NCBI GenBank assembly: GCA_903825245.1
Contig: CAIJZX010000014.1
Span: 1,655 to 65,654 of the forward strand
Direction: 5' to 3'
DNA length: 64,000 nucleotides
DNA from: Candidatus Kerfeldbacteria bacterium
GTDB lineage: Bacteria > Patescibacteriota > Patescibacteriia > SBBC01 > CAIJZX01
Positions 1-64,000 of this stretch are shown piece by piece. How positions within the stretch are numbered: the stretch's first letter is position 1; each line of letters begins with the position of its first letter. The translations under genes were made by a program, and so were the position numbers. Below the pieces are notes generated by a model, which saw only the letters and a program-made list of their open reading frames with translations, ran no database searches and was not told the origin of the DNA.

Positions 1-1799
1 CCTGCTCCCGGGCCAATGTCGATGAGATAATCAGCGGCCAGCATCGTGTATTCATCGTGTTCTACAACAATCACAGTATTCCCTAAATCGCGTAAGCGAA
101 TGAGTGTTTCGATCAGCTTATCGTTATCGCGTTGGTGGAGACCGATCGACGGTTCATCCAGAATGTAGACCACACCGACCAGTGACGAACCGATTTGCGT
201 CGCCAGGCGAATACGTTGCGCTTCACCCCCAGCCAAGGTCGAAGCAGCGCGATCAAGTGTCAGATAATCAAGTCCGACATCGCTCAAGAAGGTTAATCGA
301 GCGCGAATTTCTTTCAAAATTTGCTTGGCAATCGTCATGTCGCGCGTGGCTAACTGCTTGATACCGGCGATTTTTTTCTCCCCGGCTAAGGCATCAAAAT
401 ATTCACGCGATTGGGCGATGTTCATCGCCGAAACAACGGCAATACTTTTATCGCCAACGGTTACCGCCAACACTTCCGGACGCAAACGCTTTCCCAAACA
501 TATCGGACAAGCAAAGACACGCATGTAACGCTCAATCTCTGCGCGCATGTATTCCGAATCGGTTTCTTTATAGCGCCGCATCAAGTTCGGAATAACGCCT
601 TCGAATGTGGTCATGTATTGCTTAACCTTGCCTTCGCCGCCGGTATTGTTCACGTCGTACGTTTCATCGCCGGTACCGAAGAGAACAAGATTGAGATGTT
701 TTTCCGACATTTTTTCCACCGGTATGCGCGTGGAAAATCCATGCTCGCGGGCAACCGCTTCCAACACCCGGAAATACCACGTTTGATTAGCGCTGGTACG
801 CGACCACGGTCGGATTGCGCCCTCCGCCAAACTGAGGCGTTTATTTGGAATGACGAGATTTTGATCAATCTCCAGTTTTGTCCCGAGACCAGTACAGTCC
901 GGACAAGCACCGTGCGGATTATTGAAGGAAAAGCTCCGCGGTTCAATCGGCGGCATATTTATATTGTCGTAGGGACAGGAAAAATGTTCCGAGAAGAGCA
1001 TGTCCTCGTTCGTATCCTGGCGATTGATGATTACTAAACCGTTGCCTAAGTCGAGCGCGGTTTCAATCGAATCGTAGAGGCGCGTCTTCTTTTCCTTCGT
1101 TTGCTCTTGATCATCAACGCCGATCGTCATTCGATCAACCACAATTTCGACGTTGTGCTTCTTTTGCTTATCGACATTCAAATCTTCTACTTCTTCGAGT
1201 GGTAGAACGTCCTTATCAAATCGCAAACGAACGAAGCCAGCTTTTCGCGCAGAAGCAACTAAGTGTTTGTGCTCGCCACGTTGATCTCGAATGAGCGGCG
1301 CCAAGACCAACACTTTCGTATTTTTCGGCACCGCTAATACTTGGTTCACAATTTGTTCGATCGTTTGCTTCGTCACTGGCCGGCCGCAGATCGGGCAGTG
1401 CGGTATACCGACGCGAGCGTAGAGCAAACGCAGGTAATCATAAATTTCGGTCACCGTTCCGACTGTCGATCGCGGATTATGCGAGGTGGTCTTTTGGTCG
1501 ATGGAAATAGCCGGCGATAAACCGTCGATTTGATCGACGTCCGGTTTATCCATCAACCCCAAGAACTGCCGCGCATATGCCGATAGCGATTCAACGTATC
1601 GTCGTTGCCCTTCAGCGTAGATGGTATCAAAAGCGAGTGACGATTTTCCAGATCCGGATAGACCTGTCATCACCACTAAGGCGTTGCGCGGGATATCGAC
1701 ATCAACGTTTTTTAGGTTGTGCACGCGCGCCCCACGGACGCGAATGAACTCATGCTGTTGAGTTCCGTTTGTTGTCCGCTTTGCTTTTTCCGAGGCCAT
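1..1799 (-). CDS. uvrA: Excinuclease ABC subunit A, N-terminal ~600 aa; the 3' part lies beyond the window start
   Basis: Reverse-strand translation from the ATG at 1797-1799 reads [73 protein letters not shown]..., with the Walker A motif GLSGSGKSS and paired CxxC zinc-finger motifs. It is missing from the ORF track because there is no stop codon inside the window. Confidence 0.9.
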
Positions 1800-1986
1800 A
1801 CTGGTGAAGAAAAAATTGGAAACAAAAGACGCCGCCGAGTATACACCCGATGTCAAGACTGGTCAATGGGTAACCCTCGGCCGACACACGACACACAAAA
1901 TTCGCCAAGAAAACGGCAGATTGTGCTACACTTCACATATGGATCAGCATCGTAGCTATCAGCTCTGGATAAAGGAGCAAGAAACA

Positions 1987-3351
1987 ATGAAAGAGCTCAA
2001 AGCGGCGCGCCCCGAGCTCTTTGAATATGCCGGTGCTTTCACTCATCACGATATTCTCCAATTCATCGGCATTACAAGTATTCCGCCGAATCTGCCCGAC
2101 GGCTACATTCGTTTTCGTCCGGAAGATTTTATCGTTGAAGAAATTGATCCCCAACAGCACGTCCACACGATAGATCTATCGAGTACGACTCCTGTCCAGC
2201 AGGAAGACCAACGCACGCTGTTCTGTGACATGATAAAAATCGGTATTGCCACCCCAGCCGCCTTAGATCGAGTAGCGAATGCGTTTCATCTGGAACCACG
2301 ATTTATTGGTAGTGCTGGGTTAAAAGATGCCGGAGCGATCACCTGCCAACGCATCAGTATCCGCGGTGTCACCATCGAACAGGCGCAAGCAACGGCAATT
2401 GAAAGCATTGTTCTAAAAAATTTCTCCTATGGATCCGGCGCAATCGCTCCCGGCCAACTCGGCGGGAATAGATTTACTCTAACGATCCGAACCGCGTCAC
2501 CCTACAACCAACAACTCCTTGATGAGCAAGTTCGCGAGCTCTCGAAGGGTGTCATGAATTTCTACGGCACCCAACGATTCGGCCATCGTTTTCTCGCCCA
2601 TCATTTCGGTCGCCTACTTTTCCAGGGACATTATGAAACCGTCGTTTCTGATTTTCTCACCTCAACAAACGCTACCGAGCGACGATTTCGATCGGAGATT
2701 CGTGGCCGAGTAAAAGCCTGTTACGGCCAATGGGACGAGGCGGAAAAAATATTCGCCGAATTACCGTATACCTTTCAAAATGAGCTTCGTGCTGTGCGAT
2801 TTCTCAAAGACCATCCGACTGATTGGATCGGGGCAATGATGGCAATTCAAGATCAAACACGAATGTGGATTTATTCATATACGAGTTGGTTAACAAACAT
2901 GTTACTTTCCACATACGCCCTGAAGAAGCAACCGCCGCCAGCGACAATTCCAATTCCTATGAGTCCGGTGGCTACCGATATGGAACCATATCGTCAGTGG
3001 CTTGAACAAGATACTATCCCGAATGATTTTCTCCAGAAACTTCGTCCGTTCGCATTTCTCCGTCCAGGATCGCGCCAACTGCAAAGCGTTATCGTTCCAA
3101 ATTTCCATACGGCCATAGCACACGACCTCGGCGCTTTGTTATCGTTTGATTTACGTCCAGGCGCATATGCCACCACGGTATTAATCAATCTTTTTACGCT
3201 CCACTCAGGACAACCAGCGCCGTCGTGGGTAAAAGATTTACCGATTGACGCACCGAAAATCCTCGGTACTGGGTCGGTCGATGAACTTCGCACGACGTAC
3301 GAAAAGTTTTTTATGAAGAAAACTGTTTCTGAGGTTGAGCTAGAAGCATAA
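1987..3351 (+). CDS. truD: TruD/Pus7-family tRNA pseudouridine synthase (the longest ORF starts at 1804; the ATG at 1987 is preferred)
   Basis: Motifs GLKDAGAITCQ (the TruD catalytic-Asp motif G-x-K-D-x-x-A-x-T) and FYGTQRFG (the NYFGxQRFG signature). The start at 1804 would sit only 5 nt from the divergent uvrA start, whereas the ATG at 1987 is preceded by AAGGAG 9 nt upstream. Confidence 0.6.
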   Translation: MKELKAARPELFEYAGAFTHHDILQFIGITSIPPNLPDGYIRFRPEDFIVEEIDPQQHVHTIDLSSTTPVQQEDQRTLFCDMIKIGIATPAALDRVANAFHLEPRFIGSAGLKDAGAITCQRISIRGVTIEQAQATAIESIVLKNFSYGSGAIAPGQLGGNRFTLTIRTASPYNQQLLDEQVRELSKGVMNFYGTQRFGHRFLAHHFGRLLFQGHYETVVSDFLTSTNATERRFRSEIRGRVKACYGQWDEAEKIFAELPYTFQNELRAVRFLKDHPTDWIGAMMAIQDQTRMWIYSYTSWLTNMLLSTYALKKQPPPATIPIPMSPVATDMEPYRQWLEQDTIPNDFLQKLRPFAFLRPGSRQLQSVIVPNFHTAIAHDLGALLSFDLRPGAYATTVLINLFTLHSGQPAPSWVKDLPIDAPKILGTGSVDELRTTYEKFFMKKTVSEVELEA

Positions 3352-3408
3352 ATGAAAAAGAGCCAGGTGCTTGCGCAGAGCTGGCTCTCGGAAAAGGACG
3401 AACTGCTA

Positions 3409-3975
3409 CTAGGCGTTGGTCGAGACCGGGGTCTCGACGAACTCCATCTCCAGGGTCTCGGTGCCGTCGGGCACGAGCTTCATCCGGCCCGACAGGTTGA
3501 CCGTGACGTTCGGCACGTCTTCGGGACGACGGGTGCGCATGTTCTGCCACACGGTCACGCCACCGAAGCAGGCGTTGAAGAACTCGCGACCGAGCATGAT
3601 CGACTCGTCGGTCAGGAGCGGACGACGTTCGCCGCCCTTGACCATGATCATCTCGGTGACCATGCGCTGCTGCCCCGGCTTGCCGGGCTTGGCTTCGGAC
3701 CGCTTGTGGACCGCGACGATGACCCAGCCCTGCTGTTCGAGCTTCTCGACGAAGCCGACGAGCGACAGGCGCTCGTCCTCGACGACGGGCTTGCCCGTGT
3801 CCAGAACGCCGTAGCGGATGTCGCCGACCTTGACGCCGACGATCTCCGCCTGCTTGGCAATCTCCATCGGCGACGGCATCGAACGCGGGTCGAACTCGTG
3901 CAGACCTTCGGGGTTGTAACCGTATGCCTTGAGACGCATGACCTGCACGGCATCGAAAATCTTGACCGGGTTCAT
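3409..3975 (-). CDS. Hypothetical 188-aa protein in a GC-rich islet (~62 % GC against ~48-50 % in the flanks)
   Basis: A clean ORF whose ATG (3973-3975) is preceded by a perfect AAGGAGG 5 nt upstream, which is atypical for this genome. The overlapping + ORF 3352..4062 is a low-complexity antisense artefact. No family could be recognised. Confidence 0.6.
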   Translation of the reverse strand: MNPVKIFDAVQVMRLKAYGYNPEGLHEFDPRSMPSPMEIAKQAEIVGVKVGDIRYGVLDTGKPVVEDERLSLVGFVEKLEQQGWVIVAVHKRSEAKPGKPGQQRMVTEMIMVKGGERRPLLTDESIMLGREFFNACFGGVTVWQNMRTRRPEDVPNVTVNLSGRMKLVPDGTETLEMEFVETPVSTNA

Positions 3976-4147
3976 CGAAGCCTCCTTCGTAGAGGTGTGC
4001 TACGTGGCACCGACAATCAACTGTCGGCGTTGCTGCGGGAAAAAACCCTAGAAATGTTTTGATGAGCTACCAATTGCTCGACCGAGCAGAATATCACGGC
4101 CATGCCAAAAAGTCAAGACCCATGGCAGAGCATTCCGCTAATCTTAG

Positions 4148-4251
4148 CCCCGTTAGAGGTATTTTGATGTTGTTTTTCATCAATTTCCTGCTTTTTTCAT
4201 ACAAAATATTACTTTCGTCTTGCATCATAATTCTCGTCACCTCTAACGGGG
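4148..4251. repeat. 13-bp inverted repeat (CCCCGTTAGAGGT / ACCTCTAACGGGG) flanking a 78-bp AT-rich spacer that contains the nested hairpin TTGATG...CATCAA
   Basis: Read directly from the sequence at 4148-4160 and 4239-4251. It lies in the 325-bp divergent intergenic region between the islet gene and uvrC. Confidence 0.5.
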
Positions 4252-4299
4252 TTAGCCATCAAATTTTCGTAACCCCAGACATGTTATACTCTACAAATC

Positions 4300-6111
4300 A
4301 TGGCCGATAATCTCAAAATTGCGTTTAGCCTACCGAAAAAACCCGGCGTCTATCTCTACCACAACGACGAGGACGTTGTGATCTATGTCGGCAAAGCGAT
4401 CAACCTCCGATCGCGGGTTTCGTCATACTTCCGAAAATCGGCCAACCTCCCGCTGGCGAAGCAACTGATGGTCGAACAAATCACCCGCATCGAACACATT
4501 ATTGTTCGTTCGGAAACTGAGGCGCTCCTTCTCGAATCGACGTTAATAAAAAAATATCGTCCGAAATATAATGTTCTGCTCAAGGACGATAAGTTTTTTC
4601 AATACATCAAGATTCACCTCAAGGATCGTTTTCCACAAGTCGAAACCGTGCGCAAAGTCACGATCGACGGTAGTCGCTATTTCGGTCCGTATACCTCCGG
4701 ACTTGCCGTTCGACAAACGATGCGCTTACTGAAACGTTTGTTCCCCTATAAAAGTTGTAATAATGACATAAGCGTTCCCTGTTTTGATTACCAGCTCGGT
4801 CGCTGTCTCGGCCATGACGTTGATCCCAGCAACGAACAGCGGTACCGCGAGGTGATAAAAAAACTCATTACCTTTCTCGAGGGCAACACCGGCACCGTGC
4901 TGACGGAATTGAAAAAAGATATGAAGGTTGCGGCGGCGCGACGTGATTTTGAGAGCGCGGCGCTGTATCGCGATCGCCTCCACGCCTTGCGACACATTAT
5001 CGAACAGCAGACGGTGATCACGCCGCGCCGCGATTCGTTTGATGTTCTCGCCCTCGCCAGGCGCGACGACCTTGCGGCAGTGAATTTATTTCAGGTACGC
5101 CAAGGCAAACTCGTGCAACGCGACCAGTTTATGCTCCAGCACGTCCGCGAACAAAGTGACAGCGATGTTCTGGTGGCGTTCATCGAACAGTACTACAGTC
5201 AATCGACGGTTCATCCGCGGCTCATTATTACACCAGTAACGTTGCCAACCGACAGCGGCAACGGCTTGCAACTCAACATCGTTCGCGCTCAGCGCGGATT
5301 AAAGAAAAAATTAGTCAGCATGGGTACGGAAAACGCCGAAGATTATTTGCGGCGCGAACAGGAACGGTGGATGACGGAAGAATCGAAAGCAAAACTCGGA
5401 CTTGAGGAATTAGCGCGCGCGTTGCGATTAGATGAACCGCCGAAAAGGATTGAAATGTACGATATTTCGCATTTCCAGAGTACCAACGTCGTCGGTTCGA
5501 TGGTGGTGTTCGAAAACGGCCTACCAAAAAAATCTGATTACCGAAAATTCACTATTCGCGACACCACGATTCCTGACGATCAACACCGATTAGCCGAGGT
5601 GGTACGACGAAGATTTAGCCACCACACTCATAATGAAGATGAATCGGCCCCCTCCTCAGCGAGGAGGGGTGTAGGGGTGGTCAACGACGCATGGCCCACG
5701 CCCGACCTTCTCCTCCTCGACGGCGGCAAAGGCCAACTCTCTGTCGTCACGAAGAATGTGCCGGGATTACTGCAACATATTCGCGTCGCCGCATTAGCTA
5801 AGGAAAATGAAGAGCTCTTTGTGCCCGGAAAATCATCGCCGATTCGCCTACCGGAAGGATCACAGGAGCTTTTTCTCATCCAACGGATTCGCGATGAAGC
5901 CCATCGATTTGCTATCGGCTTCTATCGGAAAAAACATCGTCGCGAAACAACGAAATCAATTCTCGATGAAATCCCCGGCCTCGGTGCGAAGCAACGACAG
6001 GCTCTCCTCAAAACATTCGGTACGCTCGATGGTATTCGCACGGCTGATGAAGAGCAGATTGCAGAAATTGTCGGAGGTCGATTGGCCAAAACGATTCTAG
6101 CGAGAATATAA
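4300..6111 (+). CDS. uvrC: Excinuclease ABC subunit C
   Basis: N-terminal GIY-YIG motifs (VYLYHNDEDVVIYVGKAINLRSRV), the conserved WPTPDLLLLDGGKGQL motif and a C-terminal HhH region. An extended -10 (TGtTATACT, 4282-4290) ends 9 nt before the ATG, which suggests a leaderless mRNA. Confidence 0.92.
   Translation: MADNLKIAFSLPKKPGVYLYHNDEDVVIYVGKAINLRSRVSSYFRKSANLPLAKQLMVEQITRIEHIIVRSETEALLLESTLIKKYRPKYNVLLKDDKFFQYIKIHLKDRFPQVETVRKVTIDGSRYFGPYTSGLAVRQTMRLLKRLFPYKSCNNDISVPCFDYQLGRCLGHDVDPSNEQRYREVIKKLITFLEGNTGTVLTELKKDMKVAAARRDFESAALYRDRLHALRHIIEQQTVITPRRDSFDVLALARRDDLAAVNLFQVRQGKLVQRDQFMLQHVREQSDSDVLVAFIEQYYSQSTVHPRLIITPVTLPTDSGNGLQLNIVRAQRGLKKKLVSMGTENAEDYLRREQERWMTEESKAKLGLEELARALRLDEPPKRIEMYDISHFQSTNVVGSMVVFENGLPKKSDYRKFTIRDTTIPDDQHRLAEVVRRRFSHHTHNEDESAPSSARRGVGVVNDAWPTPDLLLLDGGKGQLSVVTKNVPGLLQHIRVAALAKENEELFVPGKSSPIRLPEGSQELFLIQRIRDEAHRFAIGFYRKKHRRETTKSILDEIPGLGAKQRQALLKTFGTLDGIRTADEEQIAEIVGGRLAKTILARI
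5646..5680. repeat. GA-rich palindromic element (GGCCCCCTCCTC-AGC-GAGGAGGGGT-GTAGGGG) inserted in-frame inside uvrC
   Basis: Perfect 9-bp stem CCCCTCCTC/GAGGAGGGG at 5649-5669. The same ~38-nt element recurs in intergenic DNA at 27294-27335 and, in extended form, at 32708-32803. Within uvrC it encodes ...ESAPSSARRGVGVV... just before the conserved WPTPDLLLLDGG motif. Confidence 0.7.
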
Positions 6112-6451
6112 AAAACTGCCCTATGTCATCTGGTACGGTGGGGCATCAGAAGAATATGACGGTGGGATCTGGTAGTCCGGATCAAGCGGTGGATACGGAG
6201 TCGCATCGACGGTGTGATGAACATGGAGGTGCACACCCAGCCAAAGAACAATGTAGAATAGCCAGAACACGCACCAGATATCGAGACGATCGCCATGGGT
6301 GCCACGCATGTGATGTCTCCTGTTGAAGGTACTGTCGTGGTGCATAGCGTCCCACAAGTAAAAACTTTCCACATCGTTACAGGGCTTAAGTAACTCGGGT
6401 TGACGGATAGTGATCGACATGGTACAGTAGCACAGCAATAATTTTTTCCAT

Positions 6452-6679
6452 ATGCCCACTTGGTTGAAACACATCCTGCCTGCCGTTCAAATCGGCTTGT
6501 CTGTCGTCGTCATTATTCTCATTCTCGTCCAAAGTAAAGGTTCTGGACTTTCCGGTGTTTTCGGCGGTGAGGGAAATGTCTACCAAACAAAGCGCGGCGC
6601 AGAAAAAGTTATCTTCATCGCCACCATTGTTTTCCTCATTCTCTTCTTCGGAGTGGCCTTTTTGAATGCCTACCGATAA
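6452..6679 (+). CDS. secG: Preprotein translocase subunit SecG
   Basis: The 75-aa product MPTWLKHILPAVQIGLSVVVIILILVQSKGSGLSGVFGGEGNVYQTKRGAEKVIFIATIVFLILFFGVAFL matches the SecG pattern of a TM helix, Q-x-GKG-x-GLS-x-FGG, a (T/S)xRG(A/S)E segment and a second TM helix. Confidence 0.75.
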   Translation: MPTWLKHILPAVQIGLSVVVIILILVQSKGSGLSGVFGGEGNVYQTKRGAEKVIFIATIVFLILFFGVAFLNAYR

Positions 6680-8480
6680 TCTACAACCCCCGCAGCAGCG
6701 GTGGTTCACGCGTCTCCTCAAACGACGGCAACCGAAGACCGCTTCGGCTACATTAGCGCACAATGATGACCGCGCCTTGGTATTAAGTTTGTCGCCAAAA
6801 CGTATTCCGTCACGAAAGCAGCTTCAGTATTTACCGCGGGTATTAACCACACGAGACCGTAACTGGATTCGTTCCTGCGTCATACTGATTATTGCTAGTA
6901 TCCTGACGCTAATCGGTCACACAATATACAAACACGTGGTTATTATTCCTGCCGATGGCGGAACGCTGAATGAAGGCATCGTCGGTACACCACAGTATAT
7001 CAATCCGGTTCTCGCCCGCCCATATACAGCTGATGCGGAATTAACACATCTCGTGTTTCGTGGATTGATGAAAGTGAATGACCAGCTAGCCGTCGTGCCA
7101 GACTTGGTTTCATCCTTAACGGTCAGCGCTGACGGCAAAGTTTACACCGCCATCCTCCGTTCAAATATGCAATGGTCAGACGGAACAGCGCTTACCGCTG
7201 ACGATGTGCAATATACCTACGAGACCATTGCCGATGCTTCCTACCAAAGTCCATTACTGAGTGTCTTTAAAAATGTAAAAGTCACCACGACCGACAAACA
7301 CACGGTCGTCTTCACGTTACCGGCTCCATTATCATCATTTCCGGCATCATTAACACTTGGCATTTTGCCGAAACAAGATTGGCAGGATCAAAGTGCCCAA
7401 GCCTTTCCCCTCGCCGAACTGAACGTTAAGCCGATTGGTAACGGCCCGTACAAATTCCAAAGCGTCACTAAGGACCGCAATGGCAATATTAAGGCCTATA
7501 CCTTCACACGTAACAAATATTACAACGGTGCAAAACCGCACATTGCCAAAATTACTGTTAAGGTTTATTCCGATGAAGCAAGCGCGGTCGATGCCTTAAA
7601 ATCAGATGCCGTTGATTCACTCGGTGGAATTGATTCAACATCGATAGCGGCAGTAAAAAAGTATCGCCAAATTTCCACCTTCGACCTCTCACAATTAACC
7701 GGCGTCTTCTTTAACCAAAAAACCAGCATCATCCTCAAAGCCGCAGAGGTGCGGCAAGCGTTAGCCATGACCGTCGACCGCGCGGCGCTCATCAAAACCT
7801 CCGACAACAATGTTGGCGCGCCGGCGAACGGGCCGCTTCTCTCGGGTCAACCTGGATTCAGTACGCTGGCGCGACATATCGACCTCAATGTGGCACAAGC
7901 CACAGCGCTTCTCGATCAAAATGGTTGGAAGGTCGGCACCACCGGCATTCGCCAAAAAGGCGGCCGTGATCTCGCGTTTACCTTAACCACCGTCAACGAC
8001 CCAAGTTACGTCGCCATGGCACAGGCGTTGGCCAAGTCGTGGCTCGCTATCGGTGCGAAAGTCGATGTTAAAACGGTCGATGTCGATCGCATCATGAAAG
8101 ACGCAATCCAACCCCGCCAATACGACGCCTTGCTGTACGGCGAACTAACCGACGCCGCGGCCGACATGTATCCGCTGTGGGATTCATCGCAGCAGCAAGA
8201 TCCAGGATTTGCTTTAGCGATCGCGACGCTGAAAAATGCTGATACCGATCTCGAAAAAGCCCGCGCCACCACCGACCCGAATGCCTATGCGGCCGACCTC
8301 CTCGATTTCCAAAATATTTTCGCCGACAGCGTCCCCGCTATTATCATCAGCCAAACGCAATACGTCTACGCCCACGAAAAAAATCTCCGCGGGTTCACCA
8401 CCGATCGGTTGGTAGCGCCGATGAACCGCTTTGACGATATTTCGAGTTGGTACACGAACACCACCTGGAGCTGGAAATAG
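6666..8480 (+). CDS. Extracellular solute-binding protein, family 5 (OppA/DppA-like), membrane-anchored
   Basis: An N-terminal TM anchor (WIRSCVILIIASILTLIG) followed by a ~520-aa domain with the characteristic SBP_bac_5 order (QYINPVLARPYTADAELTHLVFRGLMK...NGPYKFQS...). It overlaps the secG stop by 14 nt. Confidence 0.75.
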   Translation: MPTDNLQPPQQRWFTRLLKRRQPKTASATLAHNDDRALVLSLSPKRIPSRKQLQYLPRVLTTRDRNWIRSCVILIIASILTLIGHTIYKHVVIIPADGGTLNEGIVGTPQYINPVLARPYTADAELTHLVFRGLMKVNDQLAVVPDLVSSLTVSADGKVYTAILRSNMQWSDGTALTADDVQYTYETIADASYQSPLLSVFKNVKVTTTDKHTVVFTLPAPLSSFPASLTLGILPKQDWQDQSAQAFPLAELNVKPIGNGPYKFQSVTKDRNGNIKAYTFTRNKYYNGAKPHIAKITVKVYSDEASAVDALKSDAVDSLGGIDSTSIAAVKKYRQISTFDLSQLTGVFFNQKTSIILKAAEVRQALAMTVDRAALIKTSDNNVGAPANGPLLSGQPGFSTLARHIDLNVAQATALLDQNGWKVGTTGIRQKGGRDLAFTLTTVNDPSYVAMAQALAKSWLAIGAKVDVKTVDVDRIMKDAIQPRQYDALLYGELTDAAADMYPLWDSSQQQDPGFALAIATLKNADTDLEKARATTDPNAYAADLLDFQNIFADSVPAIIISQTQYVYAHEKNLRGFTTDRLVAPMNRFDDISSWYTNTTWSWK

Positions 8481-8530
8481 TTCCATCTTTGTAGTAAGAT
8501 ACGTTTCTCAAATAAATGTGACGAACTGAA

Positions 8531-8573
8531 GGACACGTGGCGCCTGCCTGCCGGCAGGGAATTGGCATACGCA
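8531..8573 (+). repeat. Partial duplicate of the tRNA-Leu 5' end (nt 1-12 and 13-25), split by a 17-nt palindromic insert CCTGCCTGCCGGCAGGG
   Basis: GGACACGTGGCG at 8531-8542 matches tRNA positions 1-12 (8906-8917) with one mismatch. After the insert, AATTGGCATACGC at 8560-8572 is identical to tRNA positions 14-26. The fragment ends 11 nt before the GIY-YIG ATG. Confidence 0.7.
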
Positions 8574-8583
8574 CACAACATCA

Positions 8584-8835
8584 ATGTTCTACGTATACGC
8601 AATAAGTAGCCAGAAAAGAAAATATATCTACGTCGGACTGACCATCGACCTGGTTCGTCGTCTCCACGAGCACAACCATGGTTTTGTACATACAACAAGA
8701 TCGTATGCACCCTTTGACATGCTACTTATTGAAACGCTTCCTAACAGAATTCTTGCCCGACAACGAGAAAAGTTTTGGAAAACTGGGCGTGGGAAGGAAA
8801 TCCTTCGAACCCGAAAAATTCTTAACATCAAATAA
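8584..8835 (+). CDS. Small GIY-YIG nuclease-domain protein (UPF0213/YhbQ-like), 83 aa
   Basis: The N-terminus MFYVYAISSQKRKYIYVGLTIDLVRRLHEHN has the canonical GIY..YIG spacing and the R...E..N motif. The gene lies between the partial tRNA-Leu duplicate and the intact tRNA-Leu. Confidence 0.7.
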   Translation: MFYVYAISSQKRKYIYVGLTIDLVRRLHEHNHGFVHTTRSYAPFDMLLIETLPNRILARQREKFWKTGRGKEILRTRKILNIK

Positions 8836-8905
8836 GGGTCAACTTCATCGCGGCTTGCATATTTAGTCGAAAAAACGTAGTATCTCGTAGTTGGTAAATC
8901 AATTT

Positions 8906-8992
8906 GGGCACGTGGCGGAATTGGCATACGCGCTAGCTTCAGGAGCTAGTGGTCGCAAGACCATGAGGGTTCAACTCCCTCCGTGCCCACCA
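8906..8992 (+). tRNA. tRNA-Leu (anticodon CAG), 87 nt including the encoded CCA
   Basis: Manual fold: acceptor GGGCACG/CGTGCCC, anticodon stem CTAGC/GCTAG with loop TTCAGGA (anticodon CAG), a long variable arm GGTCGCAAGACC, T arm GAGGG-TTCAACT-CCCTC, discriminator A and CCA. It is followed by the hairpin CCTGCCT-ACCAGC-AGGCAGG at 9010-9029. Confidence 0.85.
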
Positions 8993-9074
8993 AAAATAAG
9001 TGACTCCTCCCTGCCTACCAGCAGGCAGGTCTCGCCCACCATCTGTTCAGATTTTTCTTTCTACTGTGGTCGAC

Positions 9075-9677
9075 ATGCTCGGTAAGAATTTCAACACATC
9101 GGATATAACATCCCTCGTTTTTGATTTCGGCGGTGTGCTATTCCCCACTGAACCCTACAGCGGCGGTGAAACATCGCCCGACGATCGGAAGAAAATAACC
9201 GGCGCCGTCAAATCAATCTATAAAGATTTCGGCGCGGATATTAGCCGCAGCGCCTTTTCCGTTCCTCAATTTCGACAAGAATTTACGAATCGCGTGGCTG
9301 GACTATCGCCAACTCGAATCAATATCGTCCTGCAAAGTATTTGCGAACCTGATATTGATGTCATAGAATTTCTACAAACAGCGCACGCCAAATACTCACT
9401 CTATGGCCTCGTCAACGCGCCACTCGGCTGGACAGAAATACGGCGAGGATTGCACCATCTCGATGAGTTTTTTCAGCGCATTGTCGTCTCGCACGAAATC
9501 AATGTGAGAAAACCCGATCCAAAAATATTCGAGTATTTCGTGGAGTCAACAAAGTGCGCGCCATCAACAACAGTATTTATCGACGATAAAGAGCAAAATT
9601 GTGTCGTTGCACGACAGTTGGGTTTTCAAATCCTTCACTTCACAAAACCTGACAATCTTTTCGGGTTGCTAAAATAG
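9075..9677 (+). CDS. HAD-superfamily hydrolase (subfamily IA-like)
   Basis: Motif I VFDFGGVLF, a cap region, and motif IV VFIDDKEQN near the C-terminus. The ATG at 9075 is preferred over the longest start at 9000, which would begin inside the tRNA-adjacent hairpin. Confidence 0.65.
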   Translation: MLGKNFNTSDITSLVFDFGGVLFPTEPYSGGETSPDDRKKITGAVKSIYKDFGADISRSAFSVPQFRQEFTNRVAGLSPTRINIVLQSICEPDIDVIEFLQTAHAKYSLYGLVNAPLGWTEIRRGLHHLDEFFQRIVVSHEINVRKPDPKIFEYFVESTKCAPSTTVFIDDKEQNCVVARQLGFQILHFTKPDNLFGLLK

Positions 9678-9685
9678 CGTTTCTT

Positions 9686-9724
9686 TAGGAAAAATAAAAA
9701 CCGGAGTCGCTTAGGCTCCGGGGG
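9686..9724 (-). terminator. Rho-independent terminator for the 9743..10012 gene
   Basis: On the - strand, the hairpin CCGGAGCCTAAGCGACTCCGG is followed by TTTTTATTTTT and sits immediately after the stop codon. Confidence 0.55.
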
Positions 9725-9742
9725 TTGAAACGTGGTTGACGA

Positions 9743-10012
9743 TTATGCCGCTCTGACTTTTGCCGAAGCAGCTGCCTCTGCTCGCTCACGCACCCGTTGA
9801 CGGTGACCTTTGGCACCCTCATTCCTGGGATCACAGTAGAATTCCAGGGCTTCTTTCTGATCCGGTGAATGGCCGAGTACAAGCCCGGCAAAATACCGAT
9901 TGTCGTCGCCAAGCGCCTCTACAACTTGTTCGAGCAAATCGACCATCTGCTTGAGCTGCCTGTTCTCGCGCTGGAGAGCCTCCACATCAACCAATGGTTG
10001 AGCGGATTCCAC
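9743..10012 (-). CDS. Hypothetical small coiled-coil protein (89 aa, GTG start) in a GC-rich patch
   Basis: GTG start preceded by AAGGAGG at a 5-nt spacing. N-terminal heptad-like VEALQRENRQLKQMVDLLEQVVEAL. Local GC is about 58 %. The gene has its own promoter and terminator. Confidence 0.55.
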   Translation of the reverse strand: MESAQPLVDVEALQRENRQLKQMVDLLEQVVEALGDDNRYFAGLVLGHSPDQKEALEFYCDPRNEGAKGHRQRVRERAEAAASAKVRAA

Positions 10013-10056
10013 GGTGGCCTCCTTTTTTAAGGCTCAGGGGAAACACAACCTTTTAT

Positions 10057-10084
10057 ACTCTACTCGTCTCTCAAAAAAGGTCAA
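10057..10084 (-). promoter_or_regulatory. Candidate sigma-70-type promoter for the 9743..10012 gene (TTGACC-N16-TAGAGT on the - strand)
   Basis: Hexamers read on the reverse strand. The TAGAGT -10 matches the one in the rpsF promoter. The leader of ~45 nt carries the SD. Confidence 0.4.
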
Positions 10085-10370
10085 GTATTCCCATGTTACA
10101 GGCTCATGGCTTGACTAAAAGTCCCATTCATGATAGCCTGTCTGCGCTATCAAAACGTCGTGCTCAGCGATTAGCCAAGCGGTTAATCATTGCGCGTGAC
10201 TCCTCGAGTCGGCTCCGGCTGATCGACGAATCCGCATCCGAATCATCCGTTCTAGATTTCTAGAAATCTGATGATCGTTATCACTCATTACGGTTTTCCG
10301 CACGACCAGCAATAGTCGCTCTAGGCGAACCAGAACAACATCGCATCACCTTCGTGATGCACAAACAGCT

Positions 10371-12137
10371 ATGGCTAAACGACCAAAGGCGCGCATGCGC
10401 CGGCCTGACGGACCAAATTATACCCGTCGGCCACAACCGAAACCGAAAGACGGCGAACGCGCTCCCAGCGAGAACGGCAACGTCTTGAAAATTATTCCGC
10501 TCGGCGGCAACGAAGAAACCGGCGGACGAAACTGTTCCGTTATTCAATACGGACGAGAACTCCTGATCGTCGATATGGGCCTCCAATGGCCGGAAGACGA
10601 CATGCCCGGCGTCGATTACATCATTCCTGATGTCAGTTTTTTGCGCGGCAAAGAAAAAGATATCCGCGGCGTGATTATCACCCACGGCCACTACGACCAC
10701 ACCGGCGGCGTCCCGCACATTATTCCGACCCTCGGCAATCCGCCAATCTACGCTTCGGACCTAACCTGCGCGATGCTCCAGAAAAAAATGGAAGACATCG
10801 CGCCGGAAAAGAAATTACGATTGAATAAAGTAAAATCACGCGACCGCATTAAGCTTGGTGCTTTCCGCGTGGAATTCTTTGCGCTCTCGCACAACATTCC
10901 AGGTTCGCTCGGCATCGCCGTCGAAACACCGGCTGGCCGCGTCGTCCACACCGGCGACTTCAAACTCGACTTGCACGCCCACGTCTCGAATCGCACCGAC
11001 ATCGAAACGATCAAACAGATCGGCGACAAAGGCGTCATGTGTTTGATGTGCGACTCGACGAATTCCTACGCGCCAGGACATCAAGTATCCGAAGAAGAAG
11101 TCGAGAAAAACGTTGAACTCATGTTCAGCCAAACAAAAGGCCGCATGATTGTCGCTACCTTTGCTTCGTTACTGTCTCGCGTCCAACAAATTCTCGTGGC
11201 CGCTGAACGACACAATCGCAAAGTCTTGGTTGAAGGCTTCTCCATGAAGACCAACATCGAGATCGGAAAACAACTTGGCTACATTCGTTGTAAACCGAAT
11301 ACTATCATCACCTGGGAAGAAGCACAGAAGATGCCGCCGCACGGGTACCTGATTCTCTGCACCGGCGCACAAGGCGAAGACAACGCCGCCTTGATGCGCA
11401 TCGCCAATCGCGAACATAAATATTTACACATTGAACGTGGCGACCTCGTCGTCTTCTCATCGTCCGTTATTCCGGGCAATGATCGCGCAGTATCACGCCT
11501 CAAGGATGGTCTATTACGCGAAGGCGCCTCGATTATCGACTCGAAAATGCTCGATATTCACGCCGGCGGACATGCGAAGCAGGAAGACATCGCCGATTTG
11601 ATTAAACTCCTGCGACCGAAGTACTTCATGCCAATCGAAGGCAATTATGGCTCGCTCCTCGAGAACAAGCAAATCGCTATCCGCGCCGGCGTACCGGAAA
11701 ATAATAATCTCATCGCCGACAACGGCCAAGTTGTTGAATTCCATTCCGGACAAGGATATGTCACGAGCGTTCGCCATCCGATCGAGTACGTCTTCGTCGA
11801 CGGCCTCGGTATCGGTGACGTTAACGCGCTCGTCTTGCGCGACCGAAAACAACTCGCTGGCGACGGCATGATTGTGGTTATCGCCCAAATTAATACTCGC
11901 GGCGGTAAACCGGGAAAAATCGATGTCATCTCTCGCGGCCTGACGCACATGAAAGAGCAAGGACGATTCATTAGCGGCATGATTGCCGTCGTAAAAAAGT
12001 CCGTGGCCGATAAAGAACCGCGCATGAAACCACAAGAAAAAGATTTGCGCGATAAAATCCGCCGCGACTTGGAAAAGTTTGTCTTCCAGCGCACCCATCG
12101 CCAACCGATGATCGTACCGGTCATCATTGAGGCATAA
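10371..12137 (+). CDS. rnj: Ribonuclease J (metallo-beta-lactamase / beta-CASP)
   Basis: Motif ITHGHYDHTGG, the beta-CASP region and C-terminal domain typical of RNase J, 588 aa. No SD is present. Confidence 0.9.
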   Translation: MAKRPKARMRRPDGPNYTRRPQPKPKDGERAPSENGNVLKIIPLGGNEETGGRNCSVIQYGRELLIVDMGLQWPEDDMPGVDYIIPDVSFLRGKEKDIRGVIITHGHYDHTGGVPHIIPTLGNPPIYASDLTCAMLQKKMEDIAPEKKLRLNKVKSRDRIKLGAFRVEFFALSHNIPGSLGIAVETPAGRVVHTGDFKLDLHAHVSNRTDIETIKQIGDKGVMCLMCDSTNSYAPGHQVSEEEVEKNVELMFSQTKGRMIVATFASLLSRVQQILVAAERHNRKVLVEGFSMKTNIEIGKQLGYIRCKPNTIITWEEAQKMPPHGYLILCTGAQGEDNAALMRIANREHKYLHIERGDLVVFSSSVIPGNDRAVSRLKDGLLREGASIIDSKMLDIHAGGHAKQEDIADLIKLLRPKYFMPIEGNYGSLLENKQIAIRAGVPENNNLIADNGQVVEFHSGQGYVTSVRHPIEYVFVDGLGIGDVNALVLRDRKQLAGDGMIVVIAQINTRGGKPGKIDVISRGLTHMKEQGRFISGMIAVVKKSVADKEPRMKPQEKDLRDKIRRDLEKFVFQRTHRQPMIVPVIIEA

Positions 12138-12183
12138 TGCCGCCAGACTTGATATTTCCCCTATAAACTGATACCTTCAGCCC

Positions 12184-13230
12184 ATGTCACGCATCCTCTC
12201 CGGCATCCGCCCCACCGGCACCCTCCACCTCGGCAATTACCTGGGCGCGATTCAGCAATGGATTGAGCTCCAAACAAAGCACGATGTGTTCTACATGGTG
12301 GCCGATTTACACGCCATTACCACGCCGTACAAACCGGAGGAACTGCAAAACAATATCCGCAACACGGTTTTAGATTACCTGGCGGCGGGACTCGATCCGG
12401 AAAAAGCCACGATCTTTGTTCAGTCGCACGTTCCCGAGCACAGCGAACTCATGTGGTTACTTGGCACGATCACTCCGGTTGGCGAGCTCCAGCGCATGGT
12501 GCAATTCAAAGAGAAGAGTGAACAACACAAGGACTTCAATCAAGCCGGCATTTTGAATTACCCGATTCTGATGGCCGCTGACATCTTGCTCTACAAAGCA
12601 ATGTCGGTGCCGGTTGGTGACGATCAAAACCAGCACGTTGAACTCGCTCGCGACCTAGCCAAGAAATTCAACCGCGAGTATGGCCAAACCTTCCCCGAGC
12701 CGAAAGCAATCCTCACCTCCGGCAAGCGCATTATGGATCTCGCTGATCCGGAACAGAAGATGAGCAAGTCGCTCGGCGGCGGTATTGGTCTCAACGACTC
12801 GCCGGAAGAGATTGCTAAGAAACTAAAGAAAGCGGTGACTAGCTCGGAACCGAAGGTCATTCGCGACGCGATGCATGCGGCGCAAAACAGCCATCGTGCG
12901 ACGATTGATGCTTGGACCGGCGACCCGAATTTATTGAAGCAATTCCACGGCGTCCGTAATTTATTTACCATTCTCTTTGCGGTGGCCGATAGGGATACGG
13001 CGGTCAAATGGCAAACCGCGGCGGAAGACGGCACGCTGAAATTCTCGGAATTCAAACCAGCCCTAGCGAAGGCCATCGCCGATCACTTCGCGCTGTTCCG
13101 CGAACGCCGCGAAGTTTTGGCTAGCGATACTGCCCACCTCGATGAAATTATCGCCGACGGCGCAGTCAAAGCCTCGATTGCCGCCAAACAAACACTCACC
13201 GAAGTTCAACAGAAAATGGGCTTGCGGTAA
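12184..13230 (+). CDS. trpS: Tryptophan--tRNA ligase
   Basis: An N-terminal HIGH-like motif in GIRPTGTLHLGNYLGA and the KMSKS motif, which together define class I TrpRS. Confidence 0.92.
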   Translation: MSRILSGIRPTGTLHLGNYLGAIQQWIELQTKHDVFYMVADLHAITTPYKPEELQNNIRNTVLDYLAAGLDPEKATIFVQSHVPEHSELMWLLGTITPVGELQRMVQFKEKSEQHKDFNQAGILNYPILMAADILLYKAMSVPVGDDQNQHVELARDLAKKFNREYGQTFPEPKAILTSGKRIMDLADPEQKMSKSLGGGIGLNDSPEEIAKKLKKAVTSSEPKVIRDAMHAAQNSHRATIDAWTGDPNLLKQFHGVRNLFTILFAVADRDTAVKWQTAAEDGTLKFSEFKPALAKAIADHFALFRERREVLASDTAHLDEIIADGAVKASIAAKQTLTEVQQKMGLR

Positions 13231-14003
13231 TGGCTGCTGGGACACTACCATCAAATACCCGACGTACACGCTCGATTGTTTTGTTTATTGTTGGCATCTG
13301 CCTCTTCTACGCCGGAACGCTGGCTTACAACCTGTTTCACATTAGTGATGTTTTTGCCTTTGGGAAAAACACCTCCCTTACAACCCAGTCATATAAGCCG
13401 ATTGCCCTAACTTTCGATGATGGCCCGAATGGCCAAGCTACAAGAACTATTGTCGACATCCTCGTCAAGGAACATGTTCCGGCAGCCTTTTTTATGGTCG
13501 GTAAGAATGTCGCCGCTGATCCGGCAACAGTCCAATACGTGGCCAATCATGGGTTCACCATTGGTAACCACACCTGGGATCATTCGTGGCAAGTACCAAC
13601 CATGACTCACAAACAGGTGACCGAGGAATTACAAAAAACAAGTTCGGCTATTCAGGAGACAACCGGTACAGCACCAGTGTATATGCGCTGGCCGCACGGT
13701 ATGCACAATGCTACGGACGACGTAGTAGCAACAGCATTGCAACTCCAACCCGTAGATTGGCAAATTGATCCACAAGATTACGCCACCAACAACGCTGATT
13801 TGCTCGCCGAACGAGTCGTCAGCCAAATACACGGTGGTGACACTATTTTGTTTCATGACGGATTGCAGGACGGACAATTTTCCCAGCTTCTGCAACGACG
13901 TCAAGCGACTATTTCCGCATTGCCAATAATCATCGCCGCTGTACGTGCTCAAGGATACACATTTGTATCAATAGAACAGCTAGCAGCGTTTCATCATCAA
14001 TAA
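13230..14003 (+). CDS. Polysaccharide deacetylase (NodB-homology domain), membrane-anchored
   Basis: N-terminal TM segment, then IALTFDDGPNGQATRTIVDILVKEHVPAAFFMVGKNV...NHTWDHS, which carries the NodB motifs TFDDG and H-x-x-x-H-type metal ligands. Confidence 0.8.
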   Translation: MAAGTLPSNTRRTRSIVLFIVGICLFYAGTLAYNLFHISDVFAFGKNTSLTTQSYKPIALTFDDGPNGQATRTIVDILVKEHVPAAFFMVGKNVAADPATVQYVANHGFTIGNHTWDHSWQVPTMTHKQVTEELQKTSSAIQETTGTAPVYMRWPHGMHNATDDVVATALQLQPVDWQIDPQDYATNNADLLAERVVSQIHGGDTILFHDGLQDGQFSQLLQRRQATISALPIIIAAVRAQGYTFVSIEQLAAFHHQ

Positions 14004-14012
14004 GACTCATAC

Positions 14013-14852
14013 ATGGACAGCGAAACGGTTCGGGAATATTCCTCCTCAACCCTCGGTGACAAACAAGTAACCGTCCGTTATTGGACATACGGAAATCCGC
14101 AAGCACCGGCTATGGTTTTGCTCCACGGATTTCGTGGTAACCACCGCGGGTTAATTCTGCTCGCTCAACTTCTCCCCCAATATCACGTCATCATTCCCGA
14201 TTTACCGGGCTGGGGCAAATCCGACCCGCTGACTGTACGTCACGATTTTTCCAATTATAGTATCTGGCTACAAGAATTTATTTCCACCGTTGCCGGCGAC
14301 AACGTTGTACTTGCCGGCCATTCGTATGGCGCGGTTATGGCTATGCTCTACGCCACAAAACATAACGACGATCTTCAACAGCTCGTGCTGATTGAACCGG
14401 TACTTGGCGACCGGACAATATCAAATCGGCTCGGCCAGCTGTATTACCAAATTGCTGATCGCCTACCACGGCCGGTACAAAATTTTTGGATCAAGAATTC
14501 GGCGTTAAACCGCCTCACCACCGAAATCATGACCGTCACGAAAAATCGCGACATCAAACGCCGGATCGTCACCGATGAACAAGCAAACGTTCCACAGATT
14601 CGTGTCGCCGTTGAACTCGAAGCATTTCATTCTTTTTACGAAACAACGTTGGACGATGTGGCTCAGGCTATTCATATGCCGACACTCGTGATTGCTGGTG
14701 ACCGCGACCAAATGACACCGCTCAGTGCTACACGAAGATTCACCGAAAAACTTCCGCACGGCCGTCTTATTGTCCTTCCAGGCGCCGGGCATTTTGCGCC
14801 TATGGAAATACCGTCGGCTATCGCCCGCGCTATTGAGACGTCGTCAACCTAG
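14013..14852 (+). CDS. Alpha/beta-fold hydrolase
   Basis: Nucleophile elbow GHSYG, an upstream HGFRGN oxyanion-hole region, and Asp/His positions consistent with a catalytic triad near the C-terminus. Confidence 0.75.
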   Translation: MDSETVREYSSSTLGDKQVTVRYWTYGNPQAPAMVLLHGFRGNHRGLILLAQLLPQYHVIIPDLPGWGKSDPLTVRHDFSNYSIWLQEFISTVAGDNVVLAGHSYGAVMAMLYATKHNDDLQQLVLIEPVLGDRTISNRLGQLYYQIADRLPRPVQNFWIKNSALNRLTTEIMTVTKNRDIKRRIVTDEQANVPQIRVAVELEAFHSFYETTLDDVAQAIHMPTLVIAGDRDQMTPLSATRRFTEKLPHGRLIVLPGAGHFAPMEIPSAIARAIETSST

Positions 14853-14854
14853 GG

Positions 14855-14883
14855 TTGACGTTTCCAAAGTAAAGTGGTAGCAT
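14855..14883 (+). promoter_or_regulatory. Candidate promoter TTGACG-N17-TAGCAT with an extended -10 TG
   Basis: Hexamers at 14855-14860 and 14878-14883. The longest-ORF start (GTG at 14874) lies inside this promoter, which argues for the downstream ATG at 14916 as the real start. Confidence 0.45.
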
Positions 14884-14915
14884 CGGGCGCATACACGCCT
14901 ACTTCGCGTGACTCT

Positions 14916-16403
14916 ATGGTTCAAAAAATCACCGTTATCATCCCCGCTTTCAACGAGGAGGAGCTCCTGCCGCGTTGCTTAGCTGCGCTCGTGCCGCAAG
15001 CCGCTGCGCACAACGCAACAGTGCTTGTCGTGGACAACAATTCTACCGATCGAACGGCCGAGATTGCTAAAGCGGCCGGTGTTCGTGTCATCCATGAACC
15101 AAAACAAGGCGTCGTGTTTGCCTTGCAGCGCGGTTTTCAAGAAGCTACCACCGAGCTGGTGGCATTTTCTGATGCTGACACCATTATTGGACCCCACTGG
15201 TTAGCAACGATAGAAAAAACATTAGTCACGCCTGGCACCGTTGCCGTCACTGGTCCAGTACGCTTTGAAAGAATGCGATTCCTATCGTCGATCCGCTGGT
15301 TCTATCGTCATCAACTCCTTGGTAGTAATATGGCTCTCCGACGCGCCGACGGCGTTGCCGTTGGTGGTTTTAATATCAATTATAATCTCGCCAGCGACAT
15401 TGCTTTCGGCTGGGCGCTGAAAGAACGCGGACGCGTCGCCTACGCCAAAGACATGTCCGTCACCACCAGCAGTCGCCGCTTTCAAGCGCAGCCATTTCAA
15501 CAAGCATCGAGGTTTGTACTCAACCATATTTGGATGCTGTTGTTCCATGAACCGCTCTTTTGGCATTTTTCGAACATCCGTCGATCAGCCATAGAGCTCA
15601 ATCGCCAAGCCACGGTACGCTTCTGGTTGTGGACCATCGCCTTTGTCCTTATTGTCATTGGGTACTTAAGTTGGTGGCCGTCGTCATCGGCACTCGGCAC
15701 TATCACCGTTCGTGGCAACACCAAGAATCATGAAATCGCTCTCACGTTTGACGATGGGCCGAATGGTGAAGCTACACGCACAATTGTTGACACGCTCACA
15801 CAGAAACATGTCCCGGCGACGTTTTTTGTCATCGGCCAAAACGTCAAAGCCGATCCAGCCACTACCAAATACATCGCCGACCATGGGTTTGTGATTGGCA
15901 ATCATTCCTGGGACACGTCGTACGATCTGGCTTACGATACGCCGAACGCCATCGCCAGCTTTATTACCCAAACCAGCGACGCAATCACTTCCGCTACTGG
16001 TCAAACGGTAACATATTTCCGGCCGCCGCACGGCATACGTAGTCCACAACTTGTCTACGAAGCAAAAAAACAAAGTTTGCGCATTGTTGATTGGACGGTT
16101 GATGGTCACGACGCTATCAGTATCAGTTCTTCAACAATAATTAACCGTGTTGTTTCGCACGCCCGCTCCGGAAGTATTCTGATGCTTCGTGACGGAACGC
16201 CAGGTGCAACGACCACTGCGGATGTGAAAAGTCGTCAAGCCACAATTCAGGCCCTACCAACAATCATCGACCAGCTTCGCCAACGCGGGTATACTTTTGT
16301 CCCCCTCTCCGTATTACTACAAAAAACAGCACCAATCGACAAAGATGTTACTCTTTCGTTACTGCGGCGCTGGTTTTGGTCCAGGATTATGTCAAAAAGG
16401 TAA
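14916..16403 (+). CDS. Fusion protein: family-2 glycosyltransferase (N-terminal half) plus polysaccharide deacetylase (C-terminal half), with a central TM segment
   Basis: The N-terminal half carries GT2 motifs (TVIIPAFNEE, VVDNNSTDRT, DADT). After a TM helix (WLWTIAFVLIVIGYLSWW), the C-terminal half reads IALTFDDGPNGEATRTIVDTLTQKHVPATFFVIGQNV...NHSWD, a close paralogue of the protein at 13230..14003. Confidence 0.8.
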   Translation: MVQKITVIIPAFNEEELLPRCLAALVPQAAAHNATVLVVDNNSTDRTAEIAKAAGVRVIHEPKQGVVFALQRGFQEATTELVAFSDADTIIGPHWLATIEKTLVTPGTVAVTGPVRFERMRFLSSIRWFYRHQLLGSNMALRRADGVAVGGFNINYNLASDIAFGWALKERGRVAYAKDMSVTTSSRRFQAQPFQQASRFVLNHIWMLLFHEPLFWHFSNIRRSAIELNRQATVRFWLWTIAFVLIVIGYLSWWPSSSALGTITVRGNTKNHEIALTFDDGPNGEATRTIVDTLTQKHVPATFFVIGQNVKADPATTKYIADHGFVIGNHSWDTSYDLAYDTPNAIASFITQTSDAITSATGQTVTYFRPPHGIRSPQLVYEAKKQSLRIVDWTVDGHDAISISSSTIINRVVSHARSGSILMLRDGTPGATTTADVKSRQATIQALPTIIDQLRQRGYTFVPLSVLLQKTAPIDKDVTLSLLRRWFWSRIMSKR

Positions 16404-16419
16404 TACTCTGCATTCAATA

Positions 16420-16460
16420 ATCAACCCGGCCTAATATCGGTCGGGTTGATTCTTTTTCTT
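16420..16460 (+). terminator. Hairpin ATCAACCCG...CGGGTTGAT followed by TCTTTTTCTT, between two convergent genes
   Basis: A 9-bp stem with a 13-nt loop and a T-rich tail on the + strand. It likely terminates the GT2-deacetylase transcript. Confidence 0.45.
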
Positions 16461-16464
16461 GTAG

Positions 16465-18297
16465 TTATTTCAGCGTGATGCTTGCCTTTGTCCACGACAA
16501 ACGGCTCAGCGCATACGTTACATCTCGGTACCAACCTTTTTTACTGCCACCATAACGCCAAACGTACGGCGTCTTCGTGGTATTCTTTATTTTTGTCGCC
16601 AATCCGTATTCGTTGGTATACATTTTGAGGAAGGACATCACCAGCACGCCCTTGCCACCGGCTGCCGTAAAGGTACTGAGTTTTTTCACGGCACCCTTGG
16701 CGGCAATATTATAGACCGTTACTTTCATTGCCGATGCTGTTGTAGGTGCAAACGCCACATAAATTGAGGCCGTCACCGGATTTGCCGCCATCGCGACTTG
16801 CACACCAGTGATACTCACATCTTTCAGCGCTGTCCGCGAAAGGAGTTTACCGTTAACATTATAAACGATCATCTCCGGTTTCTTGGTGGCCGTGCTGATA
16901 AAGACATAGTACGGCGCAGTCACCGCGTCAATGATCGCTTTCTTGGCAATCACCGCCCCGCGATACCCAGGAAACGGATTGAGTACGACGTTCTTTTTAT
17001 TGACCTTGATCGTATACGTGTTGTTCTTGAGTGCGATCGAGGCCAGTGTCGGCGCCACATACACGGTACGTGTTGCCATAGTTTCATTCCCAGCGCGATC
17101 GGTGACCACGTAGGTGAGAACATACTTGCCAACCTTTGCCGTATCCACACTTCCGGATACTTGCATACCGGTTCCACCAACATTATCGGTAATCGTTAAA
17201 CCAGGATCAACAAATGGTTTACCGGGTTGAATGATCTCCGTCGAACCGCCAACCGGAGCAACAACAGGCGGAACTGAATCCGGTTTCGAAACATCAACCA
17301 ATTGCAAACCACCTGTGTCGGCGGCTACATACGCGACATCATTAGCAATAGAAACGTTATGAACTATGCCGGTGCCCGTATACGTTTCAACATAGACTGG
17401 TGATCCGGTCGAAGCAATATCGTAAATTGCTATGCCGCCACCATTTTGGCCTAGAAAAACATAGCCATTAGAAATCGCCACACCCATTCCATAATTCGTG
17501 TAAGGAAATATCGATCGACTCTCAAACGAGACCGCCGGGCTCGCGGGGTTTGAGACATTTATTGCATGTAGACCCGATCCTATATCATTGATGTAAGCGA
17601 CTGAGCCAAAAACTTGAATACTGCTGTAATACGCATACGATATTGGATCTGTGTACGTACTAACAACTGCTAAATTCGGATAGGCGCTGATAATATCGAG
17701 TGTTCGTCCACCAACAACATATACATAGTTTGAAGAAAAAACCACATCTTTTGTGCCGTGCACAGTAATGGAAGATTTTAATACCGGCAAAGCAGTATTT
17801 GATACATCAATAACCTCAAGCACCGGCTGCCCGCTCAACGTCCCGAGAACATAGGCATACGAACCATTGCTGATAACATCTTGTACCTCTAGACCAGATT
17901 GCGAATATGAGCCAAGAAGTGATGGGTTCGTACGATCTGCTAAACTAAAAAGTTCAACCACTGATTTATCGGCTACAAAAAGTATGCCATTATTAATATC
18001 TACTCGTGTTGGCGTATCTGGAAGATTTACTGACCGTATGATACTTGGAGCGGCAGGATTAGCCACGTTGACCACCGCAATGCCGTCATGTGCATTTGCT
18101 ACATATGCATAGTTGTCAGCCACAATAACATCGTATGCATACCCCGGAATATCAATCGTGGATATCGTTTTATTTGTATCGGCATGCGTTGCTAACGGCA
18201 ACACAAAGAACACCGCGGAGGCGAACGTAAAGAGGGGCGATCGGATGCGCATAGGATTGTTCGTTGAGTATGTATTTAACTGCTTGTAGTTTAGCAC
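16465..18297 (-). CDS. Secreted LVIVD-repeat beta-propeller protein with an Ig-like (DUF5011-type) domain
   Basis: Signal peptide (MRIRSPLFTFASAVFFVLPLATHA). Repeated units of the form YAYVAN..GIAVVNVANPAAP / LEVIDVSNTALP, an Ig-like stretch (PGKPFVDPGLTITDNVGG...VGKYVLTYVVTDRAGN) and a C-terminal beta-rich region. The start could be either 18297 or 18252. Confidence 0.7.
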   Translation of the reverse strand: MLNYKQLNTYSTNNPMRIRSPLFTFASAVFFVLPLATHADTNKTISTIDIPGYAYDVIVADNYAYVANAHDGIAVVNVANPAAPSIIRSVNLPDTPTRVDINNGILFVADKSVVELFSLADRTNPSLLGSYSQSGLEVQDVISNGSYAYVLGTLSGQPVLEVIDVSNTALPVLKSSITVHGTKDVVFSSNYVYVVGGRTLDIISAYPNLAVVSTYTDPISYAYYSSIQVFGSVAYINDIGSGLHAINVSNPASPAVSFESRSIFPYTNYGMGVAISNGYVFLGQNGGGIAIYDIASTGSPVYVETYTGTGIVHNVSIANDVAYVAADTGGLQLVDVSKPDSVPPVVAPVGGSTEIIQPGKPFVDPGLTITDNVGGTGMQVSGSVDTAKVGKYVLTYVVTDRAGNETMATRTVYVAPTLASIALKNNTYTIKVNKKNVVLNPFPGYRGAVIAKKAIIDAVTAPYYVFISTATKKPEMIVYNVNGKLLSRTALKDVSITGVQVAMAANPVTASIYVAFAPTTASAMKVTVYNIAAKGAVKKLSTFTAAGGKGVLVMSFLKMYTNEYGLATKIKNTTKTPYVWRYGGSKKGWYRDVTYALSRLSWTKASITLK

Positions 18298-18326
18298 AAA
18301 AAGATGTTATCGTCAATCACACACTG

Positions 18327-19094
18327 CTATTCTACAACACGTACTGTTTCTGTTTCAGCTAATACTTTTTTTAAAAAATGCCCCAGCTGACTACCGGAAC
18401 CGGTGGCCAGGTACTGACGCGTCACCGGTTCATCATTTCTTGCGTCACCATTCATGCGCTGGAGTTGCCGCGCAATCGCCTCGCCCGAATCCAGGACCGC
18501 CGCCGCATTACCGGCATAGTGTTGTATGAGTGATCGTAAAAATGGATAGTGCGTACAGCCTAAGATATACACATCGACACCCTGCCTCGCCAGCGGTTCG
18601 ATCACATCACGCACCGCGGCGTCTGCTTCGGCATCATTGATGTGCCCCTGTTCAACAAGCTCAACCCAACCCGAACACGCTTGATCGAGAACCGATACTC
18701 CGTCGGCAAACTCGTGTTTCAATTCGGCGTACGCCGGCGATGCTAATGTCCGCGCCGTGGCTAACACGGCGATTTTCTTGTTTTGTGATACGGCAACTGC
18801 CGGCTTTATCGCCGGCACAACGCCGATAAATTGGATGAATGGGAATTGTTCACGTAAAAACGTAAGCGCCGTGGTTGATGCCGTGTTACAAGCGACGACA
18901 ATTACCTGCGGTTTGTATGCCAGTAAATGCTGAATAGCGGTTAGAGCAAATTGTTGAACGTCGGCTTCGCTCTTCGTACCATACGGGAAATTTTTTGTAT
19001 CGGCAAGATAGACCGTCGAAACCAATGGCAAAATCCGTCGCACGTCAGCCTCGACACTTAACCCACCGACGCCGGAATCAAAGATGCCGATCAT
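18327..19094 (-). CDS. murI: Glutamate racemase
   Basis: MIGIFDSGVGGLSV at the N-terminus, the VACNTAS motif and GCTHYP, the two catalytic-Cys motifs of MurI. Confidence 0.9.
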   Translation of the reverse strand: MIGIFDSGVGGLSVEADVRRILPLVSTVYLADTKNFPYGTKSEADVQQFALTAIQHLLAYKPQVIVVACNTASTTALTFLREQFPFIQFIGVVPAIKPAVAVSQNKKIAVLATARTLASPAYAELKHEFADGVSVLDQACSGWVELVEQGHINDAEADAAVRDVIEPLARQGVDVYILGCTHYPFLRSLIQHYAGNAAAVLDSGEAIARQLQRMNGDARNDEPVTRQYLATGSGSQLGHFLKKVLAETETVRVVE

Positions 19095-19098
19095 GGTA

Positions 19099-20439
19099 TT
19101 ACCCGCGAATGAGCTTCAATAATTCTTCGCGCCGCTGTACCATTTCTTCTTTGGTCTTTGCTTCAACCGTCAAACGTAATAATGGTTCAGTATTCGACGG
19201 CCGAGCGTTAAACCACCAGGTTGGATATTCGACAGTGATGCCATCAATTTCATCGCGGATTGCGGCGCCGTAGACAGCTTTGATTTTCGCTAGCGTTGCT
19301 TGCACGTCGTCAACTTTTGAATTTACTTCTGCGTCATGGGCATAGACATCAATTTCCTTCACGAGTTCCGATAGCGGCTTTTCTTGGCTAGCCAAGAAAT
19401 CGAGACCGACAACCATCGCGTCTAATCCGGAATCGGCAAAGTAATGATCGCGGAAGAAGAAGTGGCCGGAAATTTCTCCGCCGAACGGCGCATTGTTCTC
19501 GCGCATCGCGGGCTTCATATGCGCATGACCGACAGCTGATCGAATCGGCCGACCACCCGCTTTGGTAATTTCTTCCGGCACCATGTGCGAGCAAATTAAG
19601 TTATAGACGATGGCCGAACCGGGATACAGTGTTAGAAATTGCTTAGCTAATAGCGTTAGCAATACGTCACCGAAAATACGCTCACCACGTTCATCAGTAA
19701 AAAACATGCGGTCGGCATCAGCATCAAATGCAACGCCAACGTCGGCCTTAGCCGCCAACACTGCCGCTTTCAAACCATCAAGTGCTCCCGGCGCTAACGG
19801 ATTTGGATTGCGACCGGGAAATGTACCATCCGGTACCGTGTTAATAGCTGACCACTCGAATGGCAATCGCGCCATGACATCGTTCAGAAATCGCGTTACC
19901 GTTCCGTTGCCCGGATCGACAACAACGCGTATCGGTCGTCCGGTAGAGGGCTGGTGAAAAGATAAAACTTGGTTCAGATAATCAGGTGTAATATCAAAGG
20001 TTTCAAGTTTTCCTTCTTGGTCGGCGACGTGCTCAAATTGCTCGCTACTTACTAATTCTCCTAGCGCGGTGTTTTCTTTCCCCACAATGGGAATGGCTCG
20101 GTCGCGAGTAAACTTAATGCCGTTCCATTCGGGCGGATTATGTGATGCGGTTACCATAGCGCCACCATCGTATCCGTATTTTCCTACGGCAAAATATAAC
20201 GCATCTGACGTGACGACGCCGATATCGGTGACATCAACACCCATACTCCGAATGCCGCGGATAACCGCTGCCTGGAATTCCGGTCCTGAAACGCGAACGT
20301 CACGACCTATAACGACACGCTTAGGCTTTAAAAACGTGACATAGGCTTTTCCAATCATTTCGGCGACTTCCGTGTTAAGGTTTTGCCCCCAAATACCGCG
20401 AATATCGTACGTTTTGAAGATGGATTTGTCGACTTGCAT
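19099..20439 (-). CDS. Alpha-D-phosphohexomutase (phosphoglucomutase/phosphomannomutase or GlmM-like)
   Basis: Phosphoserine loop TASHNPPEWNG, sugar-binding GGEISGH and metal-binding DADADR. Confidence 0.85.
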   Translation of the reverse strand: MQVDKSIFKTYDIRGIWGQNLNTEVAEMIGKAYVTFLKPKRVVIGRDVRVSGPEFQAAVIRGIRSMGVDVTDIGVVTSDALYFAVGKYGYDGGAMVTASHNPPEWNGIKFTRDRAIPIVGKENTALGELVSSEQFEHVADQEGKLETFDITPDYLNQVLSFHQPSTGRPIRVVVDPGNGTVTRFLNDVMARLPFEWSAINTVPDGTFPGRNPNPLAPGALDGLKAAVLAAKADVGVAFDADADRMFFTDERGERIFGDVLLTLLAKQFLTLYPGSAIVYNLICSHMVPEEITKAGGRPIRSAVGHAHMKPAMRENNAPFGGEISGHFFFRDHYFADSGLDAMVVGLDFLASQEKPLSELVKEIDVYAHDAEVNSKVDDVQATLAKIKAVYGAAIRDEIDGITVEYPTWWFNARPSNTEPLLRLTVEAKTKEEMVQRREELLKLIRG

Positions 20440-20608
20440 GGCGAATTCGGACAGTCAATAAGTAGAGGCAGTGTACCGTATTTCCGCCACATCGGAAAGT
20501 TGACCCAGCACCACAATGACTAAAGTTCTGCCCCAGTTCGATTCTATATTATCTCGTAGATAGATATAAAATTCAGGCAAAACAACAATCAATCATTGTG
20601 GTGCTAGG

Positions 20609-20637
20609 TTGAACGGTGAGGAATAAAATGGTATAAT
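20609..20637 (+). promoter_or_regulatory. Consensus promoter TTGAAC-N17-TATAAT (extended -10 TGgTATAAT) ending 6 nt before the lgt ATG, implying a leaderless mRNA
   Basis: Hexamers at 20609-20614 and 20632-20637, lgt ATG at 20644, and no SD. Confidence 0.5.
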
Positions 20638-20643
20638 TCGCAC

Positions 20644-21450
20644 ATGTTTCTTCATACCTGGCATCCACACCCGCTCGCCGCCACGATCGCCAATATCCAA
20701 CTCCACTGGTACGGTGTTCTCTTAGCCGTCGCTGCTTTGGCCGGGATTGGTATGATGGAATGGCTAGGGAAAAAATACCGACTTGATACCAATCGTTTAT
20801 TTGATTTGGCGCTTATCACCCTCGTGGTCGGGTTCATTGGGGCGCGACTGTATCACGTCTTAAACGAACTGACATACTATCAGACCCATTTATCCGATAT
20901 TTTCAAAGTCTGGAATGGTGGCTTAGCGCTTCATGGGGGCATTGTTGCTGGTGGCGCGGCTTTATTCTTTTTCGCGCGACGTTGGAAGTGGAATCCGTGG
21001 TTGATTGCTGATATTACAGTCCCGGCACTAGCGATCGGGCAAGCAATCGGCCGCTGGGGAAATTATTTCAATCAGGAGCTGTTCGGTAAACCAACCTCAC
21101 TGCCGTGGGGAATTCCGATTGATCTCATGAACCGCCAATCGCCATTCTTGACCGAACAGTTTTTCCATCCGACATTTTTGTACGAATCGCTTGGCCTATT
21201 AATCATCACCGTCGGATTGTTCTTGATGCATCGACGCCAGTGGACAACAAAAGGTGTGAAAGCGGGAACGATAACCCTCGCCTACATTATTTCATACTCA
21301 GCATTGCGAATGGCGACAGAATTTTTACGCATCGATCGCACGCCGATCATCGGCGGTATTCGTTTACCAATCCTCGTCAGCGGCCTCTTTATTCTCGCCG
21401 CAATTGTCATCCTTGTTATCCGCAATCGCCACCATGCAAAAACTGTTTGA
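20644..21450 (+). CDS. lgt: Prolipoprotein diacylglyceryl transferase
   Basis: LHWYG, GARLYHV and the GGLALHGG signature. Multi-TM, 268 aa. Confidence 0.9.
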   Translation: MFLHTWHPHPLAATIANIQLHWYGVLLAVAALAGIGMMEWLGKKYRLDTNRLFDLALITLVVGFIGARLYHVLNELTYYQTHLSDIFKVWNGGLALHGGIVAGGAALFFFARRWKWNPWLIADITVPALAIGQAIGRWGNYFNQELFGKPTSLPWGIPIDLMNRQSPFLTEQFFHPTFLYESLGLLIITVGLFLMHRRQWTTKGVKAGTITLAYIISYSALRMATEFLRIDRTPIIGGIRLPILVSGLFILAAIVILVIRNRHHAKTV

Positions 21451-22669
21451 TTCGGAGCTTCAACCGTTTATCGACGCCGAACTTCGCCGCCAGCGTGACG
21501 GTTTAGAAATGATCGCCTCGGAGAATTATGTTTCCGAAGCTGTTTTGGCCGCACTTGGCAGTATTACCACCAATAAATACGCCGAAGGCTATCCGGGAAA
21601 ACGGTACTACGGTGGTTGTGAAAATATCGATGGCATTGAACAGTTGGCGATTGATCGCGCCAAAAAACTTTTCGGCGCCGAACATGTTAACGTTCAACCG
21701 CTCTCCGGCGCGCCGGCAAACATCGCCGTTTATTCGGCGCTGTTGCAGCCTGGCGACACAGTACTTGGTATGGATCTTAGCCACGGTGGCCACCTAACGC
21801 ACGGTCATCCGATAACGTGGATGGCTAAACTGTACAATTTTATTCGATACAAAACAGATTTATCGACCGGACTCATCGATTTCGATCAGGTTCGACAACT
21901 TGCTCAAGAGCACAAACCAAAGCTCATCCTCGTCGGCTACTCCGCTTACTCGCGAGCTATTGATTTCCAAAAATTTAAAGATATTGCCGATGAAATTGGC
22001 GCGCTGACTATGGCCGATGTCGCCCACATTGCCGGATTAATCGCCGCGGGACAAATGGATAATCCGGTGCCGCTGTTTGACGTTGTCACGACCACCACCC
22101 ACAAAACACTCCGCGGTCCGCGCGGCGGCATGATTATGGCCAAACAACAACACGCCGCAGTCATCGATAAAGCAGTCTTCCCCGGCTTCCAGGGCGGTCC
22201 GCACGAAAATAATATTATGGCCAAGGCCGTGGCTTTTTATGAAGCGCTCCAGCCGGAGTTCAGGAACTACGCCATCACCATCATGAAGAATGCGAAGGTG
22301 TTGGAAAACATTTTTCGCGACGCCGGGATTCGCATCTGTTTCAACCAGACCGACAATCACCTACTGCTCTTAGATGTCACCTCGATCGGTCTCAGCGGCA
22401 AGCAAGCGCAAGAACTGCTCGATAGCGTTGGCATCACCGTCAATAAAAACATGATTCCCGACGATCCGCGAAAACCGATGGATCCGTCTGGCATTCGCCT
22501 CGGTACTCCGGCACTCACCACGCGCGGATTCACTCCGACCGACATGCAACGCGTCGGCGTGACCATGGTCTCCGTCCTGAAAGCACCCAGCGACACCAAA
22601 GTTGCGGATACCGCGCGAGCAACCATCCAGGAGCTGACCTCCGCTCATCCGCTCTATCCGCATCTGTAA
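21434..22669 (+). CDS. glyA: Serine hydroxymethyltransferase
   Basis: SENYVSEAVLAALGSITTNKYAEGYPGKRYYGG and the PLP-lysine motif TTTHKTLRGPRGG. The ATG at 21434 overlaps the lgt stop by 17 nt. Confidence 0.92.
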   Translation: MQKLFDSELQPFIDAELRRQRDGLEMIASENYVSEAVLAALGSITTNKYAEGYPGKRYYGGCENIDGIEQLAIDRAKKLFGAEHVNVQPLSGAPANIAVYSALLQPGDTVLGMDLSHGGHLTHGHPITWMAKLYNFIRYKTDLSTGLIDFDQVRQLAQEHKPKLILVGYSAYSRAIDFQKFKDIADEIGALTMADVAHIAGLIAAGQMDNPVPLFDVVTTTTHKTLRGPRGGMIMAKQQHAAVIDKAVFPGFQGGPHENNIMAKAVAFYEALQPEFRNYAITIMKNAKVLENIFRDAGIRICFNQTDNHLLLLDVTSIGLSGKQAQELLDSVGITVNKNMIPDDPRKPMDPSGIRLGTPALTTRGFTPTDMQRVGVTMVSVLKAPSDTKVADTARATIQELTSAHPLYPHL

Positions 22670-22672
22670 TCC

Positions 22673-23479
22673 ATGATCGCTCAACGTCTCGATGGCCGGC
22701 GTGAAGCTGACCGAATTCTTAAACAATTGACGGCTGCCGTGCGACGCGCGCGGCGGCCGATAACATTAGCCACAATTCTTGTCGGCAATCGTTTTGATTC
22801 CGCGTTGTACGTTAAATTAAAACGTCAGGCCGCCGCGCGCGTCGGCATCAATACGGAATACATTCACCTGCCGGAAACGACATCACAAGCGCGACTAGAA
22901 AAAATTATTACCGAACTCAATCGCCGAAAAACTATTCACGGCATTTTGTTGCAATTACCTCTACCGAAACACTTAGATGCTGATGCCGCGATTGCCGTCA
23001 TGGATCCGAAAAAAGATGCTGACGGTTTTCATCAGCGTAATACCTATATCGTGCCACCGCCGGTCGCGGCTGTTTTGCGGCTCATTGCTTTGGGAAAACC
23101 AAAACCGAACAGCTTGGCCACTATTATTGCCAAACCGTCCGTCTTCACCACGCGACTCGCCCATGAATTGGAACAATTACACTACAGCGCAATAATTTTA
23201 CCGCCACATCGATTAATGCGTACCATCACGGCTAAAAGCGATGTTCTCGTAACGGCGCTCGGCGAAGGCTCATTCGTTCTTCCGACAGATGTGAAATCGG
23301 GAGCGATCATTGTTGATGTTGGCATCCGGAAACATGACCTCAAAACTGTCGGCGACGTTACACCGTCGGTTTGGAAAAAGGCCAGCGCGATCAGTCCCGT
23401 TCCAGGCGGCGTCGGTCCGATGACGATTGCGTTTTTACTCTGGAACACGTATCAACTTGCTCGACGCAAAACCGCATAA
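22673..23479 (+). CDS. folD: Bifunctional methylenetetrahydrofolate dehydrogenase/cyclohydrolase
   Basis: GILLQLPLPKHLD and PVPGGVGPMTIAFLLWNT, the conserved FolD motifs. Confidence 0.9.
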   Translation: MIAQRLDGRREADRILKQLTAAVRRARRPITLATILVGNRFDSALYVKLKRQAAARVGINTEYIHLPETTSQARLEKIITELNRRKTIHGILLQLPLPKHLDADAAIAVMDPKKDADGFHQRNTYIVPPPVAAVLRLIALGKPKPNSLATIIAKPSVFTTRLAHELEQLHYSAIILPPHRLMRTITAKSDVLVTALGEGSFVLPTDVKSGAIIVDVGIRKHDLKTVGDVTPSVWKKASAISPVPGGVGPMTIAFLLWNTYQLARRKTA

Positions 23480-23583
23480 GTCCACACTCCTTAGGTGTTT
23501 CCGTACGTGTTCCTGTCTACATGACAAATCGTTAGTACCCGAAGTTATAATGAACAGCAAAACTACGGTTAGGATACATTCCA

Positions 23584-23612
23584 TTGACTCCCTAAAACAG
23601 AAAACCTATACT
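23584..23612 (+). promoter_or_regulatory. Candidate promoter TTGACT-N17-TATACT
   Basis: Hexamers at 23584-23589 and 23607-23612, about 32 nt upstream of the small ORF at 23645. Confidence 0.45.
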
Positions 23613-23644
23613 AGTAATAGATTGTATATACTCACATTACTATC

Positions 23645-23881
23645 ATGGGAATTGAAAATCCAGAAAGCGGATTAGAAGACAAGGGTTTGTGGTTTAATCC
23701 AGAACGCATATTTGAAATGTGGGAATTCAAAGGTTTGCCCGACCATCCTGAGATAACAGAGGCTGAAGCTAAGGACCATGTGACCAAATATATAACCGTC
23801 GGTGATAATGAATATGCCAGCGACGATGATTTGCGTAAGTTTGGGTTTGAGCGTAGAGAAACCCCGACAGAAACGGCATAA
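23645..23881 (+). CDS. Hypothetical acidic 78-aa protein
   Basis: An ORF with a promoter upstream and no SD, in the host style. No recognisable family. Confidence 0.4.
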   Translation: MGIENPESGLEDKGLWFNPERIFEMWEFKGLPDHPEITEAEAKDHVTKYITVGDNEYASDDDLRKFGFERRETPTETA

Positions 23882-23912
23882 GAAAAAAGTCGCGTCCAGC
23901 AGATACGCGACT
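23882..23912 (-). terminator. Terminator (hairpin AGTCGCGT...ACGCGACT followed by T6 on the - strand) for the 23915..24499 gene
   Basis: An 8-bp perfect stem immediately 3' of the - strand stop codon, with an A-run on the + strand equal to a T-run on the - strand. Confidence 0.5.
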
Positions 23913-23914
23913 AG

Positions 23915-24499
23915 TTAGGGTGCCGGACTTTTTGCCATCAGCAGGAAATTGTTGACGATCGTTTTATCGAACGGCACATCAACGATCACCAGGAGATTCC
24001 CCTGACTATCGGGAATTCCATGAATGACTACCTTGACATTGGTCGGCCAACGCTGTTCGCCGATTTGCGTGAGGGTTATCCGTACGCCGTTTTCCCTTTG
24101 AAAAGGGTGACCGTGACTATCAAGCACCTGGAACGCAATGGTCATCGCATGGTGGGTAATAAATCCAGGTATCCACGTCATCCGATGAACCGCAACGGAA
24201 TCAATCGGGAAGCGCGTCAGCAAAAAATGTTCTTCGTCTGACACATACTTGTCGTTCGACTCCGAATGGAGAACCATGGTGGCCCAATATTCCGGCAACC
24301 ACTCGTGTTTACCGAATTGCTTGAGCACCAACTCGACGGTACCGTCCGAAGATTGCAACGCTTTCCCCGACTGGTCGGTGATAATAACACCGATTGTGGT
24401 CGGCACCATTTTGATACGGTGCGCCTTGTGTGCCGAAACCGGTGATACGAAGATTATTAGGCCGCAGAACAACGCGGCCACGAACATCGTGCAACGCAT
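23915..24499 (-). CDS. Secreted hypothetical protein (start chosen at MRCTMFVAALFCGLIIFVSPVSA; the longest ORF reaches 24571)
   Basis: A signal-peptide-like N-terminus. The ATG at 24497-24499 is preceded by GGAGG at a 6-nt spacing. Confidence 0.5.
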   Translation of the reverse strand: MRCTMFVAALFCGLIIFVSPVSAHKAHRIKMVPTTIGVIITDQSGKALQSSDGTVELVLKQFGKHEWLPEYWATMVLHSESNDKYVSDEEHFLLTRFPIDSVAVHRMTWIPGFITHHAMTIAFQVLDSHGHPFQRENGVRITLTQIGEQRWPTNVKVVIHGIPDSQGNLLVIVDVPFDKTIVNNFLLMAKSPAP

Positions 24500-24587
24500 T
24501 GTCTGCCTCCGCTGGTGAAAGGAACAGTACTTCGATGGGCGCATCCTATCCGTCTCTGAGCAGAAAGTCAAATAAAAACGCGGGTCG

Positions 24588-24986
24588 TTAGGCGACTCGC
24601 GTGGTGGGTTCCGAAACGGTGATCAGTGCGGCCAGCGAACTGGCCAGAGTATAGTTGTCGGGGATCCCCAGGATGATGTACGCACTTCGTGCCAGATCAG
24701 CATACTGCCAAACAGCACTTTCGTCGCCGTTCAGAAGTGCCAAGTAGGCACGATCATTAGCGAGCAACAATTCGTAGCGATACCCGCTAATGGTTGCCAG
24801 ATGCCGTTCGTGGATCTCCCTCAAGAGCCTCATCATGATCAGCAGCCGATCCATGGTTCCTCCGTCGTGGAGGTTGAGGGTTGAAGAATACCGGTGAACC
24901 AAGGTGCGGAAATGACCTCCTTTGGTAGTGAAAATCACGACCAAAAACAATACTCCTACGCTACTCCCGAGTTGATTTCGCGTCAA
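24588..24986 (-). CDS. Hypothetical protein (a doubtful gene)
   Basis: The only ORF filling a 418-bp gap. It has no SD or recognisable motif, and its start would overlap the divergent promoter at 24972-25000. Confidence 0.25.
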   Translation of the reverse strand: MTRNQLGSSVGVLFLVVIFTTKGGHFRTLVHRYSSTLNLHDGGTMDRLLIMMRLLREIHERHLATISGYRYELLLANDRAYLALLNGDESAVWQYADLARSAYIILGIPDNYTLASSLAALITVSEPTTRVA

Positions 24987-25000
24987 GAGCGTGGTAGTAT
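24972..25000 (+). promoter_or_regulatory. Candidate promoter TTGATT-N17-TAGTAT (extended TG) giving a leaderless IMPase mRNA
   Basis: The -10 hexamer ends at 25000 and the ATG is at 25009. The longest-ORF start (GTG at 24991) lies inside the promoter. Confidence 0.45.
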
Positions 25001-25008
25001 CGTGGCCT

Positions 25009-25809
25009 ATGACGTTTGGTGAATTTATCGAGAAAAATCTGCTCGTTGTTGGAGAATTAAGCCGCGCAAAATTCGGAAAAGTTTCCTCAACGGTAAAAAC
25101 AGAAGATACTAATCAAGTGCTGACCGAGACTGATCTAGAGATTGGGACAGTATTATTGACTGCGATCTCCGCTTCCTATCCCAACCATAATACTATCGAT
25201 GAAGAGACTGGCAGCATCAATCGTGAGTCGGAATACACATGGGTGGTTGACCCGATTGATGGAACAAGTAATTTTGCGAATGGCATCCCGATGTACGGTA
25301 CGTTATTGGGCTTGTTGTATAAAGACGAGCCGGTGGCGGGCGGTATGATTCTTCCATTTTTCAACGACCTATATGTAGCTGAACGCGGCACAGGCACGTT
25401 GCATAATGGTACAAAAACCCACGTTACAGCAGAAAATAAATTGATAAACGTTTTAGTGGGGTACGGAATTGATAGCCACAAAAATGAAGCTGAAAAAACT
25501 CAGGAAGAAATGCAGACCCTTGGAAGGATTATTGATAAGATTCGGAATCTTCGCACTAGTAACAGCGTTTTTGATGCGGCCATGGTCATAGATGGGCGCT
25601 ATGGTGCGTTCCTTAATCGCAATAGTAAAATTTGGGATAACATTGCTCAGCATATTCTCATTGAAGAGGCCGGCGGTGTCTATACCGATTTTTTCGGGCA
25701 TCCAATGAATTATCAAAATGCATTGAATCGAATACCTGAAAACTTTACCTGGTGCGCTGGTGCCCCTGATATTCATAAACAGTTGCAACACATTATTCAT
25801 TCACAGTAA
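25009..25809 (+). CDS. Inositol monophosphatase family protein (SuhB/IMPase-like)
   Basis: WVVDPIDGTSNFANGIP, the IMPase metal-binding motif, and a downstream GG..TDF region. Confidence 0.8.
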   Translation: MTFGEFIEKNLLVVGELSRAKFGKVSSTVKTEDTNQVLTETDLEIGTVLLTAISASYPNHNTIDEETGSINRESEYTWVVDPIDGTSNFANGIPMYGTLLGLLYKDEPVAGGMILPFFNDLYVAERGTGTLHNGTKTHVTAENKLINVLVGYGIDSHKNEAEKTQEEMQTLGRIIDKIRNLRTSNSVFDAAMVIDGRYGAFLNRNSKIWDNIAQHILIEEAGGVYTDFFGHPMNYQNALNRIPENFTWCAGAPDIHKQLQHIIHSQ

Positions 25810-25811
25810 TT

Positions 25812-26891
25812 ATGTCCTTCCAAATCGGAATTGTCGGCCTCCCGAACGTCGGAAAATCTTCCCTCTTTCAAGTCCTGACGAAGAAACAAGTTGATACATC
25901 TAACTATCCGTTCGCGACAATCGATCCAAACGTGGGCGTCGTGGCCGTACCTGACGAACGACTTGATGTTCTGACGAAAATGGAACATTCGGCCAAGACC
26001 ATCGCCACCACCATTGAATTCGTCGACATTGCCGGATTGGTGAAAAACGCACACAAAGGAGAAGGACTCGGCAATAAGTTTCTCGCCAATATTCGTGAAG
26101 TGGACGCTATAGCTGAGGTTGTCCGTGCGTTTGAAGATGATAATGTCATCCACGTCGCCGGAAAGGTTGATCCGGCCTCGGACACGGCCACGATTGACAT
26201 CGAATTAGCTATGGCTGACTTGAGCACCGTTGAAAAACGCGTTGATGCCCTCTCGAAACAGAAGAAGGCCGGGTTGAATAAGCAACAAGAACTTGAACTC
26301 GGATTGATGGAAAAAATTCAGGCACATCTCGCCGACGGTAAACCAGTTCGAGATTTTGCCATGACTGACGACGATAAATTGCTCATCAAATCATACAATC
26401 TGCTGACCAGTAAACCCTTACTCTACATTCTCAACGTCAGTGAAGCGCAAGTTGCCACCGCTAACCCGGAAACCTACGGCTTACCGGTAGATCGTACGGT
26501 TGTCATCGCGGTGAAAGTTGAGCAGGAGCTGGCAGGATTAAGTGCCGAGGATACAACGGCGTATTTGAAAGAACTCGGACTCAGTGCCTCCGGTCTCGAC
26601 CGACTTATCCAAGCCGCCTACCGTGCCCTCGGGCTCATCACCTTCCTCACCACCGGCGCCGATGAAACGCGCGCTTGGACAACGACCATCGGTACACCGG
26701 CACCAAAGGCGGCGGCAGTTATTCACACCGATTTTGAAAAGCACTTTATCCGAGCAGAGATTGTATCCTACGCCGACCTTGTAGCCGCCGGATCATGGGA
26801 AGCGACAAAAGCTTCGGGGAAGCTCCGGATTGAAGGAAAAACCTATATTGTCCAAGACGGCGACGTCGTTTTCTTCCGAGTTAACGTATAG
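25812..26891 (+). CDS. ychF: Ribosome-binding ATPase YchF
   Basis: G1 motif GIVGLPNVGKSS, followed by NYPFATIDPNVGVV, a coiled-coil insert and a C-terminal TGS domain. Confidence 0.9.
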   Translation: MSFQIGIVGLPNVGKSSLFQVLTKKQVDTSNYPFATIDPNVGVVAVPDERLDVLTKMEHSAKTIATTIEFVDIAGLVKNAHKGEGLGNKFLANIREVDAIAEVVRAFEDDNVIHVAGKVDPASDTATIDIELAMADLSTVEKRVDALSKQKKAGLNKQQELELGLMEKIQAHLADGKPVRDFAMTDDDKLLIKSYNLLTSKPLLYILNVSEAQVATANPETYGLPVDRTVVIAVKVEQELAGLSAEDTTAYLKELGLSASGLDRLIQAAYRALGLITFLTTGADETRAWTTTIGTPAPKAAAVIHTDFEKHFIRAEIVSYADLVAAGSWEATKASGKLRIEGKTYIVQDGDVVFFRVNV

Positions 26892-26927
26892 AATTTTTCC
26901 GTCCACCGTCCAGGGCTTGACGCCGGA

Positions 26928-26956
26928 TTGTTGTTGGTGTCCCAGAGCGTTATACT
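26928..26956 (+). promoter_or_regulatory. Candidate promoter TTGTTG-N17-TATACT downstream of ychF
   Basis: Hexamers at 26928-26933 and 26951-26956. With the terminator at 27230-27254 it brackets a ~300-nt unit for which no convincing CDS was found. Confidence 0.35.
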
Positions 26957-27229
26957 GACAACAGATTTGCCCCTCACATGGGTTCTGCCAGCAGTCCCAC
27001 CCGATATGGAGGTTGTGTGGCTCGACGACGGCAACATCCACCCAGAACACAGCAGTCCAGGCATCACCAAACAACAGTTGACCAGCGCCGGAAAATCAAG
27101 GATTCGGCAAACACTCGTGCAAAACATTTGGGCACAGTGAACCGATGTTTAGTTAATACCAGTCGCGTTGCTCTAGCACTGTTGGCACTGACGCACCTTC
27201 AGTAGATCAACATGCGTCTTTCTTTCGTG

Positions 27230-27254
27230 CCAGTCTCGACGAGACTGGTTTTTA
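27230..27254 (+). terminator. Rho-independent terminator (CCAGTCT-CGACG-AGACTGG followed by TTTTT)
   Basis: A perfect 7-bp stem plus T5 on the + strand, 340 bp after the ychF stop. Nothing upstream of it was confidently annotated. Confidence 0.55.
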
Positions 27255-27293
27255 TTATACGTCATCTTTATCAGGCGAGAGAATCGTTAATTC

Positions 27294-27335
27294 GGCCCCC
27301 TCCTCAAGTGAGGAGGGGTAAGGGGAGGTGAAAAA
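27294..27335. repeat. GA-rich palindromic element GGCCCCCTCCTC-AAGT-GAGGAGGGGT-AAGGGGAGGTG
   Basis: Same family as the copy inside uvrC (5646-5680) and the extended copy at 32708-32803. This one is intergenic, between convergent genes. Confidence 0.7.
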
Positions 27336-27382
27336 TTTCTGTAACACAAAAAACTACTATCTTCGAGGAGAGACTCAACAGG

Positions 27383-28594
27383 TTACGCCACTCGCCACAT
27401 CCGAACCTGTCGACGAACACGAGCATCATCGCGAGCGTAGGTCAGGACGTTTGGGGTAGTAATATGCAGTTTTACCGCCGATGCTTCTGACAACATTGGA
27501 AGTTTTTCAAAACCAAGATTGAGGATTGCCTGTTCAATATCAATCGTCACCGATTCTTCACCGGCAAGAAACTCCGGCCAAATCATCACCACGCGCGCGC
27601 CCGGCTTAAGATGTTTTTTCCACTGCGTAAAACTTTGGAAATACAGCGTGCCGATTTCTTTCGCTTGCGACGCCAGCCAATCGTGCGGTTCATGGCCGCG
27701 CAATGGTTTCCCTAAATACGGCTCCGTCACGATAACGTCCGCTTTCGTCGTTACCTGCCGCGCATCACGCATGGTGATTTCGACATCGGTGCTCAATTCA
27801 GGAAATTCAGAAAATAACCACTTGATGTTTTCCTGGGTTTCTTTCACTGGTCTCGATTCAAGATCGCTGGCTACAATTTTCTTCACGCCCATCAACGCTG
27901 CTTCTTGTACAATCGTCCCCGAACCACAAAACGGATCGAGCAACAAGTCGTCCGGCTTCACTTGAGCGATATTCAACATCATCTGCGCCAACTTCGGCGG
28001 AATCATGCCGCTCTTCGCGTTCGCCGCCGGACGACCGAAATCCCGCAGACCATAGAGTTGGTAATCTTGTACTGCATGTGTCGCGCCGACGATGATTTCA
28101 CTGTCGTTCTTGAAAAAAACAAATTCTTTTCCTTTTTTTATTAGGCCGTTGCGTTGTACTGTCACTGCGGAAAGTTGCTGGTCTTGCGAGGTGACAAATC
28201 GAACCGGCCGATCGGCAGCCACGATTTCTTTTTTTAGGCGCAGAGCGATTTTTTGAATCAACGCGCGGTCGTTTGATGTCCCATTATAGAAACTAACGCC
28301 AAACTCAACGCGGCCGGTTTCGGGAAAATGGCGCTCAATCCACTCCTTCGTCAACTGTTCGTGCAAGGTTTTCGAAACTGATTCTGGCACCGGCCAGTGT
28401 TCAACAACCTGAACCTGCTTAATACTGCCACCTAACCGATTTAATATGCGCTCGGGAAGTGGTTGTTCATGGCGAACAACCGCACCAGCCTCTGACAACG
28501 CCATTACCTCGCCCGACCACAGCGGCGCACGAGCCTCGAGTTCGGCCACGGAAAACTCCGGTTCGCGACCGAGGATAAATAATGTCTCTTCCAT
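27383..28594 (-). CDS. SAM-dependent RNA methyltransferase with an N-terminal THUMP-like domain (Trm11/TrmN/RlmL-like, putative m2G methylase)
   Basis: SAM motif I LLDPFCGSGTIVQEA, a downstream D-L-E and a TEPPYG-like segment (TEPYLGKP), plus a ~150-aa N-terminal RNA-binding region. A TATACT hexamer lies 10 nt upstream of the ATG, which suggests a leaderless mRNA. Confidence 0.7.
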   Translation of the reverse strand: MEETLFILGREPEFSVAELEARAPLWSGEVMALSEAGAVVRHEQPLPERILNRLGGSIKQVQVVEHWPVPESVSKTLHEQLTKEWIERHFPETGRVEFGVSFYNGTSNDRALIQKIALRLKKEIVAADRPVRFVTSQDQQLSAVTVQRNGLIKKGKEFVFFKNDSEIIVGATHAVQDYQLYGLRDFGRPAANAKSGMIPPKLAQMMLNIAQVKPDDLLLDPFCGSGTIVQEAALMGVKKIVASDLESRPVKETQENIKWLFSEFPELSTDVEITMRDARQVTTKADVIVTEPYLGKPLRGHEPHDWLASQAKEIGTLYFQSFTQWKKHLKPGARVVMIWPEFLAGEESVTIDIEQAILNLGFEKLPMLSEASAVKLHITTPNVLTYARDDARVRRQVRMWRVA

Positions 28595-28629
28595 AGGTCA
28601 TCAGTATAGCGGAATAACGGTTTTCCGCC

Positions 28630-28662
28630 AGTCCCGCACCACAAATTTTGTGGTGCGGGACT
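28630..28662. promoter_or_regulatory. 33-bp perfect palindrome AGTCCCGCACCACAAA-T-TTTGTGGTGCGGGACT between divergent promoters
   Basis: The reverse complement of 28630-28645 equals 28647-28662 exactly. It is not followed by a T-tract on either strand. It sits at about -40 to -75 of the rpsF-operon promoter and overlaps the -35 region of the divergent methyltransferase promoter. Confidence 0.5.
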
Positions 28663-28666
28663 AGTC

Positions 28667-28695
28667 TTTACAGGATCTGAGGGGTATGGTAGAGT
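28667..28695 (+). promoter_or_regulatory. Candidate promoter TTTACA-N17-TAGAGT (extended TG) for the rpsF-ssb-rpsR-efp operon, giving a ~130-nt structured leader
   Basis: Hexamers at 28667-28672 and 28690-28695. The leader at 28700-28830 contains the hairpin GCGGGTT-CCAA-ACCCGC. An S6:S18-binding autoregulatory leader is known upstream of rpsF in many bacteria. Confidence 0.4.
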
Positions 28696-28830
28696 GCTCC
28701 CACAACGACGTGCACCCACAAACAGTGGGCGCTCCCAAATGGGACCCATGCGTCAAAACCTTTAGCCCCAAGTATTCGAGGGGCCTATGAGGCGGGTTCC
28801 AAACCCGCTTATTCATTATTGTCCAATCCC

Positions 28831-29337
28831 ATGCAACAGCATTACGACGTCCTCTATATCATCCCCGGCACAAAAGCCGAAGACGAGGTTCCAGCCTTGG
28901 TTGAAAAAGTACATGAACTCCTGAAGGCAAACGGCGCTACGATTGTCAAGCAAGATTTCTGGGGCAAGCGCAAACTGGCTTACGAAATCGATCATATCCG
29001 CTACGGTTACTACGATGCCGTCGAATTCGATATGGAATCGACCACGTTGAATATCCTCGAACAAGCGCTCCGACTCAGTCCAATCGTCCTCCGCTCGCAA
29101 ATCACTCGTCGTAAAGTTTTGACGCCGGAACAAATAGCGGCCAATGCTGAAATCCACGAACGTATCGCCGCTAAACGCGAAGTTGCGAAAGAAAAAGAAG
29201 CGGCTGCGATTATGACCAAGCCTGATGCTAAACCGATTGAGCCAGATGTCGCTCCGGCACCGCAAGCCCCGGTTGAGACGAAGCAACTCGACGAAAAGAT
29301 CGAGGAAATTCTCGGATCTGACAAGGTCGATTTCTAA
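28831..29337 (+). CDS. rpsF: 30S ribosomal protein S6 with an acidic/Lys-rich C-terminal extension
   Basis: MQQHYDVLYIIPG...WGKRKLAYEIDHIRYGYY is the S6 fold signature. The longest ORF starts 12 nt earlier, at 28819. Confidence 0.9.
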   Translation: MQQHYDVLYIIPGTKAEDEVPALVEKVHELLKANGATIVKQDFWGKRKLAYEIDHIRYGYYDAVEFDMESTTLNILEQALRLSPIVLRSQITRRKVLTPEQIAANAEIHERIAAKREVAKEKEAAAIMTKPDAKPIEPDVAPAPQAPVETKQLDEKIEEILGSDKVDF

Positions 29338-29369
29338 TCCTACATATTTTATCATCTTATTCCACGCCT

Positions 29370-29819
29370 ATGGGATTCAGCCTTAATCGCGCCACTATCC
29401 TCGGGAACGTCACTCGCGATCCTGAGACACGTACCACCACCAGCGGTCAGTCCGTCGTTTCCTTTAGTGTCGCCACGTCGCGACGTTGGAAGGATCAAAC
29501 CTCGGGGGAACTCAAGGAAGCCACTGAATTCCACAATTGCGTTGGCTGGGGCAAGCTCGCCCAAACCATCGGCACCTACGTCCACAAAGGAAGCAAGGTT
29601 TATCTTGAAGGACGCATTCAAACTCGTTCGTGGGATGATCCGACCGGCGCGAAGAAGTACCGCACGGAAATTGTGGCTGAAAGCTTGATCCTCCTCGATA
29701 AGAAAGGTGACAACCCAGTCGTTGGCGCGCCAGCAAGTGCTCCAGCCATCGCCACTGATACCGCTCAACCAGCGGCTCCAACCGAAGAAGAAATTAATAT
29801 TGAAGATATTCCGTTTTAA
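29370..29819 (+). CDS. ssb: Single-stranded DNA-binding protein
   Basis: An OB-fold N-terminus (LNRATILGNVTRDPETRTTTSGQSVVSFSVA), a Gly/Pro-rich linker and an acidic tail ending in DIPF. Confidence 0.9.
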   Translation: MGFSLNRATILGNVTRDPETRTTTSGQSVVSFSVATSRRWKDQTSGELKEATEFHNCVGWGKLAQTIGTYVHKGSKVYLEGRIQTRSWDDPTGAKKYRTEIVAESLILLDKKGDNPVVGAPASAPAIATDTAQPAAPTEEEINIEDIPF

Positions 29820-29833
29820 TCCCGACCACCCTT

Positions 29834-30067
29834 ATGCGTCAGAAACAACAACACGCGCCTCTTAAAGAGCGCACCTGCTATCTCTGTGCGAATGCGATCG
29901 ACGAACTCGATTACAAAGATGTTCGCAGTCTGCAACGTTTTACCTCCGCTTCCGGAAAGATTTCCCCGCGTCGGAAGAGCGGTGCCTGTATGAAGCACCA
30001 GCGCATCATCGGCGAAGCGATCAAGCGCGCCCGCATCATGGCCTTGATGCCGTTCACCAACAGCTAA
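29834..30067 (+). CDS. rpsR: 30S ribosomal protein S18
   Basis: CYLCANAIDELDYKDVRSLQRFTSASGKISPRRKSG is the S18 signature. Confidence 0.9.
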   Translation: MRQKQQHAPLKERTCYLCANAIDELDYKDVRSLQRFTSASGKISPRRKSGACMKHQRIIGEAIKRARIMALMPFTNS

Positions 30068-30080
30068 AGCAGATACAGCT

Positions 30081-30644
30081 ATGATGGACATGAACGATAT
30101 TCGAGTTGGAACACTCGTCAAAATTGATAACGCGCCGTACGTTTGTTTGTGGTCGGATTTCATGCGCACCGCACAGCGTAAACCGGTTCGACGAACGAAA
30201 CTGAAGAATCTCATTACCGGCGGCGTGCTCGAACAAACCTTCAAGCATGGCGATAAGATTGAAGAAGCTGATGTTGAGCGGACGAAAGCCAGCTTCCTCT
30301 ACGCCGATGATCAGGGCGCGCACTTCATGGACAACACGTCGTATGAACAAGTGACCGTGCCGAAAGAAATGGTTGAGGAACAACTCCACTTTATGAAAGA
30401 CGGCAACGAATACACCGTCGTCAATTTTGAAGGCAAGCCGATTACGATTGAACTGCCGAAGAAAGTAGAATTCAAAGTCACCGATACCTCCGACGTTGTC
30501 CGCGGTGACACCACCGGTGCCGTCCTCAAAGATGCTACGATCGAAACCGGTTACGTCATGAAAGTTCCGCAGTTCGTGAAGACGGGTGATGTCATTCGCA
30601 TCAACACGGAAACCGAAGAATATACGGAACGCGTAACGGAATAA
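30081..30644 (+). CDS. efp: Elongation factor P
   Basis: A KOW-like N-terminus (IRVGTLVKIDNAPYVCLW...KPVRRTKLKNLITG) and two OB domains, 187 aa. Confidence 0.9.
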   Translation: MMDMNDIRVGTLVKIDNAPYVCLWSDFMRTAQRKPVRRTKLKNLITGGVLEQTFKHGDKIEEADVERTKASFLYADDQGAHFMDNTSYEQVTVPKEMVEEQLHFMKDGNEYTVVNFEGKPITIELPKKVEFKVTDTSDVVRGDTTGAVLKDATIETGYVMKVPQFVKTGDVIRINTETEEYTERVTE

Positions 30645-30655
30645 ATTTTCACACA

Positions 30656-30700
30656 CCACCAAGGTACAGCGGTGGGCTTTCCAGCCCACCGCTTTCAGTA
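30656..30700 (+). terminator. Hairpin AGCGGTGGGC-TTTCC-AGCCCACCGCT after efp, with a weak U-tract
   Basis: A 10-bp perfect stem followed by TTCAGT rather than a full T-run. Confidence 0.4.
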
Positions 30701-30720
30701 ACGTTAAAATCAAAAAATCA

Positions 30721-30749
30721 TTGACAAAAACGTGTTTTTCTGATATACT
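30721..30749 (+). promoter_or_regulatory. Consensus promoter TTGACA-N17-TATACT
   Basis: Hexamers at 30721-30726 and 30744-30749. It drives the hypothetical gene at 30797. Confidence 0.5.
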
Positions 30750-30796
30750 AGTATTGTTCTTAAATTAATTTGAGGAATTCACTAACCGCAAACCAT

Positions 30797-31420
30797 ATGC
30801 CAGAAGGAGCCCCAAGTCACGAAGGAGAGGGTGTTGTTGTACACGATGAGACATACCGCGTAACTGATGTCGCCAAAGCTCGCACTATGGCCGCGGATGA
30901 ACGCACTCCAGAAGGTCGCGTAATACATGAGGGTTCGAATCGGGCTCGTAGCGATGCGGAGGTATTTAAGAAATCTGCCGAAGAACGCAAACGTTTATTT
31001 CCAGATACAGAATTTATTACCGATCATAGCGAAAAAGCAAACGAGCTCACAGCCCAAGCGGAAAACATCGAACACAGTAATGGTTTACATTACGAAGCCG
31101 ATAAAATTGTTGATGCGGTCGGTGAAAACGTTTCTTATGAAGCAATTTTTACGTACGAACAACGCGCCGCTGAAGCTCAACGGGATGTTGAGGCACTCCA
31201 ACGAGTATACGAAGGATTATTCGATAAGCCGGGACGTGAACGAGATGCACAGTCACTCAAGCGCTCTCTCAGCGAGACCCAAGACCAGGAACGTATTTAT
31301 CACTACGCCTTTTCTAAACTTCGCGGTAAAGGGATGGAGCAACTTGCGGGCGGGCATAAATTTTGGGATGAGTACAACGATTTTAAAGCAAAGAAGCTGG
31401 CAACGGTTGAAAAGAAATAA
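30797..31420 (+). CDS. Hypothetical acidic protein (ATG at 30797; the longest ORF begins at a TTG at 30770)
   Basis: A 207-aa ORF downstream of a consensus promoter. No conserved motif was recognised. After its stop the hairpin GCAGCGAGCCTAGACTCGCTGC is followed by TTTT, a likely bidirectional terminator shared with recA. Confidence 0.5.
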   Translation: MPEGAPSHEGEGVVVHDETYRVTDVAKARTMAADERTPEGRVIHEGSNRARSDAEVFKKSAEERKRLFPDTEFITDHSEKANELTAQAENIEHSNGLHYEADKIVDAVGENVSYEAIFTYEQRAAEAQRDVEALQRVYEGLFDKPGRERDAQSLKRSLSETQDQERIYHYAFSKLRGKGMEQLAGGHKFWDEYNDFKAKKLATVEKK

Positions 31421-31475
31421 TATCCTTTCATTCTAAAAAGCAGCGAGCCTAGACTCGCTGCTTTTGTAATTCATT

Positions 31476-32567
31476 TTATTCCGCCTTCTCTTCCGCCGGT
31501 TCGTCAGCAACCGCCGCCGGTTTTGTTCCAGCATCATCTTCCGCTTGGCGGTCTTTCGCTACTTCAAGAACCTTCTTCCGAAGCTCATCGATAATTTTTG
31601 GATTATCTTGCAAATATTGCTTCGAGGCTTCGCGGCCAACGCCGAATTTAATTTCACCGTAGGAAACGGTGTTACCGGATTTCGTCAGCACACCGTAGAG
31701 CAACGCCGTGTCGAGTACATCGGATACCAGTGAAATCCCTTGGTTGTACATGATGTCGAACTCAGCTACGCGGAACGGAGCGGCGACTTTGTTCTTCACA
31801 ATTTTCGCCTTGGTGCGGTTGCCGATAATCTTATCACCGAGTTTCAACTGACCAATGCGGCGAACTTCGATACGAACCGAGCAGTAGAATTTCAAGGCTG
31901 TCCCACCAGTCGTCGTTTCCGGATTACCGAAGAAGACGCCGATCTTCATGCGCGTCTGGTTGATGAAGATAACGATGGTTTTCGTCTTTGACACGATGGC
32001 CGTGAGCTTACGCAATGCTTGCGACATCAATCGCGCTTGCAAGCCCATATGTGAATCGCCCATCTCACCTTCAATTTCCGCTTTTGGCGTTAAGGCCGCG
32101 ACCGAGTCAATGACGACGACGTCAACCGCATTCGAGCGCACCAGTGTTTCCACGATTTCTAACGCTTGTTCACCTGAGTCCGGTTGTGAGATTAAGAGTT
32201 CATCAACATTCACGCCAATCTTTCGCGCGTAGCTTGGATCAAGAGCGTGTTCGGCATCAACGAAGGCGGCGGTTCCGCCGGCGCGCTGTACTTCCGCCAC
32301 AATGTGTTGTGCCAACGTGGTTTTTCCCGACGCTTCCGGTCCGAAGATTTCAATCACCCGACCGCGCGGCACGCCGCCCACGCCGAGCGCTAAATCTAAC
32401 GACAAACATCCCGTGGAGACGACATCGACGTCCATCGCCCGGGCTTCACTAAATTTCATAATCGATCCTTCACCGAAACGCTCTCGGATCTGATCGACCG
32501 CCGTTTGCGCGGCCGCATTTTTTATCTTACCGGCGTCAGCACCGGCGCTTTTTTGGCTCTTGGCCAT
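31476..32567 (-). CDS. recA: Recombinase A
   Basis: Walker [14 protein letters not shown], RecA loops L1 and L2, and an acidic C-terminus. 363 aa. Confidence 0.93.
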
Positions 32568-32707
32568 ATGGTTATTCCTTTCTTACCGCACGTCTTCCCA
32601 CAAATCGGGGACAGTCGGGGTTTAATGAATTAATGATACCCGAAGAATAACCGAATGTCAACAAAAGATATCCACAAGCTTTTTATGTCGTAATAATGCG
32701 GTATTTC

Positions 32708-32803
32708 GGCCCTCTCCTTGGATAAGGGGAGGTGAAGGAGGGGTCACAAAACCACCATTTTTTCACCACCTCCCCTTCACCCCTCCTCGGCTGAGGAGGG
32801 GGC
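32708..32803. repeat. Extended (~95-bp) composite GA-rich palindrome of the same family as 5646-5680 and 27294-27335
   Basis: GGCCCTCTCC..AAGGGGAGGTGAAGGAGGGGTCAC-AAAACCACCATTTTTT-CACCACCTCCCCTTCACCCCTCCTC-GGCT-GAGGAGGGGGCC. It contains the hairpin CCCCTCCTC/GAGGAGGGG and lies immediately upstream of the island promoter. Confidence 0.65.
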
Positions 32804-32814
32804 CGGATTGGGTC

Positions 32815-32843
32815 TTGACAAAATCCCCTACTTGTCCTATACT
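32815..32843 (+). promoter_or_regulatory. Consensus promoter TTGACA-N17-TATACT at the head of the small-gene island
   Basis: Hexamers at 32815-32820 and 32838-32843. It is the only consensus-quality + strand promoter found between here and the terminator at 37727-37750. Confidence 0.5.
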
Positions 32844-32907
32844 GTCCAGTTCTTTAAATCCATAAATTACTTCTACTTCGCCCACGTGAGCAGACGCGGC
32901 GCGAACG

Positions 32908-32965
32908 ACGGGTGCGTTGTCTTGATTACTCTGCTCATGTAGTCACTACGACGCACCCGTTTTTC
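32908..32965 (+). promoter_or_regulatory. Attenuator-like leader hairpin (ACGGGTGCG ...35-nt loop... CGCACCCGT followed by TTTTT), with a possible competing pairing TGAGCAGA/TCTGCTCA
   Basis: A 9-bp stem plus T5, lying between the promoter and the first island ORF. TGAGCAGA at 32887-32894 can pair with TCTGCTCA at 32930-32937, which sits inside the terminator loop. Confidence 0.4.
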
Positions 32966-32995
32966 GTTCAGACTTCATTTACCATAGGAGGATGT

Positions 32996-33205
32996 GTGAC
33001 TGCCCTAGAACGTGACACACGTGTGTCCATCATCATCGGAATCGCTGCCCTCTGTAGCATTACCTTGGTGGTTGGCGGAACTATGGCCAAATGTATCGGT
33101 ATGGCCACCAAGTGCGCAGGCGTGGTGATTGGTGGCGGCATCATCGCTGCCGTTTGTGTCGCCGCCTGGGGCTTGTACAGGTCTTATCAGACCACACGAA
33201 AGTAG
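32996..33205 (+). CDS. Island ORF A: small two-TM, Gly-rich membrane peptide (GTG start, 69 aa; longest ORF from 32912)
   Basis: AGGAGG 4 nt before the GTG. Product ...IIIGIAALCSITLVVGGTMAKCIGMATKCAGVVIGGGIIAAVCVAAWGLYRSYQTTRK, with glycine-zipper-like GxxxG motifs. Confidence 0.45.
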   Translation: MTALERDTRVSIIIGIAALCSITLVVGGTMAKCIGMATKCAGVVIGGGIIAAVCVAAWGLYRSYQTTRK

Positions 33206-33364
33206 CTCGTACCATCTACACAGATGTAAAACGTGAGGGAGGGAGAACAGCCACGTTTTCCTCCCACTCTCACATGAATTGATCACTACTGGTCACATCA
33301 TGCGAGAGGTCTGTACCTTGACTCTCAATAAAGAAAATACTGCGTTCCCGTTTTTCGTTCAACG
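33203..33364. repeat. Type-1 inter-ORF unit, copy 1 (~160 bp), starting at the ORF A stop codon
   Basis: TAGCTCGTACCATC...GTGAGGGAGGGAG..CCTCCCACTCTCAC-ATGAATTGATCACTACTGGTCACATCATGCGAGAGGTCTGTACCTTGACTCTCAATAAAGAAAATACTGCGTTCCCGTTTTTCGTTCAACG. The last ~100 nt are identical to copy 3. Confidence 0.75.
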
Positions 33365-33386
33365 TACTTCAACAAAGGGACACCCA

Positions 33387-33557
33387 ATGCTTCGTTCATT
33401 GGCACTGCTGGCTTGGATATGTCTCGCGTCATTAATCCATGACTGCGAAAGATACGTCTGGCGCTGCAAGGTGAAGAGACTTCGGAAGACACTCAATGGT
33501 CGAAATCATGAGTTGGATGTCTTCTTGAAGAATCTCGAGGAATACTACGCGATGTAG
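33387..33557 (+). CDS. Island ORF B: 56-aa protein with a hydrophobic N-terminus (MLRSLALLAWICLASLIHDCERYVWRCKVKRLRK...)
   Basis: The ATG is preceded by AAAGGGA. The longest ORF (33279) begins inside the repeat, and copy 2 of that repeat carries an in-frame stop, so the upstream part is not coding. Confidence 0.45.
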   Translation: MLRSLALLAWICLASLIHDCERYVWRCKVKRLRKTLNGRNHELDVFLKNLEEYYAM

Positions 33558-33714
33558 TTCGTACCGTCGCCACACGACGTAAACAAGTGAGGGAGGGAGA
33601 ACAGCCACGTTTTCCTCCCACTCTCACATGATTTGGTCACCGTTGGTCACATCATGCGAGAGGTCTGTACCTTGACTCTCAATGAAGAAAATAGCACTCC
33701 CGTTTTTCGTTCAA
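33555..33714. repeat. Type-1 inter-ORF unit, copy 2 (a diverged copy)
   Basis: It starts at the ORF B stop (TAGTTCGTACCGTC...) and shows ~85 % identity to copy 1, including the GTGAGGGAGGGAG hairpin and the CCCGTTTTTCGTTCAACG tail. Confidence 0.75.
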
Positions 33715-33748
33715 CGCTGTGAACCCATACAGCCCTTGGAGGATCATC

Positions 33749-33949
33749 ATGGTTCCTCATCCGCTCAAGCTCAAGCGTGATGAACAGTACCTGCAGAGCA
33801 GTATTGCTCTTCTGATCACGGTTGTCCCCATCGTCGTCATCGTGAGGTATGGCTGGCATGGTTATGCCGTATTATACCTGATCGCCCTCATCATCTTCGC
33901 GATCTACAAGTTCGTCAGGGGCATGATGATCAAGGTCCCGAAGAGCTAG
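33749..33949 (+). CDS. Island ORF C: 66-aa two-TM membrane peptide
   Basis: GGAGGA 5 nt before the ATG. MVPHPLKLKRDEQYLQSSIALLITVVPIVVIVRYGWHGYAVLYLIALIIFAIYKFVRGMMIKVPKS. Confidence 0.5.
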   Translation: MVPHPLKLKRDEQYLQSSIALLITVVPIVVIVRYGWHGYAVLYLIALIIFAIYKFVRGMMIKVPKS

Positions 33950-34120
33950 CCCGCACCATCGCCTCGCGATGAAATTTGTGAGGGAGGATTGAGGAGGGTT
34001 TACCTTTTCTCTTCTCCCTCACCCCTCACATGAATTGATCACTACTGGTCACATCATGCGAGAGGTCTGTACCTTGACTCTCAATAAAGAAAATACTGCG
34101 TTCCCGTTTTTCGTTCCACG
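33947..34120. repeat. Type-1 inter-ORF unit, copy 3
   Basis: It starts at the ORF C stop (TAGCCCGCACCATC...). Its 5' hairpin is the variant GTGAGGGAGGATTGAGGAGGG..CTCCCTCAC, and its 3' ~100 nt are identical to copy 1. Confidence 0.75.
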
Positions 34121-34137
34121 CCAATTCGGAGGTCATC

Positions 34138-34308
34138 ATGAGGATGGGCACGTTCAGCACGATCGAGCGAATTATGGAGGACAACGGACTACCGGTTCCA
34201 AGCGGGCGAGGAAATGAGAAGCTCAACGAAATCGCAAGAATCGTCGAGACTCACGAAATGCCTGAGGATGTCCGACAGCGTCTTCGTAACTTGCTCGCCC
34301 TTCGCTGA
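34138..34308 (+). CDS. Island ORF D: 56-aa hydrophilic protein (MRMGTFSTIERIMEDNGLPVPSGRGNEKLNEIARIVETHEMPEDVRQRLRNLLALR)
   Basis: GGAGG 5 nt before the ATG. It is absent from the ORF track only because it is under 60 aa. It ends just before a shortened leader (CAAGTTTTCGTTCAC). Confidence 0.4.
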   Translation: MRMGTFSTIERIMEDNGLPVPSGRGNEKLNEIARIVETHEMPEDVRQRLRNLLALR

Positions 34309-34366
34309 CTCAACGACAAGCAACGCACAAGTTTTCGTTCACACTTCTCGCTACGGAGGTTACACC

Positions 34367-34615
34367 ATGTCGTCCAATCCGATGACGTCGGAGCAGAAGG
34401 TTACGCAACTCCTGGTAGCGCTCGTGTTGACCATTCTTGGTCTGCCGATCGCCGCGCTTGGTGGTTACGGCATCTACTTTGCCTTCACCAATACCGGTGC
34501 CGATCCCGGCCTCGGATCAGCGGCCATTCTGGTCTTCTGCGTCGGCATCGGCGCTATCGGCATCGCCATCAAGCTGACCAACGATGCGCGTCGGGCGAAG
34601 ACGAGTCCGATCTAG
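34367..34615 (+). CDS. Island ORF E: 82-aa two-TM, Gly-rich membrane peptide
   Basis: GGAGG 7 nt before the ATG. MSSNPMTSEQKVTQLLVALVLTILGLPIAALGGYGIYFAFTNTGADPGLGSAAILVFCVGIGAIGIAIKLTNDARRAKTSPI. Confidence 0.5.
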   Translation: MSSNPMTSEQKVTQLLVALVLTILGLPIAALGGYGIYFAFTNTGADPGLGSAAILVFCVGIGAIGIAIKLTNDARRAKTSPI

Positions 34616-34649
34616 ATGCACCTTGAGATAAGGGGGACCCGCGAGTTCC

Positions 34650-34704
34650 CTTCTCACTCGACTTGAGAACTAATCCAATAGTTGTCCGGTCAAGTGAGAA
34701 AACC
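34650..34704 (+). repeat. Type-2 leader hairpin, copy 1 (TCTCACTCGAC ...loop... GTCAAGTGAGAAAACC)
   Basis: The stem CACTCGAC/GTCAAGTG contains one G-U pair and is followed by GAGAAAA. The motif family recurs upstream of ORFs at 35251, 36142 and 36738. Confidence 0.65.
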
Positions 34705-34745
34705 AAAGTAACATCGTTCCGTCACAATCAAATCTGGAGGATACA

Positions 34746-35105
34746 ATGACCAATCTGGCTTTGGCTGTCACTGTTATTGGCGCCGCCGCTGTCATCGTGG
34801 TTGTCTGGCGCTTCATGCGTCACAAGTTCCGCAACGACGAGATCGCTGTTCCGGACGAACCCACGCCGCCGCAACCGGTCTATAACGATAGGCCCGTGAT
34901 CGAGGCTGAAGAAATCGGTCACGGCGTTTACGAGATCGGGTTCTACGGACGCTTCGATGGGGTCCTGATGGACGTCTTTCCGGAATCCCTCGCCGCCTTC
35001 GTCAAGCAGCACCCCGAGTTGCGGATCATCAGCGTCTGCACCGGACGTGAATCCAGTTACAATGGCTTCACTTCCAGTATGGTTGTGTTGACCGAACTGC
35101 GTTAA
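34746..35105 (+). CDS. Island ORF F: 119-aa protein with an N-terminal TM anchor and a small soluble domain
   Basis: GGAGGA 4 nt before the ATG. MTNLALAVTVIGAAAVIVVVWRFMRHKF... followed by a ~85-aa domain. Confidence 0.55.
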   Translation: MTNLALAVTVIGAAAVIVVVWRFMRHKFRNDEIAVPDEPTPPQPVYNDRPVIEAEEIGHGVYEIGFYGRFDGVLMDVFPESLAAFVKQHPELRIISVCTGRESSYNGFTSSMVVLTELR

Positions 35106-35165
35106 GCACCTTCAACTCGAGCCACCCGGCTCATTGAGAGGATGGATAGCCACATCGTCCTCCTT

Positions 35166-35208
35166 TCACTCGAGTATTGCAAGCAATTGAAATATTCAAG
35201 CGAAACAC
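35166..35208 (+). repeat. Type-2 leader hairpin, copy 2 (a diverged copy: TCACTCGAG...TTCAAGCGAAACAC)
   Basis: It shares TCACTCGAG and the CAAG(T/C)GA(G/A)AAAC tail. A further partial CAACTCGAG...CTCATTGAG lies at 35111-35140. Confidence 0.5.
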
Positions 35209-35250
35209 AGAAAATAGAAACTGCTCTTCACAACACTAGGAGGTTCAAGG

Positions 35251-35484
35251 ATGGACATTCCTGCGTTTCACAGCGTTACGGCTCACAAAGAACATGAATG
35301 TTGTGAATGCCACGAGCGGATTCTTCCGAAGGAGAGGTGCTGGATTCAGTACTGGCCGGATGCTCGTCAGCGTCGGTGGAAGAATGTTTTTACCTGCTCT
35401 CACTGTCGTCCGCAACACGAAGTACCGGCACAGCCTACGCCGGCACCTCAGCCGATCAAGTCTCAGCAGTTGTTGCTTCTGTAG
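35251..35484 (+). CDS. Island ORF G: Cys-rich 77-aa protein (HECCECHERILPKERCW...CSHCRPQH), a zinc-ribbon-like product
   Basis: TAGGAGG 7 nt before the ATG. Two CxxC-like clusters lie about 30 residues apart, followed by a Pro/Gln-rich tail. Confidence 0.55.
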   Translation: MDIPAFHSVTAHKEHECCECHERILPKERCWIQYWPDARQRRWKNVFTCSHCRPQHEVPAQPTPAPQPIKSQQLLLL

Positions 35485-35508
35485 CCCACCTCAACAAGGA
35501 GCTCCAAA

Positions 35509-35967
35509 ATGGAATTCGTCGGGAAGAAGTTCGTGTTGTGGCCATACATGCCGGACATGCCCAGCGTGCAGTATCGCGACCAGCATGGCATTCTCCATTG
35601 GGGTCGACGCATCGAGAGAGAAATCGTCGTCACAATCGAAAATGAATCGACAAATGCGTCAGGACACGGCACCGACCTCGTCGCTCGTGACAAGGACGGC
35701 ATGCTGTATCAGTCGACCTGGGACGAGAGCAATTCCCGTCCCTACCGCGTCTGGTGGTACGTCGAGGGCGGCCGTGTGATCCTGCTCACGAATGCGATCA
35801 ATCTCTACAACGAACGTCCGACCGCATTCATCCGTCCCGATGGCACCCGCGCTGTCCCGGCAATCGCCACGGTCTGCGCCAAACATGACGAGGTATGCTT
35901 GTCGAATGGCGAATGCCCCATGTGCATGATGGAGAAGCATCGCGCCAAGCTGCAAGGTTCCGTCTAG
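35509..35967 (+). CDS. Island ORF H: hypothetical 152-aa protein with a C-terminal Cys cluster (CAKHDEVCLSNGECPMC)
   Basis: AAGGAG 7 nt before the ATG. It lies 24 nt after ORF G and is probably co-transcribed with it. The competing ORFs at 35294..35779 and 35307..35645 lack an RBS. Confidence 0.55.
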   Translation: MEFVGKKFVLWPYMPDMPSVQYRDQHGILHWGRRIEREIVVTIENESTNASGHGTDLVARDKDGMLYQSTWDESNSRPYRVWWYVEGGRVILLTNAINLYNERPTAFIRPDGTRAVPAIATVCAKHDEVCLSNGECPMCMMEKHRAKLQGSV

Positions 35968-36037
35968 ACCTCCTAGCTGTTCTCGCCTGCCGCGCAATTC
36001 TACGTTCACTTCGGTGGATATGGATTGCGCGGCGGGC

Positions 36038-36084
36038 TCTCACTCGAGCGTTTCACAACCGTGGAACGTTCAAGTGAGAAAACG
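36038..36084 (+). repeat. Type-2 leader hairpin, copy 3 (CTCTCACTCGAGCGTT...AACGTTCAAGTGAGAAAACG)
   Basis: A 14-nt stem with one mismatch and one G-U pair, followed by GTCACAAT as in copy 1. Confidence 0.65.
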
Positions 36085-36141
36085 AAAAGAAATACTGTTC
36101 TGTCACAATTCATCGCTTTACGCGAAGAGAGGAGCAGCATA

Positions 36142-36570
36142 ATGAGTTTGCTTGCGGCTTGTTTGTTGATCGCGGCCGTAGTGTTCCTGGTGGTAGCCAT
36201 TTTTCAGGATCGGGCGCGGTTTCGTGAGTTGGAAAAAAGGAGGAATCTGGAGCGGTGCGAATCACGGCACGCGCAAAACTTCCTCGAGCTGGAGATCAAG
36301 ATCCTCCGATATGTTCATGGCCACAAGCGCCTGCCCAAGAACATGGACCTTGTGCGCGGCATGAATATGAACCCGGATTATACCAACCCCTTCAGCGGAA
36401 ATCCGGCCAATGTCAATGACGTGACCGGGCTGGAGGAGATGCGAATCATCCTGCCCCATGATCTGACGTTCGAGATCTTGGCTCCGGAAGGTCCCGGATC
36501 GGAACGATGTGTCATCGCCCTGAATGATGCAAACGGCCAAGTGATGTGTCGGAGGACCATTTACGCGTAA
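36142..36570 (+). CDS. Island ORF: 142-aa protein with an N-terminal signal/anchor (MSLLAACLLIAAVVFLVVAIF) and a soluble domain
   Basis: GAGGAG 8 nt before the ATG. The longest ORF (36025) would begin inside the leader hairpin. Confidence 0.5.
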   Translation: MSLLAACLLIAAVVFLVVAIFQDRARFRELEKRRNLERCESRHAQNFLELEIKILRYVHGHKRLPKNMDLVRGMNMNPDYTNPFSGNPANVNDVTGLEEMRIILPHDLTFEILAPEGPGSERCVIALNDANGQVMCRRTIYA

Positions 36571-36636
36571 ACCGAGATCACAACCAACTGGTTTTCGAGA
36601 GATTTTCCCTGGCTCACGCCAAAAATAATCTCTCAG

Positions 36637-36697
36637 TTTCACTCGAGCGTTTCAGCGCCGCCTGCTCGCGGAACTGGAGCGCTCAAGTGAGAAAAGA
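36637..36697 (+). repeat. Type-2 leader hairpin, copy 4 (TTTCACTCGAGCG ...33-nt loop... CGCTCAAGTGAGAAAAG)
   Basis: The stem CACTCGAGCG/CGCTCAAGTG has one G-U pair, and the GAGAAAA tail is the same as in the other copies. Confidence 0.65.
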
Positions 36698-36737
36698 AAA
36701 TTGTAAAAACCGTTCATTCCAACTGAAGGAGAGTGCT

Positions 36738-37421
36738 ATGTCCACTTGTGCGCAGGAGGAATTCCTAGCCACACACGTCACATGTCGACCATATCGAGTG
36801 TCTGATCGGCGGGAAATTCGTCAGCTGATGTGTAATACCGCAATTATGGGCAATCCGATCGACCTGCAATGCACCGATCGCGAGCTCATTGCCGATTTGT
36901 TCACCCGGTACTACACCGACGTCACGCCGGGATGGATCTGGGTGCTCGAATTTCGCGGACGCCTCGTCGGTTACCTGATGGGTTGTCCGGACACGAAGCT
37001 GTTCCAGAAGTATATGGACGACGTCTACCCCAGTATCCTGCTCGGCGTCCTGCGTCGCGGATCGCTCTTCCGTTCCGGTTCAGCCGGCTTTCTGTGGCGG
37101 ACAATCGGAGACATTCTCGGAAAGGTACTTCGTCGCGAACCGCTCGAGTATTACAATCCGGCGTTTCCGGCTCACGCTCACCTGAATGTTTTGCCCGAAG
37201 GTCGTTCATCTACGTACCAGCTCGCTGCCCGATTTCTGAAGCAGCTCAGACAGCATAATGTGCCTGGGATCATGGTTGAAATCTGGGCCGAGAATGCCCA
37301 CATGGCCACCCTGCTGGAACACCATCGTTTTCAGAAGGTCCATTCCACCACCATGCCCGGCATGCGTCAGTCGAACGGTTATCCGTACCATGTCGCCACC
37401 TACGTCCGATCGCTGTTGTAG
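36738..37421 (+). CDS. Island ORF: GNAT-family N-acetyltransferase-like protein (227 aa)
   Basis: AAGGAG 7 nt before the ATG. A GNAT-like central and C-terminal region (GRLVGYLMG...NVLPEGRSSTYQLAARFLKQLRQHNVPGIMVEIWAENAHMATLLEHHRFQKV). The assignment is by motif resemblance only. Confidence 0.45.
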   Translation: MSTCAQEEFLATHVTCRPYRVSDRREIRQLMCNTAIMGNPIDLQCTDRELIADLFTRYYTDVTPGWIWVLEFRGRLVGYLMGCPDTKLFQKYMDDVYPSILLGVLRRGSLFRSGSAGFLWRTIGDILGKVLRREPLEYYNPAFPAHAHLNVLPEGRSSTYQLAARFLKQLRQHNVPGIMVEIWAENAHMATLLEHHRFQKVHSTTMPGMRQSNGYPYHVATYVRSLL

Positions 37422-37448
37422 CCTCACCCCTCACACAAGGAGCCGCAC

Positions 37449-37730
37449 GTGATCCAGTGGATGCTGTTGCTGGTAATTCTGGCTATGTTCTTCTCGCTCA
37501 TCAACAGCCGCGACAAAGGGTTGGACCAGATCATTTCCGGCTGGGTCATCTGGACTGGCTGGCTGTGGATTCTCATTCCCGGCGCCATGTTCGGCAACGA
37601 GATTCTCCGTTCGATCGGTGCACCGAATATCCGGATCTTCCAGTCCGGGTCGTGGCAGCCGCTCGGTCCGATGGTTCTCGGCGCGATCCTGCTCTTTTCC
37701 TGGCATCGCCGCCAGGCCAAACACAACTAA
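37449..37730 (+). CDS. Island ORF: 93-aa multi-TM membrane protein (GTG start)
   Basis: AAGGAG 6 nt before the GTG. Three hydrophobic helices (MIQWMLLLVILAMFFSLI..., WVIWTGWLWILIPGAMF, LGPMVLGAILLFSW). It is followed immediately by a strong terminator. Confidence 0.55.
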   Translation: MIQWMLLLVILAMFFSLINSRDKGLDQIISGWVIWTGWLWILIPGAMFGNEILRSIGAPNIRIFQSGSWQPLGPMVLGAILLFSWHRRQAKHN

Positions 37731-37750
37731 CCTTCGGGTTAGTTTTTTTT
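37727..37750 (+). terminator. Rho-independent terminator CTAACC-TTCG-GGTTAG followed by T8 at the end of the island; it overlaps the stop of the convergent RodZ-like gene
   Basis: A 6-bp stem with a TTCG tetraloop and eight T residues on the + strand. Confidence 0.6.
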
Positions 37751-38411
37751 ATTCCACGAGCACTTGCCGTATCACAACTCGAGCTGAACTGTGTTTCTTT
37801 ATTGCAGAAATTTTCAATGTATTAAGTCCGGTGTGTAGGTCAATCGTCAAAGTAAATGAACCAGCTGTCGTTTGCACTGCTTCGTCGTTTATTGTAACGG
37901 TCGCATTAGGGTCGGTTTTTCCGGTAATAGTCATTGTTGTTTGCTTCGTAGCAATATCGCGACTTGGTTGTGTGATGAGCAATTGTGGTGGAAGAAAGTT
38001 TTGTATTACTTGCAAGCCGATATAGGCGAACACCGCAACCAGTATTATTCCAGCCGCAATAAAACGAATGTATTTCCGTCCCCAAGAAAAATCGGTATTC
38101 GCACGAGGTGTGAGTAGTGGCCGTGAGGCTGGTCCAGTTTTTGTGACCACGGCATATTCTTGCTCAAAAATGCCGATCGCCATCGCCACATCGGTTTCTA
38201 ATAATTCAGCATAACGACGAACGAATTGTTTGGCATATACCTGGCCAGGCAAATCACGATACCGCGAGGATTCAATCGCCACTAAATACTTCGGCGAGAT
38301 GTGTAATCGCGAAGCAACATCCTCAATCGTCAATCGGCTTTCGTTTCGAAGTGTTTGGAGGCGATCACCGAGCGTCGCCCCATCAACTAGCGGCCGCTTC
38401 GAGAAGGTCAT
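37749..38411 (-). CDS. RodZ-like XRE-family helix-turn-helix membrane protein
   Basis: An N-terminal HTH (LGDRLQTLRNESRLTIEDVASRLHISPKYLVAIE), a single TM helix (IRFIAAGIILVAVFAYIGL) and a C-terminal beta-rich domain. It overlaps the ftsK stop by 4 nt. Confidence 0.7.
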   Translation of the reverse strand: MTFSKRPLVDGATLGDRLQTLRNESRLTIEDVASRLHISPKYLVAIESSRYRDLPGQVYAKQFVRRYAELLETDVAMAIGIFEQEYAVVTKTGPASRPLLTPRANTDFSWGRKYIRFIAAGIILVAVFAYIGLQVIQNFLPPQLLITQPSRDIATKQTTMTITGKTDPNATVTINDEAVQTTAGSFTLTIDLHTGLNTLKISAIKKHSSARVVIRQVLVE

Positions 38412-40768
38412 CCCGTTACGTCGTTGTTATCTTCACTCGGCTCCTCAATAACTTCTTCCGGTTGCGTAGGCGGCACATCATCATCGATTGGCAAATCACG
38501 CGGATCAACCGGCACCCCGGCAGCTGCAGACGTAGAATTAGAACCTGCGTCACGCTCAGTTGAACCTGCGATGGAATCTGTTGAGCCATAAATTTCTCGC
38601 GGTTTTGCGCCCATGCCCGGACCGATAAATCCTTGCTGCTCGAGAAGATCCATAATACGCGCAGCACGCGCATACCCAAGACGTAAATGGCGTTGCAAGA
38701 GCGTCGTCGAGGCTTTTCCGGTTTGCAGAATAATATCTCGCGCCTGACCAAGAAGCTCATCATCACCTAGGTCTTCCAGGCTACCGCCGATTTGTGGCGC
38801 TGGCTTATCGACAATGTCGGTCATGTAATCCGGCTTACCGCGTTGCTTGAGGTATTGCGTGACGCGTTCGACTTCTTTTTCCGAAACGTAGGCACCCTGA
38901 AGTCGCTTTGGTTTTGAGAGTTCAGCTGACATGTAGAGCATGTCACCCTTACCAAGGAGTTTTTCCGCACCCGAGGTATCAAGAATAGTGCGCGAATCAA
39001 TTTGCGAAGCCACACTGAAAGCTGCACGAGCCGTCACGTTAGCTTTTATTAAACCAGTGATGACGTCAACTGATGGTCGTTGGGTCGCTAAGACCAAGTG
39101 AATGCCGACCGCGCGAGCCATTTGCGCTAAACGAACAATCGCCGCTTCAACTTCCTTCGCCGCCACGGTCATTAAATCAGCTAACTCATCAATAATAACC
39201 ACGATGTATGGCATATCGTCGCTCACTTCTTTGCGGTACGAAGAAATATTCCGCTTCCCAGCATTCTGTAATACTTGATAGCGTCGATCCATTTCCGATA
39301 CGACCCAGCGCAAGGCGTTAATGGTCTTCGTGGTGTCGGTAATAACTGGCGTTAGCAAGTGCGGAATATCGTTGTACAGCGATAATTCGACACGCTTCGG
39401 GTCGACAAGAATCAGCTTTAAATCATCCGGCGAATTACTAAAGAGCAAGCTTAAAATTAAACTATTAATTTGCACCGATTTTCCTGAACCGGTTGCACCG
39501 GCGATCAATAAGTGCGGCAACGGTTCGAGATTGGCGACCCATGGTGCACCGGACACATCTTTACCAAGACTGAAGCTCAAATCCGATTTGCGCATGCGGA
39601 ACGCATCGGATGACAAAATCTCGCGGAGATTGACAATAGCCACGCTCTGGTTCGGCACTTCAATACCGACCAGTGACTTGCCCGGAATTGGCGCCTCAAT
39701 ACGAATTGGGTGCGCTGCTAGCGCCAAGGCTAAGTCGTTACTCAGTGAAGCAATTTGTGCTAGACGCACGCCCTCAGCTGGTTTCAGTGTGAACTGCGTA
39801 ACCGTTGGACCAACGTTGACGTCGCCCATTTCAACCGAGATACCAAAAGTTTCTAGCGCCCGTCTGATTTTTTCTTTATTGGCCTCGATGTTACCGCTCG
39901 TTGGTTTGCCGCCCGAAAGATCAAGTAAATCAAATGGGATAACGATGTGCCGTTTCTCCCTCTTCGGTTTCGGCGGTAATGGAACCATTTCTTCTTCGAC
40001 GTGTTCACCGCTAGCGCTTTCCGTTTTTACATCGGAAATTTCCTGTTTGGTAAATTCTGGATCTTGTGCGCCGTTAGCGTCATCAATCACGTCTTGGTCG
40101 TTCGCGTCATGAGCGAGTTTTCGCTGCCACCATCGATTGCGCATCCAAGCCATAAACCACGCCGGGAGATTTGCTTGTTGGCCAAGCCCCTTGAGCGATG
40201 TATTAAACATGATGAGTAAGCCGATCAAGAACAAACCAACCATAATCACGCCGGCGGCAGCCGCGCCAAGGCCCTGGCGCAATGGGTAATCCATCAACAC
40301 GCCGAGATACCCGCCGCCATCGCCGTTGATTGCTCGCGCGACTGAATCGCCGATCGGTAAGAATAACTGCATAATCCCGGCGAGGCTGAATACCGAAATA
40401 CCAAAGCCGATCCACTGCGCGATGGTGATGTGGAATTTTTCCGGAAACAGCAGGTAAATACCGATGACGGCGAGGTAAACCCACAGCACATACCGCTGCC
40501 AGCCGACTAAGGTGCCGAGTCCCCGACCGAGCGCGCCGCCGCCGGTACTAGCGTGGTTAAAGACGCTCAATCCGATAACCGCCGCGGCCAAAAAAAGAAT
40601 GACGATCGTAATCGCCCGACGTGTTTCTGGGGTAAGTTTCGGCATCGGCAATTCAGCTGGTGCGCGCCGTTCCGATTTCTCGTTGCCCCTGGCGCGTGAA
40701 CGCCTGCTGGATCGTGTCGACTGAGCCATAGAAGTGCTAACTATAGCATAAATGCGAAGGTTCGACAA
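38408..40768 (-). CDS. ftsK: DNA translocase FtsK/SpoIIIE
   Basis: N-terminal TM helices, a Pro/charged linker, a motor domain with Walker A GATGSGKSV, and a C-terminal gamma (winged-helix) domain. Confidence 0.9.
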   Translation of the reverse strand: MSNLRIYAIVSTSMAQSTRSSRRSRARGNEKSERRAPAELPMPKLTPETRRAITIVILFLAAAVIGLSVFNHASTGGGALGRGLGTLVGWQRYVLWVYLAVIGIYLLFPEKFHITIAQWIGFGISVFSLAGIMQLFLPIGDSVARAINGDGGGYLGVLMDYPLRQGLGAAAAGVIMVGLFLIGLLIMFNTSLKGLGQQANLPAWFMAWMRNRWWQRKLAHDANDQDVIDDANGAQDPEFTKQEISDVKTESASGEHVEEEMVPLPPKPKREKRHIVIPFDLLDLSGGKPTSGNIEANKEKIRRALETFGISVEMGDVNVGPTVTQFTLKPAEGVRLAQIASLSNDLALALAAHPIRIEAPIPGKSLVGIEVPNQSVAIVNLREILSSDAFRMRKSDLSFSLGKDVSGAPWVANLEPLPHLLIAGATGSGKSVQINSLILSLLFSNSPDDLKLILVDPKRVELSLYNDIPHLLTPVITDTTKTINALRWVVSEMDRRYQVLQNAGKRNISSYRKEVSDDMPYIVVIIDELADLMTVAAKEVEAAIVRLAQMARAVGIHLVLATQRPSVDVITGLIKANVTARAAFSVASQIDSRTILDTSGAEKLLGKGDMLYMSAELSKPKRLQGAYVSEKEVERVTQYLKQRGKPDYMTDIVDKPAPQIGGSLEDLGDDELLGQARDIILQTGKASTTLLQRHLRLGYARAARIMDLLEQQGFIGPGMGAKPREIYGSTDSIAGSTERDAGSNSTSAAAGVPVDPRDLPIDDDVPPTQPEEVIEEPSEDNNDVTG

Positions 40769-40804
40769 CTTCCCGTTAACATACGAACTCTAACCTTATT
40801 TTCC

Positions 40805-43800
40805 TTAATTCACCCAGAAATGCACCACTGGACTCAGCGTCGTATTTCCCGCATAGTCGTATGCTTCTACTTGTAGCGTATGCGATGAGCCCGGGGCAAA
40901 GGCGTTCGTATAAGTTAACTGTAATGTATAAGGTGCGCCAACGTATGTGAAGGGACAGTAGTGAATACTTGGTAACGTACAATCGAAGTAGAACCGCGAA
41001 CTCGCAACACCAACGTTATCTGTGATATTTGCCTTGAATACCGATGGATACGCCGTCGGATTCCCATCCTTGGGAGAGATAATGCTCACTACGGGTGGCG
41101 TTGTGTCTGTTCCACCAAACACCGTAAATGAAACTGAGGCCGAACTTGTTTTTAATCCAGAATTACTTACCGCCACGGCATATCCGGATAGATTAGTCGG
41201 GGTAAGGTAATGTGATACATCAAAAGCCGCAGCATATGGCGCTGTCGTATCGGTTGCGAACGGCGTTGTTTGTCCTTGAAGGTAGAATTCAACTTGCTTA
41301 ATGCCGTCGGGTACACTCGCTGAAGCGGAGAAGTTAAGTACGCCAGCGTAGGGTTGTCCAGCCAGGGGCGATGTAAGGGCAACGGTAGGTGGCGGAAGTG
41401 GGGCCGCGGTGATGTTAACAGTAAGCGACTGACTTTGTTGTCCTCCATCAGTAGCCCAAATCGTTGCGGACTTTGTCTTCCCAAGATCTGCGGCGGTCGG
41501 CGTCCACGTCAAGGTAGCGCTCGTCGAATTAAAGGTTACCCCGGATGGTAAAGCGGTTGCCACATATGTCACGGCAGTTCCATCCGGATCTGTTGCGTGG
41601 ACTTGAACAGAAAAAGGTATGCCGACGTATGCCGTCTGACTTGGTGTTGTATCGAAAACCGGTGGCGGGTTTGCCGATGGCGTGGTGAAGTTCATCACTT
41701 TCATATTTTGACACCAGTAGTTTGCTGTGCCATTACCGTAGCCTGTCCATATAGTCCCGTACATATTATACGTATATGTCGTGTTGGGAGCGACGAGAAA
41801 TGTCACCACCGGCGTCATACCAGAAAACGTTATGGCTGGATTGAGAAGTTGATCGCTGGAAGTTGTACATTTGCCATCGCTTGTACAAGAGCGGACACGA
41901 AAATGTTTTAATTTACCATTAACCGCCGAGTTGTTAATTTCAACTTGATGACCCTTCTCTTGATAAGATGCATGCTGTGTATAGCCATAATTTGTATCTA
42001 GACCATATTCAACTGTTGTATCTGAATTGATGTCGGTCGACCAATTCACCCGACCTTCATAACTAAGACCTGGCGCGGCAGGCATCCATGAAATACCCGA
42101 TATTACTGGAGCACCGAGAGTTGAGGATTCTGACTGAGAGTACCAAGGCAGTAAAACTGCATATCCCGTCGTTTGTTTCGCATCGCAAGACCATGCAACC
42201 GTCGCTTTGTCCCCTGTGAAGAATACTCGTGGAGCTGGCGGGCTTTGCATGCCGGGTGTAGTAATTTCCAAAATTGTACTTTGTGTGCACAATTGATTCT
42301 GAGCAGGTATTGTTGTGTTACAGGACATTATTCTAGTCAAATAGGTTGTACTCGGACTTACGGGAAGTATCATGGAATGGTGTGTTACCGCTCCGGCAGG
42401 ATCTGGGTAAGTATAAGTGCCCATCCCCGGAACCGTTAAATAACTAGTACCAACAGACGGAATATCTGTATCCCAACTCACTTGCACCGCATATGGCCAT
42501 TGGTCCAAAATAAGTTTTACGGCATAATTTGATAGTGCTGGAGGCGGAGGAAGCGCTGGGGTGGTTATTATTTGGTCACTCGTTGAGGAACAGGTTTTCG
42601 GACTACCAGTCGTACATGAGGTTAATTTATAGTGGTACGTGGTGCCGGGTTCTGTCGCGAAGTCCCACCTATGCGACGTCAGCGACTCACTAACATAATA
42701 CGTTGTGCCATACTCGGTTGTGGTTCCGAGGTCAATTTGTTTGTCGGCTGGCCTACTCGTTGTCCAAGTGACCCCTGAATAAGTAAGTGTTGTGTATGAG
42801 GTAATTGCAGAAATTGCCAAGGCTGACTGATTATTAAATGCGATTGGGATTGCCTTGGTGCTAGTGAGACCACCGGGGTCTACAACCATAAACTCCGGAG
42901 CATAAATACCGCTTGCTTGTGTCGCATCTGGCGTCCAGGAAAATGTTTTGTTCGTTGCATTATAGGTCGAGCCAACAGGTTTACTGCTTTCCACAACACT
43001 AATGGTTAAGTCCGAGGCAGCAGTGTTTGCGTCTGAAGCGGTAACGGTAAACGTCGCGGTACTGCCATAGTTTATTCGTGGCGGATCGACATGATTAATA
43101 TATGGCACGCCAAATTGGAGAACCGTAATAATCGGACTTGTGTTATCGGTTTCAAACGGTTCCGAATAACGGTTATCAGGGTCCATCACAATTTTTACAT
43201 GAGTTGGCATGGTTATTCCGGAAGGAACGGTAACAGTATCGACGAGTGAACCACCAGAACCGCCATTCAAGTAATACACAAATCCGTTGTACACCGTGGT
43301 GTTGGTATCTGTGTTGATAATACGATATGGCACATTCTTCGCGCTCGTCCAACCAGCATTATCGACCCACAAATCCAAACCGAGTTTATTGCTCCCTTTA
43401 TCCACCACGGGCTGGCTTCCCGCCATCGCAGCAAATGATGTAAACGAGAAATCTGGTCGACGGTCGAAGGCTTGTTTCACTGCTGCTTGGGCATTGACTA
43501 GGCCGTAGCCGGAATATTGGTTCCACGTTCCGGGGAAGTTTTGCAGCACACCGCTCTCGTCAGTCACATCATGCATTGTTGTGGCGGTTGTTTCCAAAAT
43601 TTGCTTTATATCGTATAGACTTAACGCCGGGTTGACGGATTTTATGAGACCAACGATACCGCTGACAATTGGCGCTGCAAAGCTTGTTCCTTCATCATAG
43701 AAAAAGTATTGATTGCTCCCAGTACCACTCAAGTTTTGCACCGCTCCGCAAGTATCATGATAATAGATTGGCTCAATACACTTTGTTACATCGTCAAGAA

Positions 43801-45451
43801 GTGGTCGTTGATCGTATGATAAAGTTGATGAATAACTTCGCGCAGCAACTCCTAAGATGTCTGCACTCGGTGCCATAATGTCAATTTGTGACCCATAATT
43901 TGAACCTTTCTTTTGCCCCAAAAAATTTGTATACAACCAACGCCCTTTGTCCGGCTGCACACCACCAACAAGAATAACGTTTTCATTCGTTTGTGGCTGT
44001 AGACCTGAACCATCTAGCTGAATATCGTCATTACCAGTCGCTGTGACAAGTGCCGTACCCGCCGCAGCACTATCTTCGAGAGCTACGCTGATGAGGTAGT
44101 TGTCCGATTGTTGACTATACCAGCTCATGTTTATCACATCTGCGCCATTGTTGGTTGCATATCGAATAGCGGCTGCAAGTGTTGTCGACGTATTCACCAC
44201 ACCGTCACTATTCTGTGCCACAACTGGCATCAACGTACAATTTGGACATATACCAGCCATTCCATATGGCTGCACGGTGTCGGTGTTTGCAACAGCAACA
44301 CTCGCCACAATACTTCCGTGGTGAGTCGTATCAGTGGGACCCTGAGTTGGATTATTTTGTAGACTGTTCGTGGCGGTGGCGTAGTCGAAATTCATGCCAT
44401 TGATATCATCAATGTACCCATTGCCATCGTTATCTTTTCCATCGACATCGCCGCCAATGTTAACTGATTTTCCATAGCAATCTAGGTGCGTTGAAAAATC
44501 GGTGCTCGGCCAATAATCCGCACAACCATTATGGTTGATATCTTCTAGGCTATTGAGCCAGATTCTATTCTGAAATTCAGGATGAGAATAGTCTATCCCC
44601 GAATCAACAATGGCAATGATTGTTGCTGGACTACCTTTGGTAATCGCCCAAGCCGACTGAACATTTACAGCACTAAGGTCCCACTGGTTGGGCACGGCGC
44701 TATTTTCGCCCGTACTATCATCAAGGTACCCAATAGTACACGAATACGGATCATTCGGATTGGTACAACCGGTGGCTGTTGCACCGCTTTCGCCACCGCC
44801 AGTTTCCCCTCCGGCTACCGGAGCTGTCGTTTTTACAGAGTCAAGCGTAGAAAAGCCATTGGCGCTCGCCGATTCCACATTTCCCTTATCAGACTTCAAT
44901 TGTTGCACCATCTGCGCCACATCCGCATCCACTTCGGTTGTTGTTAAGACGTACCACTGTCCCATCCCGAGCTTGTCGTAAGTCACGTTCGGATCCTTAG
45001 CATCTTTCCTGGCAAGGATCTTATTCTTGACGTCATCAGCAATTATTACCTTTGGAAAGACTTGTTGGATGTTCTTTTGGTGTAGAGTGAGAGTTTGTTG
45101 GGTGAAGCTCTTGGGGATAGCTTTGACTGACGTATCCGAACTCGGTACCAGTTTTCCGGTTTTTGTATTTTTATAAACCGTTTGCTTTTTTGTTAGCAGT
45201 TTTGAAACAACTTCCGTCGGATTTTTTCCCGCCTTTATCTTAAAAACAACCTGCGCAGGAGCGTAGGTACCAGCGGTAAGGGGTTGAAGTGGTGGAAGTA
45301 CCTGTTGGTTCATAGCGCTCGGCAAAAGAATCGCAGCAAACGCTAAAACAGCGGCACCAGCCGTTAGGCTGATGATACTAAGCGCTCGACGTGTGCCGAG
45401 ACGTTCGGATATTTTTTCACGCAGGGTTGCCACTTGTTCGGTTGCTTTCAT
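40805..45451 (-). CDS. Giant (1548 aa) membrane-anchored/secreted subtilisin-like S8 serine peptidase with multiple Ig/FN3-like beta-domains
   Basis: N-terminal TM anchor. The catalytic triad sits in IVDSGIDYSHPEF (Asp), HGSIVASVAVAN (His) and GTSFAAPIVSGIVG (Ser), and is followed by ~800 aa of Thr/Ser/Gly-rich beta-repeat domains. Confidence 0.85.
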   Translation of the reverse strand: MKATEQVATLREKISERLGTRRALSIISLTAGAAVLAFAAILLPSAMNQQVLPPLQPLTAGTYAPAQVVFKIKAGKNPTEVVSKLLTKKQTVYKNTKTGKLVPSSDTSVKAIPKSFTQQTLTLHQKNIQQVFPKVIIADDVKNKILARKDAKDPNVTYDKLGMGQWYVLTTTEVDADVAQMVQQLKSDKGNVESASANGFSTLDSVKTTAPVAGGETGGGESGATATGCTNPNDPYSCTIGYLDDSTGENSAVPNQWDLSAVNVQSAWAITKGSPATIIAIVDSGIDYSHPEFQNRIWLNSLEDINHNGCADYWPSTDFSTHLDCYGKSVNIGGDVDGKDNDGNGYIDDINGMNFDYATATNSLQNNPTQGPTDTTHHGSIVASVAVANTDTVQPYGMAGICPNCTLMPVVAQNSDGVVNTSTTLAAAIRYATNNGADVINMSWYSQQSDNYLISVALEDSAAAGTALVTATGNDDIQLDGSGLQPQTNENVILVGGVQPDKGRWLYTNFLGQKKGSNYGSQIDIMAPSADILGVAARSYSSTLSYDQRPLLDDVTKCIEPIYYHDTCGAVQNLSGTGSNQYFFYDEGTSFAAPIVSGIVGLIKSVNPALSLYDIKQILETTATTMHDVTDESGVLQNFPGTWNQYSGYGLVNAQAAVKQAFDRRPDFSFTSFAAMAGSQPVVDKGSNKLGLDLWVDNAGWTSAKNVPYRIINTDTNTTVYNGFVYYLNGGSGGSLVDTVTVPSGITMPTHVKIVMDPDNRYSEPFETDNTSPIITVLQFGVPYINHVDPPRINYGSTATFTVTASDANTAASDLTISVVESSKPVGSTYNATNKTFSWTPDATQASGIYAPEFMVVDPGGLTSTKAIPIAFNNQSALAISAITSYTTLTYSGVTWTTSRPADKQIDLGTTTEYGTTYYVSESLTSHRWDFATEPGTTYHYKLTSCTTGSPKTCSSTSDQIITTPALPPPPALSNYAVKLILDQWPYAVQVSWDTDIPSVGTSYLTVPGMGTYTYPDPAGAVTHHSMILPVSPSTTYLTRIMSCNTTIPAQNQLCTQSTILEITTPGMQSPPAPRVFFTGDKATVAWSCDAKQTTGYAVLLPWYSQSESSTLGAPVISGISWMPAAPGLSYEGRVNWSTDINSDTTVEYGLDTNYGYTQHASYQEKGHQVEINNSAVNGKLKHFRVRSCTSDGKCTTSSDQLLNPAITFSGMTPVVTFLVAPNTTYTYNMYGTIWTGYGNGTANYWCQNMKVMNFTTPSANPPPVFDTTPSQTAYVGIPFSVQVHATDPDGTAVTYVATALPSGVTFNSTSATLTWTPTAADLGKTKSATIWATDGGQQSQSLTVNITAAPLPPPTVALTSPLAGQPYAGVLNFSASASVPDGIKQVEFYLQGQTTPFATDTTAPYAAAFDVSHYLTPTNLSGYAVAVSNSGLKTSSASVSFTVFGGTDTTPPVVSIISPKDGNPTAYPSVFKANITDNVGVASSRFYFDCTLPSIHYCPFTYVGAPYTLQLTYTNAFAPGSSHTLQVEAYDYAGNTTLSPVVHFWVN

Positions 45452-45494
45452 CCTTGTTGTGGGTTTCGACGAAAATACTTTTATTTCTCAGAGT

Positions 45495-45523
45495 ATTATA
45501 TCAAAAAAAGTTGTGTTTGTCAA
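45495..45523 (-). promoter_or_regulatory. Perfect-consensus promoter TTGACA-N17-TATAAT (- strand) for the S8 peptidase gene
   Basis: Read on the reverse strand: TTGACAaacacaactttttttgaTATAAT, about 37 nt upstream of the ATG at 45451. Confidence 0.5.
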
Positions 45524-45596
45524 TGTTTTATATATACAAATACTCCCATGGAAGTTCCATGGGAATACATGTTTCTTCAGTCTGAGCGTCGTGTCC

Positions 45597-45650
45597 TCAC
45601 CAGGGCACCTGCTCCTCCTCTGGTTAGGAGGAGCCCGGAGCTATGCTCCG
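45597..45650 (-). terminator. Tandem hairpins after the rpoC stop (CCGGAGC-ATA-GCTCCGG and GCTCCTCCT-AACCA-GAGGAGGAGC)
   Basis: Two perfect stems on the - strand within 60 nt of the rpoC stop, with weak T-tracts. The second is a CT/GA-rich palindrome related to the dispersed family. Confidence 0.4.
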
Positions 45651-45662
45651 GAAAAGGTGGTC

Positions 45663-48600
45663 TTACGCCGCCGCTTCAGCGAGAAGTTCTTCTGCTTCCA
45701 TTCGTCGTTGATGTGATTCGAATCCGGTACCGGCTGGGATGAGTTTTCCGATAATCACGTTTTCTTTCAACCCGCGGAGCGGGTCTATCTTCCCCGAGAC
45801 CGCGGCGTCAATCAGCACGCGCGCAGTTTCTTGGAACGACGCAGCTGAGAGCCAGCTTTCCGTCGAGAGCGATGACTTCGTGACGCCGAGCAGGAGCGAT
45901 TCGATTTCCGGCGGAGCTTTCTTCGCTTTCTTCATCTTGACCATAATGTCCTCAGCCACTGCGCGGTCAACGATTTCACCGACCACCAGGTTGCTGTCGC
46001 CGGCCGACTTGATGTAGGCGCGGGAGAACATTTGGCGAACAATGATTTCGATGTGTTTATCGTTCAGGTATTGGCCTTGCGAGGAGTAGATGAATTGGAT
46101 TTCCTTGATGATATACTTCTGCACCGCTTGTCGGCTCTGCAGGGCGTACAGTTCATGCAAGTTGATCGAACCGTCGGTCAATATTGCGCCTTCATCGACC
46201 AGATCGCCTTGCTTCACGCGGAGCGACGAGTTGCCGATCAGTTCCAAATCGGTCGATGTTTCGTGTTCGAATTCGACGTAGAGTGCCGTCGGCGCCATTT
46301 TCACTTTGCCGTCGCGTTCAGCGGTAATATTCTTCTCGCCGATCGTCATCAGGAGATCGCCAGCTTTGACCGCTTCGCCGTCCTTGACCTTGATATCCGC
46401 TTTAGCCTTGGCCCGTGCTTTCGGCAGATCATAACGGTCACTGCCAGTGGCTTGGTGCATAATCTTGATCAGCTTCTGTTCACCGGTTGTATCAATGCTG
46501 ATGCGGCCAGCAACGGTCGCTAAAAGCGCCGGAGATTTCACAGGACGCGCTTCGAAGAGTTCTTCGACTCGTGGTAAACCTTGGGTGATATCGTCGCCGC
46601 CAGCCACACCGCCAGTGTGGAAGGTTCGCATCGTCAGTTGAGTACCAGGTTCGCCGATGGACTGAGCGGCGATTATACCGACCGCTGTTCCGATCGCCAC
46701 CATATCATTACGCGCCAAGTCGTAGCCATAACACGACCGACAGACGCCGCGCGCGGCTTTACAAGAGAGCACCGAACGAATCGTGGCTTCGGTAATCGTC
46801 GACTTCTTCAGTTTTTCCGTCATCTTCGCCGTTACAATTTCACCGCTCTTTACGAGCACCTTACCCTTCGTGTCGACAAGATCAGCCGCCATTACTCGGC
46901 CGGTGATTCGGGCTAACAGTTCATAGCCCATGTCTTCGCTTTCCTGTTGAGTAATAGTGTGTCCGATGGTGTCGCCACAATTTTCGTGGTTGATAACCAC
47001 GTCTTGCGAGACATCGACTAATCGACGCGTGAGGTAACCAGCATTCGCTGTTTTCAACGCCGTGTCAGTCAACCCTTTACGAGCACCGTGGGTCGAGATG
47101 AAATATTCAAGAACATCGAAGCCTTCTTTGAAGCTTGCTTTGACTGGCAACTCCATGGTTCGGCCTGACGGGCTGGCCACTAAACCTTTCATACCCATCA
47201 TCTGTGTCGTTTGGGCCCACGAGCCTCGAGCTTTCGAGTTAATCATCATGTAGACTGAGCCCAGTTTATTCAGTGCCGCCTTCGATGCGGCTTGAACTTC
47301 TTCTTTGGCCGCCGTCCAGGTAGTGATAACACGAACGTAACGCTCAGCTTCGGTCAATAAACCAGCATCAAACGCTTCTTGAATTTCTTCGATGTGTTTA
47401 TTCGCGGTGGCGATGATTTGCGGCTTCTCTTTCGGTACTTCCAAGTCGCTCATGCCCCAGGAAATTCCTGATTGGGTCACGTACTTGAAACCGAAATTTT
47501 TCACAGCATCGAGAAGCTCAACGGTACGATCTTGTCCTAATTCAACAAACGATCGGGAGACAAGCGATGACAACGCACCTTTGTCCATACTTTCGTTCAT
47601 GTAACCGAATTCTTTCGGCACTAACCGATTGAAAAGGACACGGCCGACGGTGGTTTCGATAAGTTCGTGATCGATGCGAATTTTGACCTTGGTTTGAACA
47701 CCAATATATCCAGATTCATAAGCGAGCGTCGCTTCGTCGGTGCTAGCAAAAACATAGTCCTTGCTGTCAGCAACTTGCGTCATGTAGTAGCAGCCCAACA
47801 CAATGTCCATGTTCGGCGTGACGACTGGCGTACCCGTCGCTGGTTTCAGTAAGTTCTTCGTTGACATCATCAGGTTTTCCGCTTCCCACTTTGCTTGCTC
47901 CGTTAACGGTACGTGGACGGCCATCTGGTCGCCGTCGAAGTCAGCGTTGAATGCCGAACAAACCAATGGGTGAACCTGAATAGCTTTACCTTCAATCAAG
48001 ATTGGGTGGAAAGCCTGAATACCGAGGCGGTGCAACGTAGGGGCGCGGTTGAGGAATACGGTTGCGCCTTTGGTCACTTCTTCAAGAATATCCCACACCT
48101 CGGCATGACCGGCCTCGATATACCGACCAGCAGAGCGAACATTGTGAACGTACTCGCGCTTGATGAGTTGAGAAATAACGAATGGTCGGAATAATTCTAA
48201 TGCCATGCGCTTCGGCAAACCGCACTGGTCAAGTTTCAAGTACGAACCGATAACAATAACTGAGCGGCCAGAGTAGTCGACGCGCTTACCGAGCAAGTTC
48301 TGACGGAAACGACCTTGTTTCCCTTTCAACATGTCGGCAATCGAACGAAGCATACGCTTCTGCCCGGTTGAAGCGGTCACGGTTTTTCCATGACGAGCAC
48401 CATTGTCGATCAAGGCATCAACCGCTTCCTGCAACATGCGCTTTTCATTGCGGACGATGACCTCTGGCGCGTTCAATTCGAGTAAGCGCTTCAAACGATT
48501 ATTACGGTTGATGACGCGGCGATAAAGGTCGTTCAAATCGGAGGTGGCGAATCGTCCACCGTCGAGTTGCACCATCGGACGTAGATCCGGCGGAATAATC

Positions 48601-49538
48601 GGAAGCACGGTCATCACCATCCACTCCGGTCGAATGTTGTTGGCTTTCAAATTCTTGGCTAAACGTAAGCGACGAACAACGCGACGCTGTTTTGATTCAG
48701 TGACATCAATAACTTCCGCTTCCAAGCGCTGAATGAGAACGTCGAGATCCATTTTCGCCAGCAGACCGTGAATTCCTTCAGCACCAATGGACGCTTCAAA
48801 AACATGTCCGTACTTCAGTGACAGATCTTGATACGCCTGCTCGGTTAAAATTTGTAGTGGCGCCAGACTCTTCAATTCCTTGCGGGCGGTATCAACAGCC
48901 TCATCAAGGAGTTCGAGTTTTTCAATTTTCGCTAAGCCAAGATTCTGGATATCAACTTCCAATTTGGCTTTCGATTTTTCATCCGTCGCGGCCAATTGCT
49001 GTTGCTTCAGTTGGTTTGATTGCTGCTGAGCTTCGGCGTCAATCTGTTTCTTCTTGGAGGTAAATTCCCCATCCAATTGATTGAGTGTTTCGGCGCGCAA
49101 CGTATCATTAACCGAGGTAATGATAAAGTTGGCAAAATAAATAACTTTTTCTAAGTCTTGGACGCCCATGTCGAGCATTAAGCCGATTTTCGACGGTACA
49201 CCGCGGAGGAACCAGATGTGCGAGACCGGCGTAGCCAGGTTGATATGACCCATGCGTTCGCGGCGAACCACGGAACGCGTGACTTCAACACCGCACTTGT
49301 CGCAAACAATGCCTTTATAGCGGATGCGCTTGTACTTCCCGCAGAAACATTCCCAATCTTTGGATGGTCCGAAAATTTCTTCGGCAAACAATCCAGACTT
49401 TTCCGGTTTTTGCGTGCGGTAATTAATCGTTTCCGGCTTGGTGACTTCGCCGAATGACCAGCGATGAATATCTTCAGGTGACGCCACCTTCAATCGGATG
49501 GCTTTGAAATCGACGGCGTGAGCTTCTTCGTATGGCAT
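45663..49538 (-). CDS. rpoC: DNA-directed RNA polymerase subunit beta'
   Basis: Zinc-finger CxxC pairs near the N-terminus, the active-site NADFDGDQM motif, and trigger-loop and bridge-helix regions. 1291 aa. Confidence 0.96.
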
Positions 49539-49550
49539 AGGAGTGGTGGG

Positions 49551-52500
49551 TTAGGCTTCGACTTCTGGCGTCACCGGTTCGACGATCTCCGGTGTTTCTT
49601 CTTTCGGCGGCTCTTCAGCGATGAGCACATCCGGTGGAATTTCGTAAATGCGTTTCGGACGCTCCTCCTCTTCCGGGGCAATTTGCGCACCAATCAGATC
49701 AACCTCAAGACCAAGACCTTTCAATTCGCGCACCAAGACGTTGAATGACTCCGGCACATTGAGACGCTTGATTGGCTCGCCCTTGATCACCGATTCATAG
49801 GCCTTCGATCGTCCCGGGACATCGTCCGATTTGATGGTCAGAATTTCTTGCAGTGTTGAGGCCGCTCCGTACGCTTCTAATGCCCAGACTTCCATTTCGC
49901 CGAAACGTTGGCCGCCGAATTGGGCTTTTCCGCCGAGCGGCTGCTGCGTCACGAGTGAGTACGGACCGATCGAGCGTTGGTGGATCTTGTCTTCGACAAG
50001 GTGGTTCAGTTTCAAGACGTACATCACACCGACAGTCACCAGAAGATCGAACGGTTGTCCGGTGCGTCCATTGTACACCGTCATTTTACCGTCGCGCGGC
50101 AATCCGGCTTCAACCAAGAGATCTTTAATCTTCTCTTCCGGTACACCGTCGAGCACAGGCGAAGCGACGCGGAAACCGAGTCGTTTTGCCGCAATACCGA
50201 GGTGTGTTTCCAGAATCTGCCCCAGGTTCATACGGGAAGCCACGCCGAGCGGATTGAGAATAATATCAACCGGCGTTCCATCGGCGAGATACGGCATGTC
50301 TTCAACAGCCACAATACGGGAAATGACGCCTTTATTGCCGTGGCGACCGGCCATCTTGTCGCCGACTTGGATTTTCCGGAGCTGGGCGACGGAGATTTGG
50401 ATTTGCTTGATCACGCCGGCCGGCAACTTATCGCCCTTCTCTCGGGAGAAGACTTTGATGTCGACGACCTTGCCGTGCTCGCCGTGCTCTAAGTACAATG
50501 AGGAATCTTTAACGTCCTTCGCTTTATCGCCGAAAATCGCGCGGAGCAATTTTTCTTCGGCTGATAATTCCGTTTCACCTTTCGGTGTAATTTTTCCGAC
50601 CAAGATATCGCCAGAAGCGACTTGGGCGCCGATGCGCACCACGCCTTCTTCATCGAGATCTTTCAATTTCTCTTCGGAAATATTCGGAATATCGCGGGTC
50701 ACAACCTCCGGTCCAAGCTTCGTGTCGCGGACGTCGATTGTGTAATCTTCAATGTGGATCGAGGTGTAGCGATCTTGGTGGACGACGCGCTCAGAGATCA
50801 GAATAGCGTCTTCGTAGTTGCCGCCTTCCCAGGGGATAAAAGCCACCACCAAGTTTTGACCAAGAGCTAATTCACCGTTATCCGTCGCGGCGCCGTCAGC
50901 GAGTAGCGCTCCCCGCTCGATTTTCTGTCCCGGCATGACAACCGCTTTCTGGTTGATCGACGTTGAAGCATTTGAGCGGAAGAAGTTGCGGAGATGGTAA
51001 ATGCGGATATTGCCGTCTTCTTCTTGCACCTGTATTTCATTGGCCTGAACCTTGATCACCGTACCGGCCTTCTGCGACAGAATAACTTGGCCCGAATCAG
51101 CGGCCGCGCGTCCTTCAACGCCCGTACCGACGATTGGCGCATCCGGTTTGATGCAAGAAACCGCCTGTCGTTGCATGTTCGTTCCCATTAAAGCGCGAAC
51201 AGCATCATCGTGTTCGAGGAACGGGATCAACGAGGTAGCGATAGAAACAATTTGCTTTGGCGATACATCCATATAATCAATGGTCTCGACGCCGGCGATC
51301 GTTGGCTCACCGTGCAATCGGACTTCAGCCGTCGGTTTGAGGAAGTGGCCGTTATCATCAAGTTCTGTCGTAGCTGCCGTCGTGACAAAACGTTCTTCTG
51401 TAAAAGCGTCGAGATAAATAACATCTTTCGTCGATCGCGGCTTAACGGCAATCTTCGGGCGGTCAGTCGATTTCAAGAGTTTCGCTTGTGCGGCGGTAAT
51501 TTTTTCACCGGCCTTCACAATTGCGTCCATATCTTCACGTGCGATTTCTCCGACGGCCGCCTCACCATTGTTCGGCACATCGTGAACCACTTTTCGGAAC
51601 GGCGTTTCGATAAAACCGTAGTCATTAACCCGTGCGTAGCTGGACAAGTGTCCAACGAGACCGATATTCGGTCCTTCCGGCGTAGCGATCGGACAGATGC
51701 GGCCGTAGTGCGTGCGGTGCACGTCGCGAACATCGAATCCGGCGCGTTCGCGTGATAAACCGCCTGGACCCATGGCCGAGAGGCGGCGTTTGTGTTCGAG
51801 TTCGGCTAACGGATTCGTCTGGTCCATGAACTGCGACAATTGCGAGCTCATGAAAAATTCCTTGATCGAACCGATGACCGGTCGAGCATTGATCAGCTGG
51901 TTCGGTGTTAAGGTGTTGATGTCCAAGGTGGACATGCGATCCTTAATGATGCGCTCCATACGCGCTAAACCGACGCGGAATTTATTCTGAACGAGTTCGC
52001 CGATCGCACGGACGCGACGATTGCCGAGGTGGTCGATATCGTCCGGTTCGTGTTGCGAATTGTTCAGTCGGATAATTTCTTTGATGATTTCGATGAGGTC
52101 GCTCTTTTGCAAGACGCGATATTCCGGTGTATTCGGGAAATCAAAATTGAATCGGGTGTTCAACTTGTAGCGACCGACGCGACCGAAATCGTAACGATCG
52201 AAAGAGAAGAACATTTTGTGAATGAGATCACGAGCATTGTCGACCGTAGCGAGATCGCCCGGACGAATACGCTTGTAGACTTCTTTCAAACCTTCGGCTT
52301 CATCGTGCGAGGTGTCCTTGGCAATCGTCGCTTCGAAATACTTCATCTTCGGATTAATATCGACATCTTTGAAGAGGTCGAAAATTTCCGCATCTGTCGC
52401 GTACCCGAATGCCCGGAGGAAAGCAGAGATGGCGACTTTGCGTTTGCGGTCAATCTTCACTGAAATCACGCCGTTGACGTCTGTTTCTAATTCCAGCCAA

Positions 52501-52991
52501 GCGCCGCGGTTCGGAATAATCTTCGCCCCGTAGTAACGGCGACCGCGAACTGCTTCCGCGGTAAAAAACACGCCCGCGGAGCGGATGAGCTGTGAAACAA
52601 CGACGCGTTCGATGCCGTTGACGATAAACGTCCCGCGATCCGTCATCAACGGAAAATCGCCGAGGTAGATTTCTTGTTCTTTAATTTCTCCGGTTTTCTT
52701 GTTGACCAAGCGGACTTGTACCCGCAGCGCCGCTTCGTAGGTCACATTTTTCGCCTTGGCTGCCACTTCGTCGAACTTCGGTTCGTCGAGGTAGTAGTCG
52801 AGGAACGATAACTCCAGGTCGCGTCCGATAAAATCCCGCACTGGCGAGATTTCTTCGAACAACTCCTTTAAACCATCGCGGAAAAACCAGTCGTAGCTTC
52901 GTTGTTGAATCTCAATGAGATTCGGCAACGGCGTTGCCTCATGCAACTTCGTAAAGTACTTCCGCTCGGCCTGTAACATTTGGTCAGACAT
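49551..52991 (-). CDS. rpoB: DNA-directed RNA polymerase subunit beta
   Basis: Conserved beta-subunit blocks (rifampicin-cluster region ...FFGSSQLSQFMDQTNPL..., GEMEVWALEAYGA). 1146 aa. Confidence 0.96.
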   Translation of the reverse strand: MSDQMLQAERKYFTKLHEATPLPNLIEIQQRSYDWFFRDGLKELFEEISPVRDFIGRDLELSFLDYYLDEPKFDEVAAKAKNVTYEAALRVQVRLVNKKTGEIKEQEIYLGDFPLMTDRGTFIVNGIERVVVSQLIRSAGVFFTAEAVRGRRYYGAKIIPNRGAWLELETDVNGVISVKIDRKRKVAISAFLRAFGYATDAEIFDLFKDVDINPKMKYFEATIAKDTSHDEAEGLKEVYKRIRPGDLATVDNARDLIHKMFFSFDRYDFGRVGRYKLNTRFNFDFPNTPEYRVLQKSDLIEIIKEIIRLNNSQHEPDDIDHLGNRRVRAIGELVQNKFRVGLARMERIIKDRMSTLDINTLTPNQLINARPVIGSIKEFFMSSQLSQFMDQTNPLAELEHKRRLSAMGPGGLSRERAGFDVRDVHRTHYGRICPIATPEGPNIGLVGHLSSYARVNDYGFIETPFRKVVHDVPNNGEAAVGEIAREDMDAIVKAGEKITAAQAKLLKSTDRPKIAVKPRSTKDVIYLDAFTEERFVTTAATTELDDNGHFLKPTAEVRLHGEPTIAGVETIDYMDVSPKQIVSIATSLIPFLEHDDAVRALMGTNMQRQAVSCIKPDAPIVGTGVEGRAAADSGQVILSQKAGTVIKVQANEIQVQEEDGNIRIYHLRNFFRSNASTSINQKAVVMPGQKIERGALLADGAATDNGELALGQNLVVAFIPWEGGNYEDAILISERVVHQDRYTSIHIEDYTIDVRDTKLGPEVVTRDIPNISEEKLKDLDEEGVVRIGAQVASGDILVGKITPKGETELSAEEKLLRAIFGDKAKDVKDSSLYLEHGEHGKVVDIKVFSREKGDKLPAGVIKQIQISVAQLRKIQVGDKMAGRHGNKGVISRIVAVEDMPYLADGTPVDIILNPLGVASRMNLGQILETHLGIAAKRLGFRVASPVLDGVPEEKIKDLLVEAGLPRDGKMTVYNGRTGQPFDLLVTVGVMYVLKLNHLVEDKIHQRSIGPYSLVTQQPLGGKAQFGGQRFGEMEVWALEAYGAASTLQEILTIKSDDVPGRSKAYESVIKGEPIKRLNVPESFNVLVRELKGLGLEVDLIGAQIAPEEEERPKRIYEIPPDVLIAEEPPKEETPEIVEPVTPEVEA

Positions 52992-53272
52992 GAAAATACC
53001 CCCATCCTCTCTCGGGCAAGAGAGGGGTTAATGTTGTTGAGATCTCGCCCCGCACCAGAGGCGTGTAGCGCTCAAAGGCGCTGAATATATGCTCAAAATA
53101 TAACTCAAAATACGCTTGATGAGGATACCAACATTTGACGTCTCTGTCAAGGATATTTGGGTTTTTCTGTCAAGTGCCTATTTTTTGGCTAACCTTAGCC
53201 ACGAAAACGTCTTTTCCCTAATCTTAGCCAAAAAATATCCCCATACTCTTCCCGAAGTTATCCACAGTTCAC

Positions 53273-53803
53273 CTACTTCTGACGGCTAATATAATTCTGT
53301 CGATCGAGGATTGCAGTTGTTACCCTTACCCGATCAAGAAACACCTTCCCCTGCAGATGGTCAAATTCATGTTGAATCACCCGTGCCAGCAAGCCCTTCG
53401 CCTCGAGAATAAATACCTCCCCATATTCATTGAGAGCCTCAATAGTTACCATGTTAGGCCGTTGTACAGGTGCAAACAACTGAGCATCTGCTACGCTTCC
53501 GCAACCCTCGTAATCGGTTTCCTGTTTTTTTGAGACATGAATAATGCGAGGATTAATGAAAACGCGTAGATGATCAAGTTGTTTTGGATTCTTGCGGGTT
53601 TCGGTTTTTCGAATTTCCGTTACAAAAATCTGCGCGCTAATGCCAATTTGCGGTGCGGCCATGCCCACAAGTTGATGATAACGCATTGAATCAATCAAAT
53701 CACGGACCATCTTTTTTGTTTTTACTGATTGCACATCTTTCACACGCAAAGCTTTTTTGCGAATTACCGGTTCACCGATTTGTGATGTATGGCGGATGAT
53801 CAT
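53273..53803 (-). CDS. def: Peptide deformylase
   Basis: GMAAPQIG, EGCGSV and QHEFDHLQG, the three PDF motifs. Confidence 0.88.
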   Translation of the reverse strand: MIIRHTSQIGEPVIRKKALRVKDVQSVKTKKMVRDLIDSMRYHQLVGMAAPQIGISAQIFVTEIRKTETRKNPKQLDHLRVFINPRIIHVSKKQETDYEGCGSVADAQLFAPVQRPNMVTIEALNEYGEVFILEAKGLLARVIQHEFDHLQGKVFLDRVRVTTAILDRQNYISRQK

Positions 53804-54345
53804 TTAGTTTTCTTTACTTTCAGTATGCCGAGTTTCAGTAATCCCCGATATACCGTTCTTGAATCCACTACTGCACCCTGCTGAATCATCTGCAAGAATT
53901 TCTTCATCGGTACCACCACAACTTCAATTAATTCAAACCGATCGTGTTTCGGTGGTTGCACAAATATTGCATCAGTCACAAGGTGGTGATACCACCACCC
54001 TTCAGACCAGGCATCGCTGTGACCTTTCCCCAACGGTTGCACGCGGCCGCGATAGCCGGTTTCTTCGAGAACCTCGCGCGCAACAGCTGATCGCGGTTTT
54101 TCACCTGATTCAATTGCTCCGCCGGGAACTTCTAACAGCATCCGCTCAATACCCGGACGGAATTGCTTCACCAGCACCACCCGCTTGTCTGTTGTTACCA
54201 CCAAGGCGCTAACAATATCGGGCGTATTATTGGTGTAAAAATCGCCAACCACGCCGGTCGGCAAACGAAACCGTTTCTTTCTGAGCGAACGGTAACGATT
54301 GATCGTGATTCTTTTATCACTCAGTTTTTTCCAAGCGAGGGTCAT
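53800..54345 (-). CDS. NUDIX hydrolase
   Basis: Nudix box GGAIESGEKPRSAVAREVLEETGY. It overlaps def by 4 nt. Confidence 0.8.
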   Translation of the reverse strand: MTLAWKKLSDKRITINRYRSLRKKRFRLPTGVVGDFYTNNTPDIVSALVVTTDKRVVLVKQFRPGIERMLLEVPGGAIESGEKPRSAVAREVLEETGYRGRVQPLGKGHSDAWSEGWWYHHLVTDAIFVQPPKHDRFELIEVVVVPMKKFLQMIQQGAVVDSRTVYRGLLKLGILKVKKTK

Positions 54346-55085
54346 GTTTTTCGAACAAATACATCCTCCGTAATTCCTAGCTTCTTTACTAACATCCGAG
54401 CCTTCTTCTCCCCGCCGACATACTCAAACACTTTTTGTACATTGCGATCAAACCGCCAATGTTCTAATGTTGATAATCGTTTCACGAGTAACGGGATGTC
54501 TTTCTTATTCGGCGGTTGAAAACCGATCGACATAAAGCGCAAACAGGCAAACAACGTGGCCGGGTGGCCTAAGTAGCCAACCTTTGTTAACCGTAGCTGC
54601 CGTTTTTTCAGATCCTGCTGTGCACCGGGCAAAGCAATAACGTACGGCGAAACGCGCTTCGCAAGATAGTTTTCCAGCGGGATAGCAAAACCGTTGATCG
54701 TGAACGCGGCGTTCTTCAGCAGATTGCGTTGCACGCTTTTATCTGTGCTAGCGTGGATATCCAACACGAAATAATCACGAATCGATTGTGGGTCCGTGAT
54801 GCGCTTCTTTTTTAAGACCAATTGGTTTTTTCTCCGAATTTTTCCAAACACAAATCCGCTTTTTCGTAAGGCGGCAACATACGTCTTGAAATCACCTATT
54901 ACCAGCAAATCGTAATCTCGTTGCGGCAACGCCTTATGAAATAATTCAAAATATAATGCATTGCGTATTGCTCCGCCAATAACATACACGCTTGTTCCTT
55001 TTGGAATAGCCGAAATAATCTCCTGTAAAAAATCAGTGGTCTTGCCCGACCTGGTAAATTTTCTAGCGTTACTACTTTTGTTCAT
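54342..55085 (-). CDS. Pol-beta-superfamily nucleotidyltransferase, CCA-adding/poly(A)-polymerase head-domain-like (minimal, ~247 aa)
   Basis: VYVIGGAIRNALY plus RDYDLLVIGD matches the GGxVRD...DxD head motif of tRNA nucleotidyltransferases. The ATG at 55083-55085 forms an ATGA overlap with the Mur ligase stop. The longest ORF start is 55127. Confidence 0.55.
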   Translation of the reverse strand: MNKSSNARKFTRSGKTTDFLQEIISAIPKGTSVYVIGGAIRNALYFELFHKALPQRDYDLLVIGDFKTYVAALRKSGFVFGKIRRKNQLVLKKKRITDPQSIRDYFVLDIHASTDKSVQRNLLKNAAFTINGFAIPLENYLAKRVSPYVIALPGAQQDLKKRQLRLTKVGYLGHPATLFACLRFMSIGFQPPNKKDIPLLVKRLSTLEHWRFDRNVQKVFEYVGGEKKARMLVKKLGITEDVFVRKT

Positions 55086-56404
55086 GAACCGCGTAAGAAG
55101 TTTGTTACCGTCTGTGCATCGTTCCACTCCACCTGTTTCCCCTTGACCATCATCGATGTTTCCGAGCCCATGCCCGTTACCGCCACGACGTCGCCGGATT
55201 GAGCAATGTTCGTGGCTTTCTTAATTGCTTCGCCGCGATCGAGGATGATTTCGACTTTGTGCTTATCGGCATCCGGCACGCCAGCCGCGATTGCCGCGGC
55301 AATCGCGGCTGGATCCTCATCATACGGATCGTCGGCGGTCAGGATTATTTTGTCGCAGTACTGCGCAGCAATCCTACCAAGTTCCGGTCGTTTCCAGAGG
55401 TCGCGTCCGCCGCCAGCCGCACCGAAGACGCCGATAATTCTTTTTACGCCTTGCTGTTGCAATGATCGATACAGGTGCTCTAACGCGTTTGGTGTTAAAG
55501 CATAATCAACAACCGCCTTCCATCCTTTGCCGGAATCAATTACTTCACCACGACCAGGAATCGGTTGCGCTTTCGCTAATCCGGAAATAATCACCGGCCA
55601 TTCGAGTCCAAGTACTAATCCGACGGCAATGGCTTGCAGGGCATTTTGCACGTTGTACTCGCCGGCCATCGGCAAACTGATGTTGTGGCCGTTGACGACG
55701 AACAGCGATCCAGTAGCGCCACTATCTATCGATGTCGGCGCAATCACCACGGCTTTTTCCTGGCGAACGGCGACCGGCGGATGCGGTTGAAGACTCGTAC
55801 CATAATGCGCTTCCGCCCAAAATTTCAAGAAATATTCGTGCGCCGGGTCATCAAGATTCACAACCGTTGCCTTCGGAATTGCTTTACCGTTCACATTTTT
55901 ATCACCGCCGCGAATTATCGCCTGAAACAGTTGACCTTTCGCTTTTTTGTACACTTCGAATGATCCGTGCGATTCAATGTGCTCCGGCGTCAGATTGGTA
56001 ATGACGGCCACATCAATATCAATACCGGCGTGGCGGTACTGCGCTAACCCTTCTGACGACATTTCGATCACCGCGTACTGACAGCCGGCGGTTACCATCC
56101 GGCGCAGCAGTATCTGCAACGCAAAGCGCCCCGGCATCGTCAGGTGCGTTTCATTGAGCCAGCGCTCCTGGGCAACTTGAAAAACCGCCGATGTTGAAAG
56201 GCCGACCTTAGCGCCGCTGGCGCCCAGTACGTCGGCAATCAACGAAGCCGTAGTTGTTTTTCCGTCCGTACCAGTCACACCAATAACGACCAAATGGCGT
56301 GATGGTCGCCCAAACCACAGGTTAGCGATGATGCTGACTAGGTGATGGTAGTGTTGCCGCGCCGCAGTCGGAGCGAAGCGTTTCAAACGACCAAAAAGCG
56401 TCAT
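55082..56404 (-). CDS. Mur ligase family protein, probably MurE (UDP-MurNAc-tripeptide synthetase)
   Basis: ATP-binding loop VIGVTGTDGKTTTASL and a C-terminal TADDPYDEDP, which resembles the MurE DNPR-type motif. 440 aa. Confidence 0.75.
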   Translation of the reverse strand: MTLFGRLKRFAPTAARQHYHHLVSIIANLWFGRPSRHLVVIGVTGTDGKTTTASLIADVLGASGAKVGLSTSAVFQVAQERWLNETHLTMPGRFALQILLRRMVTAGCQYAVIEMSSEGLAQYRHAGIDIDVAVITNLTPEHIESHGSFEVYKKAKGQLFQAIIRGGDKNVNGKAIPKATVVNLDDPAHEYFLKFWAEAHYGTSLQPHPPVAVRQEKAVVIAPTSIDSGATGSLFVVNGHNISLPMAGEYNVQNALQAIAVGLVLGLEWPVIISGLAKAQPIPGRGEVIDSGKGWKAVVDYALTPNALEHLYRSLQQQGVKRIIGVFGAAGGGRDLWKRPELGRIAAQYCDKIILTADDPYDEDPAAIAAAIAAGVPDADKHKVEIILDRGEAIKKATNIAQSGDVVAVTGMGSETSMMVKGKQVEWNDAQTVTNFLRGS

Positions 56405-56408
56405 AATA

Positions 56409-56663
56409 TTAAGCCAGCGACTCCGGCGTTACCTCCTGAACCTCGCTTAGTTCGATGGTAAACGAAAAATCTTTATTGCGGGTGATATGGTATTGCTGTT
56501 CCTGAAAGACAAACGTGGCGAGTCCGAACCGTTTGGCATTATAAAATAATCCCTCAACCACATCGTGATCCGAGTTCTTTAAATAATTAATGACATCCTT
56601 ATCACCAATGACCTGATGAACGTTGATAAGCTCGTGCCGTCTTTTGTCCCGTTCGAGTGCCAT
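56409..56663 (-). CDS. Hypothetical small protein (a weak call)
   Basis: An ORF with an internal ATG start (MALERDKRRHELINVHQ...) and no recognisable motif. Confidence 0.3.
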   Translation of the reverse strand: MALERDKRRHELINVHQVIGDKDVINYLKNSDHDVVEGLFYNAKRFGLATFVFQEQQYHITRNKDFSFTIELSEVQEVTPESLA

Positions 56664-56719
56664 AATACTCGTATGGTACCAAAAAATGCCCGCGCTGGCC
56701 AGCCGCACCAGGCAGCGGA

Positions 56720-56953
56720 TTATAGCGCTGAACGATGCTCGTCGCTATAGCGAACAAGTGTTAGCGTATGATCTGATTGCCGATGTAACATATACATCTT
56801 GCCGTCCAATGTGACTAACGACTGTCCGTTGTTCTGTGCCTCAGTCGCGTGGCGGCGAATTTCTTCCGGCGGCATTCGGCGAAGCATTTTCGCCTGATCA
56901 GGATGCGCCACGACGACAAATCCGTAAATGATGTGGCGTTTAGAGCCAGCCAT
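56720..56953 (-). CDS. Hypothetical small protein, translationally coupled to the upstream ORF
   Basis: MAGSKRHIIYGFVVVAHPDQAKM... The ATG overlaps the upstream stop (ATGGCTGGCTCTAA). Confidence 0.35.
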   Translation of the reverse strand: MAGSKRHIIYGFVVVAHPDQAKMLRRMPPEEIRRHATEAQNNGQSLVTLDGKMYMLHRQSDHTLTLVRYSDEHRSAL

Positions 56954-57185
56954 GGGAAGCATTAGTGGCCACGACGACGAAGGCGCCATTCTCGCCGTCG
57001 GTTAAAGTAAACTTCCGGTGATCTTTGTCTTCAAATTCAACTTCCTTTTCTGATTCCGCCTGTTTGAATAATTCCAACACCTCGTCTTCGCTCATTTCAT
57101 AGGCTAAGTGCTTCACGCCATGAAAAGCGCGATCGTCATCGCAGGTGACGCGATGGCCATGAATCGTAAGGATGTGGTTGCCCAT
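56940..57185 (-). CDS. Hypothetical acidic small protein
   Basis: MGNHILTIHGHRVTCDDDRAFHGVKHLAYEMSEDEVLELFKQAESEKEVEFEDKDHRKF... Confidence 0.35.
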   Translation of the reverse strand: MGNHILTIHGHRVTCDDDRAFHGVKHLAYEMSEDEVLELFKQAESEKEVEFEDKDHRKFTLTDGENGAFVVVATNASHGWL

Positions 57186-57531
57186 AGTTTTCGTAGGTTA
57201 ATACCTACTGGCAGTGTACCACCATTAGCAATAAAACGCACAAAAATAAGAGCCGTTGATGTGATCGCGGGCAAGGGGGTGTAAGTAGTGGTGGAGAGGG
57301 AGCGGTGAGGCAAAGGGTTGAAATCGGGTTGATTTCGGAACTCACTTTGCTTTACGCATCGACCTGTCCTTACTTACATCAGAAGTATAAACCCATGATC
57401 GTGTTCTGTCAAGGAGTGTTTTTAAAGGGAAAAATATATCTTTTATCAGATACATATATTCCCTGAAATAGTTATCCCCACAACCAAATTTCCCTACAGG
57501 GTCAGGCTATCGTTCGACGTTGCAAGGGGTT

Positions 57532-58077
57532 TTATTTACTCATAGCCAATAACCGCCGGTACACCTCGACCTCGTACCGAGCCCCGACAATCCCCCGATG
57601 CGGTTTCGGTTCTTCTTCGAGACCAAGATGTTTTCCGACGCTCGACAACGACAATTTCGTAATTGCGCCCTTTCGAAAATCTTCCAATAGCACATGGCGC
57701 GCCATAGTCATTAAATCAAACCAATGATAGTCGCCTGACCACGTCAATGCGTGCGCTTGGTAATAGTCGGACAACCATTTGAATTCAAATGCGACGTTGT
57801 ACGCCCACGGACTACACCCGGCACAAAACGTATTGAGTTTTGTAAGTGCCTCCTGAACGGGCACGGCGTCACGCCATTCATTAAACGTAAATCCGGTGTA
57901 CCGATGATACGATAGTTCTTCTTCCGATCGTTGCTTCGGATTACTCACAAAAAATTTCTGATTGAGTTCGTCGATAATACTGCCGTCGATCGGGTTTATT
58001 TTCACTACTCCAGTTTCGCAAATTTCTCCGCCTTCGGCCAGACTGTCGCCGGTTGTTTCAATGTCGATAAACACCAT
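57532..58077 (-). CDS. DEDDh 3'-5' exonuclease (DnaQ/epsilon-like)
   Basis: Exo I motif MVFIDIETTG with Exo II and III regions downstream. The longest ORF start is 58131. Confidence 0.7.
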   Translation of the reverse strand: MVFIDIETTGDSLAEGGEICETGVVKINPIDGSIIDELNQKFFVSNPKQRSEEELSYHRYTGFTFNEWRDAVPVQEALTKLNTFCAGCSPWAYNVAFEFKWLSDYYQAHALTWSGDYHWFDLMTMARHVLLEDFRKGAITKLSLSSVGKHLGLEEEPKPHRGIVGARYEVEVYRRLLAMSK

Positions 58078-58136
58078 CGGCAACGAAAAGAATCCTTCTG
58101 TGCCATTACTGCGATTCGGCGACATGCCCATAATCG

Positions 58137-58844
58137 TTATTTCTGTACCGTCGAGAGCGCTGCCTCAATCTTCGGAATGTCGGTTGGTGCAGTCAGGTCG
58201 AGCCATCGATCTTGAAGGTCAACCACGTCTAATTGTTCTCGTGCGGCCACAATATTTATAGCGTCAGTGATTTCAAATTCTCCGCGTGGTGAAGGCTGAA
58301 GTTTTTCGATGATCGGAAAAATGGCCGGCGTGAATTGGTAAAGGCTGGCATTAATGTGATCACCGACAAACTCCGCCGGCTTTTCGATAATCCGATCCAA
58401 CGTGCCATCGGGTTTCTGTTTGAGAATGCCCATTCCCTGCCATTGCGGCGTTCGGTAACCGCCGATTTTCATGTGGCCGGTATATTGCGCCATATTCTTC
58501 AGATCATTCGCGCTATACAAATTATCACCAGCGATAACCACAAACGGTTTGTCGTTGACCGCGATTTTTACATTCTCCACCGCCGCCGCCGTACCATAGC
58601 GTTCATGGTATCGTTGTTGAATAACCAAACGAATGTCCGGAACCGTGTTATAGCATTCAAAGGCTTCACTGTGGTGGCCGATCAGAATGATGATATCGGT
58701 AAACCCGGCCGTGCGGAGACGCTCAATCGTATAATCTAAAAATGGCCGACCAAGCACCGGCAATAAATGCTTGGGCTTATCTTTCGTTAAATCTTTCATT
58801 CTTGAGCCGCGCCCGGCGGCCATGATAACAACGGTAGTAACCAT
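58137..58844 (-). CDS. Sugar-phosphate nucleotidyltransferase (NTP_transferase family)
   Basis: N-terminal MAAGRGSRM (G-x-G-x-R-x signature) and a VIAGDNLY region. The longest start (58877) would overlap tRNA-Arg, so the ATG at 58844 was chosen. Confidence 0.75.
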   Translation of the reverse strand: MVTTVVIMAAGRGSRMKDLTKDKPKHLLPVLGRPFLDYTIERLRTAGFTDIIILIGHHSEAFECYNTVPDIRLVIQQRYHERYGTAAAVENVKIAVNDKPFVVIAGDNLYSANDLKNMAQYTGHMKIGGYRTPQWQGMGILKQKPDGTLDRIIEKPAEFVGDHINASLYQFTPAIFPIIEKLQPSPRGEFEITDAINIVAAREQLDVVDLQDRWLDLTAPTDIPKIEAALSTVQK

Positions 58845-58868
58845 TGGTGAGGAAATAGTGATAGTGTT

Positions 58869-58943
58869 CCGTAACAAGTGGTGCCCCCCAGAGGAATCGA
58901 ACCTCTATTGCGAGATCCGGAATCTCGTGTCCTATCCGTTGAA
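58869..58943 (-). tRNA. tRNA-Arg (anticodon CCG), 75 nt including the encoded CCA
   Basis: Reverse-strand fold: acceptor GCCTCCC/GGGGGGC (one G-U pair), D arm GTTC-AACGGATA-GGAC, anticodon stem CGAGA/TCTCG with loop TTCCGGA, T arm AGAGG-TTCGATT-CCTCT, then ACCA. Confidence 0.85.
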
Positions 58944-58994
58944 CGAGGGAGGCCTCATCTGCTGTGGAACGGTAGTAGCCTAGCAGGTGTGACC

Positions 58995-60002
58995 TTAAGC
59001 ATCAACCCCGCCGCGAAAACGCTTAGCTAGGCGATAGGTGTGATACCACTGCGGTTGGAGAACGGCGTTCAGAGCTGGCGGAAAAACAACCTCACGCCCA
59101 TTAAACCCGCGCTTAAATCGTGTCACGCCCGCCCACTTGTGTTCCGATGCATTATCTGGAGCAATCCCCCAGAGATCATAATCGTGAACGCCTTTCTCGT
59201 GAGCGCGTTGAATCGTCCGCCATTGCACCAGGTATGGAATCATCATTTCTTTACGGGCATCATCTGAACCGCCGTGCAGGTACGTTGCGGTCTGTCCATG
59301 CCAAAACACCATGTGCGCCACGTGTGCTTGCCCGTCAACTTCGCCAATAGCAAATTCGGCCATCCCTGCACGATGCATGAAGGAAAAAAGTTTTTGATAA
59401 TACTGATCCGAGTGTAGTCGAATGCTTTGGCGCTTGGCGGTGATATGCATCAATCGTAAAAATTCCTGGACATCCTTGTCCGATGAACCCCAGCGCACCA
59501 CTACATTCTTTTTTTCCGCTAACCGAATATTATATCGCGTTTTTTGGTGGACACCGGCTAATATCTCGTCAGATGTTCGCGACGTATCAATGACTAATGT
59601 TTGCCGCGGTTGGAGTGTTGTGCCCTGAATATACCCTTCAACAAAACCATCGACATCAAAAGAAAAAGTATACAAACCGAGATCCGCCTTGACGTACATC
59701 GCATTCGATGTCCGACCAAGTTTCTTTATTTCTTCAAGCAGCATCGTCAACGCTTCCGGCGTCGCCGCCAACGGTCCGCGCGGACAGTACAGGTATGTTT
59801 TTCCCAACATCAGTTCGTGTTCAACCACGAGCGCGCAACCAACAAGCGCGTCGCCCTCAAATACCCCCAGTCGCCAAATTGGCCGGCCAATGGATTCTTG
59901 AAAATCTCCCCACGCCCACGACTGTAAAAATGGTTGGAGTGGTTGGCGATTAATAAACTCCGCCAGTTGTTGTTGATTATCCAGTGGCCGTATGATCATC
60001 AT
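58995..60002 (-). CDS. FemAB-family peptidoglycan interpeptide-bridge aminoacyltransferase (FemX-like)
   Basis: Architecture and motifs resemble FemX/FemA: WAWGDF, YCPRGP, YLHGGS and YDLWGI. The ATG at 60002 abuts the ruvA stop. Confidence 0.7.
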   Translation of the reverse strand: MMIIRPLDNQQQLAEFINRQPLQPFLQSWAWGDFQESIGRPIWRLGVFEGDALVGCALVVEHELMLGKTYLYCPRGPLAATPEALTMLLEEIKKLGRTSNAMYVKADLGLYTFSFDVDGFVEGYIQGTTLQPRQTLVIDTSRTSDEILAGVHQKTRYNIRLAEKKNVVVRWGSSDKDVQEFLRLMHITAKRQSIRLHSDQYYQKLFSFMHRAGMAEFAIGEVDGQAHVAHMVFWHGQTATYLHGGSDDARKEMMIPYLVQWRTIQRAHEKGVHDYDLWGIAPDNASEHKWAGVTRFKRGFNGREVVFPPALNAVLQPQWYHTYRLAKRFRGGVDA

Positions 60003-60003
60003 G

Positions 60004-60561
60004 TTACGAACTAACGTGCTTGAGTGCTTGTTTGACGCGTTGTGGTATCGGCAACTCCGGCGAAGTGGCGTTCGCCGCTTCACGGGCTTCCTTGGCGGTA
60101 TACCCGAGATTTTCTAAGGCGCCGATGACCGTAGCCATAGCACTATCGGTAATTTCAACCTCGCGTACCAGCTTACCCTTGAGATCAACAATAATCCGTT
60201 GTGCTGTTTTTGTGCCGACGCCGGATACCTTCGTTAATACACTGGCTTGACCTTGCTCTATCGCTGCTTCAATATCAGCCACCGATGCCGCCGACAACAC
60301 ACCAAGCGCAACACGAGGACCAACCCCTGAGACGGTCAGGAGTTTTTCAAACATCCGTTGCTCTTGCGCTTCAGCAAAGCCGTAAAGTTCCAGCGCGTCT
60401 TCGCGGACATGCAAGTGTGTCATCAGTGTAGCATCACTACCGAGCGGAAATCGATCAAAAATCCGCGGCAAAACAAACACCCGAAATCCGATACCATGGA
60501 CATCAATCGTTATGGATCGCTCATCTCGCGCCGTAACTCGACCGGCAAGCGATGCTAACAC
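60004..60561 (-). CDS. ruvA: Holliday junction branch-migration protein RuvA
   Basis: An OB-fold N-terminus, a central HhH pair (LLTVSGVGPRVALGVL...LTKVSGVGTKTAQRIIV) and a C-terminal RuvB-binding domain. 185 aa. Confidence 0.88.
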   Translation of the reverse strand: MLASLAGRVTARDERSITIDVHGIGFRVFVLPRIFDRFPLGSDATLMTHLHVREDALELYGFAEAQEQRMFEKLLTVSGVGPRVALGVLSAASVADIEAAIEQGQASVLTKVSGVGTKTAQRIIVDLKGKLVREVEITDSAMATVIGALENLGYTAKEAREAANATSPELPIPQRVKQALKHVSS

Positions 60562-60563
60562 AG

Positions 60564-62201
60564 TTATGTGCTCCCCAACCGCAGACCGTTTGTTACCGTC
60601 AACGGGTAGACACTATAATTTTGAATTCGTACAAACGCCTTTTTCAATGCATTGTACCGGAATACGAAGAGATTCGGCGCACCTTTTTGGTACGTACCGG
60701 TAATAATTTCGACTAGGCCATCGCGATTCAGGTCAAGCGCTGTCAGTGACACCCCATTACGGTAGGCGGTTGATGTTGGCAGGAAGTGCGCCTGCTGTTT
60801 ACCGTTGATGTCGAAGATTTTTATATCCGAGTAGTAGTTCGGGCCACCGACGACCACAATCGAAGCTCGACCCGTGCCGAAAATATCACCAACTGTAAGT
60901 GTCATGCCGCTGGTAAATTGAATCGGGTATGGAGTAAACCGGCGCAAGACGCTAAGTTTATTGTCTGTACCAAATTTCACAATACTGACTGATCGGGCAT
61001 TGGCACGCGCCGTTACAACCATCTCCGCTCGACCGTCACTATCTAAATCACCAGCCGCCACCGTGAAACCTTGGCGGGATGTACGATCATAGACAAAGAG
61101 TTGTGCAAGTTGAGTGAACTTCTTCGTCGTAGTGGAGTACTTCCAAACCCGAAGTTGGGCTGAGGATTTTGCCGGTATTGTCAACAACTCATCGATTCCG
61201 TCTCCGTCCACGTCACCAGTCGCTACCGCTACACCCGTTTTTGACTCCGTTGGATATGGATTGAAGCTCGCCACTAATTTTCCACCCGTGGTAAACACTT
61301 TTACTAGTGGATTCGTACCGGCGCCAGTCCCAGCAATCACATCAGCCACATGATCACCTGTTATATCACCAGACGCAACATTTACCCCATTTCGGTCTTT
61401 CTTATCAAAGGCGAGAATTTCCTTCGTCACTTTCTTTTTTGTCGGATCTATAACGCGAACCAATGGTAAGTTTCCTGGCGCCAGTCCAGCGACAATGACA
61501 TTATTGATAACCTGCACCGGTTCCCCGCCAATTCCTGCCGTGCCACCTGTTACTGGCGTCCCGGGATCTGGTGCCGGTACGACCGGCATGGTACACGACT
61601 GTGTCGTTACCGGCTGATCAAGACCGGATGGGCAGCCATTCGTTGAACTACAGGTTCGATTGGTTTGGCCATCCGTACAAACCGTCCACGCTGAACAGGT
61701 ATAGACTGGCAGACAAGCGGCTACTACCGTGGTTGTTGTTTTCGTGGCTACATTGGATAGCGCTGAAACATTCCCCGCCGCATCACTTGTTTTCAAGGCA
61801 AAGAAGTAAGTCGTTGCCGGTTGCAAACCGGTAATGTCAAACGACTCGGTCGTTCCGGCCATCGACGGCGTTGGTGCCCCAGCGGCCGGTGTCGCTGATG
61901 CAAAATTCACATCGGTTATCGGTGTTGTAGAATACCGAATATCATAACTCGCTGCTTGTCCAACATTCCCATCATCTCCCGGGGCTGTCCAGGTCAACGT
62001 TACTGCGGTAGCTGTTGACGCGACCGAGGCTTCATGAACCGTCCCCGGCACGAATAAAAAGCTTGCTCCTGGGCTCACAAACAGGGCCGTTCCAAGCGCC
62101 AGTGAGGTTAAGCCTAAAGAAACCGCCAGCAAACCAATAGAGACACGATAGACGGTGCTTGTTTGCTGTTCAGTGCTAATGTCGGTGCGACGAGGTTTCA
62201 T
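60564..62201 (-). CDS. Cell-surface protein with an FN3 domain and FG-GAP/VCBS-like repeats (beta-propeller)
   Basis: Signal/anchor, an FN3-like segment (YDIRYSTTPIT), and repeated calcium-binding-like loops GDVDGDGIDEL, GDLDSDGRAEMVV and LDLNRDGLVEI. Confidence 0.65.
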   Translation of the reverse strand: MKPRRTDISTEQQTSTVYRVSIGLLAVSLGLTSLALGTALFVSPGASFLFVPGTVHEASVASTATAVTLTWTAPGDDGNVGQAASYDIRYSTTPITDVNFASATPAAGAPTPSMAGTTESFDITGLQPATTYFFALKTSDAAGNVSALSNVATKTTTTVVAACLPVYTCSAWTVCTDGQTNRTCSSTNGCPSGLDQPVTTQSCTMPVVPAPDPGTPVTGGTAGIGGEPVQVINNVIVAGLAPGNLPLVRVIDPTKKKVTKEILAFDKKDRNGVNVASGDITGDHVADVIAGTGAGTNPLVKVFTTGGKLVASFNPYPTESKTGVAVATGDVDGDGIDELLTIPAKSSAQLRVWKYSTTTKKFTQLAQLFVYDRTSRQGFTVAAGDLDSDGRAEMVVTARANARSVSIVKFGTDNKLSVLRRFTPYPIQFTSGMTLTVGDIFGTGRASIVVVGGPNYYSDIKIFDINGKQQAHFLPTSTAYRNGVSLTALDLNRDGLVEIITGTYQKGAPNLFVFRYNALKKAFVRIQNYSVYPLTVTNGLRLGST

Positions 62202-62295
62202 GGAAATTTACATCTTCAGCATACTGAATTTTACTAGAAAAGGGAAGGGGTTGTCCATAGTCGCAATTGAGACGGTATGATAGGCTGTTATCACT

Positions 62296-64000
62296 ATGCC
62301 CAGCACCACGTTTCAACTTGTTTCGCCATTCTCACCCACCGGTGACCAGCCCCAAGCTATTGAACAATTGCTCTCCGGCATCGCCAAAAAACAGGAGGCG
62401 CAAACCATTTTAGGTGTCACCGGTTCGGGAAAAACGTTTACCATGGCTAACGTCATCGCGAAGTTGAATCGGCCAACGCTGATCATTTCACATAATAAAA
62501 CGTTGGCGGCGCAATTGGCTAGCGAGTTTAAAGACTTCTTCCCGCATAACGCCGTGAATTACTTTGTTTCGTATTACGATTACTACCAGCCAGAGGCCTA
62601 CATGCCACAAAAAGATCTGTATATTGAAAAAGAGTCACAAATCAACGAAGAAATTGATCGCTTACGCAATGCCGCTACACGCGACCTACTCACTCGCCGC
62701 GATGTCATTATTGTCGCTTCAGTTTCGTGCATCTACGGATTAGGAAACCCGACCACCTACCAACAAGCTGCCATCGCTCTGCAACACGGCCAAAAAATTT
62801 CCCGAACAGCGCTCTTACGCCAACTGAATCTCGCCTTGTACCAACGGAATGATTACGACTTCGTACGCGGCACCTATCGCGTTCGCGGTGATAACATCGA
62901 TGTGTCCCCAGCGTACACACAGGATATTTTACGCATTGAACTGGATGATGACGTCATCAGCGGACTTTCCACGGTAGACCCGCTGACCGGACGAGTAACA
63001 GAAAAAATGGATCAGGCCACGGTATTCCCTGGCCGACAGTTTGTTACCCAACAAGATCAGCTACCACAAATAGCCGAAGCGATCCGTGCGGAACTTAAAA
63101 CGCGTGTGGCCGAATTTGAAAAACTTCACAAACCGCTCGAAGCCGAACGAATCGCCCAGCGAACGAATTTCGACTTGGAAATGCTCCTCGCCACTGGTGT
63201 CACCAGTGGTATTGAAAATTACTCACGTTTCTTTGATTTTCGACAGGCCGGTCAGCCGCCGTCAACGCTCCTCGATTACTTCCCGAAGGATTTCTTGCTC
63301 TTCATTGATGAGTCGCATATGACCCTACCGCAGCTGCGGGCGATGTACGAAGGTGACAAGGCTCGAAAAACAACATTAGTAGATTACGGGTTTCGTTTGC
63401 CATCAGCCATGGACAACCGACCACTGAAATTTGAAGAATTTCTCGGTCGTATTAGTCAACGTATTTTTGTGTCCGCTACGCCGTCCGTATACGAAATTGA
63501 ACATTCGCAGCAAGTTGTCGAACAACTCATTCGTCCCACCGGCCTCCTTGATCCACAAATTGACGTCCGACCGACCAAACATCAAATCGACGACGTCCTG
63601 AAGGAAATTCAATCCGTCACCGGCCGCGGACAGCGTGTGCTCATCACCACGCTGACCAAGCGTATGTCCGAAGATCTAACCGAGTACTTACAGGAGCTGA
63701 AAATAAAGGTCCAGTATTTGCATTCCGACGTCGAAACGTTTGAACGTCTAGAAATACTCCGCGATTTGCGCCTTGGTGTCTACGATGTTCTTATTGGTAT
63801 CAATTTACTCCGTGAAGGATTAGATTTGCCAGAGGTTTCGTTAGTGATTATACTCGACGCTGATAAAGAAGGATTCTTACGTTCAGAAACAGCTTTAATG
63901 CAAACCATGGGGCGCGCCGCGCGTCACGTTGAAGGACGGGTCGTTATGTATGCCGACCGTATGACTGGTTCCATGCAACGCGCCATTGATGAAACCATTC
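62296..64000 (+). CDS. uvrB: Excinuclease ABC subunit B (N-terminal ~568 aa; continues beyond the window end)
   Basis: [17 protein letters not shown] (Walker A), DESHMTLPQ (DExH) and helicase motifs through ...[17 protein letters not shown]. No stop codon falls inside the window. Confidence 0.92.

Follow-up and report, generated by a model that had tools for sequence, protein, structure and literature searches.

At the entry of a variable island of small genes adjoining recA in a Patescibacteria genome, a promoter and the RNA leader that follows it most likely decide whether the island is transcribed, and we hold with moderate confidence that the leader operates as a terminator/antiterminator attenuator, a model built on its folding and its conservation in four genomes. 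The stretch of DNA that was analysed (64,000 nucleotides, hereafter the window) comes from the Patescibacteria (CPR), uncultured bacteria of very small genome size that in many cases depend on other cells; to our knowledge, almost nothing is known of their gene regulation.

The island and the genes by which it can be located are the following:

28816–30713 region, plus strand: genes for S6, SSB, S18 and EFP
31476–32567, minus strand: recA, the upstream flank of the island
32568–37748, plus strand: the island, 5.2 kb between recA and the rodZ-like gene, with 11 same-strand small ORFs (32996–37730)
37725–37752, plus strand: canonical intrinsic terminator at the island end (8-bp stem and T8, −8.7 kcal/mol)
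37749–38411, minus strand: rodZ-like gene (HTH_25), the downstream flank of the island

Downstream of the array ftsK is also found, on the minus strand. Among species-representative genomes the best matches of RecA are Patescibacteria MAGs (70–76% identity). Many distant CPR relatives have ftsK, rodZ and recA side by side and in one direction, and in the closer relative L103, too, rodZ adjoins recA; since homologues of the 11 array ORFs are all missing from those distant ftsK-rodZ-recA genomes, the segment 32568–37748 is to be regarded as an inserted island. The closer relatives, whose RecA is 85–92% identical, display the synteny rpoB-rpoC-ftsK-rodZ-(slot)-recA-efp-S18-ssb-S6, and so does the window, in which synteny alone identifies rpoB and rpoC. 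The slot of these close relatives holds 0 to 11 small ORFs, mostly unrelated, and is occupied as follows:

L103: empty (382-nt gap)
L097: one small ORF
L090: two ORFs
L081: three called ORFs
L093: at least four ORFs
L092: about ten ORFs
L091: eleven ORFs

Only ORF5, ORF10 and ORF11 of the window have homologues in the relatives' islands, ORF10 having three homologues among 5.8 billion proteins, and comparison of ORF1–10 with Pfam, PHROGs and PADLOC and of ORF11 with Pfam yielded no credible match. The first ORF (69 aa) contains hydrophobic stretches consistent with two transmembrane segments. Since the island DNA matches no record of a phage or a plasmid, an origin from either was rejected at this level.

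The entry of the island is made up of a compact series of elements, all on the plus strand:

32815–32843, plus strand: island-entry sigma-70-type promoter (TTGACA at 32815–32820, 17-nt spacer, TATACT at 32838–32843)
32849–32859, plus strand: conserved 5′ block GTTCTTTAAAT, at or adjoining the predicted transcription start
32877–32905, plus strand: hairpin P1, 10 bp, with the invariant hexaloop GAGCAG (32888–32893), the proposed anti-antiterminator
32888–32897, plus strand: GAGCAGACGC, 5′ strand of the alternative (putative antiterminator) helix, pairing with CUGCUC (32931–32936) and GCGU (32914–32917)
32907–32961, plus strand: hairpin P2, the predicted terminator stem, 21 bp (14-bp lower and 7-bp upper stem)
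32960–32970, plus strand: T5 tract (32960–32964) followed by CGTTCA; this tail, TTTTTCGTTCA, lies within the 15-mer CCCGTTTTTCGTTCA (32956–32970)
32986–33205, plus strand: first island ORF, with the RBS AGGAGG (32986–32991) and a GTG start at 32996, 69 aa

The promoter that the initial annotation had recognised is indeed present and matches the sigma-70 consensus TTGACA-N16–18-TATAAT at 11 of 12 positions. Sites scoring at least 11/12 number five in the 64-kb window as against 0.77 expected from Markov-simulated sequence, and in all five, one of which is the divergent recA promoter (32661–32633), the spacer is 17 nt long; this excess indicates that the organism uses consensus sigma-70 promoters and makes a chance occurrence of TTGACA-N17-TATACT unlikely. 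Furthermore, a promoter-like TTGAC(A/T)-N17-TAnnnT is found at the equivalent position and in the same orientation in six relatives (L081, L090, L091, L092, L093 and L097). The promoter/terminator scan revealed no further strong plus-strand promoter, and the site at 37725, at the island end, is the only other canonical plus-strand terminator-like site that it found outside ORFs; a single gated transcription unit is therefore plausible, non-consensus promoters inside the island being conceivable as well.

P1 and P2 are placed ~55 nt 3′ of the −10 element and are separated by a linker of a single nucleotide. Folding of the leader, as the initial annotation had suggested, gives these two stable hairpins with a total of −51.3 kcal/mol (z = −5.2 vs shuffles). 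P1, which the initial annotation had overlooked together with its GAGCAG hexaloop, has an energy of −8.7 to −12.7 kcal/mol across the four genomes that carry the leader. The lower stem of P2 consists of 32907–32920 paired with 32948–32961, its loop UCUGCUCAU (32930–32938) contains the invariant CUGCUC, and P2 alone contributes −32.6 kcal/mol in the window and from −24.6 to −32.6 kcal/mol across the four genomes. The U tract (U5 in the window, U6 in L081 and L092, U4 in L091) abuts the stem in all four, giving P2 the layout of an intrinsic terminator, i.e., a stable stem-loop with a U-rich tract directly 3′ of it. The hairpin had been described as a 9-bp stem followed by T5; both hairpin and T5 are real, but the former is far larger, the 9 bp being only the core of P2, whereas the RBS and the GTG of the first ORF stand where they had been predicted. 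The succession of promoter (32815–32843), terminator (32907–32964) and RBS (32986), which is repeated in L081, L091 and L092, is the order expected of an attenuator.

With 21–26 bp the P2 duplex is unusually long for a terminator; at −25 to −33 kcal/mol it greatly exceeds the terminator at the island end (−8.7 kcal/mol) in both length and stability. These properties would suit an element of mRNA processing or stability, either an RNase III-type site or a 5′ stabiliser, next to which the T tract would be incidental. Against this, U4–6 directly abuts the stem in four out of four genomes, and both the invariant complementary loops and the conserved P1 would be left unexplained; such an origin of P2 appears very improbable.

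Homologous leaders occur in three relatives (L081, 9113–9256; L091, 9191–9036, minus strand; L092, 8833–8681, minus strand) at the same locus and in the same orientation as in the window, each of them preceding a different first gene. The modules always succeed one another in the order TTGAC(A/T)-N17-TAT(A/G)(A/C)T, GTTCTTTA, variable linker, P1 with its GAGCAG loop, P2 with its CUGCUC apex, U4–6 and RBS, while the flanking spacers of the leader carriers, whose recA proteins are 86–88% identical, have diverged. No two of the first ORFs behind the four leaders are related, that of L092 resembling ORF5 of the window. The GTTCTTTA block, directly 3′ of the −10 element, is invariant in all four leaders and absent from 3′ of the promoter in L090, L093 and L097, all of which are without P1/P2; the 5′ block GTTCTTTAAAT thus co-occurs only with the P1/P2 leader. 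These last three genomes, which include the nearest relative (L090, recA 92%), have kept the promoter and have other 5′ UTRs, an indication that the leader is dispensable. The −10 element of L090 is followed by GTGCGTTGTC-GATT, which matches 32912–32925 of the window and might be what a deletion has left of the leader. A nhmmer profile of the leader retrieved only the four copies from the examined relatives' loci and the window; scanning of metagenome contigs with GCCCAYGTGAGCAGRCGCGGYG gave five hits, all in unrelated high-GC sequence, and none of the 27 hits obtained in viral contigs with GTGAGCAGRCGYSG-N20–50-CTGCTC was confirmed by the nhmmer profile. As far as seen, the leader family appears to be confined to a narrow CPR clade.

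The stems of the leader have been maintained by compensatory changes. In the structural alignment A4, which comprises the four sequences and was made by hand with N as gap placeholder, 99% of the cells of P1 and of the P2 lower stem (24 pairs in all) are paired and 9 of the 24 pairs display compensatory double changes, no one of 500 shuffles reaching these values and all slid controls being far lower, although the statistics are inflated because the alignment was fitted to the stems and contains only four sequences. P1 accounts for four of these changes among its ten pairs (97.5% of cells paired), exemplified by CGC/GCG → GUG/CAC, and the P2 lower stem for five among fourteen (100% of cells paired), exemplified by GGGU/ACCC → AAAC/GUUU.

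The second structural feature of the leader is the existence of a fold that competes with the terminator. Two complementary octamers, TGAGCAGA (32887–32894) and TCTGCTCA (32930–32937), are found in the loop regions of P1 and P2, the chance of such an 8-mer complementarity being ~0.002. A complementarity between the terminator loop and a segment 35 nt upstream of the stem had already been pointed out; the octamers are real, but 35 nt is the gap between them and the first one lies 12 nt from the stem. The alternative helix to which they belong consists of 10 pairs, GAGCAG:CUGCUC plus ACGC:G(C/U)GU, and is mutually exclusive with the terminator stem, whose 5′ arm is overlapped by the partner of ACGC. 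All 10 pairs are intact in all four genomes; six are invariant and three have undergone wobble-compatible single changes, with no double changes, and since the six core pairs never vary the alternative helix offers no covariation proof of its own. GAGCAG and CUGCUC have in fact remained unchanged although the stems surrounding them have changed, and RNAalifold applied to an unbiased MAFFT alignment returned the alternative helix, and not the terminator, as the consensus. Prefix folding indicates that each of the four leaders has the alternative helix as its minimum free energy structure just after CUGCUC has been made, and that this helix is displaced by the terminator once the 3′ arm of the latter emerges. 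The full-length alternative fold is 15–22 kcal/mol less stable than the terminator fold, so that any switching must be kinetic or factor-driven. Furthermore, CUGCUC is partly contained in the P2 apical stem in L091, L081 and L092, so that pairing in the alternative helix accounts for its invariance better than display in an open loop would.

Two other explanations of the paired motifs were considered and judged unlikely. A kissing-loop arrangement, with both hairpins formed and their loops paired, is disfavoured by the linker of only 1 nt that joins hairpins of 10 and 21 bp as well as by the partial burial of CUGCUC in three genomes; a pair of DNA operators formed by the inverted repeat of GAGCAG is disfavoured by a spacing between GAGCAG and CUGCUC of either 43 or 48 nt among the four leaders, which is unphased.

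The invariant loops would acquire yet another meaning if the promoter belonged to a small-RNA gene, whose product would be a two-hairpin RNA of ~115 nt always ending at the U tract and acting in trans, the loops serving for target recognition or dimerisation and the island genes being expressed by leak-through or from weak promoters of their own. Such a gene would be compatible with the strength of the promoter, with the great stability of the terminator hairpin and the U tract behind it and with loops as invariant as those of antisense or kissing RNAs, and the recurrent AATACT-like sequences before later ORFs could be weak −10 elements. We nevertheless regard this as unlikely, given that the RBS of the first ORF is always found within 20–45 nt with no promoter in between, that the loops are complementary to each other and not to any identified target, that in three of the four genomes the P2 stem takes in part of CUGCUC and that an intramolecular kiss would be sterically improbable across so short a linker.

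Returning to the attenuator, we infer from these elements where transcription would start, where it would terminate, how it might switch and what might trigger the switch. RNA synthesis would begin at ~32850 from the consensus sigma-70 promoter, and P1, the first hairpin to form, would sequester ACGC and act as an anti-antiterminator. In the OFF fold, P1 and the long P2 running into the U tract would constitute an intrinsic terminator and, this fold being by far the more stable, the default outcome would be termination after ~115 nt. In the ON fold, on the other hand, GAGCAGACGC, i.e., the loop and the 3′ strand of P1, would pair with GCGU of the terminator 5′ arm and with the apical CUGCUC to form the antiterminator; by capturing these two segments as they emerge, it would delay formation of the terminator stem and permit read-through into the 11 ORFs, provided that the transient antiterminator is held until the RNA polymerase clears the U tract. 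Because the alternative fold is so much weaker, something must favour it: as the invariance of the two motifs suggests, this would most likely be a trans-acting factor that recognises GAGCAG/CUGCUC and holds the antiterminator. A small ligand would be a possible trigger by analogy with the terminator-embedded HMP-PP riboswitch (PMC6478431), but is not favoured since the genes downstream share no consistent function.

A sensor or a relationship with a known RNA family was sought in several ways. Scanning the whole window against Rfam at gathering scores detected only two tRNAs, and a scan at E ≤ 10 over 32560–33010 gave no hit on 32850–32995; the sub-threshold matches of this latter scan, to generic miRNA hairpins, fell on the GA-rich palindrome upstream of the promoter only. 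As to a leader peptide, 32850–32905 contains neither an ATG nor a Shine–Dalgarno sequence and the GTG frames of the four leaders differ in both length and frame; a conserved leader ORF with its RBS, on which ribosome-mediated attenuation depends, is thus missing from them. ANTAR-responsive leaders contain two adjacent hexaloop hairpins with A at position 1 and G at position 4 of the loop, the second overlapping the terminator; here the hexaloop of P1 is GAGCAG and a second short hexaloop hairpin is absent. The leader likewise lacks the features of a T-box. The invariant loops are candidates, and only candidates, for the sensor sites.

The same data bear on a metabolite or ion riboswitch with an aptamer embedded in the terminator like that of the HMP-PP riboswitch (thiS motif), in which ligand binding would lend stability to the alternative fold and so switch the island ON. 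The presence of a conserved terminator loop together with a competing consensus is what served as a warning sign in the case of HMP-PP (PMC6478431), and the alternative helix is conserved. On the other hand, the leader has no Rfam match at E = 10, no internal loop or junction of the aptamer type is visible in the four sequences, and the genes downstream differ from genome to genome, sharing no pathway and having no recognisable metabolic function, so that no ligand logic is apparent; we consider a riboswitch of this kind quite improbable. Thus, of the initial description of the layout as typical of attenuation or riboswitch-type control, the attenuation part is borne out by the four-genome conservation, the covariation and the alternative helix, whereas membership in a riboswitch family is not, there being no Rfam match, no multi-helix aptamer and no relatedness among the downstream genes.

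The region between the divergent recA and island promoters contains one further structured element:

32705–32807, plus strand: composite GA-rich palindrome

This palindrome (−60.6 kcal/mol, z = −3.8) holds at 32780–32801 a dispersed REP-like hairpin, CCCCTCCTCGGCTGAGGAGGGG, which the initial annotation had overlooked. Its core, CCCCTCCTC-N4-GAGGAGGGG, is present in three copies in the window (the other two at 5649 and 27297) as against 0 expected, and is found also in L081, L090, L094, L096 and L103, the last of which has no island. The operator function that had been suggested for it is therefore not supported; rather than a dedicated operator, the element is a dispersed REP-like palindrome, which might possibly act as an insulator. 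Copies of the core flank a gene read by eye as DUF559-like in L081, L091 and L096.

The tail of the terminator, contrary to what the initial annotation would lead one to expect, is not confined to the entry, since the 15-mer CCCGTTTTTCGTTCA recurs at the next three gene junctions of the window:

33347–33361, plus strand: second copy of CCCGTTTTTCGTTCA, at the 3′ end of family-A repeat 1, before ORF2
33699–33713, plus strand: third copy, before ORF3
34103–34117, plus strand: fourth copy, with one mismatch, before ORF4

In all these cases the 15-mer forms the 3′ end of a 112–135-nt repeat (family A) preceding ORFs 2–4, and since no stem abuts the T tract at 33347, 33699 or 34103, these copies are not terminators. 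A similar tail was seen behind an unrelated hairpin in L096. A long-range closing stem for the family-A repeats was rejected, not being conserved in unit 3, and their internal TTGACT sites were rejected as sigma-70 promoters on account of the spacing, the best −10-like hexamer lying only 12 nt away (TTGACT-N12-AATACT) and the scan having found no sigma-70-spaced promoter there. Later junctions carry a second family of repeats (family B), a hairpin of the form CTCACTCGAG...CTCAAGTGAG with a constant C–A mismatch and a variable apex, of which there are 12 copies in six genomes, with A/T compensatory swaps.

These repeats raise the possibility that the entry functions as DNA, the palindrome and the CCCGTTTTTCGTTCA tail forming an integron-like site of recombination or cassette joining, or an exchange hotspot of the PeSL type, and the conservation reflecting recombination instead of RNA regulation. 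Indeed, the tail motif recurs stemless at the next three junctions, structured repeats separate the cassettes, and the cassette content varies among genomes whereas the entry is conserved; moreover, T4-like phages shuffle genes by means of composite promoter/terminator repeats (PMC4122927). Yet the large ORFs of the 64-kb window that were tested include no integrase, transposase or other recombinase, reading of the repeats revealed no attC cores of the GTTRRRY/RYYYAAC type, the variable spacing of the inverted GAGCAG (43 or 48 nt) implies that phasing is not conserved, and in the other islands no tail repeats came to light at later junctions. In addition, the compensatory changes preserve single-strand pairing, including G–U wobbles, in a manner compatible with RNA on the plus strand. 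A DNA-level function as the cause of the conservation is, in our judgment, distinctly unlikely.

Should the attenuator reading be true, the leader would represent a new, structurally supported cis-regulatory RNA outside Rfam, gating a hypervariable slot beside recA, and would open the question of whether conserved promoter-plus-switch platforms with exchangeable cargo exist outside integrons. Since the element is tied to a position and not to a gene function, both this question and the control of strain-specific small membrane proteins, probable candidates for a part in the interaction with hosts or phages, become testable. If, on the other hand, P2 were nothing more than a leaky terminator of the ordinary kind, the island with its junction repeats would still constitute a well-defined hotspot for CPR gene flux.

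Classical leaders, such as riboswitch expression platforms and the trp, pyr and T-box leaders of Bacillus, are built of a terminator, an antiterminator and an anti-antiterminator. The present leader resembles them in having a terminator before the first RBS, an upstream segment able to pair with the terminator 5′ arm and a first hairpin that sequesters this segment; it differs from them in that no sensing module, be it a leader peptide, tRNA elements, protein-binding repeats or an aptamer, was found in it and in being tied to a chromosomal position and not to the function of the genes that it precedes.

The resemblance to the HMP-PP riboswitch lies in the appearance of a plain strong terminator with an abnormally conserved loop, in a second consensus that disrupts the terminator and in the prediction that the alternative fold is the ON state; it was the combination of loop conservation and a competing structural model that exposed that terminator-embedded riboswitch, whose thiS motif is associated exclusively with thiamin-precursor genes (PMC6478431). 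Unlike it, the present leader matches no such sequence or structure in Rfam, is followed by unrelated orphan genes and possesses a separate upstream hairpin, P1.

An integron platform consists of the promoter Pc and the attI site, followed by cassettes bounded by attC. Like an integron, the island has one conserved entry promoter, same-strand small ORFs that are variable and mostly orphan, structured imperfect palindromes between them and a short motif common to the entry site and the junctions that follow. An integron was nevertheless rejected, since the tested large ORFs of the 64-kb window include no intI and attC R″/R′ cores are lacking: when read by eye, the inter-ORF repeats turned out to be either CTCACTCGAG...CTCAAGTGAG hairpins or family-A units ending in CGTTCA, with no GTTRRRY. 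Unlike in an integron, moreover, the structured repeats lie upstream of each ORF and the entry contains a terminator switch; we know of no integron with such a switch at its entry.

The PeSL elements of T4-like phages are stem-loop and promoter-like repeats that flank small orphan genes in hyperplastic regions and have been proposed as points of exchange (PMC2839356, PMC4122927). The island shares with them repeated stem-loop and promoter-like modules (TTGACT plus stem-loops) flanking small orphan genes, but resides in a bacterial chromosome with no phage or plasmid DNA match, its internal repeats lack sigma-70 spacing and its entry carries a conserved switch. Promoter and switch might be the fixed entry platform of an integrase-less, integron-like CPR cassette system, in which the structured junction repeats and CCCGTTTTTCGTTCA as a joining motif would serve the gain, loss and shuffling of small orphan genes in the rodZ–recA slot and a single RNA switch would gate whatever cargo is there, a speculative scheme to which we assign a low probability.

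Apparently without the full set of defining features of either, the leader recalls by analogy both the Pc/attI of integrons and the PeSL modules of phages; its class of mechanism is well known and its RNA family is absent from Rfam, and what is unusual is its link to the entry of a variable slot instead of to a gene family.

Two kinds of repeat occur at the gene junctions of the island, the variable run of small ORFs between recA and a rodZ-like gene:

33228-33364, family-A repeat, intergenic
33582-33716, family-A repeat, intergenic
33984-34120, family-A repeat, intergenic
34653-34699, family-B hairpin
35165-35205, family-B hairpin
36039-36079, family-B hairpin
36638-36692, family-B hairpin

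The three family-A copies of the window, 112-135 nt long and 79-93% identical to one another, share the same layout, i.e., a GA-rich hairpin followed by a second hairpin (CTCTCACATGA...TCATGCGAGAG), then by ACCTTGACTCTCAA and AATACTGCGTTCCCGTTTTTCGTTCA; a small ORF lies downstream of each of them (3/3), these ORFs being mutually unrelated, and no family-A repeat was found in the related islands. The family-B hairpin, absent from Rfam, recurs in the corresponding loci of close relatives (L081 at 10423; L091 at 8634, 7687, 6938, 6310(-); L090 at 6208(-); L093 at 1700(-); L097 at 9801(-)) and is located in every copy upstream of the RBS of the next ORF. Its conserved base reads CTCACTCGAG ... CTCAAGTGAG or CTCTCTCGAG ... 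CTCAAGAGAG. The eighth position of the stem is a C-A mismatch in all copies, whereas the apex varies and is followed by an A-rich run; the stem is supported by compensatory A/T swaps between genomes.

As to the leader preceding the island, in the closest relative (L090, ~6230-6215, minus strand) the -10 of the island promoter is directly followed by GTGCGTTGTC-GATT. Since this stretch matches the 5' arm of the window terminator (32912-32925; chance ~0.03), the sequence comparison suggests that a deletion took out hairpin P1 and the proposed switch. At ~8890-8940 (plus strand) of L096, TTTTCGTTCAAAC stands after a hairpin of unrelated sequence, CCGGAGAAC...GTTCTCCGG. TTTTCGTTCAAAC is the same tail as that of the repeated motif of the window, so that this tail is common to otherwise different elements within the clade.

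Apart from these elements, a conserved region, a second variable slot and a subtilase gene were noted:

32572-32676, minus strand, recA promoter and 5' UTR, conserved among close relatives
30721-31420, second variable slot, between efp and the recA 3' end
40805-45451, S8 subtilase with Ig-like domains (1548 aa), between ftsK and rpoC

The recA upstream stretch retains 77-89% DNA identity in all close relatives, the adjoining non-coding DNA having diverged; it comprises the promoter (TTGACA-N17-TATCAT, its spacer holding a TTCGG...TTCGG direct repeat) and a conserved CCCCGACTGTCCCCGATTTGTGGG in the 5' UTR, and may function as an operator or form a structured leader of recA. The second slot holds an extra 216-aa ORF (30770-31420) without a credible Pfam match, having its own consensus promoter (11/12 matches) at 30721; in relatives this slot is either occupied by other small ORFs or empty. 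The subtilase gene is served by the sole 12/12 consensus promoter of the window (45523, minus strand), and in several close relatives (e.g., L094, L097) ftsK follows rpoC without a called gene between them.

Finally, a REP-like palindrome, CCCCTCCTC-N4-5-GAGGAGGGG, is dispersed:

5649-5669, REP-like palindrome
27297-27318, REP-like palindrome
32780-32801, REP-like palindrome

These three copies compare with 0 expected by chance, and the palindrome is also present in L081, L090, L094, L096 and the island-less L103. In L081, L091 and L096 two such palindromes flank a putative DUF559-like endonuclease gene, an insertion that separates recA from the promoter of the island.

Follow-up and report, generated by a model that had tools for sequence, protein, structure and literature searches.

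Putative intercistronic RNA hairpin modules and cassette junctions in a variable gene island beside recA of a Patescibacteria chromosome

The three long repeats that follow ORFs A, B and C in the 64-kb window (the whole stretch of DNA analysed, 64,000 nt) from a Kerfeldbacteria-like member of the Patescibacteria, an uncultured ultra-small CPR bacterium, are best explained as intercistronic RNA punctuation modules that double as portable homology for cassette shuffling, a reading to which we assign a probability of about one half. The units would be transcribed, untranslated spacers in one polycistronic operon of small orphan genes, which occupies a hypervariable slot flanked by recA on one side and by a rodZ-like gene with ftsK on the other. 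The 5′ two-thirds of each unit would serve as the trailer of the upstream cassette, with hairpins that probably act on the mRNA as punctuation between cistrons, and the 3′ third, the tail, is a copy of the descending arm and T-run of the leader terminator and of the start of the 5′UTR, marking the junction where cassettes join. Recombination between units would then delete, convert or exchange cassettes, as promoter-early stem-loop (PeSL) elements do in T4-like phages.

Layout of the island and sequence of the units

The island occupies about 5 kb, and all 11 of its ORFs lie on the + strand (Table 1). All of its proteins are orphans (Pfam assigned a function to 0 of the 10 island proteins searched), and most genes of the operon code for membrane proteins; ORF D and several further island genes encode products that are not hydrophobic. 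The exact ORF A protein is present on 11 public contigs. ORF B, which the preliminary description had taken as a gene, is of uncertain status because its Shine-Dalgarno sequence is weak and a search of a public protein collection returned nothing, the query itself included; the exact proteins of ORF A and ORF D are found there. ORF B is also not called on contig L039. Relatives of the recA protein, together with named loci, assign the genome to the Patescibacteria/Kerfeldbacteria. Relatives' islands, which were reached via recA homologues, lie in the recurrent order ftsK, HTH_25, island, recA, efp, are flanked by housekeeping genes and hold from 0 to 11 unrelated genes.

Three direct copies of the unit (u1, u2 and u3) lie on the + strand, as had been described, and form the sole long repeat family within the window. 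Units u1 and u3 share a block of 92 identical nt (33269-33360 = 34025-34116), somewhat less than the roughly 100 nt first given, and u1 and u2 are identical at 144 of 159 positions (91%), rather than at about 85%, with identical runs of 45 nt (33233-33277), 40 nt (33290-33329) and 19 nt. A core of 40 nt, TGGTCACATCATGCGAGAGGTCTGTACCTTGACTCTCAAT, does not vary among the three units. The earlier observations that the flanking ORFs are unrelated to one another and that the tail is shared with the leader hairpin were both borne out: exact copies of the tail, CCCGTTTTTCGTTCA, stand at 32956 in the leader and at 33347 and 33699 in the units, a copy with one mismatch stands at 34103, and a shortened form, GTTTTCGTTCA, lies upstream of ORF E at 34331-34341.

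Table 1. Features of the island and their positions in the 64-kb window
Feature	Position	Strand	Remark
Sigma-70 promoter	32815..32843	+	TTGACA-17-TATACT; 11/12 matches
Operon leader	32846..32995	+	contains conserved CAGTTCTTTAAAT and CCACGTGAGCAGACG, then terminator hairpin
Leader terminator hairpin	32909-32963	+	14-bp stem, then TTTTTCGTTCA; predicted by folding
Tail in leader	32956-32970	+	3′ arm of terminator and T-run
ORF A	32996..33205	+	69 aa; two-helix membrane protein; GTG start
u1	33203..33365	+	opens with stop codon TAG
u1 H0	33213-33226	+	followed by A-tract
u1 H1	33237-33265	+	
u1 H2	33267-33308	+	A·C 1x1 loop at 33272/33303
u1 alternative H3	33304-33311 with 33320-33326	+	
u1 A-rich stretch	33327-33340	+	
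u1 tail	33347-33361	+	
ORF B	33387..33557	+	56 aa; hydrophobic N-terminus; gene status uncertain
u2	33555..33718	+	carries 2-nt deletion
u2 H0	33565-33579	+	compensatory A-U to G-C change
u2 H1	33591-33619	+	same sequence as u1 H1
u2 H2	33621-33662	+	two G·U pairs in apical stem
u2 arm 3	33674-33680	+	
u2 tail	33699-33713	+	
ORF C	33749..33949	+	66 aa; two-helix membrane protein; called on L039-L041
u3	33947..34122	+	final 92 nt identical to u1
u3 H0	33957-33971	+	
u3 H1	33978-34022	+	longer, different sequence; relative of an L002 hairpin
u3 H2	34025-34064	+	
u3 tail	34103-34117	+	
u3-specific CACGCCAATTCGG	34118-34130	+	
Cassette D	34103..34341	+	tail, 5′UTR, ORF D, 22-nt spacer, short tail (34331-34341); shared with L044
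ORF D	34138-34308	+	56 aa
Type-2 unit, ORF E/ORF F	34616..34745	+	H2 34649-34703, TCACTCGAC...GTCAAGTGAG
Type-2 unit, ORF F/ORF G	35106..35250	+	H2 35160-35209
Type-2 unit, ORF H/ORF I	35968..36141	+	long GC hairpin, then H2 36034-36083
Type-2 unit, ORF I/ORF J	36571..36737	+	H2 36633-36696
Intrinsic terminator closing island	37725..37752	+	canonical; 8-bp stem, then T8; 3′ of ORF K

Hairpins and their conservation on the coding strand

Each unit consists of a trailer made up of the small H0 (a few bases past the stop codon), the GC-rich H1 and H2 of about 20 bp, followed by the tail; it folds as three separate hairpins, and end-to-end pairing is absent. The imperfect hairpin GTGAGGG...CTCTCAC of the preliminary description is one of two competing folds. 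The hairpin after ORF C (33978-34022) differs in sequence from that of u1 and u2. The unit also contains the GC-rich hairpin GGGAGGG...CCTCCC. H2, which recurs in the type-2 units between later genes of the island, combines a conserved base, a fixed A·C 1x1 internal loop and a variable apex; the 21 H2 hairpins compared are 16-27 bp long, and about 18 of them have a 1x1 loop. In the alignment of type-1 H2, 92% of cells are paired and 7 of 18 pairs are changed on both sides, a result reached by none of 500 shuffles; for type-2 H2 the corresponding values are 95% and 10 of 18 pairs (again 0/500 shuffles), and sliding the pairing partner as a control left 30-49% paired. The covariation rests on few lineages, because about six genomes carry such islands. 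In several H2 columns G·U pairs predominate when the coding strand is read, with up to six per stem. Strong covariation together with G·U pairs in H0 and H2 indicates RNA, and the comparison of sequences supports the view that the units are conserved RNA hairpin modules.

The distribution of the hairpins is consistent with this view. A search model (R1) matched only inside islands and on the coding strand, as did all regular-expression matches (456-497 kb of sequence); six R1 matches came from outside the training set, among them the type-2 copy between ORF E and ORF F (E 1.9e-4). Five H2 copies of the CTCTCTCGAC subtype, which MAFFT misaligned and which were omitted from R1, were recovered by it. 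In the sequence searched, H0 and H2 are seen in the syntenic islands of six related genomes and nowhere else, in every case on the coding strand. Elements related to the units exist in five other genomes, with recA proteins of 88-92% identity or HTH_25 proteins of 60-66% identity, so that the refuting condition of absence from all relatives does not hold; there H0, H2 and the tail retain their position, their strand and their structure and show compensatory changes. In these relatives the same modules follow genes that code for 150-230 aa. Outside the species the type-1 unit is represented by parts only, namely H0, a relative of H2 in L003 and the tail. Scans of viral, genome and metagenome contigs found the full type-1 sequence in no other species; the exact 34-mer core had no match in viral contigs, and the pattern GAGGTCTGTAC-N15-45-GTTTTTCGTTC had none in genome or metagenome contigs, collections that do not contain the source genome. 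A search of Rfam 15, with E values up to 5 allowed, matched neither the units nor the leader.

Since the full sequence was found in one species only, the near-identity of the type-1 units may reflect a recent duplication. A recent local triplication without a function of its own, in which a spacer would have been duplicated or gene-converted, the hairpins would be generic and the variability incidental, would also fit the identity of u1 and u3 over 92 nt. This reading is disfavoured and very unlikely: the genes between the copies are unrelated, so that the arrangement is not a simple tandem duplication, and H0, H2 and the tail are conserved, with compensatory changes, in five other genomes.

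The strand on which the hairpins might act was compared at two levels. The summed folding energy of H2 is -510 kcal/mol on the coding strand and -485 kcal/mol on the opposite strand, and this H2-level comparison is informative; the whole-unit energies, which do not clearly favour the coding strand and are slightly more stable for the - strand, are not. The latter would suit a small RNA read from the opposite strand in the manner of a type I toxin-antitoxin system, running from near the tail to H1 and TTTTAC and controlling the neighbouring gene for a small hydrophobic protein. In line with such an antisense RNA, ORFs A and C encode small two-helix membrane proteins, the sequence TTGAAC-17-TATTTT precedes H3, H2 and H1 on the - strand, the A·C mismatch of H2 becomes a G·U pair when read on that strand, and the A-tract before H1 reads there as a hairpin plus TTTTAC, terminator-like in form, with (G)TTTTAC following H1 in several genomes. 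The - strand promoter, however, matches at only 8 of 12 positions, has a spacer of 15 nt in u2 and has no equivalent in the type-2 units, and no - strand terminator passes the scan. Moreover, the G·U-rich apical stems of H2 pair on the coding strand only, and neither the non-hydrophobic products of ORF D and several other island genes nor the larger products encoded upstream of the modules in relatives agree with such a role. This alternative is highly improbable.

If the units act as RNA punctuation on the coding strand, as we prefer to think, the hairpins may be barriers to exonucleases or may form a processing site, either double-strand-specific or recognised by a protein; by either route each cistron could have a stability of its own and neighbours would be kept from interfering. 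An RNase J gene, whose product would be a candidate exonuclease in the first case, lies within the window at 10371-12137. Hairpins of both kinds are familiar: the early operon of phage T7 contains intercistronic RNase III hairpins, and E. coli operons contain REP/BIME hairpins that act as stabilisers. As in these cases, the cistrons of what would be one transcript are separated by related hairpins that span about 20 bp and contain an internal loop, and stable 3′ hairpins lack T-runs. The lengths and 1x1 loops of the H2 hairpins agree with the structural part of an RNase III-type site, which makes H2 a candidate for such a site on structural grounds. REPs are scattered genome-wide, whereas matches to the unit motif in the 456-497 kb searched are confined to the islands, and, in a further difference from REP/BIME elements and MITEs, the units have no terminal inverted repeats. 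We know of no described counterpart of the conserved A·C 1x1 loop or of the stop-codon-proximal H0.

Transcription signals in and around the units

The promoter listed in Table 1 is the sole good + strand promoter upstream of the units in the promoter scan, and it is kept in L001, L002, L003, L007 and L044. The leader that follows is conserved in five genomes (81% identity to L002), and its 14-bp stem stands directly before TTTTTCGTT, which identifies it as an intrinsic terminator. Equivalents of the terminator that closes the island are present at the ends of the L002 and L006 islands. The island has one promoter, and its canonical terminators are limited to that of the leader and that which closes the island. 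No sigma-70 hexamer pair or terminator-like site was detected by the scan on either strand of 33203-34122, which upholds the earlier statement that the units lack a usable promoter: 12 nt separate TTGACT from AATACT in the unit, and in u2 the -10-like hexamer is damaged (AATAGC). Internal promoters of an unrecognised type may nevertheless exist, and one type-2 unit holds a 9/12 sigma-70 match, which we count against the promoter-free reading. Sigma-54, ECF-type and LexA-box readings of the core or tail were rejected by eye because their spacings misfit and differ among the units.

A terminator role of the tail and translation of the units were likewise rejected. None of the unit hairpins has a T-run behind it. 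Tail and leader agree in 22 of 25 positions (0/300 shuffles reach this score), but the tail corresponds only to the 3′ half of the leader terminator; because the ascending arm is missing, the tail can form no terminator hairpin in the units. Among the roles first proposed for the units, those of RNA module and recombination substrate or cassette junction have stood, whereas attenuation is unsupported because the 5′ partner of the tail is absent; although the tail equals the descending arm and T-run of a real terminator, the label of attenuator fits the leader and not the units. The units are also untranslated, so that the other refuting condition named in the preliminary description, a reading frame conserved across the copies, does not hold: a 2-nt indel cuts the frame of u2 short, and the frame that opens at an ATG runs in phase with that of ORF B in u1 and out of phase with that of ORF D in u3.

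PeSLs are regulatory cassettes of T4-like phages in which a strong sigma-70-like promoter, with hexamers 16-18 nt apart, stands beside a stem-loop terminator with a G/C run, and their authors knew of no regulatory-cassette shuffling of this type in cellular organisms (PMC2839356, PMC4122927). The units are likewise a repeated composite intergenic motif that includes a stem-loop with a G-run and a C-run; the small ORFs beside them are orphans and lie in a hyperplastic region amid conserved core genes; and the copies of the unit are mosaic, with recombination between neighbouring copies that deletes or swaps ORFs (here in the variant L042, a possible assembly artefact). On a strictly PeSL-like reading, each unit would terminate the upstream gene at H1 or H2 and restart transcription from its own promoter, so that each small gene would be a transcription unit by itself. 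The agreement of locus behaviour with the PeSL description favours this reading, as do the position of GGGAGGG...CCTCCC ahead of an A-rich stretch, the match of unit CCTTGACT to the -35 context of the island promoter, the closeness of AATACT to TATACT of the leader, the resemblance of the region after AATACT to the start region of the main promoter, and TTGAAA-17-GAAAAT in one type-2 unit. The reading is nevertheless unlikely: the hexamer spacing, the damaged hexamer of u2 and the empty promoter scan of all three units weigh against it, and the hairpins are not followed by T-runs although terminators of the canonical type are in use in this lineage, both in the leader and where islands end. 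The units further differ from PeSLs in being much longer (about 160 nt, with three hairpins), in being partly copied from the arm of the operon leader terminator and in residing in a cellular CPR chromosome instead of a phage.

Cassette junctions and exchange of genes

Because they are long, near-identical direct repeats, the units can be regarded as portable DNA homology, and the sequence that they share seems to allow the deletion of genes and their exchange from genome to genome in cassette form. The unit copies are mosaic, and in the assembled variant L042, a short metagenome scaffold that may be an assembly chimera across the 92-nt repeat, 33364 is joined to 34025 through the 92-nt block with loss of ORF B, u2 and ORF C. 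The homology between cassette D and L044 extends from CCCGTTTT to GTTTT(A)CGTTCA (0/300 shuffles); the tail flanks the cassette on either side in the window as well as in L044, and in L044 the cassette lies directly behind the leader. ORF E is the fifth gene of the island described here and the first of that in L003, and ORF K comes last here as it does in L002. Leader-arm variants specific to a genome recur in its own units in L002 and L007. Similarity was not significant between the L001 leader and TTGACTCTCAA (58/300 shuffles) or between the regions upstream of ORF E in the window and in L003 (53/300 shuffles). These comparisons support the proposal that the units behave as recombination substrates and cassette junctions, although the exact tail identity of 14-15 bp is short for RecA-dependent exchange.

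Integrons carry the integrase IntI and the site attI, with the promoter Pc beside the array, and their attC sites are imperfect hairpins closed by RYYYAAC...GTTRRRY. The island resembles an integron in that one-ORF promoterless cassettes follow a single promoter in the same direction, in that a repeated element begins right after each stop codon, in that the junction motif encloses cassette D, which stands first in line in another genome, and in the attC-like layout of H2, with its conserved base, unpaired position and variable apex. It may accordingly be asked whether the island is an integron-like gene-cassette capture system of a CPR chromosome that works without the integron integrase, which we consider quite unlikely. 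The leader terminator, on its 3′ arm beside the sole promoter, would take up circular or otherwise incoming cassettes, each with its ORF, its trailer of hairpins and its tail; older cassettes would be pushed downstream, with a copy of the tail left at each junction, and a putative recombination or processing factor would recognise the structure of H2, in which the A·C position is fixed.

In a version closer to a true integron, which is decidedly unlikely, H2 or the tail would be recognised by a putative recombinase, and circular cassettes would be inserted at the leader and excised again. The shortness of the junction repeat, the direct tail repeats around cassette D and the recurrence of leader-arm variants in L002 and L007 count for this version. 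Pfam, however, found no recombinase in the 10 island and 20 flanking proteins, and integrase and transposase are absent from these 30 window proteins and from the annotated flanks of relatives. The island also lacks the RYYYAAC/GTTRRRY boxes in the required arrangement as one long hairpin, each unit having several hairpins instead of one; the G·U-rich stems fit RNA better than single-stranded DNA; and the L042 junction falls within a long identical block, as ordinary homologous recombination gives. On the reading that we prefer, the units would combine RNA punctuation with homology for recombination, whose pathway may be of that ordinary kind.

CPR genomes are tiny and otherwise highly syntenic, and to our knowledge the variation of their surface and host-interaction proteins is poorly understood. 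The locus described here is a fixed chromosomal slot whose content is wholly replaced between close relatives; its genes are set apart by conserved RNA-hairpin modules, with a repeated junction motif that derives from the operon's own terminator. It adds a previously uncharacterised conserved attenuator leader and a putative new family of structured RNA motifs, made up of H0 and of H2 with the conserved A·C loop. If the interpretation is true, the island would be a cellular counterpart to the PeSL system with another architecture, in which promoters are absent and RNA punctuation takes their place.

Anatomy and conservation of the type-1 units

The preliminary description had claimed three type-1 units (u1, u2 and u3) between the small ORFs A, B, C and D, and all three are present as the sole long direct-repeat family of the 64-kb window. 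The near-identity of u1 and u3 holds over 92 nt (33269-33360 = 34025-34116) rather than about 100 nt, and u1 and u2, put at about 85% identity, are 91% identical overall, with exact runs of 45 nt (33233-33277 = 33587-33631), 40 nt and 19 nt. Because the 5′ hairpin of u1 is common to u2 and its 3′ part is common to u3, the copies are mosaics, which is explained by recombination or gene conversion and not by simple duplication.

Features of the island and of the type-1 units, in window positions unless a related locus is named
Feature	Position	Strand	Description
recA	31476-32567	-
Island promoter	32815-32843	+	sole good sigma-70 promoter of the run
Leader	32846-32995	+	150 nt; 14-bp terminator hairpin, then TTTTTCGTTCA
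Leader homologue, L002	9160-9011	-
Leader homologue, L003	8805-8652	-
Leader homologue, L007	8075-7884	-
Leader homologue, L044	355-507
Island ORFs A to K	32996-37730	+	11 small ORFs, ~5 kb, between rodZ-like gene and recA
u1	33203-33365	+
u2	33555-33718	+
u3	33947-34122	+
u1 stop codon		+	TAG; first sub-element of u1
u1 H0	33213-33226	+	surrounding consensus CACCATC-loop-GATGTAAA
u1 A-tract	between H0 and H1	+
u1 H1	33237-33265	+	GC-rich
u1 H2	33267-33308	+	CTCTC-A-CATGA..TGATCA-CTAC-TGGTCA..TCATG-C-GAGAG
u1 GTCTGTACCTTGACTCTCAAT	after H2	+	its GACTCTC can pair with GAGAGGTC, giving alternative hairpin H3
u1 3′ end		+	A-rich stretch, tail, ~20 nt, Shine-Dalgarno of next ORF
Type-2 units	34616-34745, 35106-35250, 35968-36141, 36571-36737		other spacers of the island
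Island-end terminator	37725-37752	+	one, canonical

The first hairpin, H0, has a consensus that starts 0-8 nt downstream of the stop codon, and at the position of H1 u3 carries a longer hairpin that is unrelated in sequence. RNAalifold favours a long H1 with a short H2 plus H3, whereas single-sequence folds favour the other conformer, in which H1 is short and H2 long. Among five type-1 H2 sequences, 92% of cells are paired and 7 of 18 pairs have changed on both sides (equalled by 0/500 shuffles); among ten type-2 sequences the figures are 95% and 10 of 18 pairs, with 27 cells changed on both sides (0/500 shuffles), and pairing is only 30-49% when the partner is slid. Compensatory changes are seen in H0 as well (u2 has G-C in place of A-U, and the fifth pairs differ). 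H2 spans 16-27 bp across 21 hairpins, about 18 of which are interrupted, 4-10 bp above the base, by a 1x1 A/C internal loop. Judged from these comparisons, the hairpins are selected structures, most likely in the RNA of the coding strand. Three H2 columns are predominantly G·U, with up to six G·U pairs per hairpin, and the summed H2 energies are -510 kcal/mol on the coding strand versus -485 on the opposite strand. The rival reading as antisense RNA genes is considered most improbable.

This layout recurs in the type-2 units and in spacers from the islands of five related loci (L001, L002, L003, L006 and L007), as H0 and/or a GC hairpin followed by H2 and an A-rich stretch, the base of H2 being YTCWCTCGAG...TCAAGWGAGR. 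The type-2 form of H2, TCACTCGAG...TCAAGTGAG, is conserved in four other genomes with strong covariation. L003 holds one H2 with the type-1 apex TGATCAC...TGGTCAC and a second unit with CTCTCG.../...CGAGAG, then ACCTTAACTCTCA. The type-2 unit that separates ORF E from ORF F shares about 90% identity with one L007 unit, and it closely resembles the leader hairpin of L001. Strict patterns (H0; type-2 H2; type-1 H2 with arm 3), searched on both strands of 497 kb, gave matches within islands alone, all of them on the coding strand. The covariance-model search that had been suggested for the units was run for type-2 H2: a model of ten copies found six further copies beyond its training set in 456 kb, all in islands, and no match in more distant relatives in that space. 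Recent triplication without function, which would fit the long identical runs, is very improbable beside the mosaic copies and the related elements in other genomes.

Several other readings of the units were rejected. Translation, which the preliminary description had named as a possible refutation, is rejected: an indel of 2 nt breaks the frame in u2, and from copy to copy the frame stands differently to the ORF that follows. No unit hairpin is followed by a T-run, as a terminator would be, and canonical terminators are used in the leader and at island ends. Dispersed REP or MITE elements are rejected because matches are confined to islands in the 456-497 kb searched. No known RNA family in Rfam matches the units.

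Leader, tail and cassette junctions

At the transcript start of the leader stands CTGTTCTTTAAAT; a further motif, CCACGTGAGCAGACG, is invariant, and the GAGCAG within it is able to base-pair with CTGCTC in the terminator loop. The terminator stem of the leader varies by genome: L002 and L007 show G·U changes, and L003 has a different stem. The leader has no Rfam match; it may be an attenuator, either riboswitch-like or dependent on a protein. In L007, an extra hairpin of ~50 nt (GCATTGCCCCGTACCACAAC...GTTGTTGGTACCGGGG) lies within the terminator loop (8010-7950, - strand).

The tail, CCCGTTTTTCGTTCA, is found at three places (32956, 33347 and 33699) and, with a single mismatch, at a fourth (34103). 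The first copy lies in the leader before ORF A, where it had been noted, and the shortened form noted before ORF E is found at 34331-34341. From CCCGTTTTTCGTTCA to ACTTCA, the u1 tail matches the leader at 22/25 positions, a score reached by 0/300 shuffles. This sequence forms the descending terminator arm and the T-run in the leader; within the units, no 5′ pairing partner of the tail was found.

Homologues of gene D are 88-89% identical. L044 (JGI 3300045331) has D in first position, immediately after the leader and adjoining recA. Window and L044 become similar precisely at CCCGTTTT, 35 nt upstream of D's ATG, and cease to be so precisely at GTTTT(A)CGTTCA, 33 nt past its stop (0/300 shuffles for each edge); beyond the 5′ edge lies a type-1 unit in the window but the leader terminator in L044. 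Because these edges fall on the tail motif, cassette D (34103-34341) is flanked by tail copies in two genomes, and on this sequence evidence the tail is a cassette junction. In L043, gene D stands behind a promoter of its own in a different context. Genome-specific variants of the leader arm recur in the units of the same genome (ACGTACC in L002, CGCACYTG in L007), as seen by eye.

A variable slot beside recA

The window's gene content is that of a core genome (rpoB/C-like, ftsK, rodZ-like, recA, efp, SHMT, RNase J, UvrC and others). The closest RecA proteins are from Patescibacteria, named matches being Kerfeldbacteria and Magasanikbacteria, and loci retrieved through the neighbouring HTH_25 (rodZ-like) protein belong to Kerfeldbacteria/Patescibacteria MAGs. 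The MAGs of L004/L011, L003/L013 and L006/L017 are titled 'uncultured Gammaproteobacteria bacterium', probably a taxonomic mislabel; their recA is 87-89% identical and synteny is as in the window.

Islands of this kind occur in only ~6 genomes. The same slot holds no genes in L004, 2 in L001, 4 in L006, ~7 in L007, ~9 in L003 and 11 in L002, and their content is almost wholly unrelated: the window has only E (first in L003) and K (last in L002) in common with them. Promoter and leader are kept in L002, L003, L007 and L044. ORF K (37449-37730; L002 3780-4031), a 93-aa membrane protein with 54% identity, is the last island gene in both genomes and the terminal terminator comes next; conservation thus extends to the island's 3′ end as well as the leader, with turnover in the middle.

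ORFs A to K have no Pfam families, and membrane helices are predicted in most of them. A, C and D are called genes on public contigs, A and D as exact protein matches. ORF B (33387-33557), unlike these neighbours, has no entry in a 15-billion-protein collection; because its Shine-Dalgarno is also weak, it is doubtful as a gene, and may be a non-gene or a decaying cassette. One public contig has an opposite-strand 58-aa ORF called in its place. ORF G (35251-35484, 77 aa) has two CxxC pairs and is zinc-ribbon-like. The G-H junction (24 nt) and the J-K junction lack a unit.

The same ENA study yielded contigs that match the window at 99.5-100% identity, and three of them (L039, L040 and L041) keep its gene order. 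A fourth, L042 (ERZ18626558), joins window 32656-33364 to 34025-34660, giving A, a hybrid u1/u3 unit, D and E; B, u2 and C are gone via the 92-nt identical block. It is reported in two samples among the matches listed, with two similar places besides. Other ORF A contigs break off 72-118 nt past the stop codon of A, within u1, the usual behaviour of assemblers at repeats. As a product of assembly, L042 could be either a genuine variant or a chimera.

Elsewhere in the window, intergenic GC-rich palindromes (CCCCTCCTC-NNNN-GAGGAGGGG(T)GAAGGGG; 5644-5684, 27292-27332 and 32700-32806) have the appearance of bidirectional terminators or REP-like elements, and one sits between the recA and island promoters. 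Rfam miRNA matches there were dismissed as chance matches to a long hairpin. The recA promoter (32633-32661, - strand; TTGACA-17-TATCAT) holds in its spacer a direct repeat, TTCGG-N7-TTCGG, which may be an operator; TTCGG motifs also lie 5′ of recA in L002, L003, L006 and L044. A SAM_alpha riboswitch match within ftsK (40172-40253, - strand; 22.8 bits against a gathering threshold of 36, E 0.13) is most likely due to chance.

Proposed operation and related systems

The sequence comparisons show the structures with their conservation and strand, the cassette edges and the assembled variant. How the island is transcribed, its RNA processed and its cassettes recombined is inferred as follows, with a probability of about one half for the combined reading. 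The island would form one operon under attenuator control, in which the hairpin part of each unit would serve as RNA punctuation between cistrons. The hairpins may act as barriers to exonucleases (the genome encodes RNase J), or H2 may be an RNase III-sized processing site or a protein-binding site; in size and position they resemble, by analogy, T7-type intercistronic processing sites. The tail would be a junction remnant where cassettes join leader-type sequence, and the long near-identical units would provide portable homology for cassette deletion, conversion and exchange.

A dedicated site-specific recombination system is decidedly unlikely: no integrase or transposase was found in the window. 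The window's only tRNAs lie far from the island. In some respects the locus behaves as an integron array does, but it fails on integrase and attC. The nearest described system is that of the PeSL cassettes of T4-like phages, in which a promoter and a GGGG..CCCC stem-loop flank ORFans in hyperplastic regions, and PeSL copies recombine to give indels and mini-circles (PMC2839356, PMC4122927). PeSL-like cassettes carrying promoters are an unlikely reading here: the defining promoter was searched for and is absent from the units, a sigma-70 scan agreeing with the preliminary description (TTGACT and AATACT are 12 nt apart), and the units lie in a cellular chromosome rather than a phage. Repeat-bounded cassette shuffling in a hyperplastic slot is of a known kind; what is added are the new structured motifs H0 and H2, as well as the conserved leader, so far uncharacterised.

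Follow-up and report, generated by a model that had tools for sequence, protein, structure and literature searches.

A covarying hairpin family in the leaders of a variable orphan-gene island between recA and rodZ, tentatively read as mRNA punctuation

Between recA and a rodZ-like gene, the window (the whole 64-kb stretch of DNA analysed here) carries an array of eleven small ORFs (56-227 aa; 32993-37730, + strand), all with Shine-Dalgarno sequences and, according to pairwise comparisons, unrelated to one another. No Pfam, PHROG or PADLOC family scores above threshold against any of them. The 119-aa ORF returns only itself in a large protein search, and the 227-aa ORF is distantly GNAT-like, solely through one homologue with 35% identity. 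Why should one and the same imperfect hairpin, here called T2, stand in the leaders of several such orphan genes? The original prediction saw in it an RNA structure under selection and proposed an attenuator, a thermometer, an RNase site or a protein operator. The selection on a stem-loop stands, whereas the attenuator, the thermometer and the operator on duplex DNA find no support.

Hairpins were indeed located at all four predicted leaders, each in an intergenic spacer of the 5-kb array. Three are strong (c1, c3 and c4) and one is decayed (c2), and the 3' ends of c1, c2, c3 and c4 lie 46, 45, 62 and 45 nt from the start codons at 34746, 35251, 36142 and 36738, respectively. Copy c1 (34652-34699, + strand; 45-nt subtype), with the arms TCTCACTCGAC...GTCAAGTGAGA, folds as RNA at -23.5 kcal/mol (z -5.9), and its distal stem and loop are almost identical to positions 14005-14049 of L038 (L numbers denote sequences from relatives). 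Copy c3 (36038-36079, + strand) is of a short subtype with the loop AACC (-26.6 kcal/mol, z -5.9), while c4 (36637-36692, + strand; -35.1 kcal/mol, z -4.9) belongs to a 53-nt subtype with the apical loop CUGCUC that is also found in L042 and L043. None of 200 shuffles folded as well as these three. Copy c2 (35164-35205, + strand; 3' arm TTCAAGCGAAA) is degenerate by folding (-10.8 kcal/mol, z -1.3), yet it still scores 52.8 bits with our covariance model R1, which gives c1, c3 and c4 50.5, 55.7 and 76.2 bits. The exact sequence TCAAGTGAGAAAA occurs three times in the 64 kb, always at T2 sites, against roughly 0.002 matches expected by chance (our arithmetic, from length alone). The GAGAAAA tail, thought to follow every 3' arm, is present in three of the four copies but reads GCGAAAC in c2; its GAGA is part of the T2 stem, and in other genomes it is exact in 1 of 18 copies, replaced by A-rich variants in several and absent from most. 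The tail sequence said to be common to two copies, GTCACAAT, was found at 34721-34728 and 36102-36109.

The family extends well beyond the window. The covariance model retrieved 22 copies on the sense strand, spread over seven related and probably patescibacterial genomes, that of the window included. All 22 strong matches lie on the ORF-sense strand, in intergenic spacers and only inside recA-rodZ islands; the antisense matches are the same sites at far lower score. The relatives without an island (L036, L040/L041, L045) yield no match to the model, and elsewhere in the window it finds a single mini-hairpin of 17.5 bits. The element is thus specific to this island within the window, as had been proposed, but the family is common to the homologous island of six other genomes. 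Since the downstream ORFs are mutually unrelated and the element recurs in other genomes, T2 is not a private, recent duplication of a single leader into four copies. The recA-rodZ locus itself is empty in L036, L040/L041 and L045 and holds different orphan ORFs in the seven genomes. Among five islands compared, only four ORF families are common to any two and no protein is common to all, and DNA similarity between islands is largely limited to the promoter and leader, the hairpins and a few shared ORFs. Breakpoint mapping by homologous ORFs gave no result, the shared ORFs being too few and too diverged.

Database searches gave no known family for T2. With Rfam 15, only two tRNAs in the window reach the gathering score and T2 matches no family; at E values up to 5 over 32600-37800, nothing overlaps T2, the leader RNA of the island or the second hairpin described below. 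The permissive matches are miRNA-like or antisense-RNA hits on a palindrome and promoter region (32647-32829), plus one weak sRNA match. A pattern of the exact arms, run over 185,579 species genomes (the source genome absent), gave ten matches in Ruminococcaceae and Bacteroidales, nine of them with one fixed gap; they look like conserved coding sequence, and none is related. A shorter pattern gave eighteen single matches in IMG/VR, none of them a comparable multi-copy hairpin. Where metagenome contigs of the same strain can be aligned to the window, identity is 100%, so they carry no SNP information.

Selection on the stem-loop is well supported by the 22 copies from seven genomes. RNAalifold recovers the helix independently, with compensatory double changes in 13 of 17 pairs, and when the structure is specified beforehand 14 of 18 pairs change on both sides. 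Helix cells are paired in 90.7% of cases, compared with 32-46% when the partners are slid; the covariation score is 0.464 against 0.05-0.14 for slid partners and 0.162 for shuffled ones (0 of 500 shuffles reach 0.464). The compensatory change initially quoted, GAC/GTC versus GAG/CTC, is real: columns 17-71 are CG in eight copies, GC in six and GU in six. Elements span 40-72 nt with stems of 16-27 pairs. A C·A mismatch within the invariant CUCGA/UCAAG core is kept in 21 of the 22 copies, 7-8 bp from the base of the hairpin, and the length of the distal stem varies. Within a subtype the apical loop is conserved: hairpins of the 53-nt type have CUGCUC, those of the 45-nt type AAUYCAAU.

Which strand folds is a more delicate matter. 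The sense strand has 46 G·U pairs versus 9 A·C mismatches (the conserved C·A set aside), which is the bias expected if the sense strand is the one that folds. Folding energy does not decide the choice, the mean being -25.7 kcal/mol for sense and -24.3 kcal/mol for antisense, with sense better in only 8 of 18 copies; this near-equality counts against reading T2 as a sense RNA. So does the fact that the antisense strand would turn the conserved C·A, as well as the A·C of the GCGAG variants, into G·U pairs.

T2 does not stand alone in its spacer. A second hairpin, hpX, lies 0-2 nt 5' of it in every copy other than the promoter-proximal one of L047, and the leader modules follow a constant order: GC-rich hpX, T2, a single-stranded tail (A-rich in many copies, with CGTTCTGTCACAA in one subset) and the Shine-Dalgarno sequence. 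The hpX of c1 (34631-34651, + strand) folds as GGGGGAC-ccgcga-GTTCCC; its orthologues in L046 keep the loop (CCGCGA/CCGCGC) and covary in the stem (GCCAAC/GTTGGC, GGAATC/GATTCC). That of c2 (35138-35162, + strand; GAGGATGGATAGCCACATCGTCCTC) is known in five copies from three genomes with an invariant loop. Together with the T2 5' arm it forms a stretch (35135-35174) identical in 40 of 40 nt to two L043 sites, while the homologous ORF of these genomes shows no more than 54% protein and 72% DNA identity. Such identity exceeds what a passive hairpin needs, and counts against reading T2 as mRNA punctuation. The hpX of c3 (35985-36037, + strand; inverted repeat I9) is GC-rich, has no T-run and folds at -37.7 kcal/mol, and that of c4 (36597-36634, + strand), which folds from GAGAGATT...AATCTCTC, has a homologous hairpin in L043.

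On the other side of T2, the tail of c1 (34700-34745, + strand) holds an A-rich run, AACATCGTTCCGTCACAAT (which includes the 34721-34728 motif) and the Shine-Dalgarno sequence GGAGG, and is conserved in L043 and L046, where it precedes other ORFs. The tail of c3 (36080-36141, + strand), made up of an A-rich run, TGTCACAAT (36102-36109), the small hairpin CGCTTTACGCG and a Shine-Dalgarno sequence, is conserved at the L043_e and L042_d copies before unrelated ORFs (BLASTP E = 1.9 and 41). The c4 tail (36693-36737, + strand) ends in the Shine-Dalgarno sequence AGGAG. Modules flanking T2 are combined differently between genomes, hpX/T2 5'-arm types being joined to various T2 3'-arm/tail types. Since homologous tails and T2 arms stand before unrelated ORFs in different genomes, the leader is maintained in its own right.

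Consensus scans of the window suggest that the island would be a single transcription unit. The promoter TTGACA-17-TATACT (32815-32843, + strand; 11 of 12 consensus positions), the sole near-consensus promoter on the + strand in 32500-38000, is conserved at the head of those islands whose start is covered. It is followed by a conserved structured leader (32850-32964, + strand) ending in an intrinsic terminator found by folding (stem 32908-32959; T-run 32960-32964, T5), whose stem covaries in L015. At the island end, a canonical intrinsic terminator (37725-37752, + strand) has an 8-bp stem followed by TTTTTTTT (T8). A terminator scan recovered this last one and none at T2 or hpX: the internal T2 hairpins are followed by an A-rich or mixed tail, whereas T-runs do follow the two real terminators of this genome (island leader and island end), and this speaks against attenuation. 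A thermometer of the ROSE or fourU kind fares no better, as 36-144 nt separate the end of T2 from the start codon and the Shine-Dalgarno sequence lies outside the hairpin. Promoter-like sites are likewise absent from the internal T2 hairpins of the window, except for a weak 9/12 match that overlaps c2 (35187-35215), and a search for internal sigma-70 promoters in the island gave none beyond chance (4 matches vs 4.1 expected from shuffles). Translational coupling through pairing of the post-stop segment with the next Shine-Dalgarno sequence was also considered; it concerns a few spacers only, with a mean probability of 0.21 vs 0.19 in shuffled sequence. In L047, a genome that carries T2 but lacks the island leader, T2 closely follows the conserved island promoter (TTGACA-17-TATAGT), with 10-13 nt from the last base of the -10 box to the base of the hairpin. 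At this distance, the hairpin would begin about 1-5 nt from the predicted transcript start.

Our best explanation, which we hold tentatively and would call quite possible if short of probable, is that T2 would serve mRNA processing or the protection of 5' ends, as a modular stem-loop placed in 5' UTRs or between cistrons. T2 would be transcribed in sense within a long mRNA spanning the variable array between recA and rodZ, and the hpX/T2 pair would punctuate this polycistronic transcript. If the transcript were cut within the A-rich tail, or at or close to the 0-2-nt hpX/T2 junction, the upstream segment would be capped at its 3' end by hpX and the downstream one would start with T2 as its 5'-terminal stem-loop. 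There T2 could protect the downstream segment against 5'-end-dependent decay (a gene for RNase J lies in the same window, at 10371-12137) and keep the orphan cistrons insulated from one another. A putative RNase or RNA-binding factor is likely to recognise T2 at the invariant CUCGA/UCAAG core with the C·A mismatch. Processing, mRNA stabilisation and the reader of T2 are what we infer here; a 5'-terminal position is predicted in L047, and the internal copies would need the putative cleavage at the hpX/T2 junction. One consideration counts against a decay signal: a general one should also occur outside the island, and T2 does not.

Known systems offer two close parallels to T2 as mRNA punctuation. 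It is well established that a stem-loop at the 5' terminus can stabilise an mRNA (Emory, Bouvet and Belasco 1992), the papA 5' stem-loop being one example (Bricker and Belasco 1999), both as cited in the review PMC3997798. Like the stabilisers of the E. coli ompA leader, of papA (the stem-loop from papBA processing) and of the B. subtilis aprE and SP82 leaders, T2 is a stable hairpin that would lie close to or at the 5' terminus of a cistron's mRNA, ahead of the Shine-Dalgarno sequence and distinct from it; the likeness extends to the position between cistrons of a polycistronic unit, and the T2 genome encodes an RNase J-type 5' exonuclease. However, the known stabilisers are single-gene elements with no common sequence, whereas T2 occurs in multiple copies that share an invariant core with a mismatch and are confined to one variable locus, known here from sequence. 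The other parallel is the early region of T7, where RNase III cleavage leaves protective hairpins on the products. The T7 sites (R0.3 to R1.3) likewise form a repeated hairpin family, each member about 50 nt long and interrupted internally by non-Watson-Crick positions, and stand between the cistrons of a long transcript from a strong promoter. T2, whose 16-27 pairs are interrupted by the conserved C·A and whose copies all lie between cistrons or in 5' UTRs, agrees with the type of duplex cleaved there (about 20 bp or more, an internal loop, intercistronic). It differs in having a single C·A opposition and a variable distal stem, where the T7 sites have two helices of about 10 bp separated by a larger and asymmetric internal loop, and in being chromosomal (no PHROG matches) rather than phage-borne. 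No rnc gene was identified within the window.

Alternatively, T2 and hpX might be a DNA recombination substrate that shuffles orphan-gene cassettes at a recA-rodZ hotspot, either as a folded single-strand site for a putative recombinase, as with integron attC, or as conserved homology for RecA-mediated exchange, as proposed for the PeSL of T4-like phages. We consider this unlikely, although such a role could coexist with that of a regulatory RNA. It would account for a locus that is empty or differently filled among relatives, for the scarcity of shared ORF families, for DNA similarity concentrated in promoter/leader, hairpins and few shared ORFs, for hpX/T2 5'-arm modules joined to differing 3'-arm/tail modules and for the T2 copy directly after the array promoter in L047. 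An imperfect palindrome that varies in length (40-72 nt) and yet conserves a mismatch also recalls attC architecture. Like the T2 island, integron arrays consist of same-strand, promoterless, mostly orphan ORFs served by one upstream promoter, and their attC sites are variable-length imperfect palindromes between cassettes with conserved basal stems and a conserved unpaired feature. The attC consensus core sites are RYYYAAC ... GTTRRRY; measured against this consensus, the basal stem YYTCAC/GTGARR differs at one complementary position, but the T2 base, YYTCWCT ... AGWGARR, lacks the GTTRRRY/RYYYAAC core, and T2 has no extrahelical bases. Pfam finds no integrase (Phage_integrase included), transposase or other recombinase in 33 of the long ORFs of the window (a set that covers all but six of the ORFs of at least 150 aa outside the island), and the gene lists of the relatives' islands show no recombinase either. 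Unlike a cassette junction, T2 sits in a long structured spacer linked to the downstream leader, and these spacers (130-260 nt) hold far more conserved structure than a junction requires. The sense-strand G·U excess is unexpected for a patch of duplex-DNA homology, though compatible with a top-strand single-stranded DNA site. The PeSL comparison is mixed as well. PeSL, a terminator-like stem-loop followed by a sigma-70-type early promoter (TTGACA-N17-TATAAT-like; PMC4122927), has been proposed to play a double role in expression and recombinational shuffling (PMC2839356, PMC4122927), and like T2 it is a conserved intergenic stem-loop module that flanks unrelated orphan ORFs in a hyperplastic region and is better conserved than the genes. 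T2 hairpins, however, are much longer, have covarying stems and are not followed by a consistent -35/-10 pair, the sole match (9/12) lying inside c2 at chance rate. A bolder idea, which we regard as distinctly unlikely, is that the recA-rodZ locus is a previously unrecognised gene-cassette platform, integron-like but without an integron integrase and with a new type of site. Such a platform would take up and exchange orphan genes and express them under a single promoter. Its cassette junctions would be the hpX/T2 hairpins, read as folded single strands by a putative recombinase or exploited by RecA, while doubling as mRNA punctuation.

As an RNA operator, T2 would be more than a passive end-cap: it would be bound by a trans-acting protein or by the island leader RNA, which would co-regulate translation or decay of all cassette mRNAs. 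This is in keeping with the core and mismatch invariant in 21 of 22 copies, with apical loops conserved within subtypes and with confinement to the island; moreover, the leader has a helix GAGCAG/CUGCUC whose 3' strand reads the same as the CUGCUC loop, so that GAGCAG of the leader could pair with the loop. Against these points, the loop-leader match is a mere hexamer out of many comparisons, L047 has T2 without the leader and the islands have no protein in common, and we find the operator quite unlikely. We hold it to be very unlikely that T2 is a REP- or MITE-like palindrome, selfish or neutral, which spread locally and has no host function. T2 is a short imperfect palindrome, multi-copy, intergenic and highly similar between genomes, and shares with REP/BIME elements, which can stabilise upstream mRNA, the intergenic imperfect palindrome. 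But REP elements are genome-wide, in both orientations and with a GTAG-type head, whereas all 22 T2 copies have one orientation at one locus, with none in the ~59 kb of window flank or in the relatives' flanks; the stem is maintained by compensatory changes across genome divergence, T2 has a fixed place in a larger ordered leader, and no transposase was found among the ORFs scanned. Finally, it is highly improbable that T2 provides each downstream gene with a duplex-DNA operator or with part of an internal promoter, TGTCACAAT in the tail being a candidate extended -10-like element. The T2 arms do form an inverted repeat, the c3 motif resembles TGnTATAAT at 4 of 6 hexamer positions and there is the weak match inside c2. 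Yet that match belongs to a set at shuffle level, no promoter adjoins the internal copies, and the motif is rejected as an extended -10 because, of the 5 homologous tails with the motif, only 2 have the -7 T. The stem covariation is unexpected for a protein operator, and the 40-72-nt span with its variable arm spacing is ill-suited to a dimeric DNA binder.

If T2 does act as mRNA punctuation, it would be a new structured RNA motif family without an Rfam match, with unusually clean covariation and a conserved C·A mismatch, and a portable leader with whose help a bacterium of small genome and probably episymbiotic habit expresses fast-turnover orphan genes from a single promoter; should the recombination reading be true, we would be looking at a new kind of cassette-capture system. 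T2 offers a concrete handle on the organisation and expression of variable islands in candidate-phyla bacteria, its covariance model is ready for locating such islands, and the leader may be regarded as a natural design for a cistron insulator.

The hairpin family also reaches into the first part of the island, where the Type-1 repeats contain a diverged member of it. With filters off, the R1 model scores the hairpin of repeat a (33267-33308, + strand; CTCTCACATGA...TCATGCGAGAG, seen by folding) at 17.6 bits (E = 0.001), that of repeat b (33621-33662, + strand) at 17.5 bits (E = 0.0011) and that of repeat c (34021-34066, + strand) at 12.1 bits (E = 0.031).

The hairpins of the Type-2 (T2) leaders are a real, evolutionarily conserved and covarying stem-loop family that forms part of a modular leader system. 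The original prediction placed four imperfect hairpins between 34650 and 36697, ahead of the ORFs starting at 34746, 35251, 36142 and 36738, and we located them there, all on the + strand: c1 (34652-34699), c2 (35164-35205), c3 (36038-36079) and c4 (36637-36692), respectively. Copies c1, c3 and c4 are strong, with RNA folding energies of -23.5, -26.6 and -35.1 kcal/mol and folding z-scores of -4.9 to -5.9 (none of 200 shuffles was as good); c2 is a decayed copy (z -1.3). The basal stem reads (T/C)(T/C)TCACT / AGTGAGA, followed by a C opposite an A and then by GAG.../...CTC, and the distal stem and loop vary between copies in sequence and length. Within the 64 kb there are exactly three occurrences of the 13-mer TCAAGTGAGAAAA, each at a T2 hairpin site. 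As noted earlier, GTCACAAT is common to two copies (34721-34728 and 36102-36109). The GAGAAAA tail comes after three of the four copies, not all, and part of it is the 3' end of the stem itself.

These hairpins lie in an island of 5 kb (~32800-37750) with eleven small + strand ORFs of 56-227 aa, each preceded by a good Shine-Dalgarno sequence, mutually unrelated in pairwise comparison of the eleven, and matching no Pfam, PHROG or PADLOC family. Its neighbours are recA (31476-32567, - strand) and, on the other side, a rodZ-like HTH_25/Glucodextran_B gene and then ftsK; a Pfam scan of 33 longer ORFs of the window returned housekeeping functions (rpoB, rpoC, uvrC, RNase J, trpS-like and others) or left them unannotated. 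Exact-pattern scans of species-representative genomes (the source genome not among them) and viral contigs gave chance or coding-sequence matches only. Relatives, here metagenome contigs (L-numbers) with a homologous recA-rodZ locus, were reached through the flanking rodZ-like protein in metagenome assemblies. Across them the recA-rodZ gap is a hotspot, empty (~150-400 bp) in L036, L040/L041 and L045 and occupied in L015, L038/L039, L042, L043/L044, L046 and L047 by arrays of small orphan ORFs. The related contigs come from groundwater metagenomes and a RodZ homologue with 65% identity belongs, per NCBI, to a Patescibacteria MAG; the lineage with this leader system and variable orphan-gene array is probably within the Patescibacteria. 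A fuzzy search, followed by a covariance model (R1) derived from 15 copies, yielded 22 strong T2 copies (window 4, L015 1, L038 3, L042 5, L043 5, L046 3, L047 1), all on the ORF-sense strand, in spacers and within recA-rodZ islands. R1 found none in the island-less relatives, the relatives' flanks or the other ~59 kb of the window, barring one match of 17.5 bits (E = 0.036; 53000-53036) to a mini-hairpin, CCTCTCTCGGGCAAGAGAGG (53006-53027), just upstream of the rpoB start, whose basal stem is that of the CTCTCT/AGAGAG variants of T2. The proposed specificity for this island thus holds within the window, the mini-hairpin aside, but has to be extended to the islands of the relatives. Nor are the hairpins four copies of one recently duplicated leader, as the family spans the window and six relatives and the ORFs downstream of the four are unrelated. 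It has no match in Rfam.

From a MAFFT alignment of the 22 copies (an earlier analysis had used 15), RNAalifold recovered the same helix unaided, with 17 pairs, 13 of which show compensatory double changes, bearing out the original observation that differences between copies preserve the pairing. With the structure specified, 90.7% of helix cells are paired and both sides change in 14 of 18 pairs. The covariation score is 0.464 against 0.162 when shuffled (0 of 500 shuffles reached 0.464), and 0.05-0.14 with the partners slid by 1-3 columns. Columns 11-77, for instance, are A-U in 11 copies and U-A in five, columns 17-71 are C-G in eight, G-C in six and G-U in six, and columns 21-67 are U-A in 11 and A-U in eight. 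Five positions at the mismatch are invariant or nearly so (C-G, U-A, C·A, G-C, A-U), the C·A opposition being kept in 21 of the 22 copies. Because these invariant core pairs are combined with a covarying scaffold, the CUCGA/UCAAG core points to a putative specific recognition.

Folding energies do not decide which strand would be folded (means of -25.7 sense vs -24.3 kcal/mol antisense). With the conserved C·A set aside, 46 G·U pairs stand against 9 A·C mismatches on the sense strand, an asymmetry that would favour a folded sense strand; this evidence is suggestive rather than conclusive, since on the antisense strand both the conserved C·A and the A·C of the GCGAG variants would turn into G·U pairs. 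An RNA role is most directly indicated by the position of the conserved island promoter in L047 (TTGACA-17-TATAGT), 10-13 nt upstream of the T2 base: here T2 would be transcribed, and some 1-5 nt would separate its start from the predicted 5' end. In the window, the only near-consensus + strand promoter within 32500-38000 is TTGACA-17-TATACT at 32815-32843 (11/12). The same interval holds eight terminator-like + strand sites vs 4.9 expected in shuffles, and the clear terminator stands at the island end (37725-37752; an 8-bp stem, then T8). The internal hairpins have no T-run, and no promoter except a chance-level 9/12 match inside c2. The simplest reading would be that a single long sense transcript carries structured spacers between its cistrons. 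Downstream of the island promoter, a structured leader ends in a hairpin and T-run (32908-32964). Promoter and leader make up an island head (window 32815-32964) that is conserved in L015 (~9110-9260) and, on the - strand, in L038 (~15255-15460), L042 (~10560-10750), L043 (~16260-16440) and L046 (~10785-11000). It consists of a sigma-70 promoter, the nearly invariant TTCGCCCACGTGAGCAGACGCGGCGCGAA, a GAGCAG/CTGCTC helix and an intrinsic terminator, with covariation of the terminator stem in L015; L038 and L046 have an extra inserted hairpin. The head matches nothing in Rfam and is a candidate for a riboswitch, an attenuator or a small RNA that would control the whole array.

Every T2 copy except that of L047 has, within 0-2 nt of its 5' side, a second hairpin (hpX) that is GC-rich, variable in sequence and free of a U-tract. 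One version, GAGAGGA(T/C)GGATAGCCACATCGTCCTCC, has an invariant loop and by far exceeds the neighbouring genes in conservation: at two L043 sites it agrees with the window (35135-35174), T2 5' arm included, in 40 of 40 nt, and the one ORF common to window and L043 has 54% protein and 72% DNA identity. On the - strand it is found at 14446-14462, 12272-12288 and 11941-11957 in L043 and at 10247-10263 in L042. In the hpX before c1 the loop CCGCGA is kept and the stem covaries in L046. The tails downstream of T2 are often A-rich, and a subset in four genomes (window, L043, L046 and partly L042) shares AAAC..AACATCGTTCTGTCACAA; three of these, all before unrelated ORFs, carry a small CGCTTTACGCG hairpin ahead of the Shine-Dalgarno sequence. 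Modules are conserved across unrelated ORFs, and thus the leader is a portable set of modules, conserved independently of its gene. The 112-nt Type-1 repeats, a second leader family of the island (33228-33339, 33582-33693 and 33984-34095), consist of an hpX-like and then a T2-like hairpin (CTCTCACATGA...TCATGCGAGAG). With filters off, R1 matched the second hairpin of each (33262-33318, 33616-33672 and 34018-34074; E 0.001-0.03), and therefore Type-1 and Type-2 leaders carry related hairpins. GTCTGTAC follows the T2-like hairpin of Type-1 and also a canonical T2 in L042 (7797-7849), and the Type-1 3' ends (CCCGTTTTTCGTTCA) duplicate the terminator of the island leader in its 3' half.

Our tentative reading, to which we give slightly less than an even chance, is that T2 is a cis-acting mRNA element which, together with hpX, punctuates a polycistronic transcript. 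If the transcript were cut at the hpX/T2 junction or in the single-stranded tail, upstream segments would end up 3'-capped and downstream ones 5'-capped, and T2, as a 5'-terminal stem-loop, would shield the RNA from decay that depends on the 5' end; a gene for RNase J lies at 10371-12137. The invariant core and island-only distribution suggest that T2 has a dedicated reader, be it an RNase, an RNA-binding protein or an RNA. We infer the function of T2 from sequence, including the steps that lead from a transcribed hairpin to a processed and stabilising one. Such punctuation would mirror the early RNase III sites of T7. The proposed role is also like that of the papA 5' stem-loop from papBA processing and of other 5' stabilisers (references in PMC3997798). 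As an intercistronic or 5'-UTR mRNA stem-loop, T2 is of a known kind; the novelty lies in the family as such, in the invariant C·A core, in the way T2 is paired with hpX and in the tie to a cassette-like hotspot. Two of the functions originally suggested do not fit: an attenuator, as no U-tract follows T2, and a thermometer, as T2 does not sequester the Shine-Dalgarno sequence.

Alternatively, T2 might act at the DNA level in cassette shuffling, a role resembling that of attC sites and the one proposed for PeSLs (PMC2839356, PMC4122927). The recA-rodZ hotspot, the near absence of ORFs common to islands, the confinement of most inter-island DNA similarity to leaders and hairpins, and the re-assortment of modules across T2 all speak for it. 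Nonetheless, we consider it unlikely: T2 has neither an attC core nor a PeSL-type promoter, and no recombinase is nearby, the Pfam scan finding none among 33 longer window ORFs, which take in all but six of the ORFs of at least 150 aa outside the island. In view of the suggested dedicated reader we list a regulatory-operator variant separately, with a somewhat smaller probability still. It includes a possible pairing of the leader GAGCAG with a CUGCUC apical loop, conserved in a 53-nt T2 subtype (window c4, apical region 36655-36674; three L043 copies; L042_d). The 3' strand of the leader helix (32886-32891) is the identical hexamer, which is why this loop could pair with GAGCAG; the match is at the hexamer level only. 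A selfish repeat is improbable in view of the single orientation, single locus and compensatory evolution of T2. We give least credence to a duplex-DNA operator, the form of the predicted protein operator that the variable arm spacing contradicts, or to an internal promoter, which would put primary 5' ends directly after TGTCACAAT and for which the promoter scan is at chance level.

Some further features of the locus are worth recording. Between the divergent recA and island promoters lies a ~100-nt palindrome (32706-32806) rich in GGAGGGG/CCCCTCC, with generic miRNA-precursor-like matches only in Rfam; in L015, L036, L042 and L047 the corresponding place is taken by similar CACCCCTCC...GGAGGGGTG hairpins. 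The recA 5' UTR (32575-32625, - strand) has CCCCGACTGTCCCCGATTTGTGGGAAGACG between promoter and start codon, kept with few changes in all relatives read (L015, L036, L042, L043, L047); this motif is a possible LexA-type operator or UTR structure. L015 has an extra reverse-strand ORF between the recA and island promoters (8460-8822), whose product, judged by sequence, looks like a DUF559/Vsr-like endonuclease domain, and an ORF lacking any recorded Pfam hit is called at the corresponding place in L042 (11150-11404, - strand). The 227-aa island ORF (36738-37421) is distantly GNAT-like, with 35% identity to an Acetyltransf_1 protein, and its L015 orthologue (9681-10340) is apparently frameshifted or truncated, at 163 aa. 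Finally, the metagenome contigs L002 (1824-1941) and L003 (1826-1906) match the window exactly as far as 37661 and from there run on into MreB-like coding sequence, a junction that is probably an assembly chimera and not a real rearrangement.
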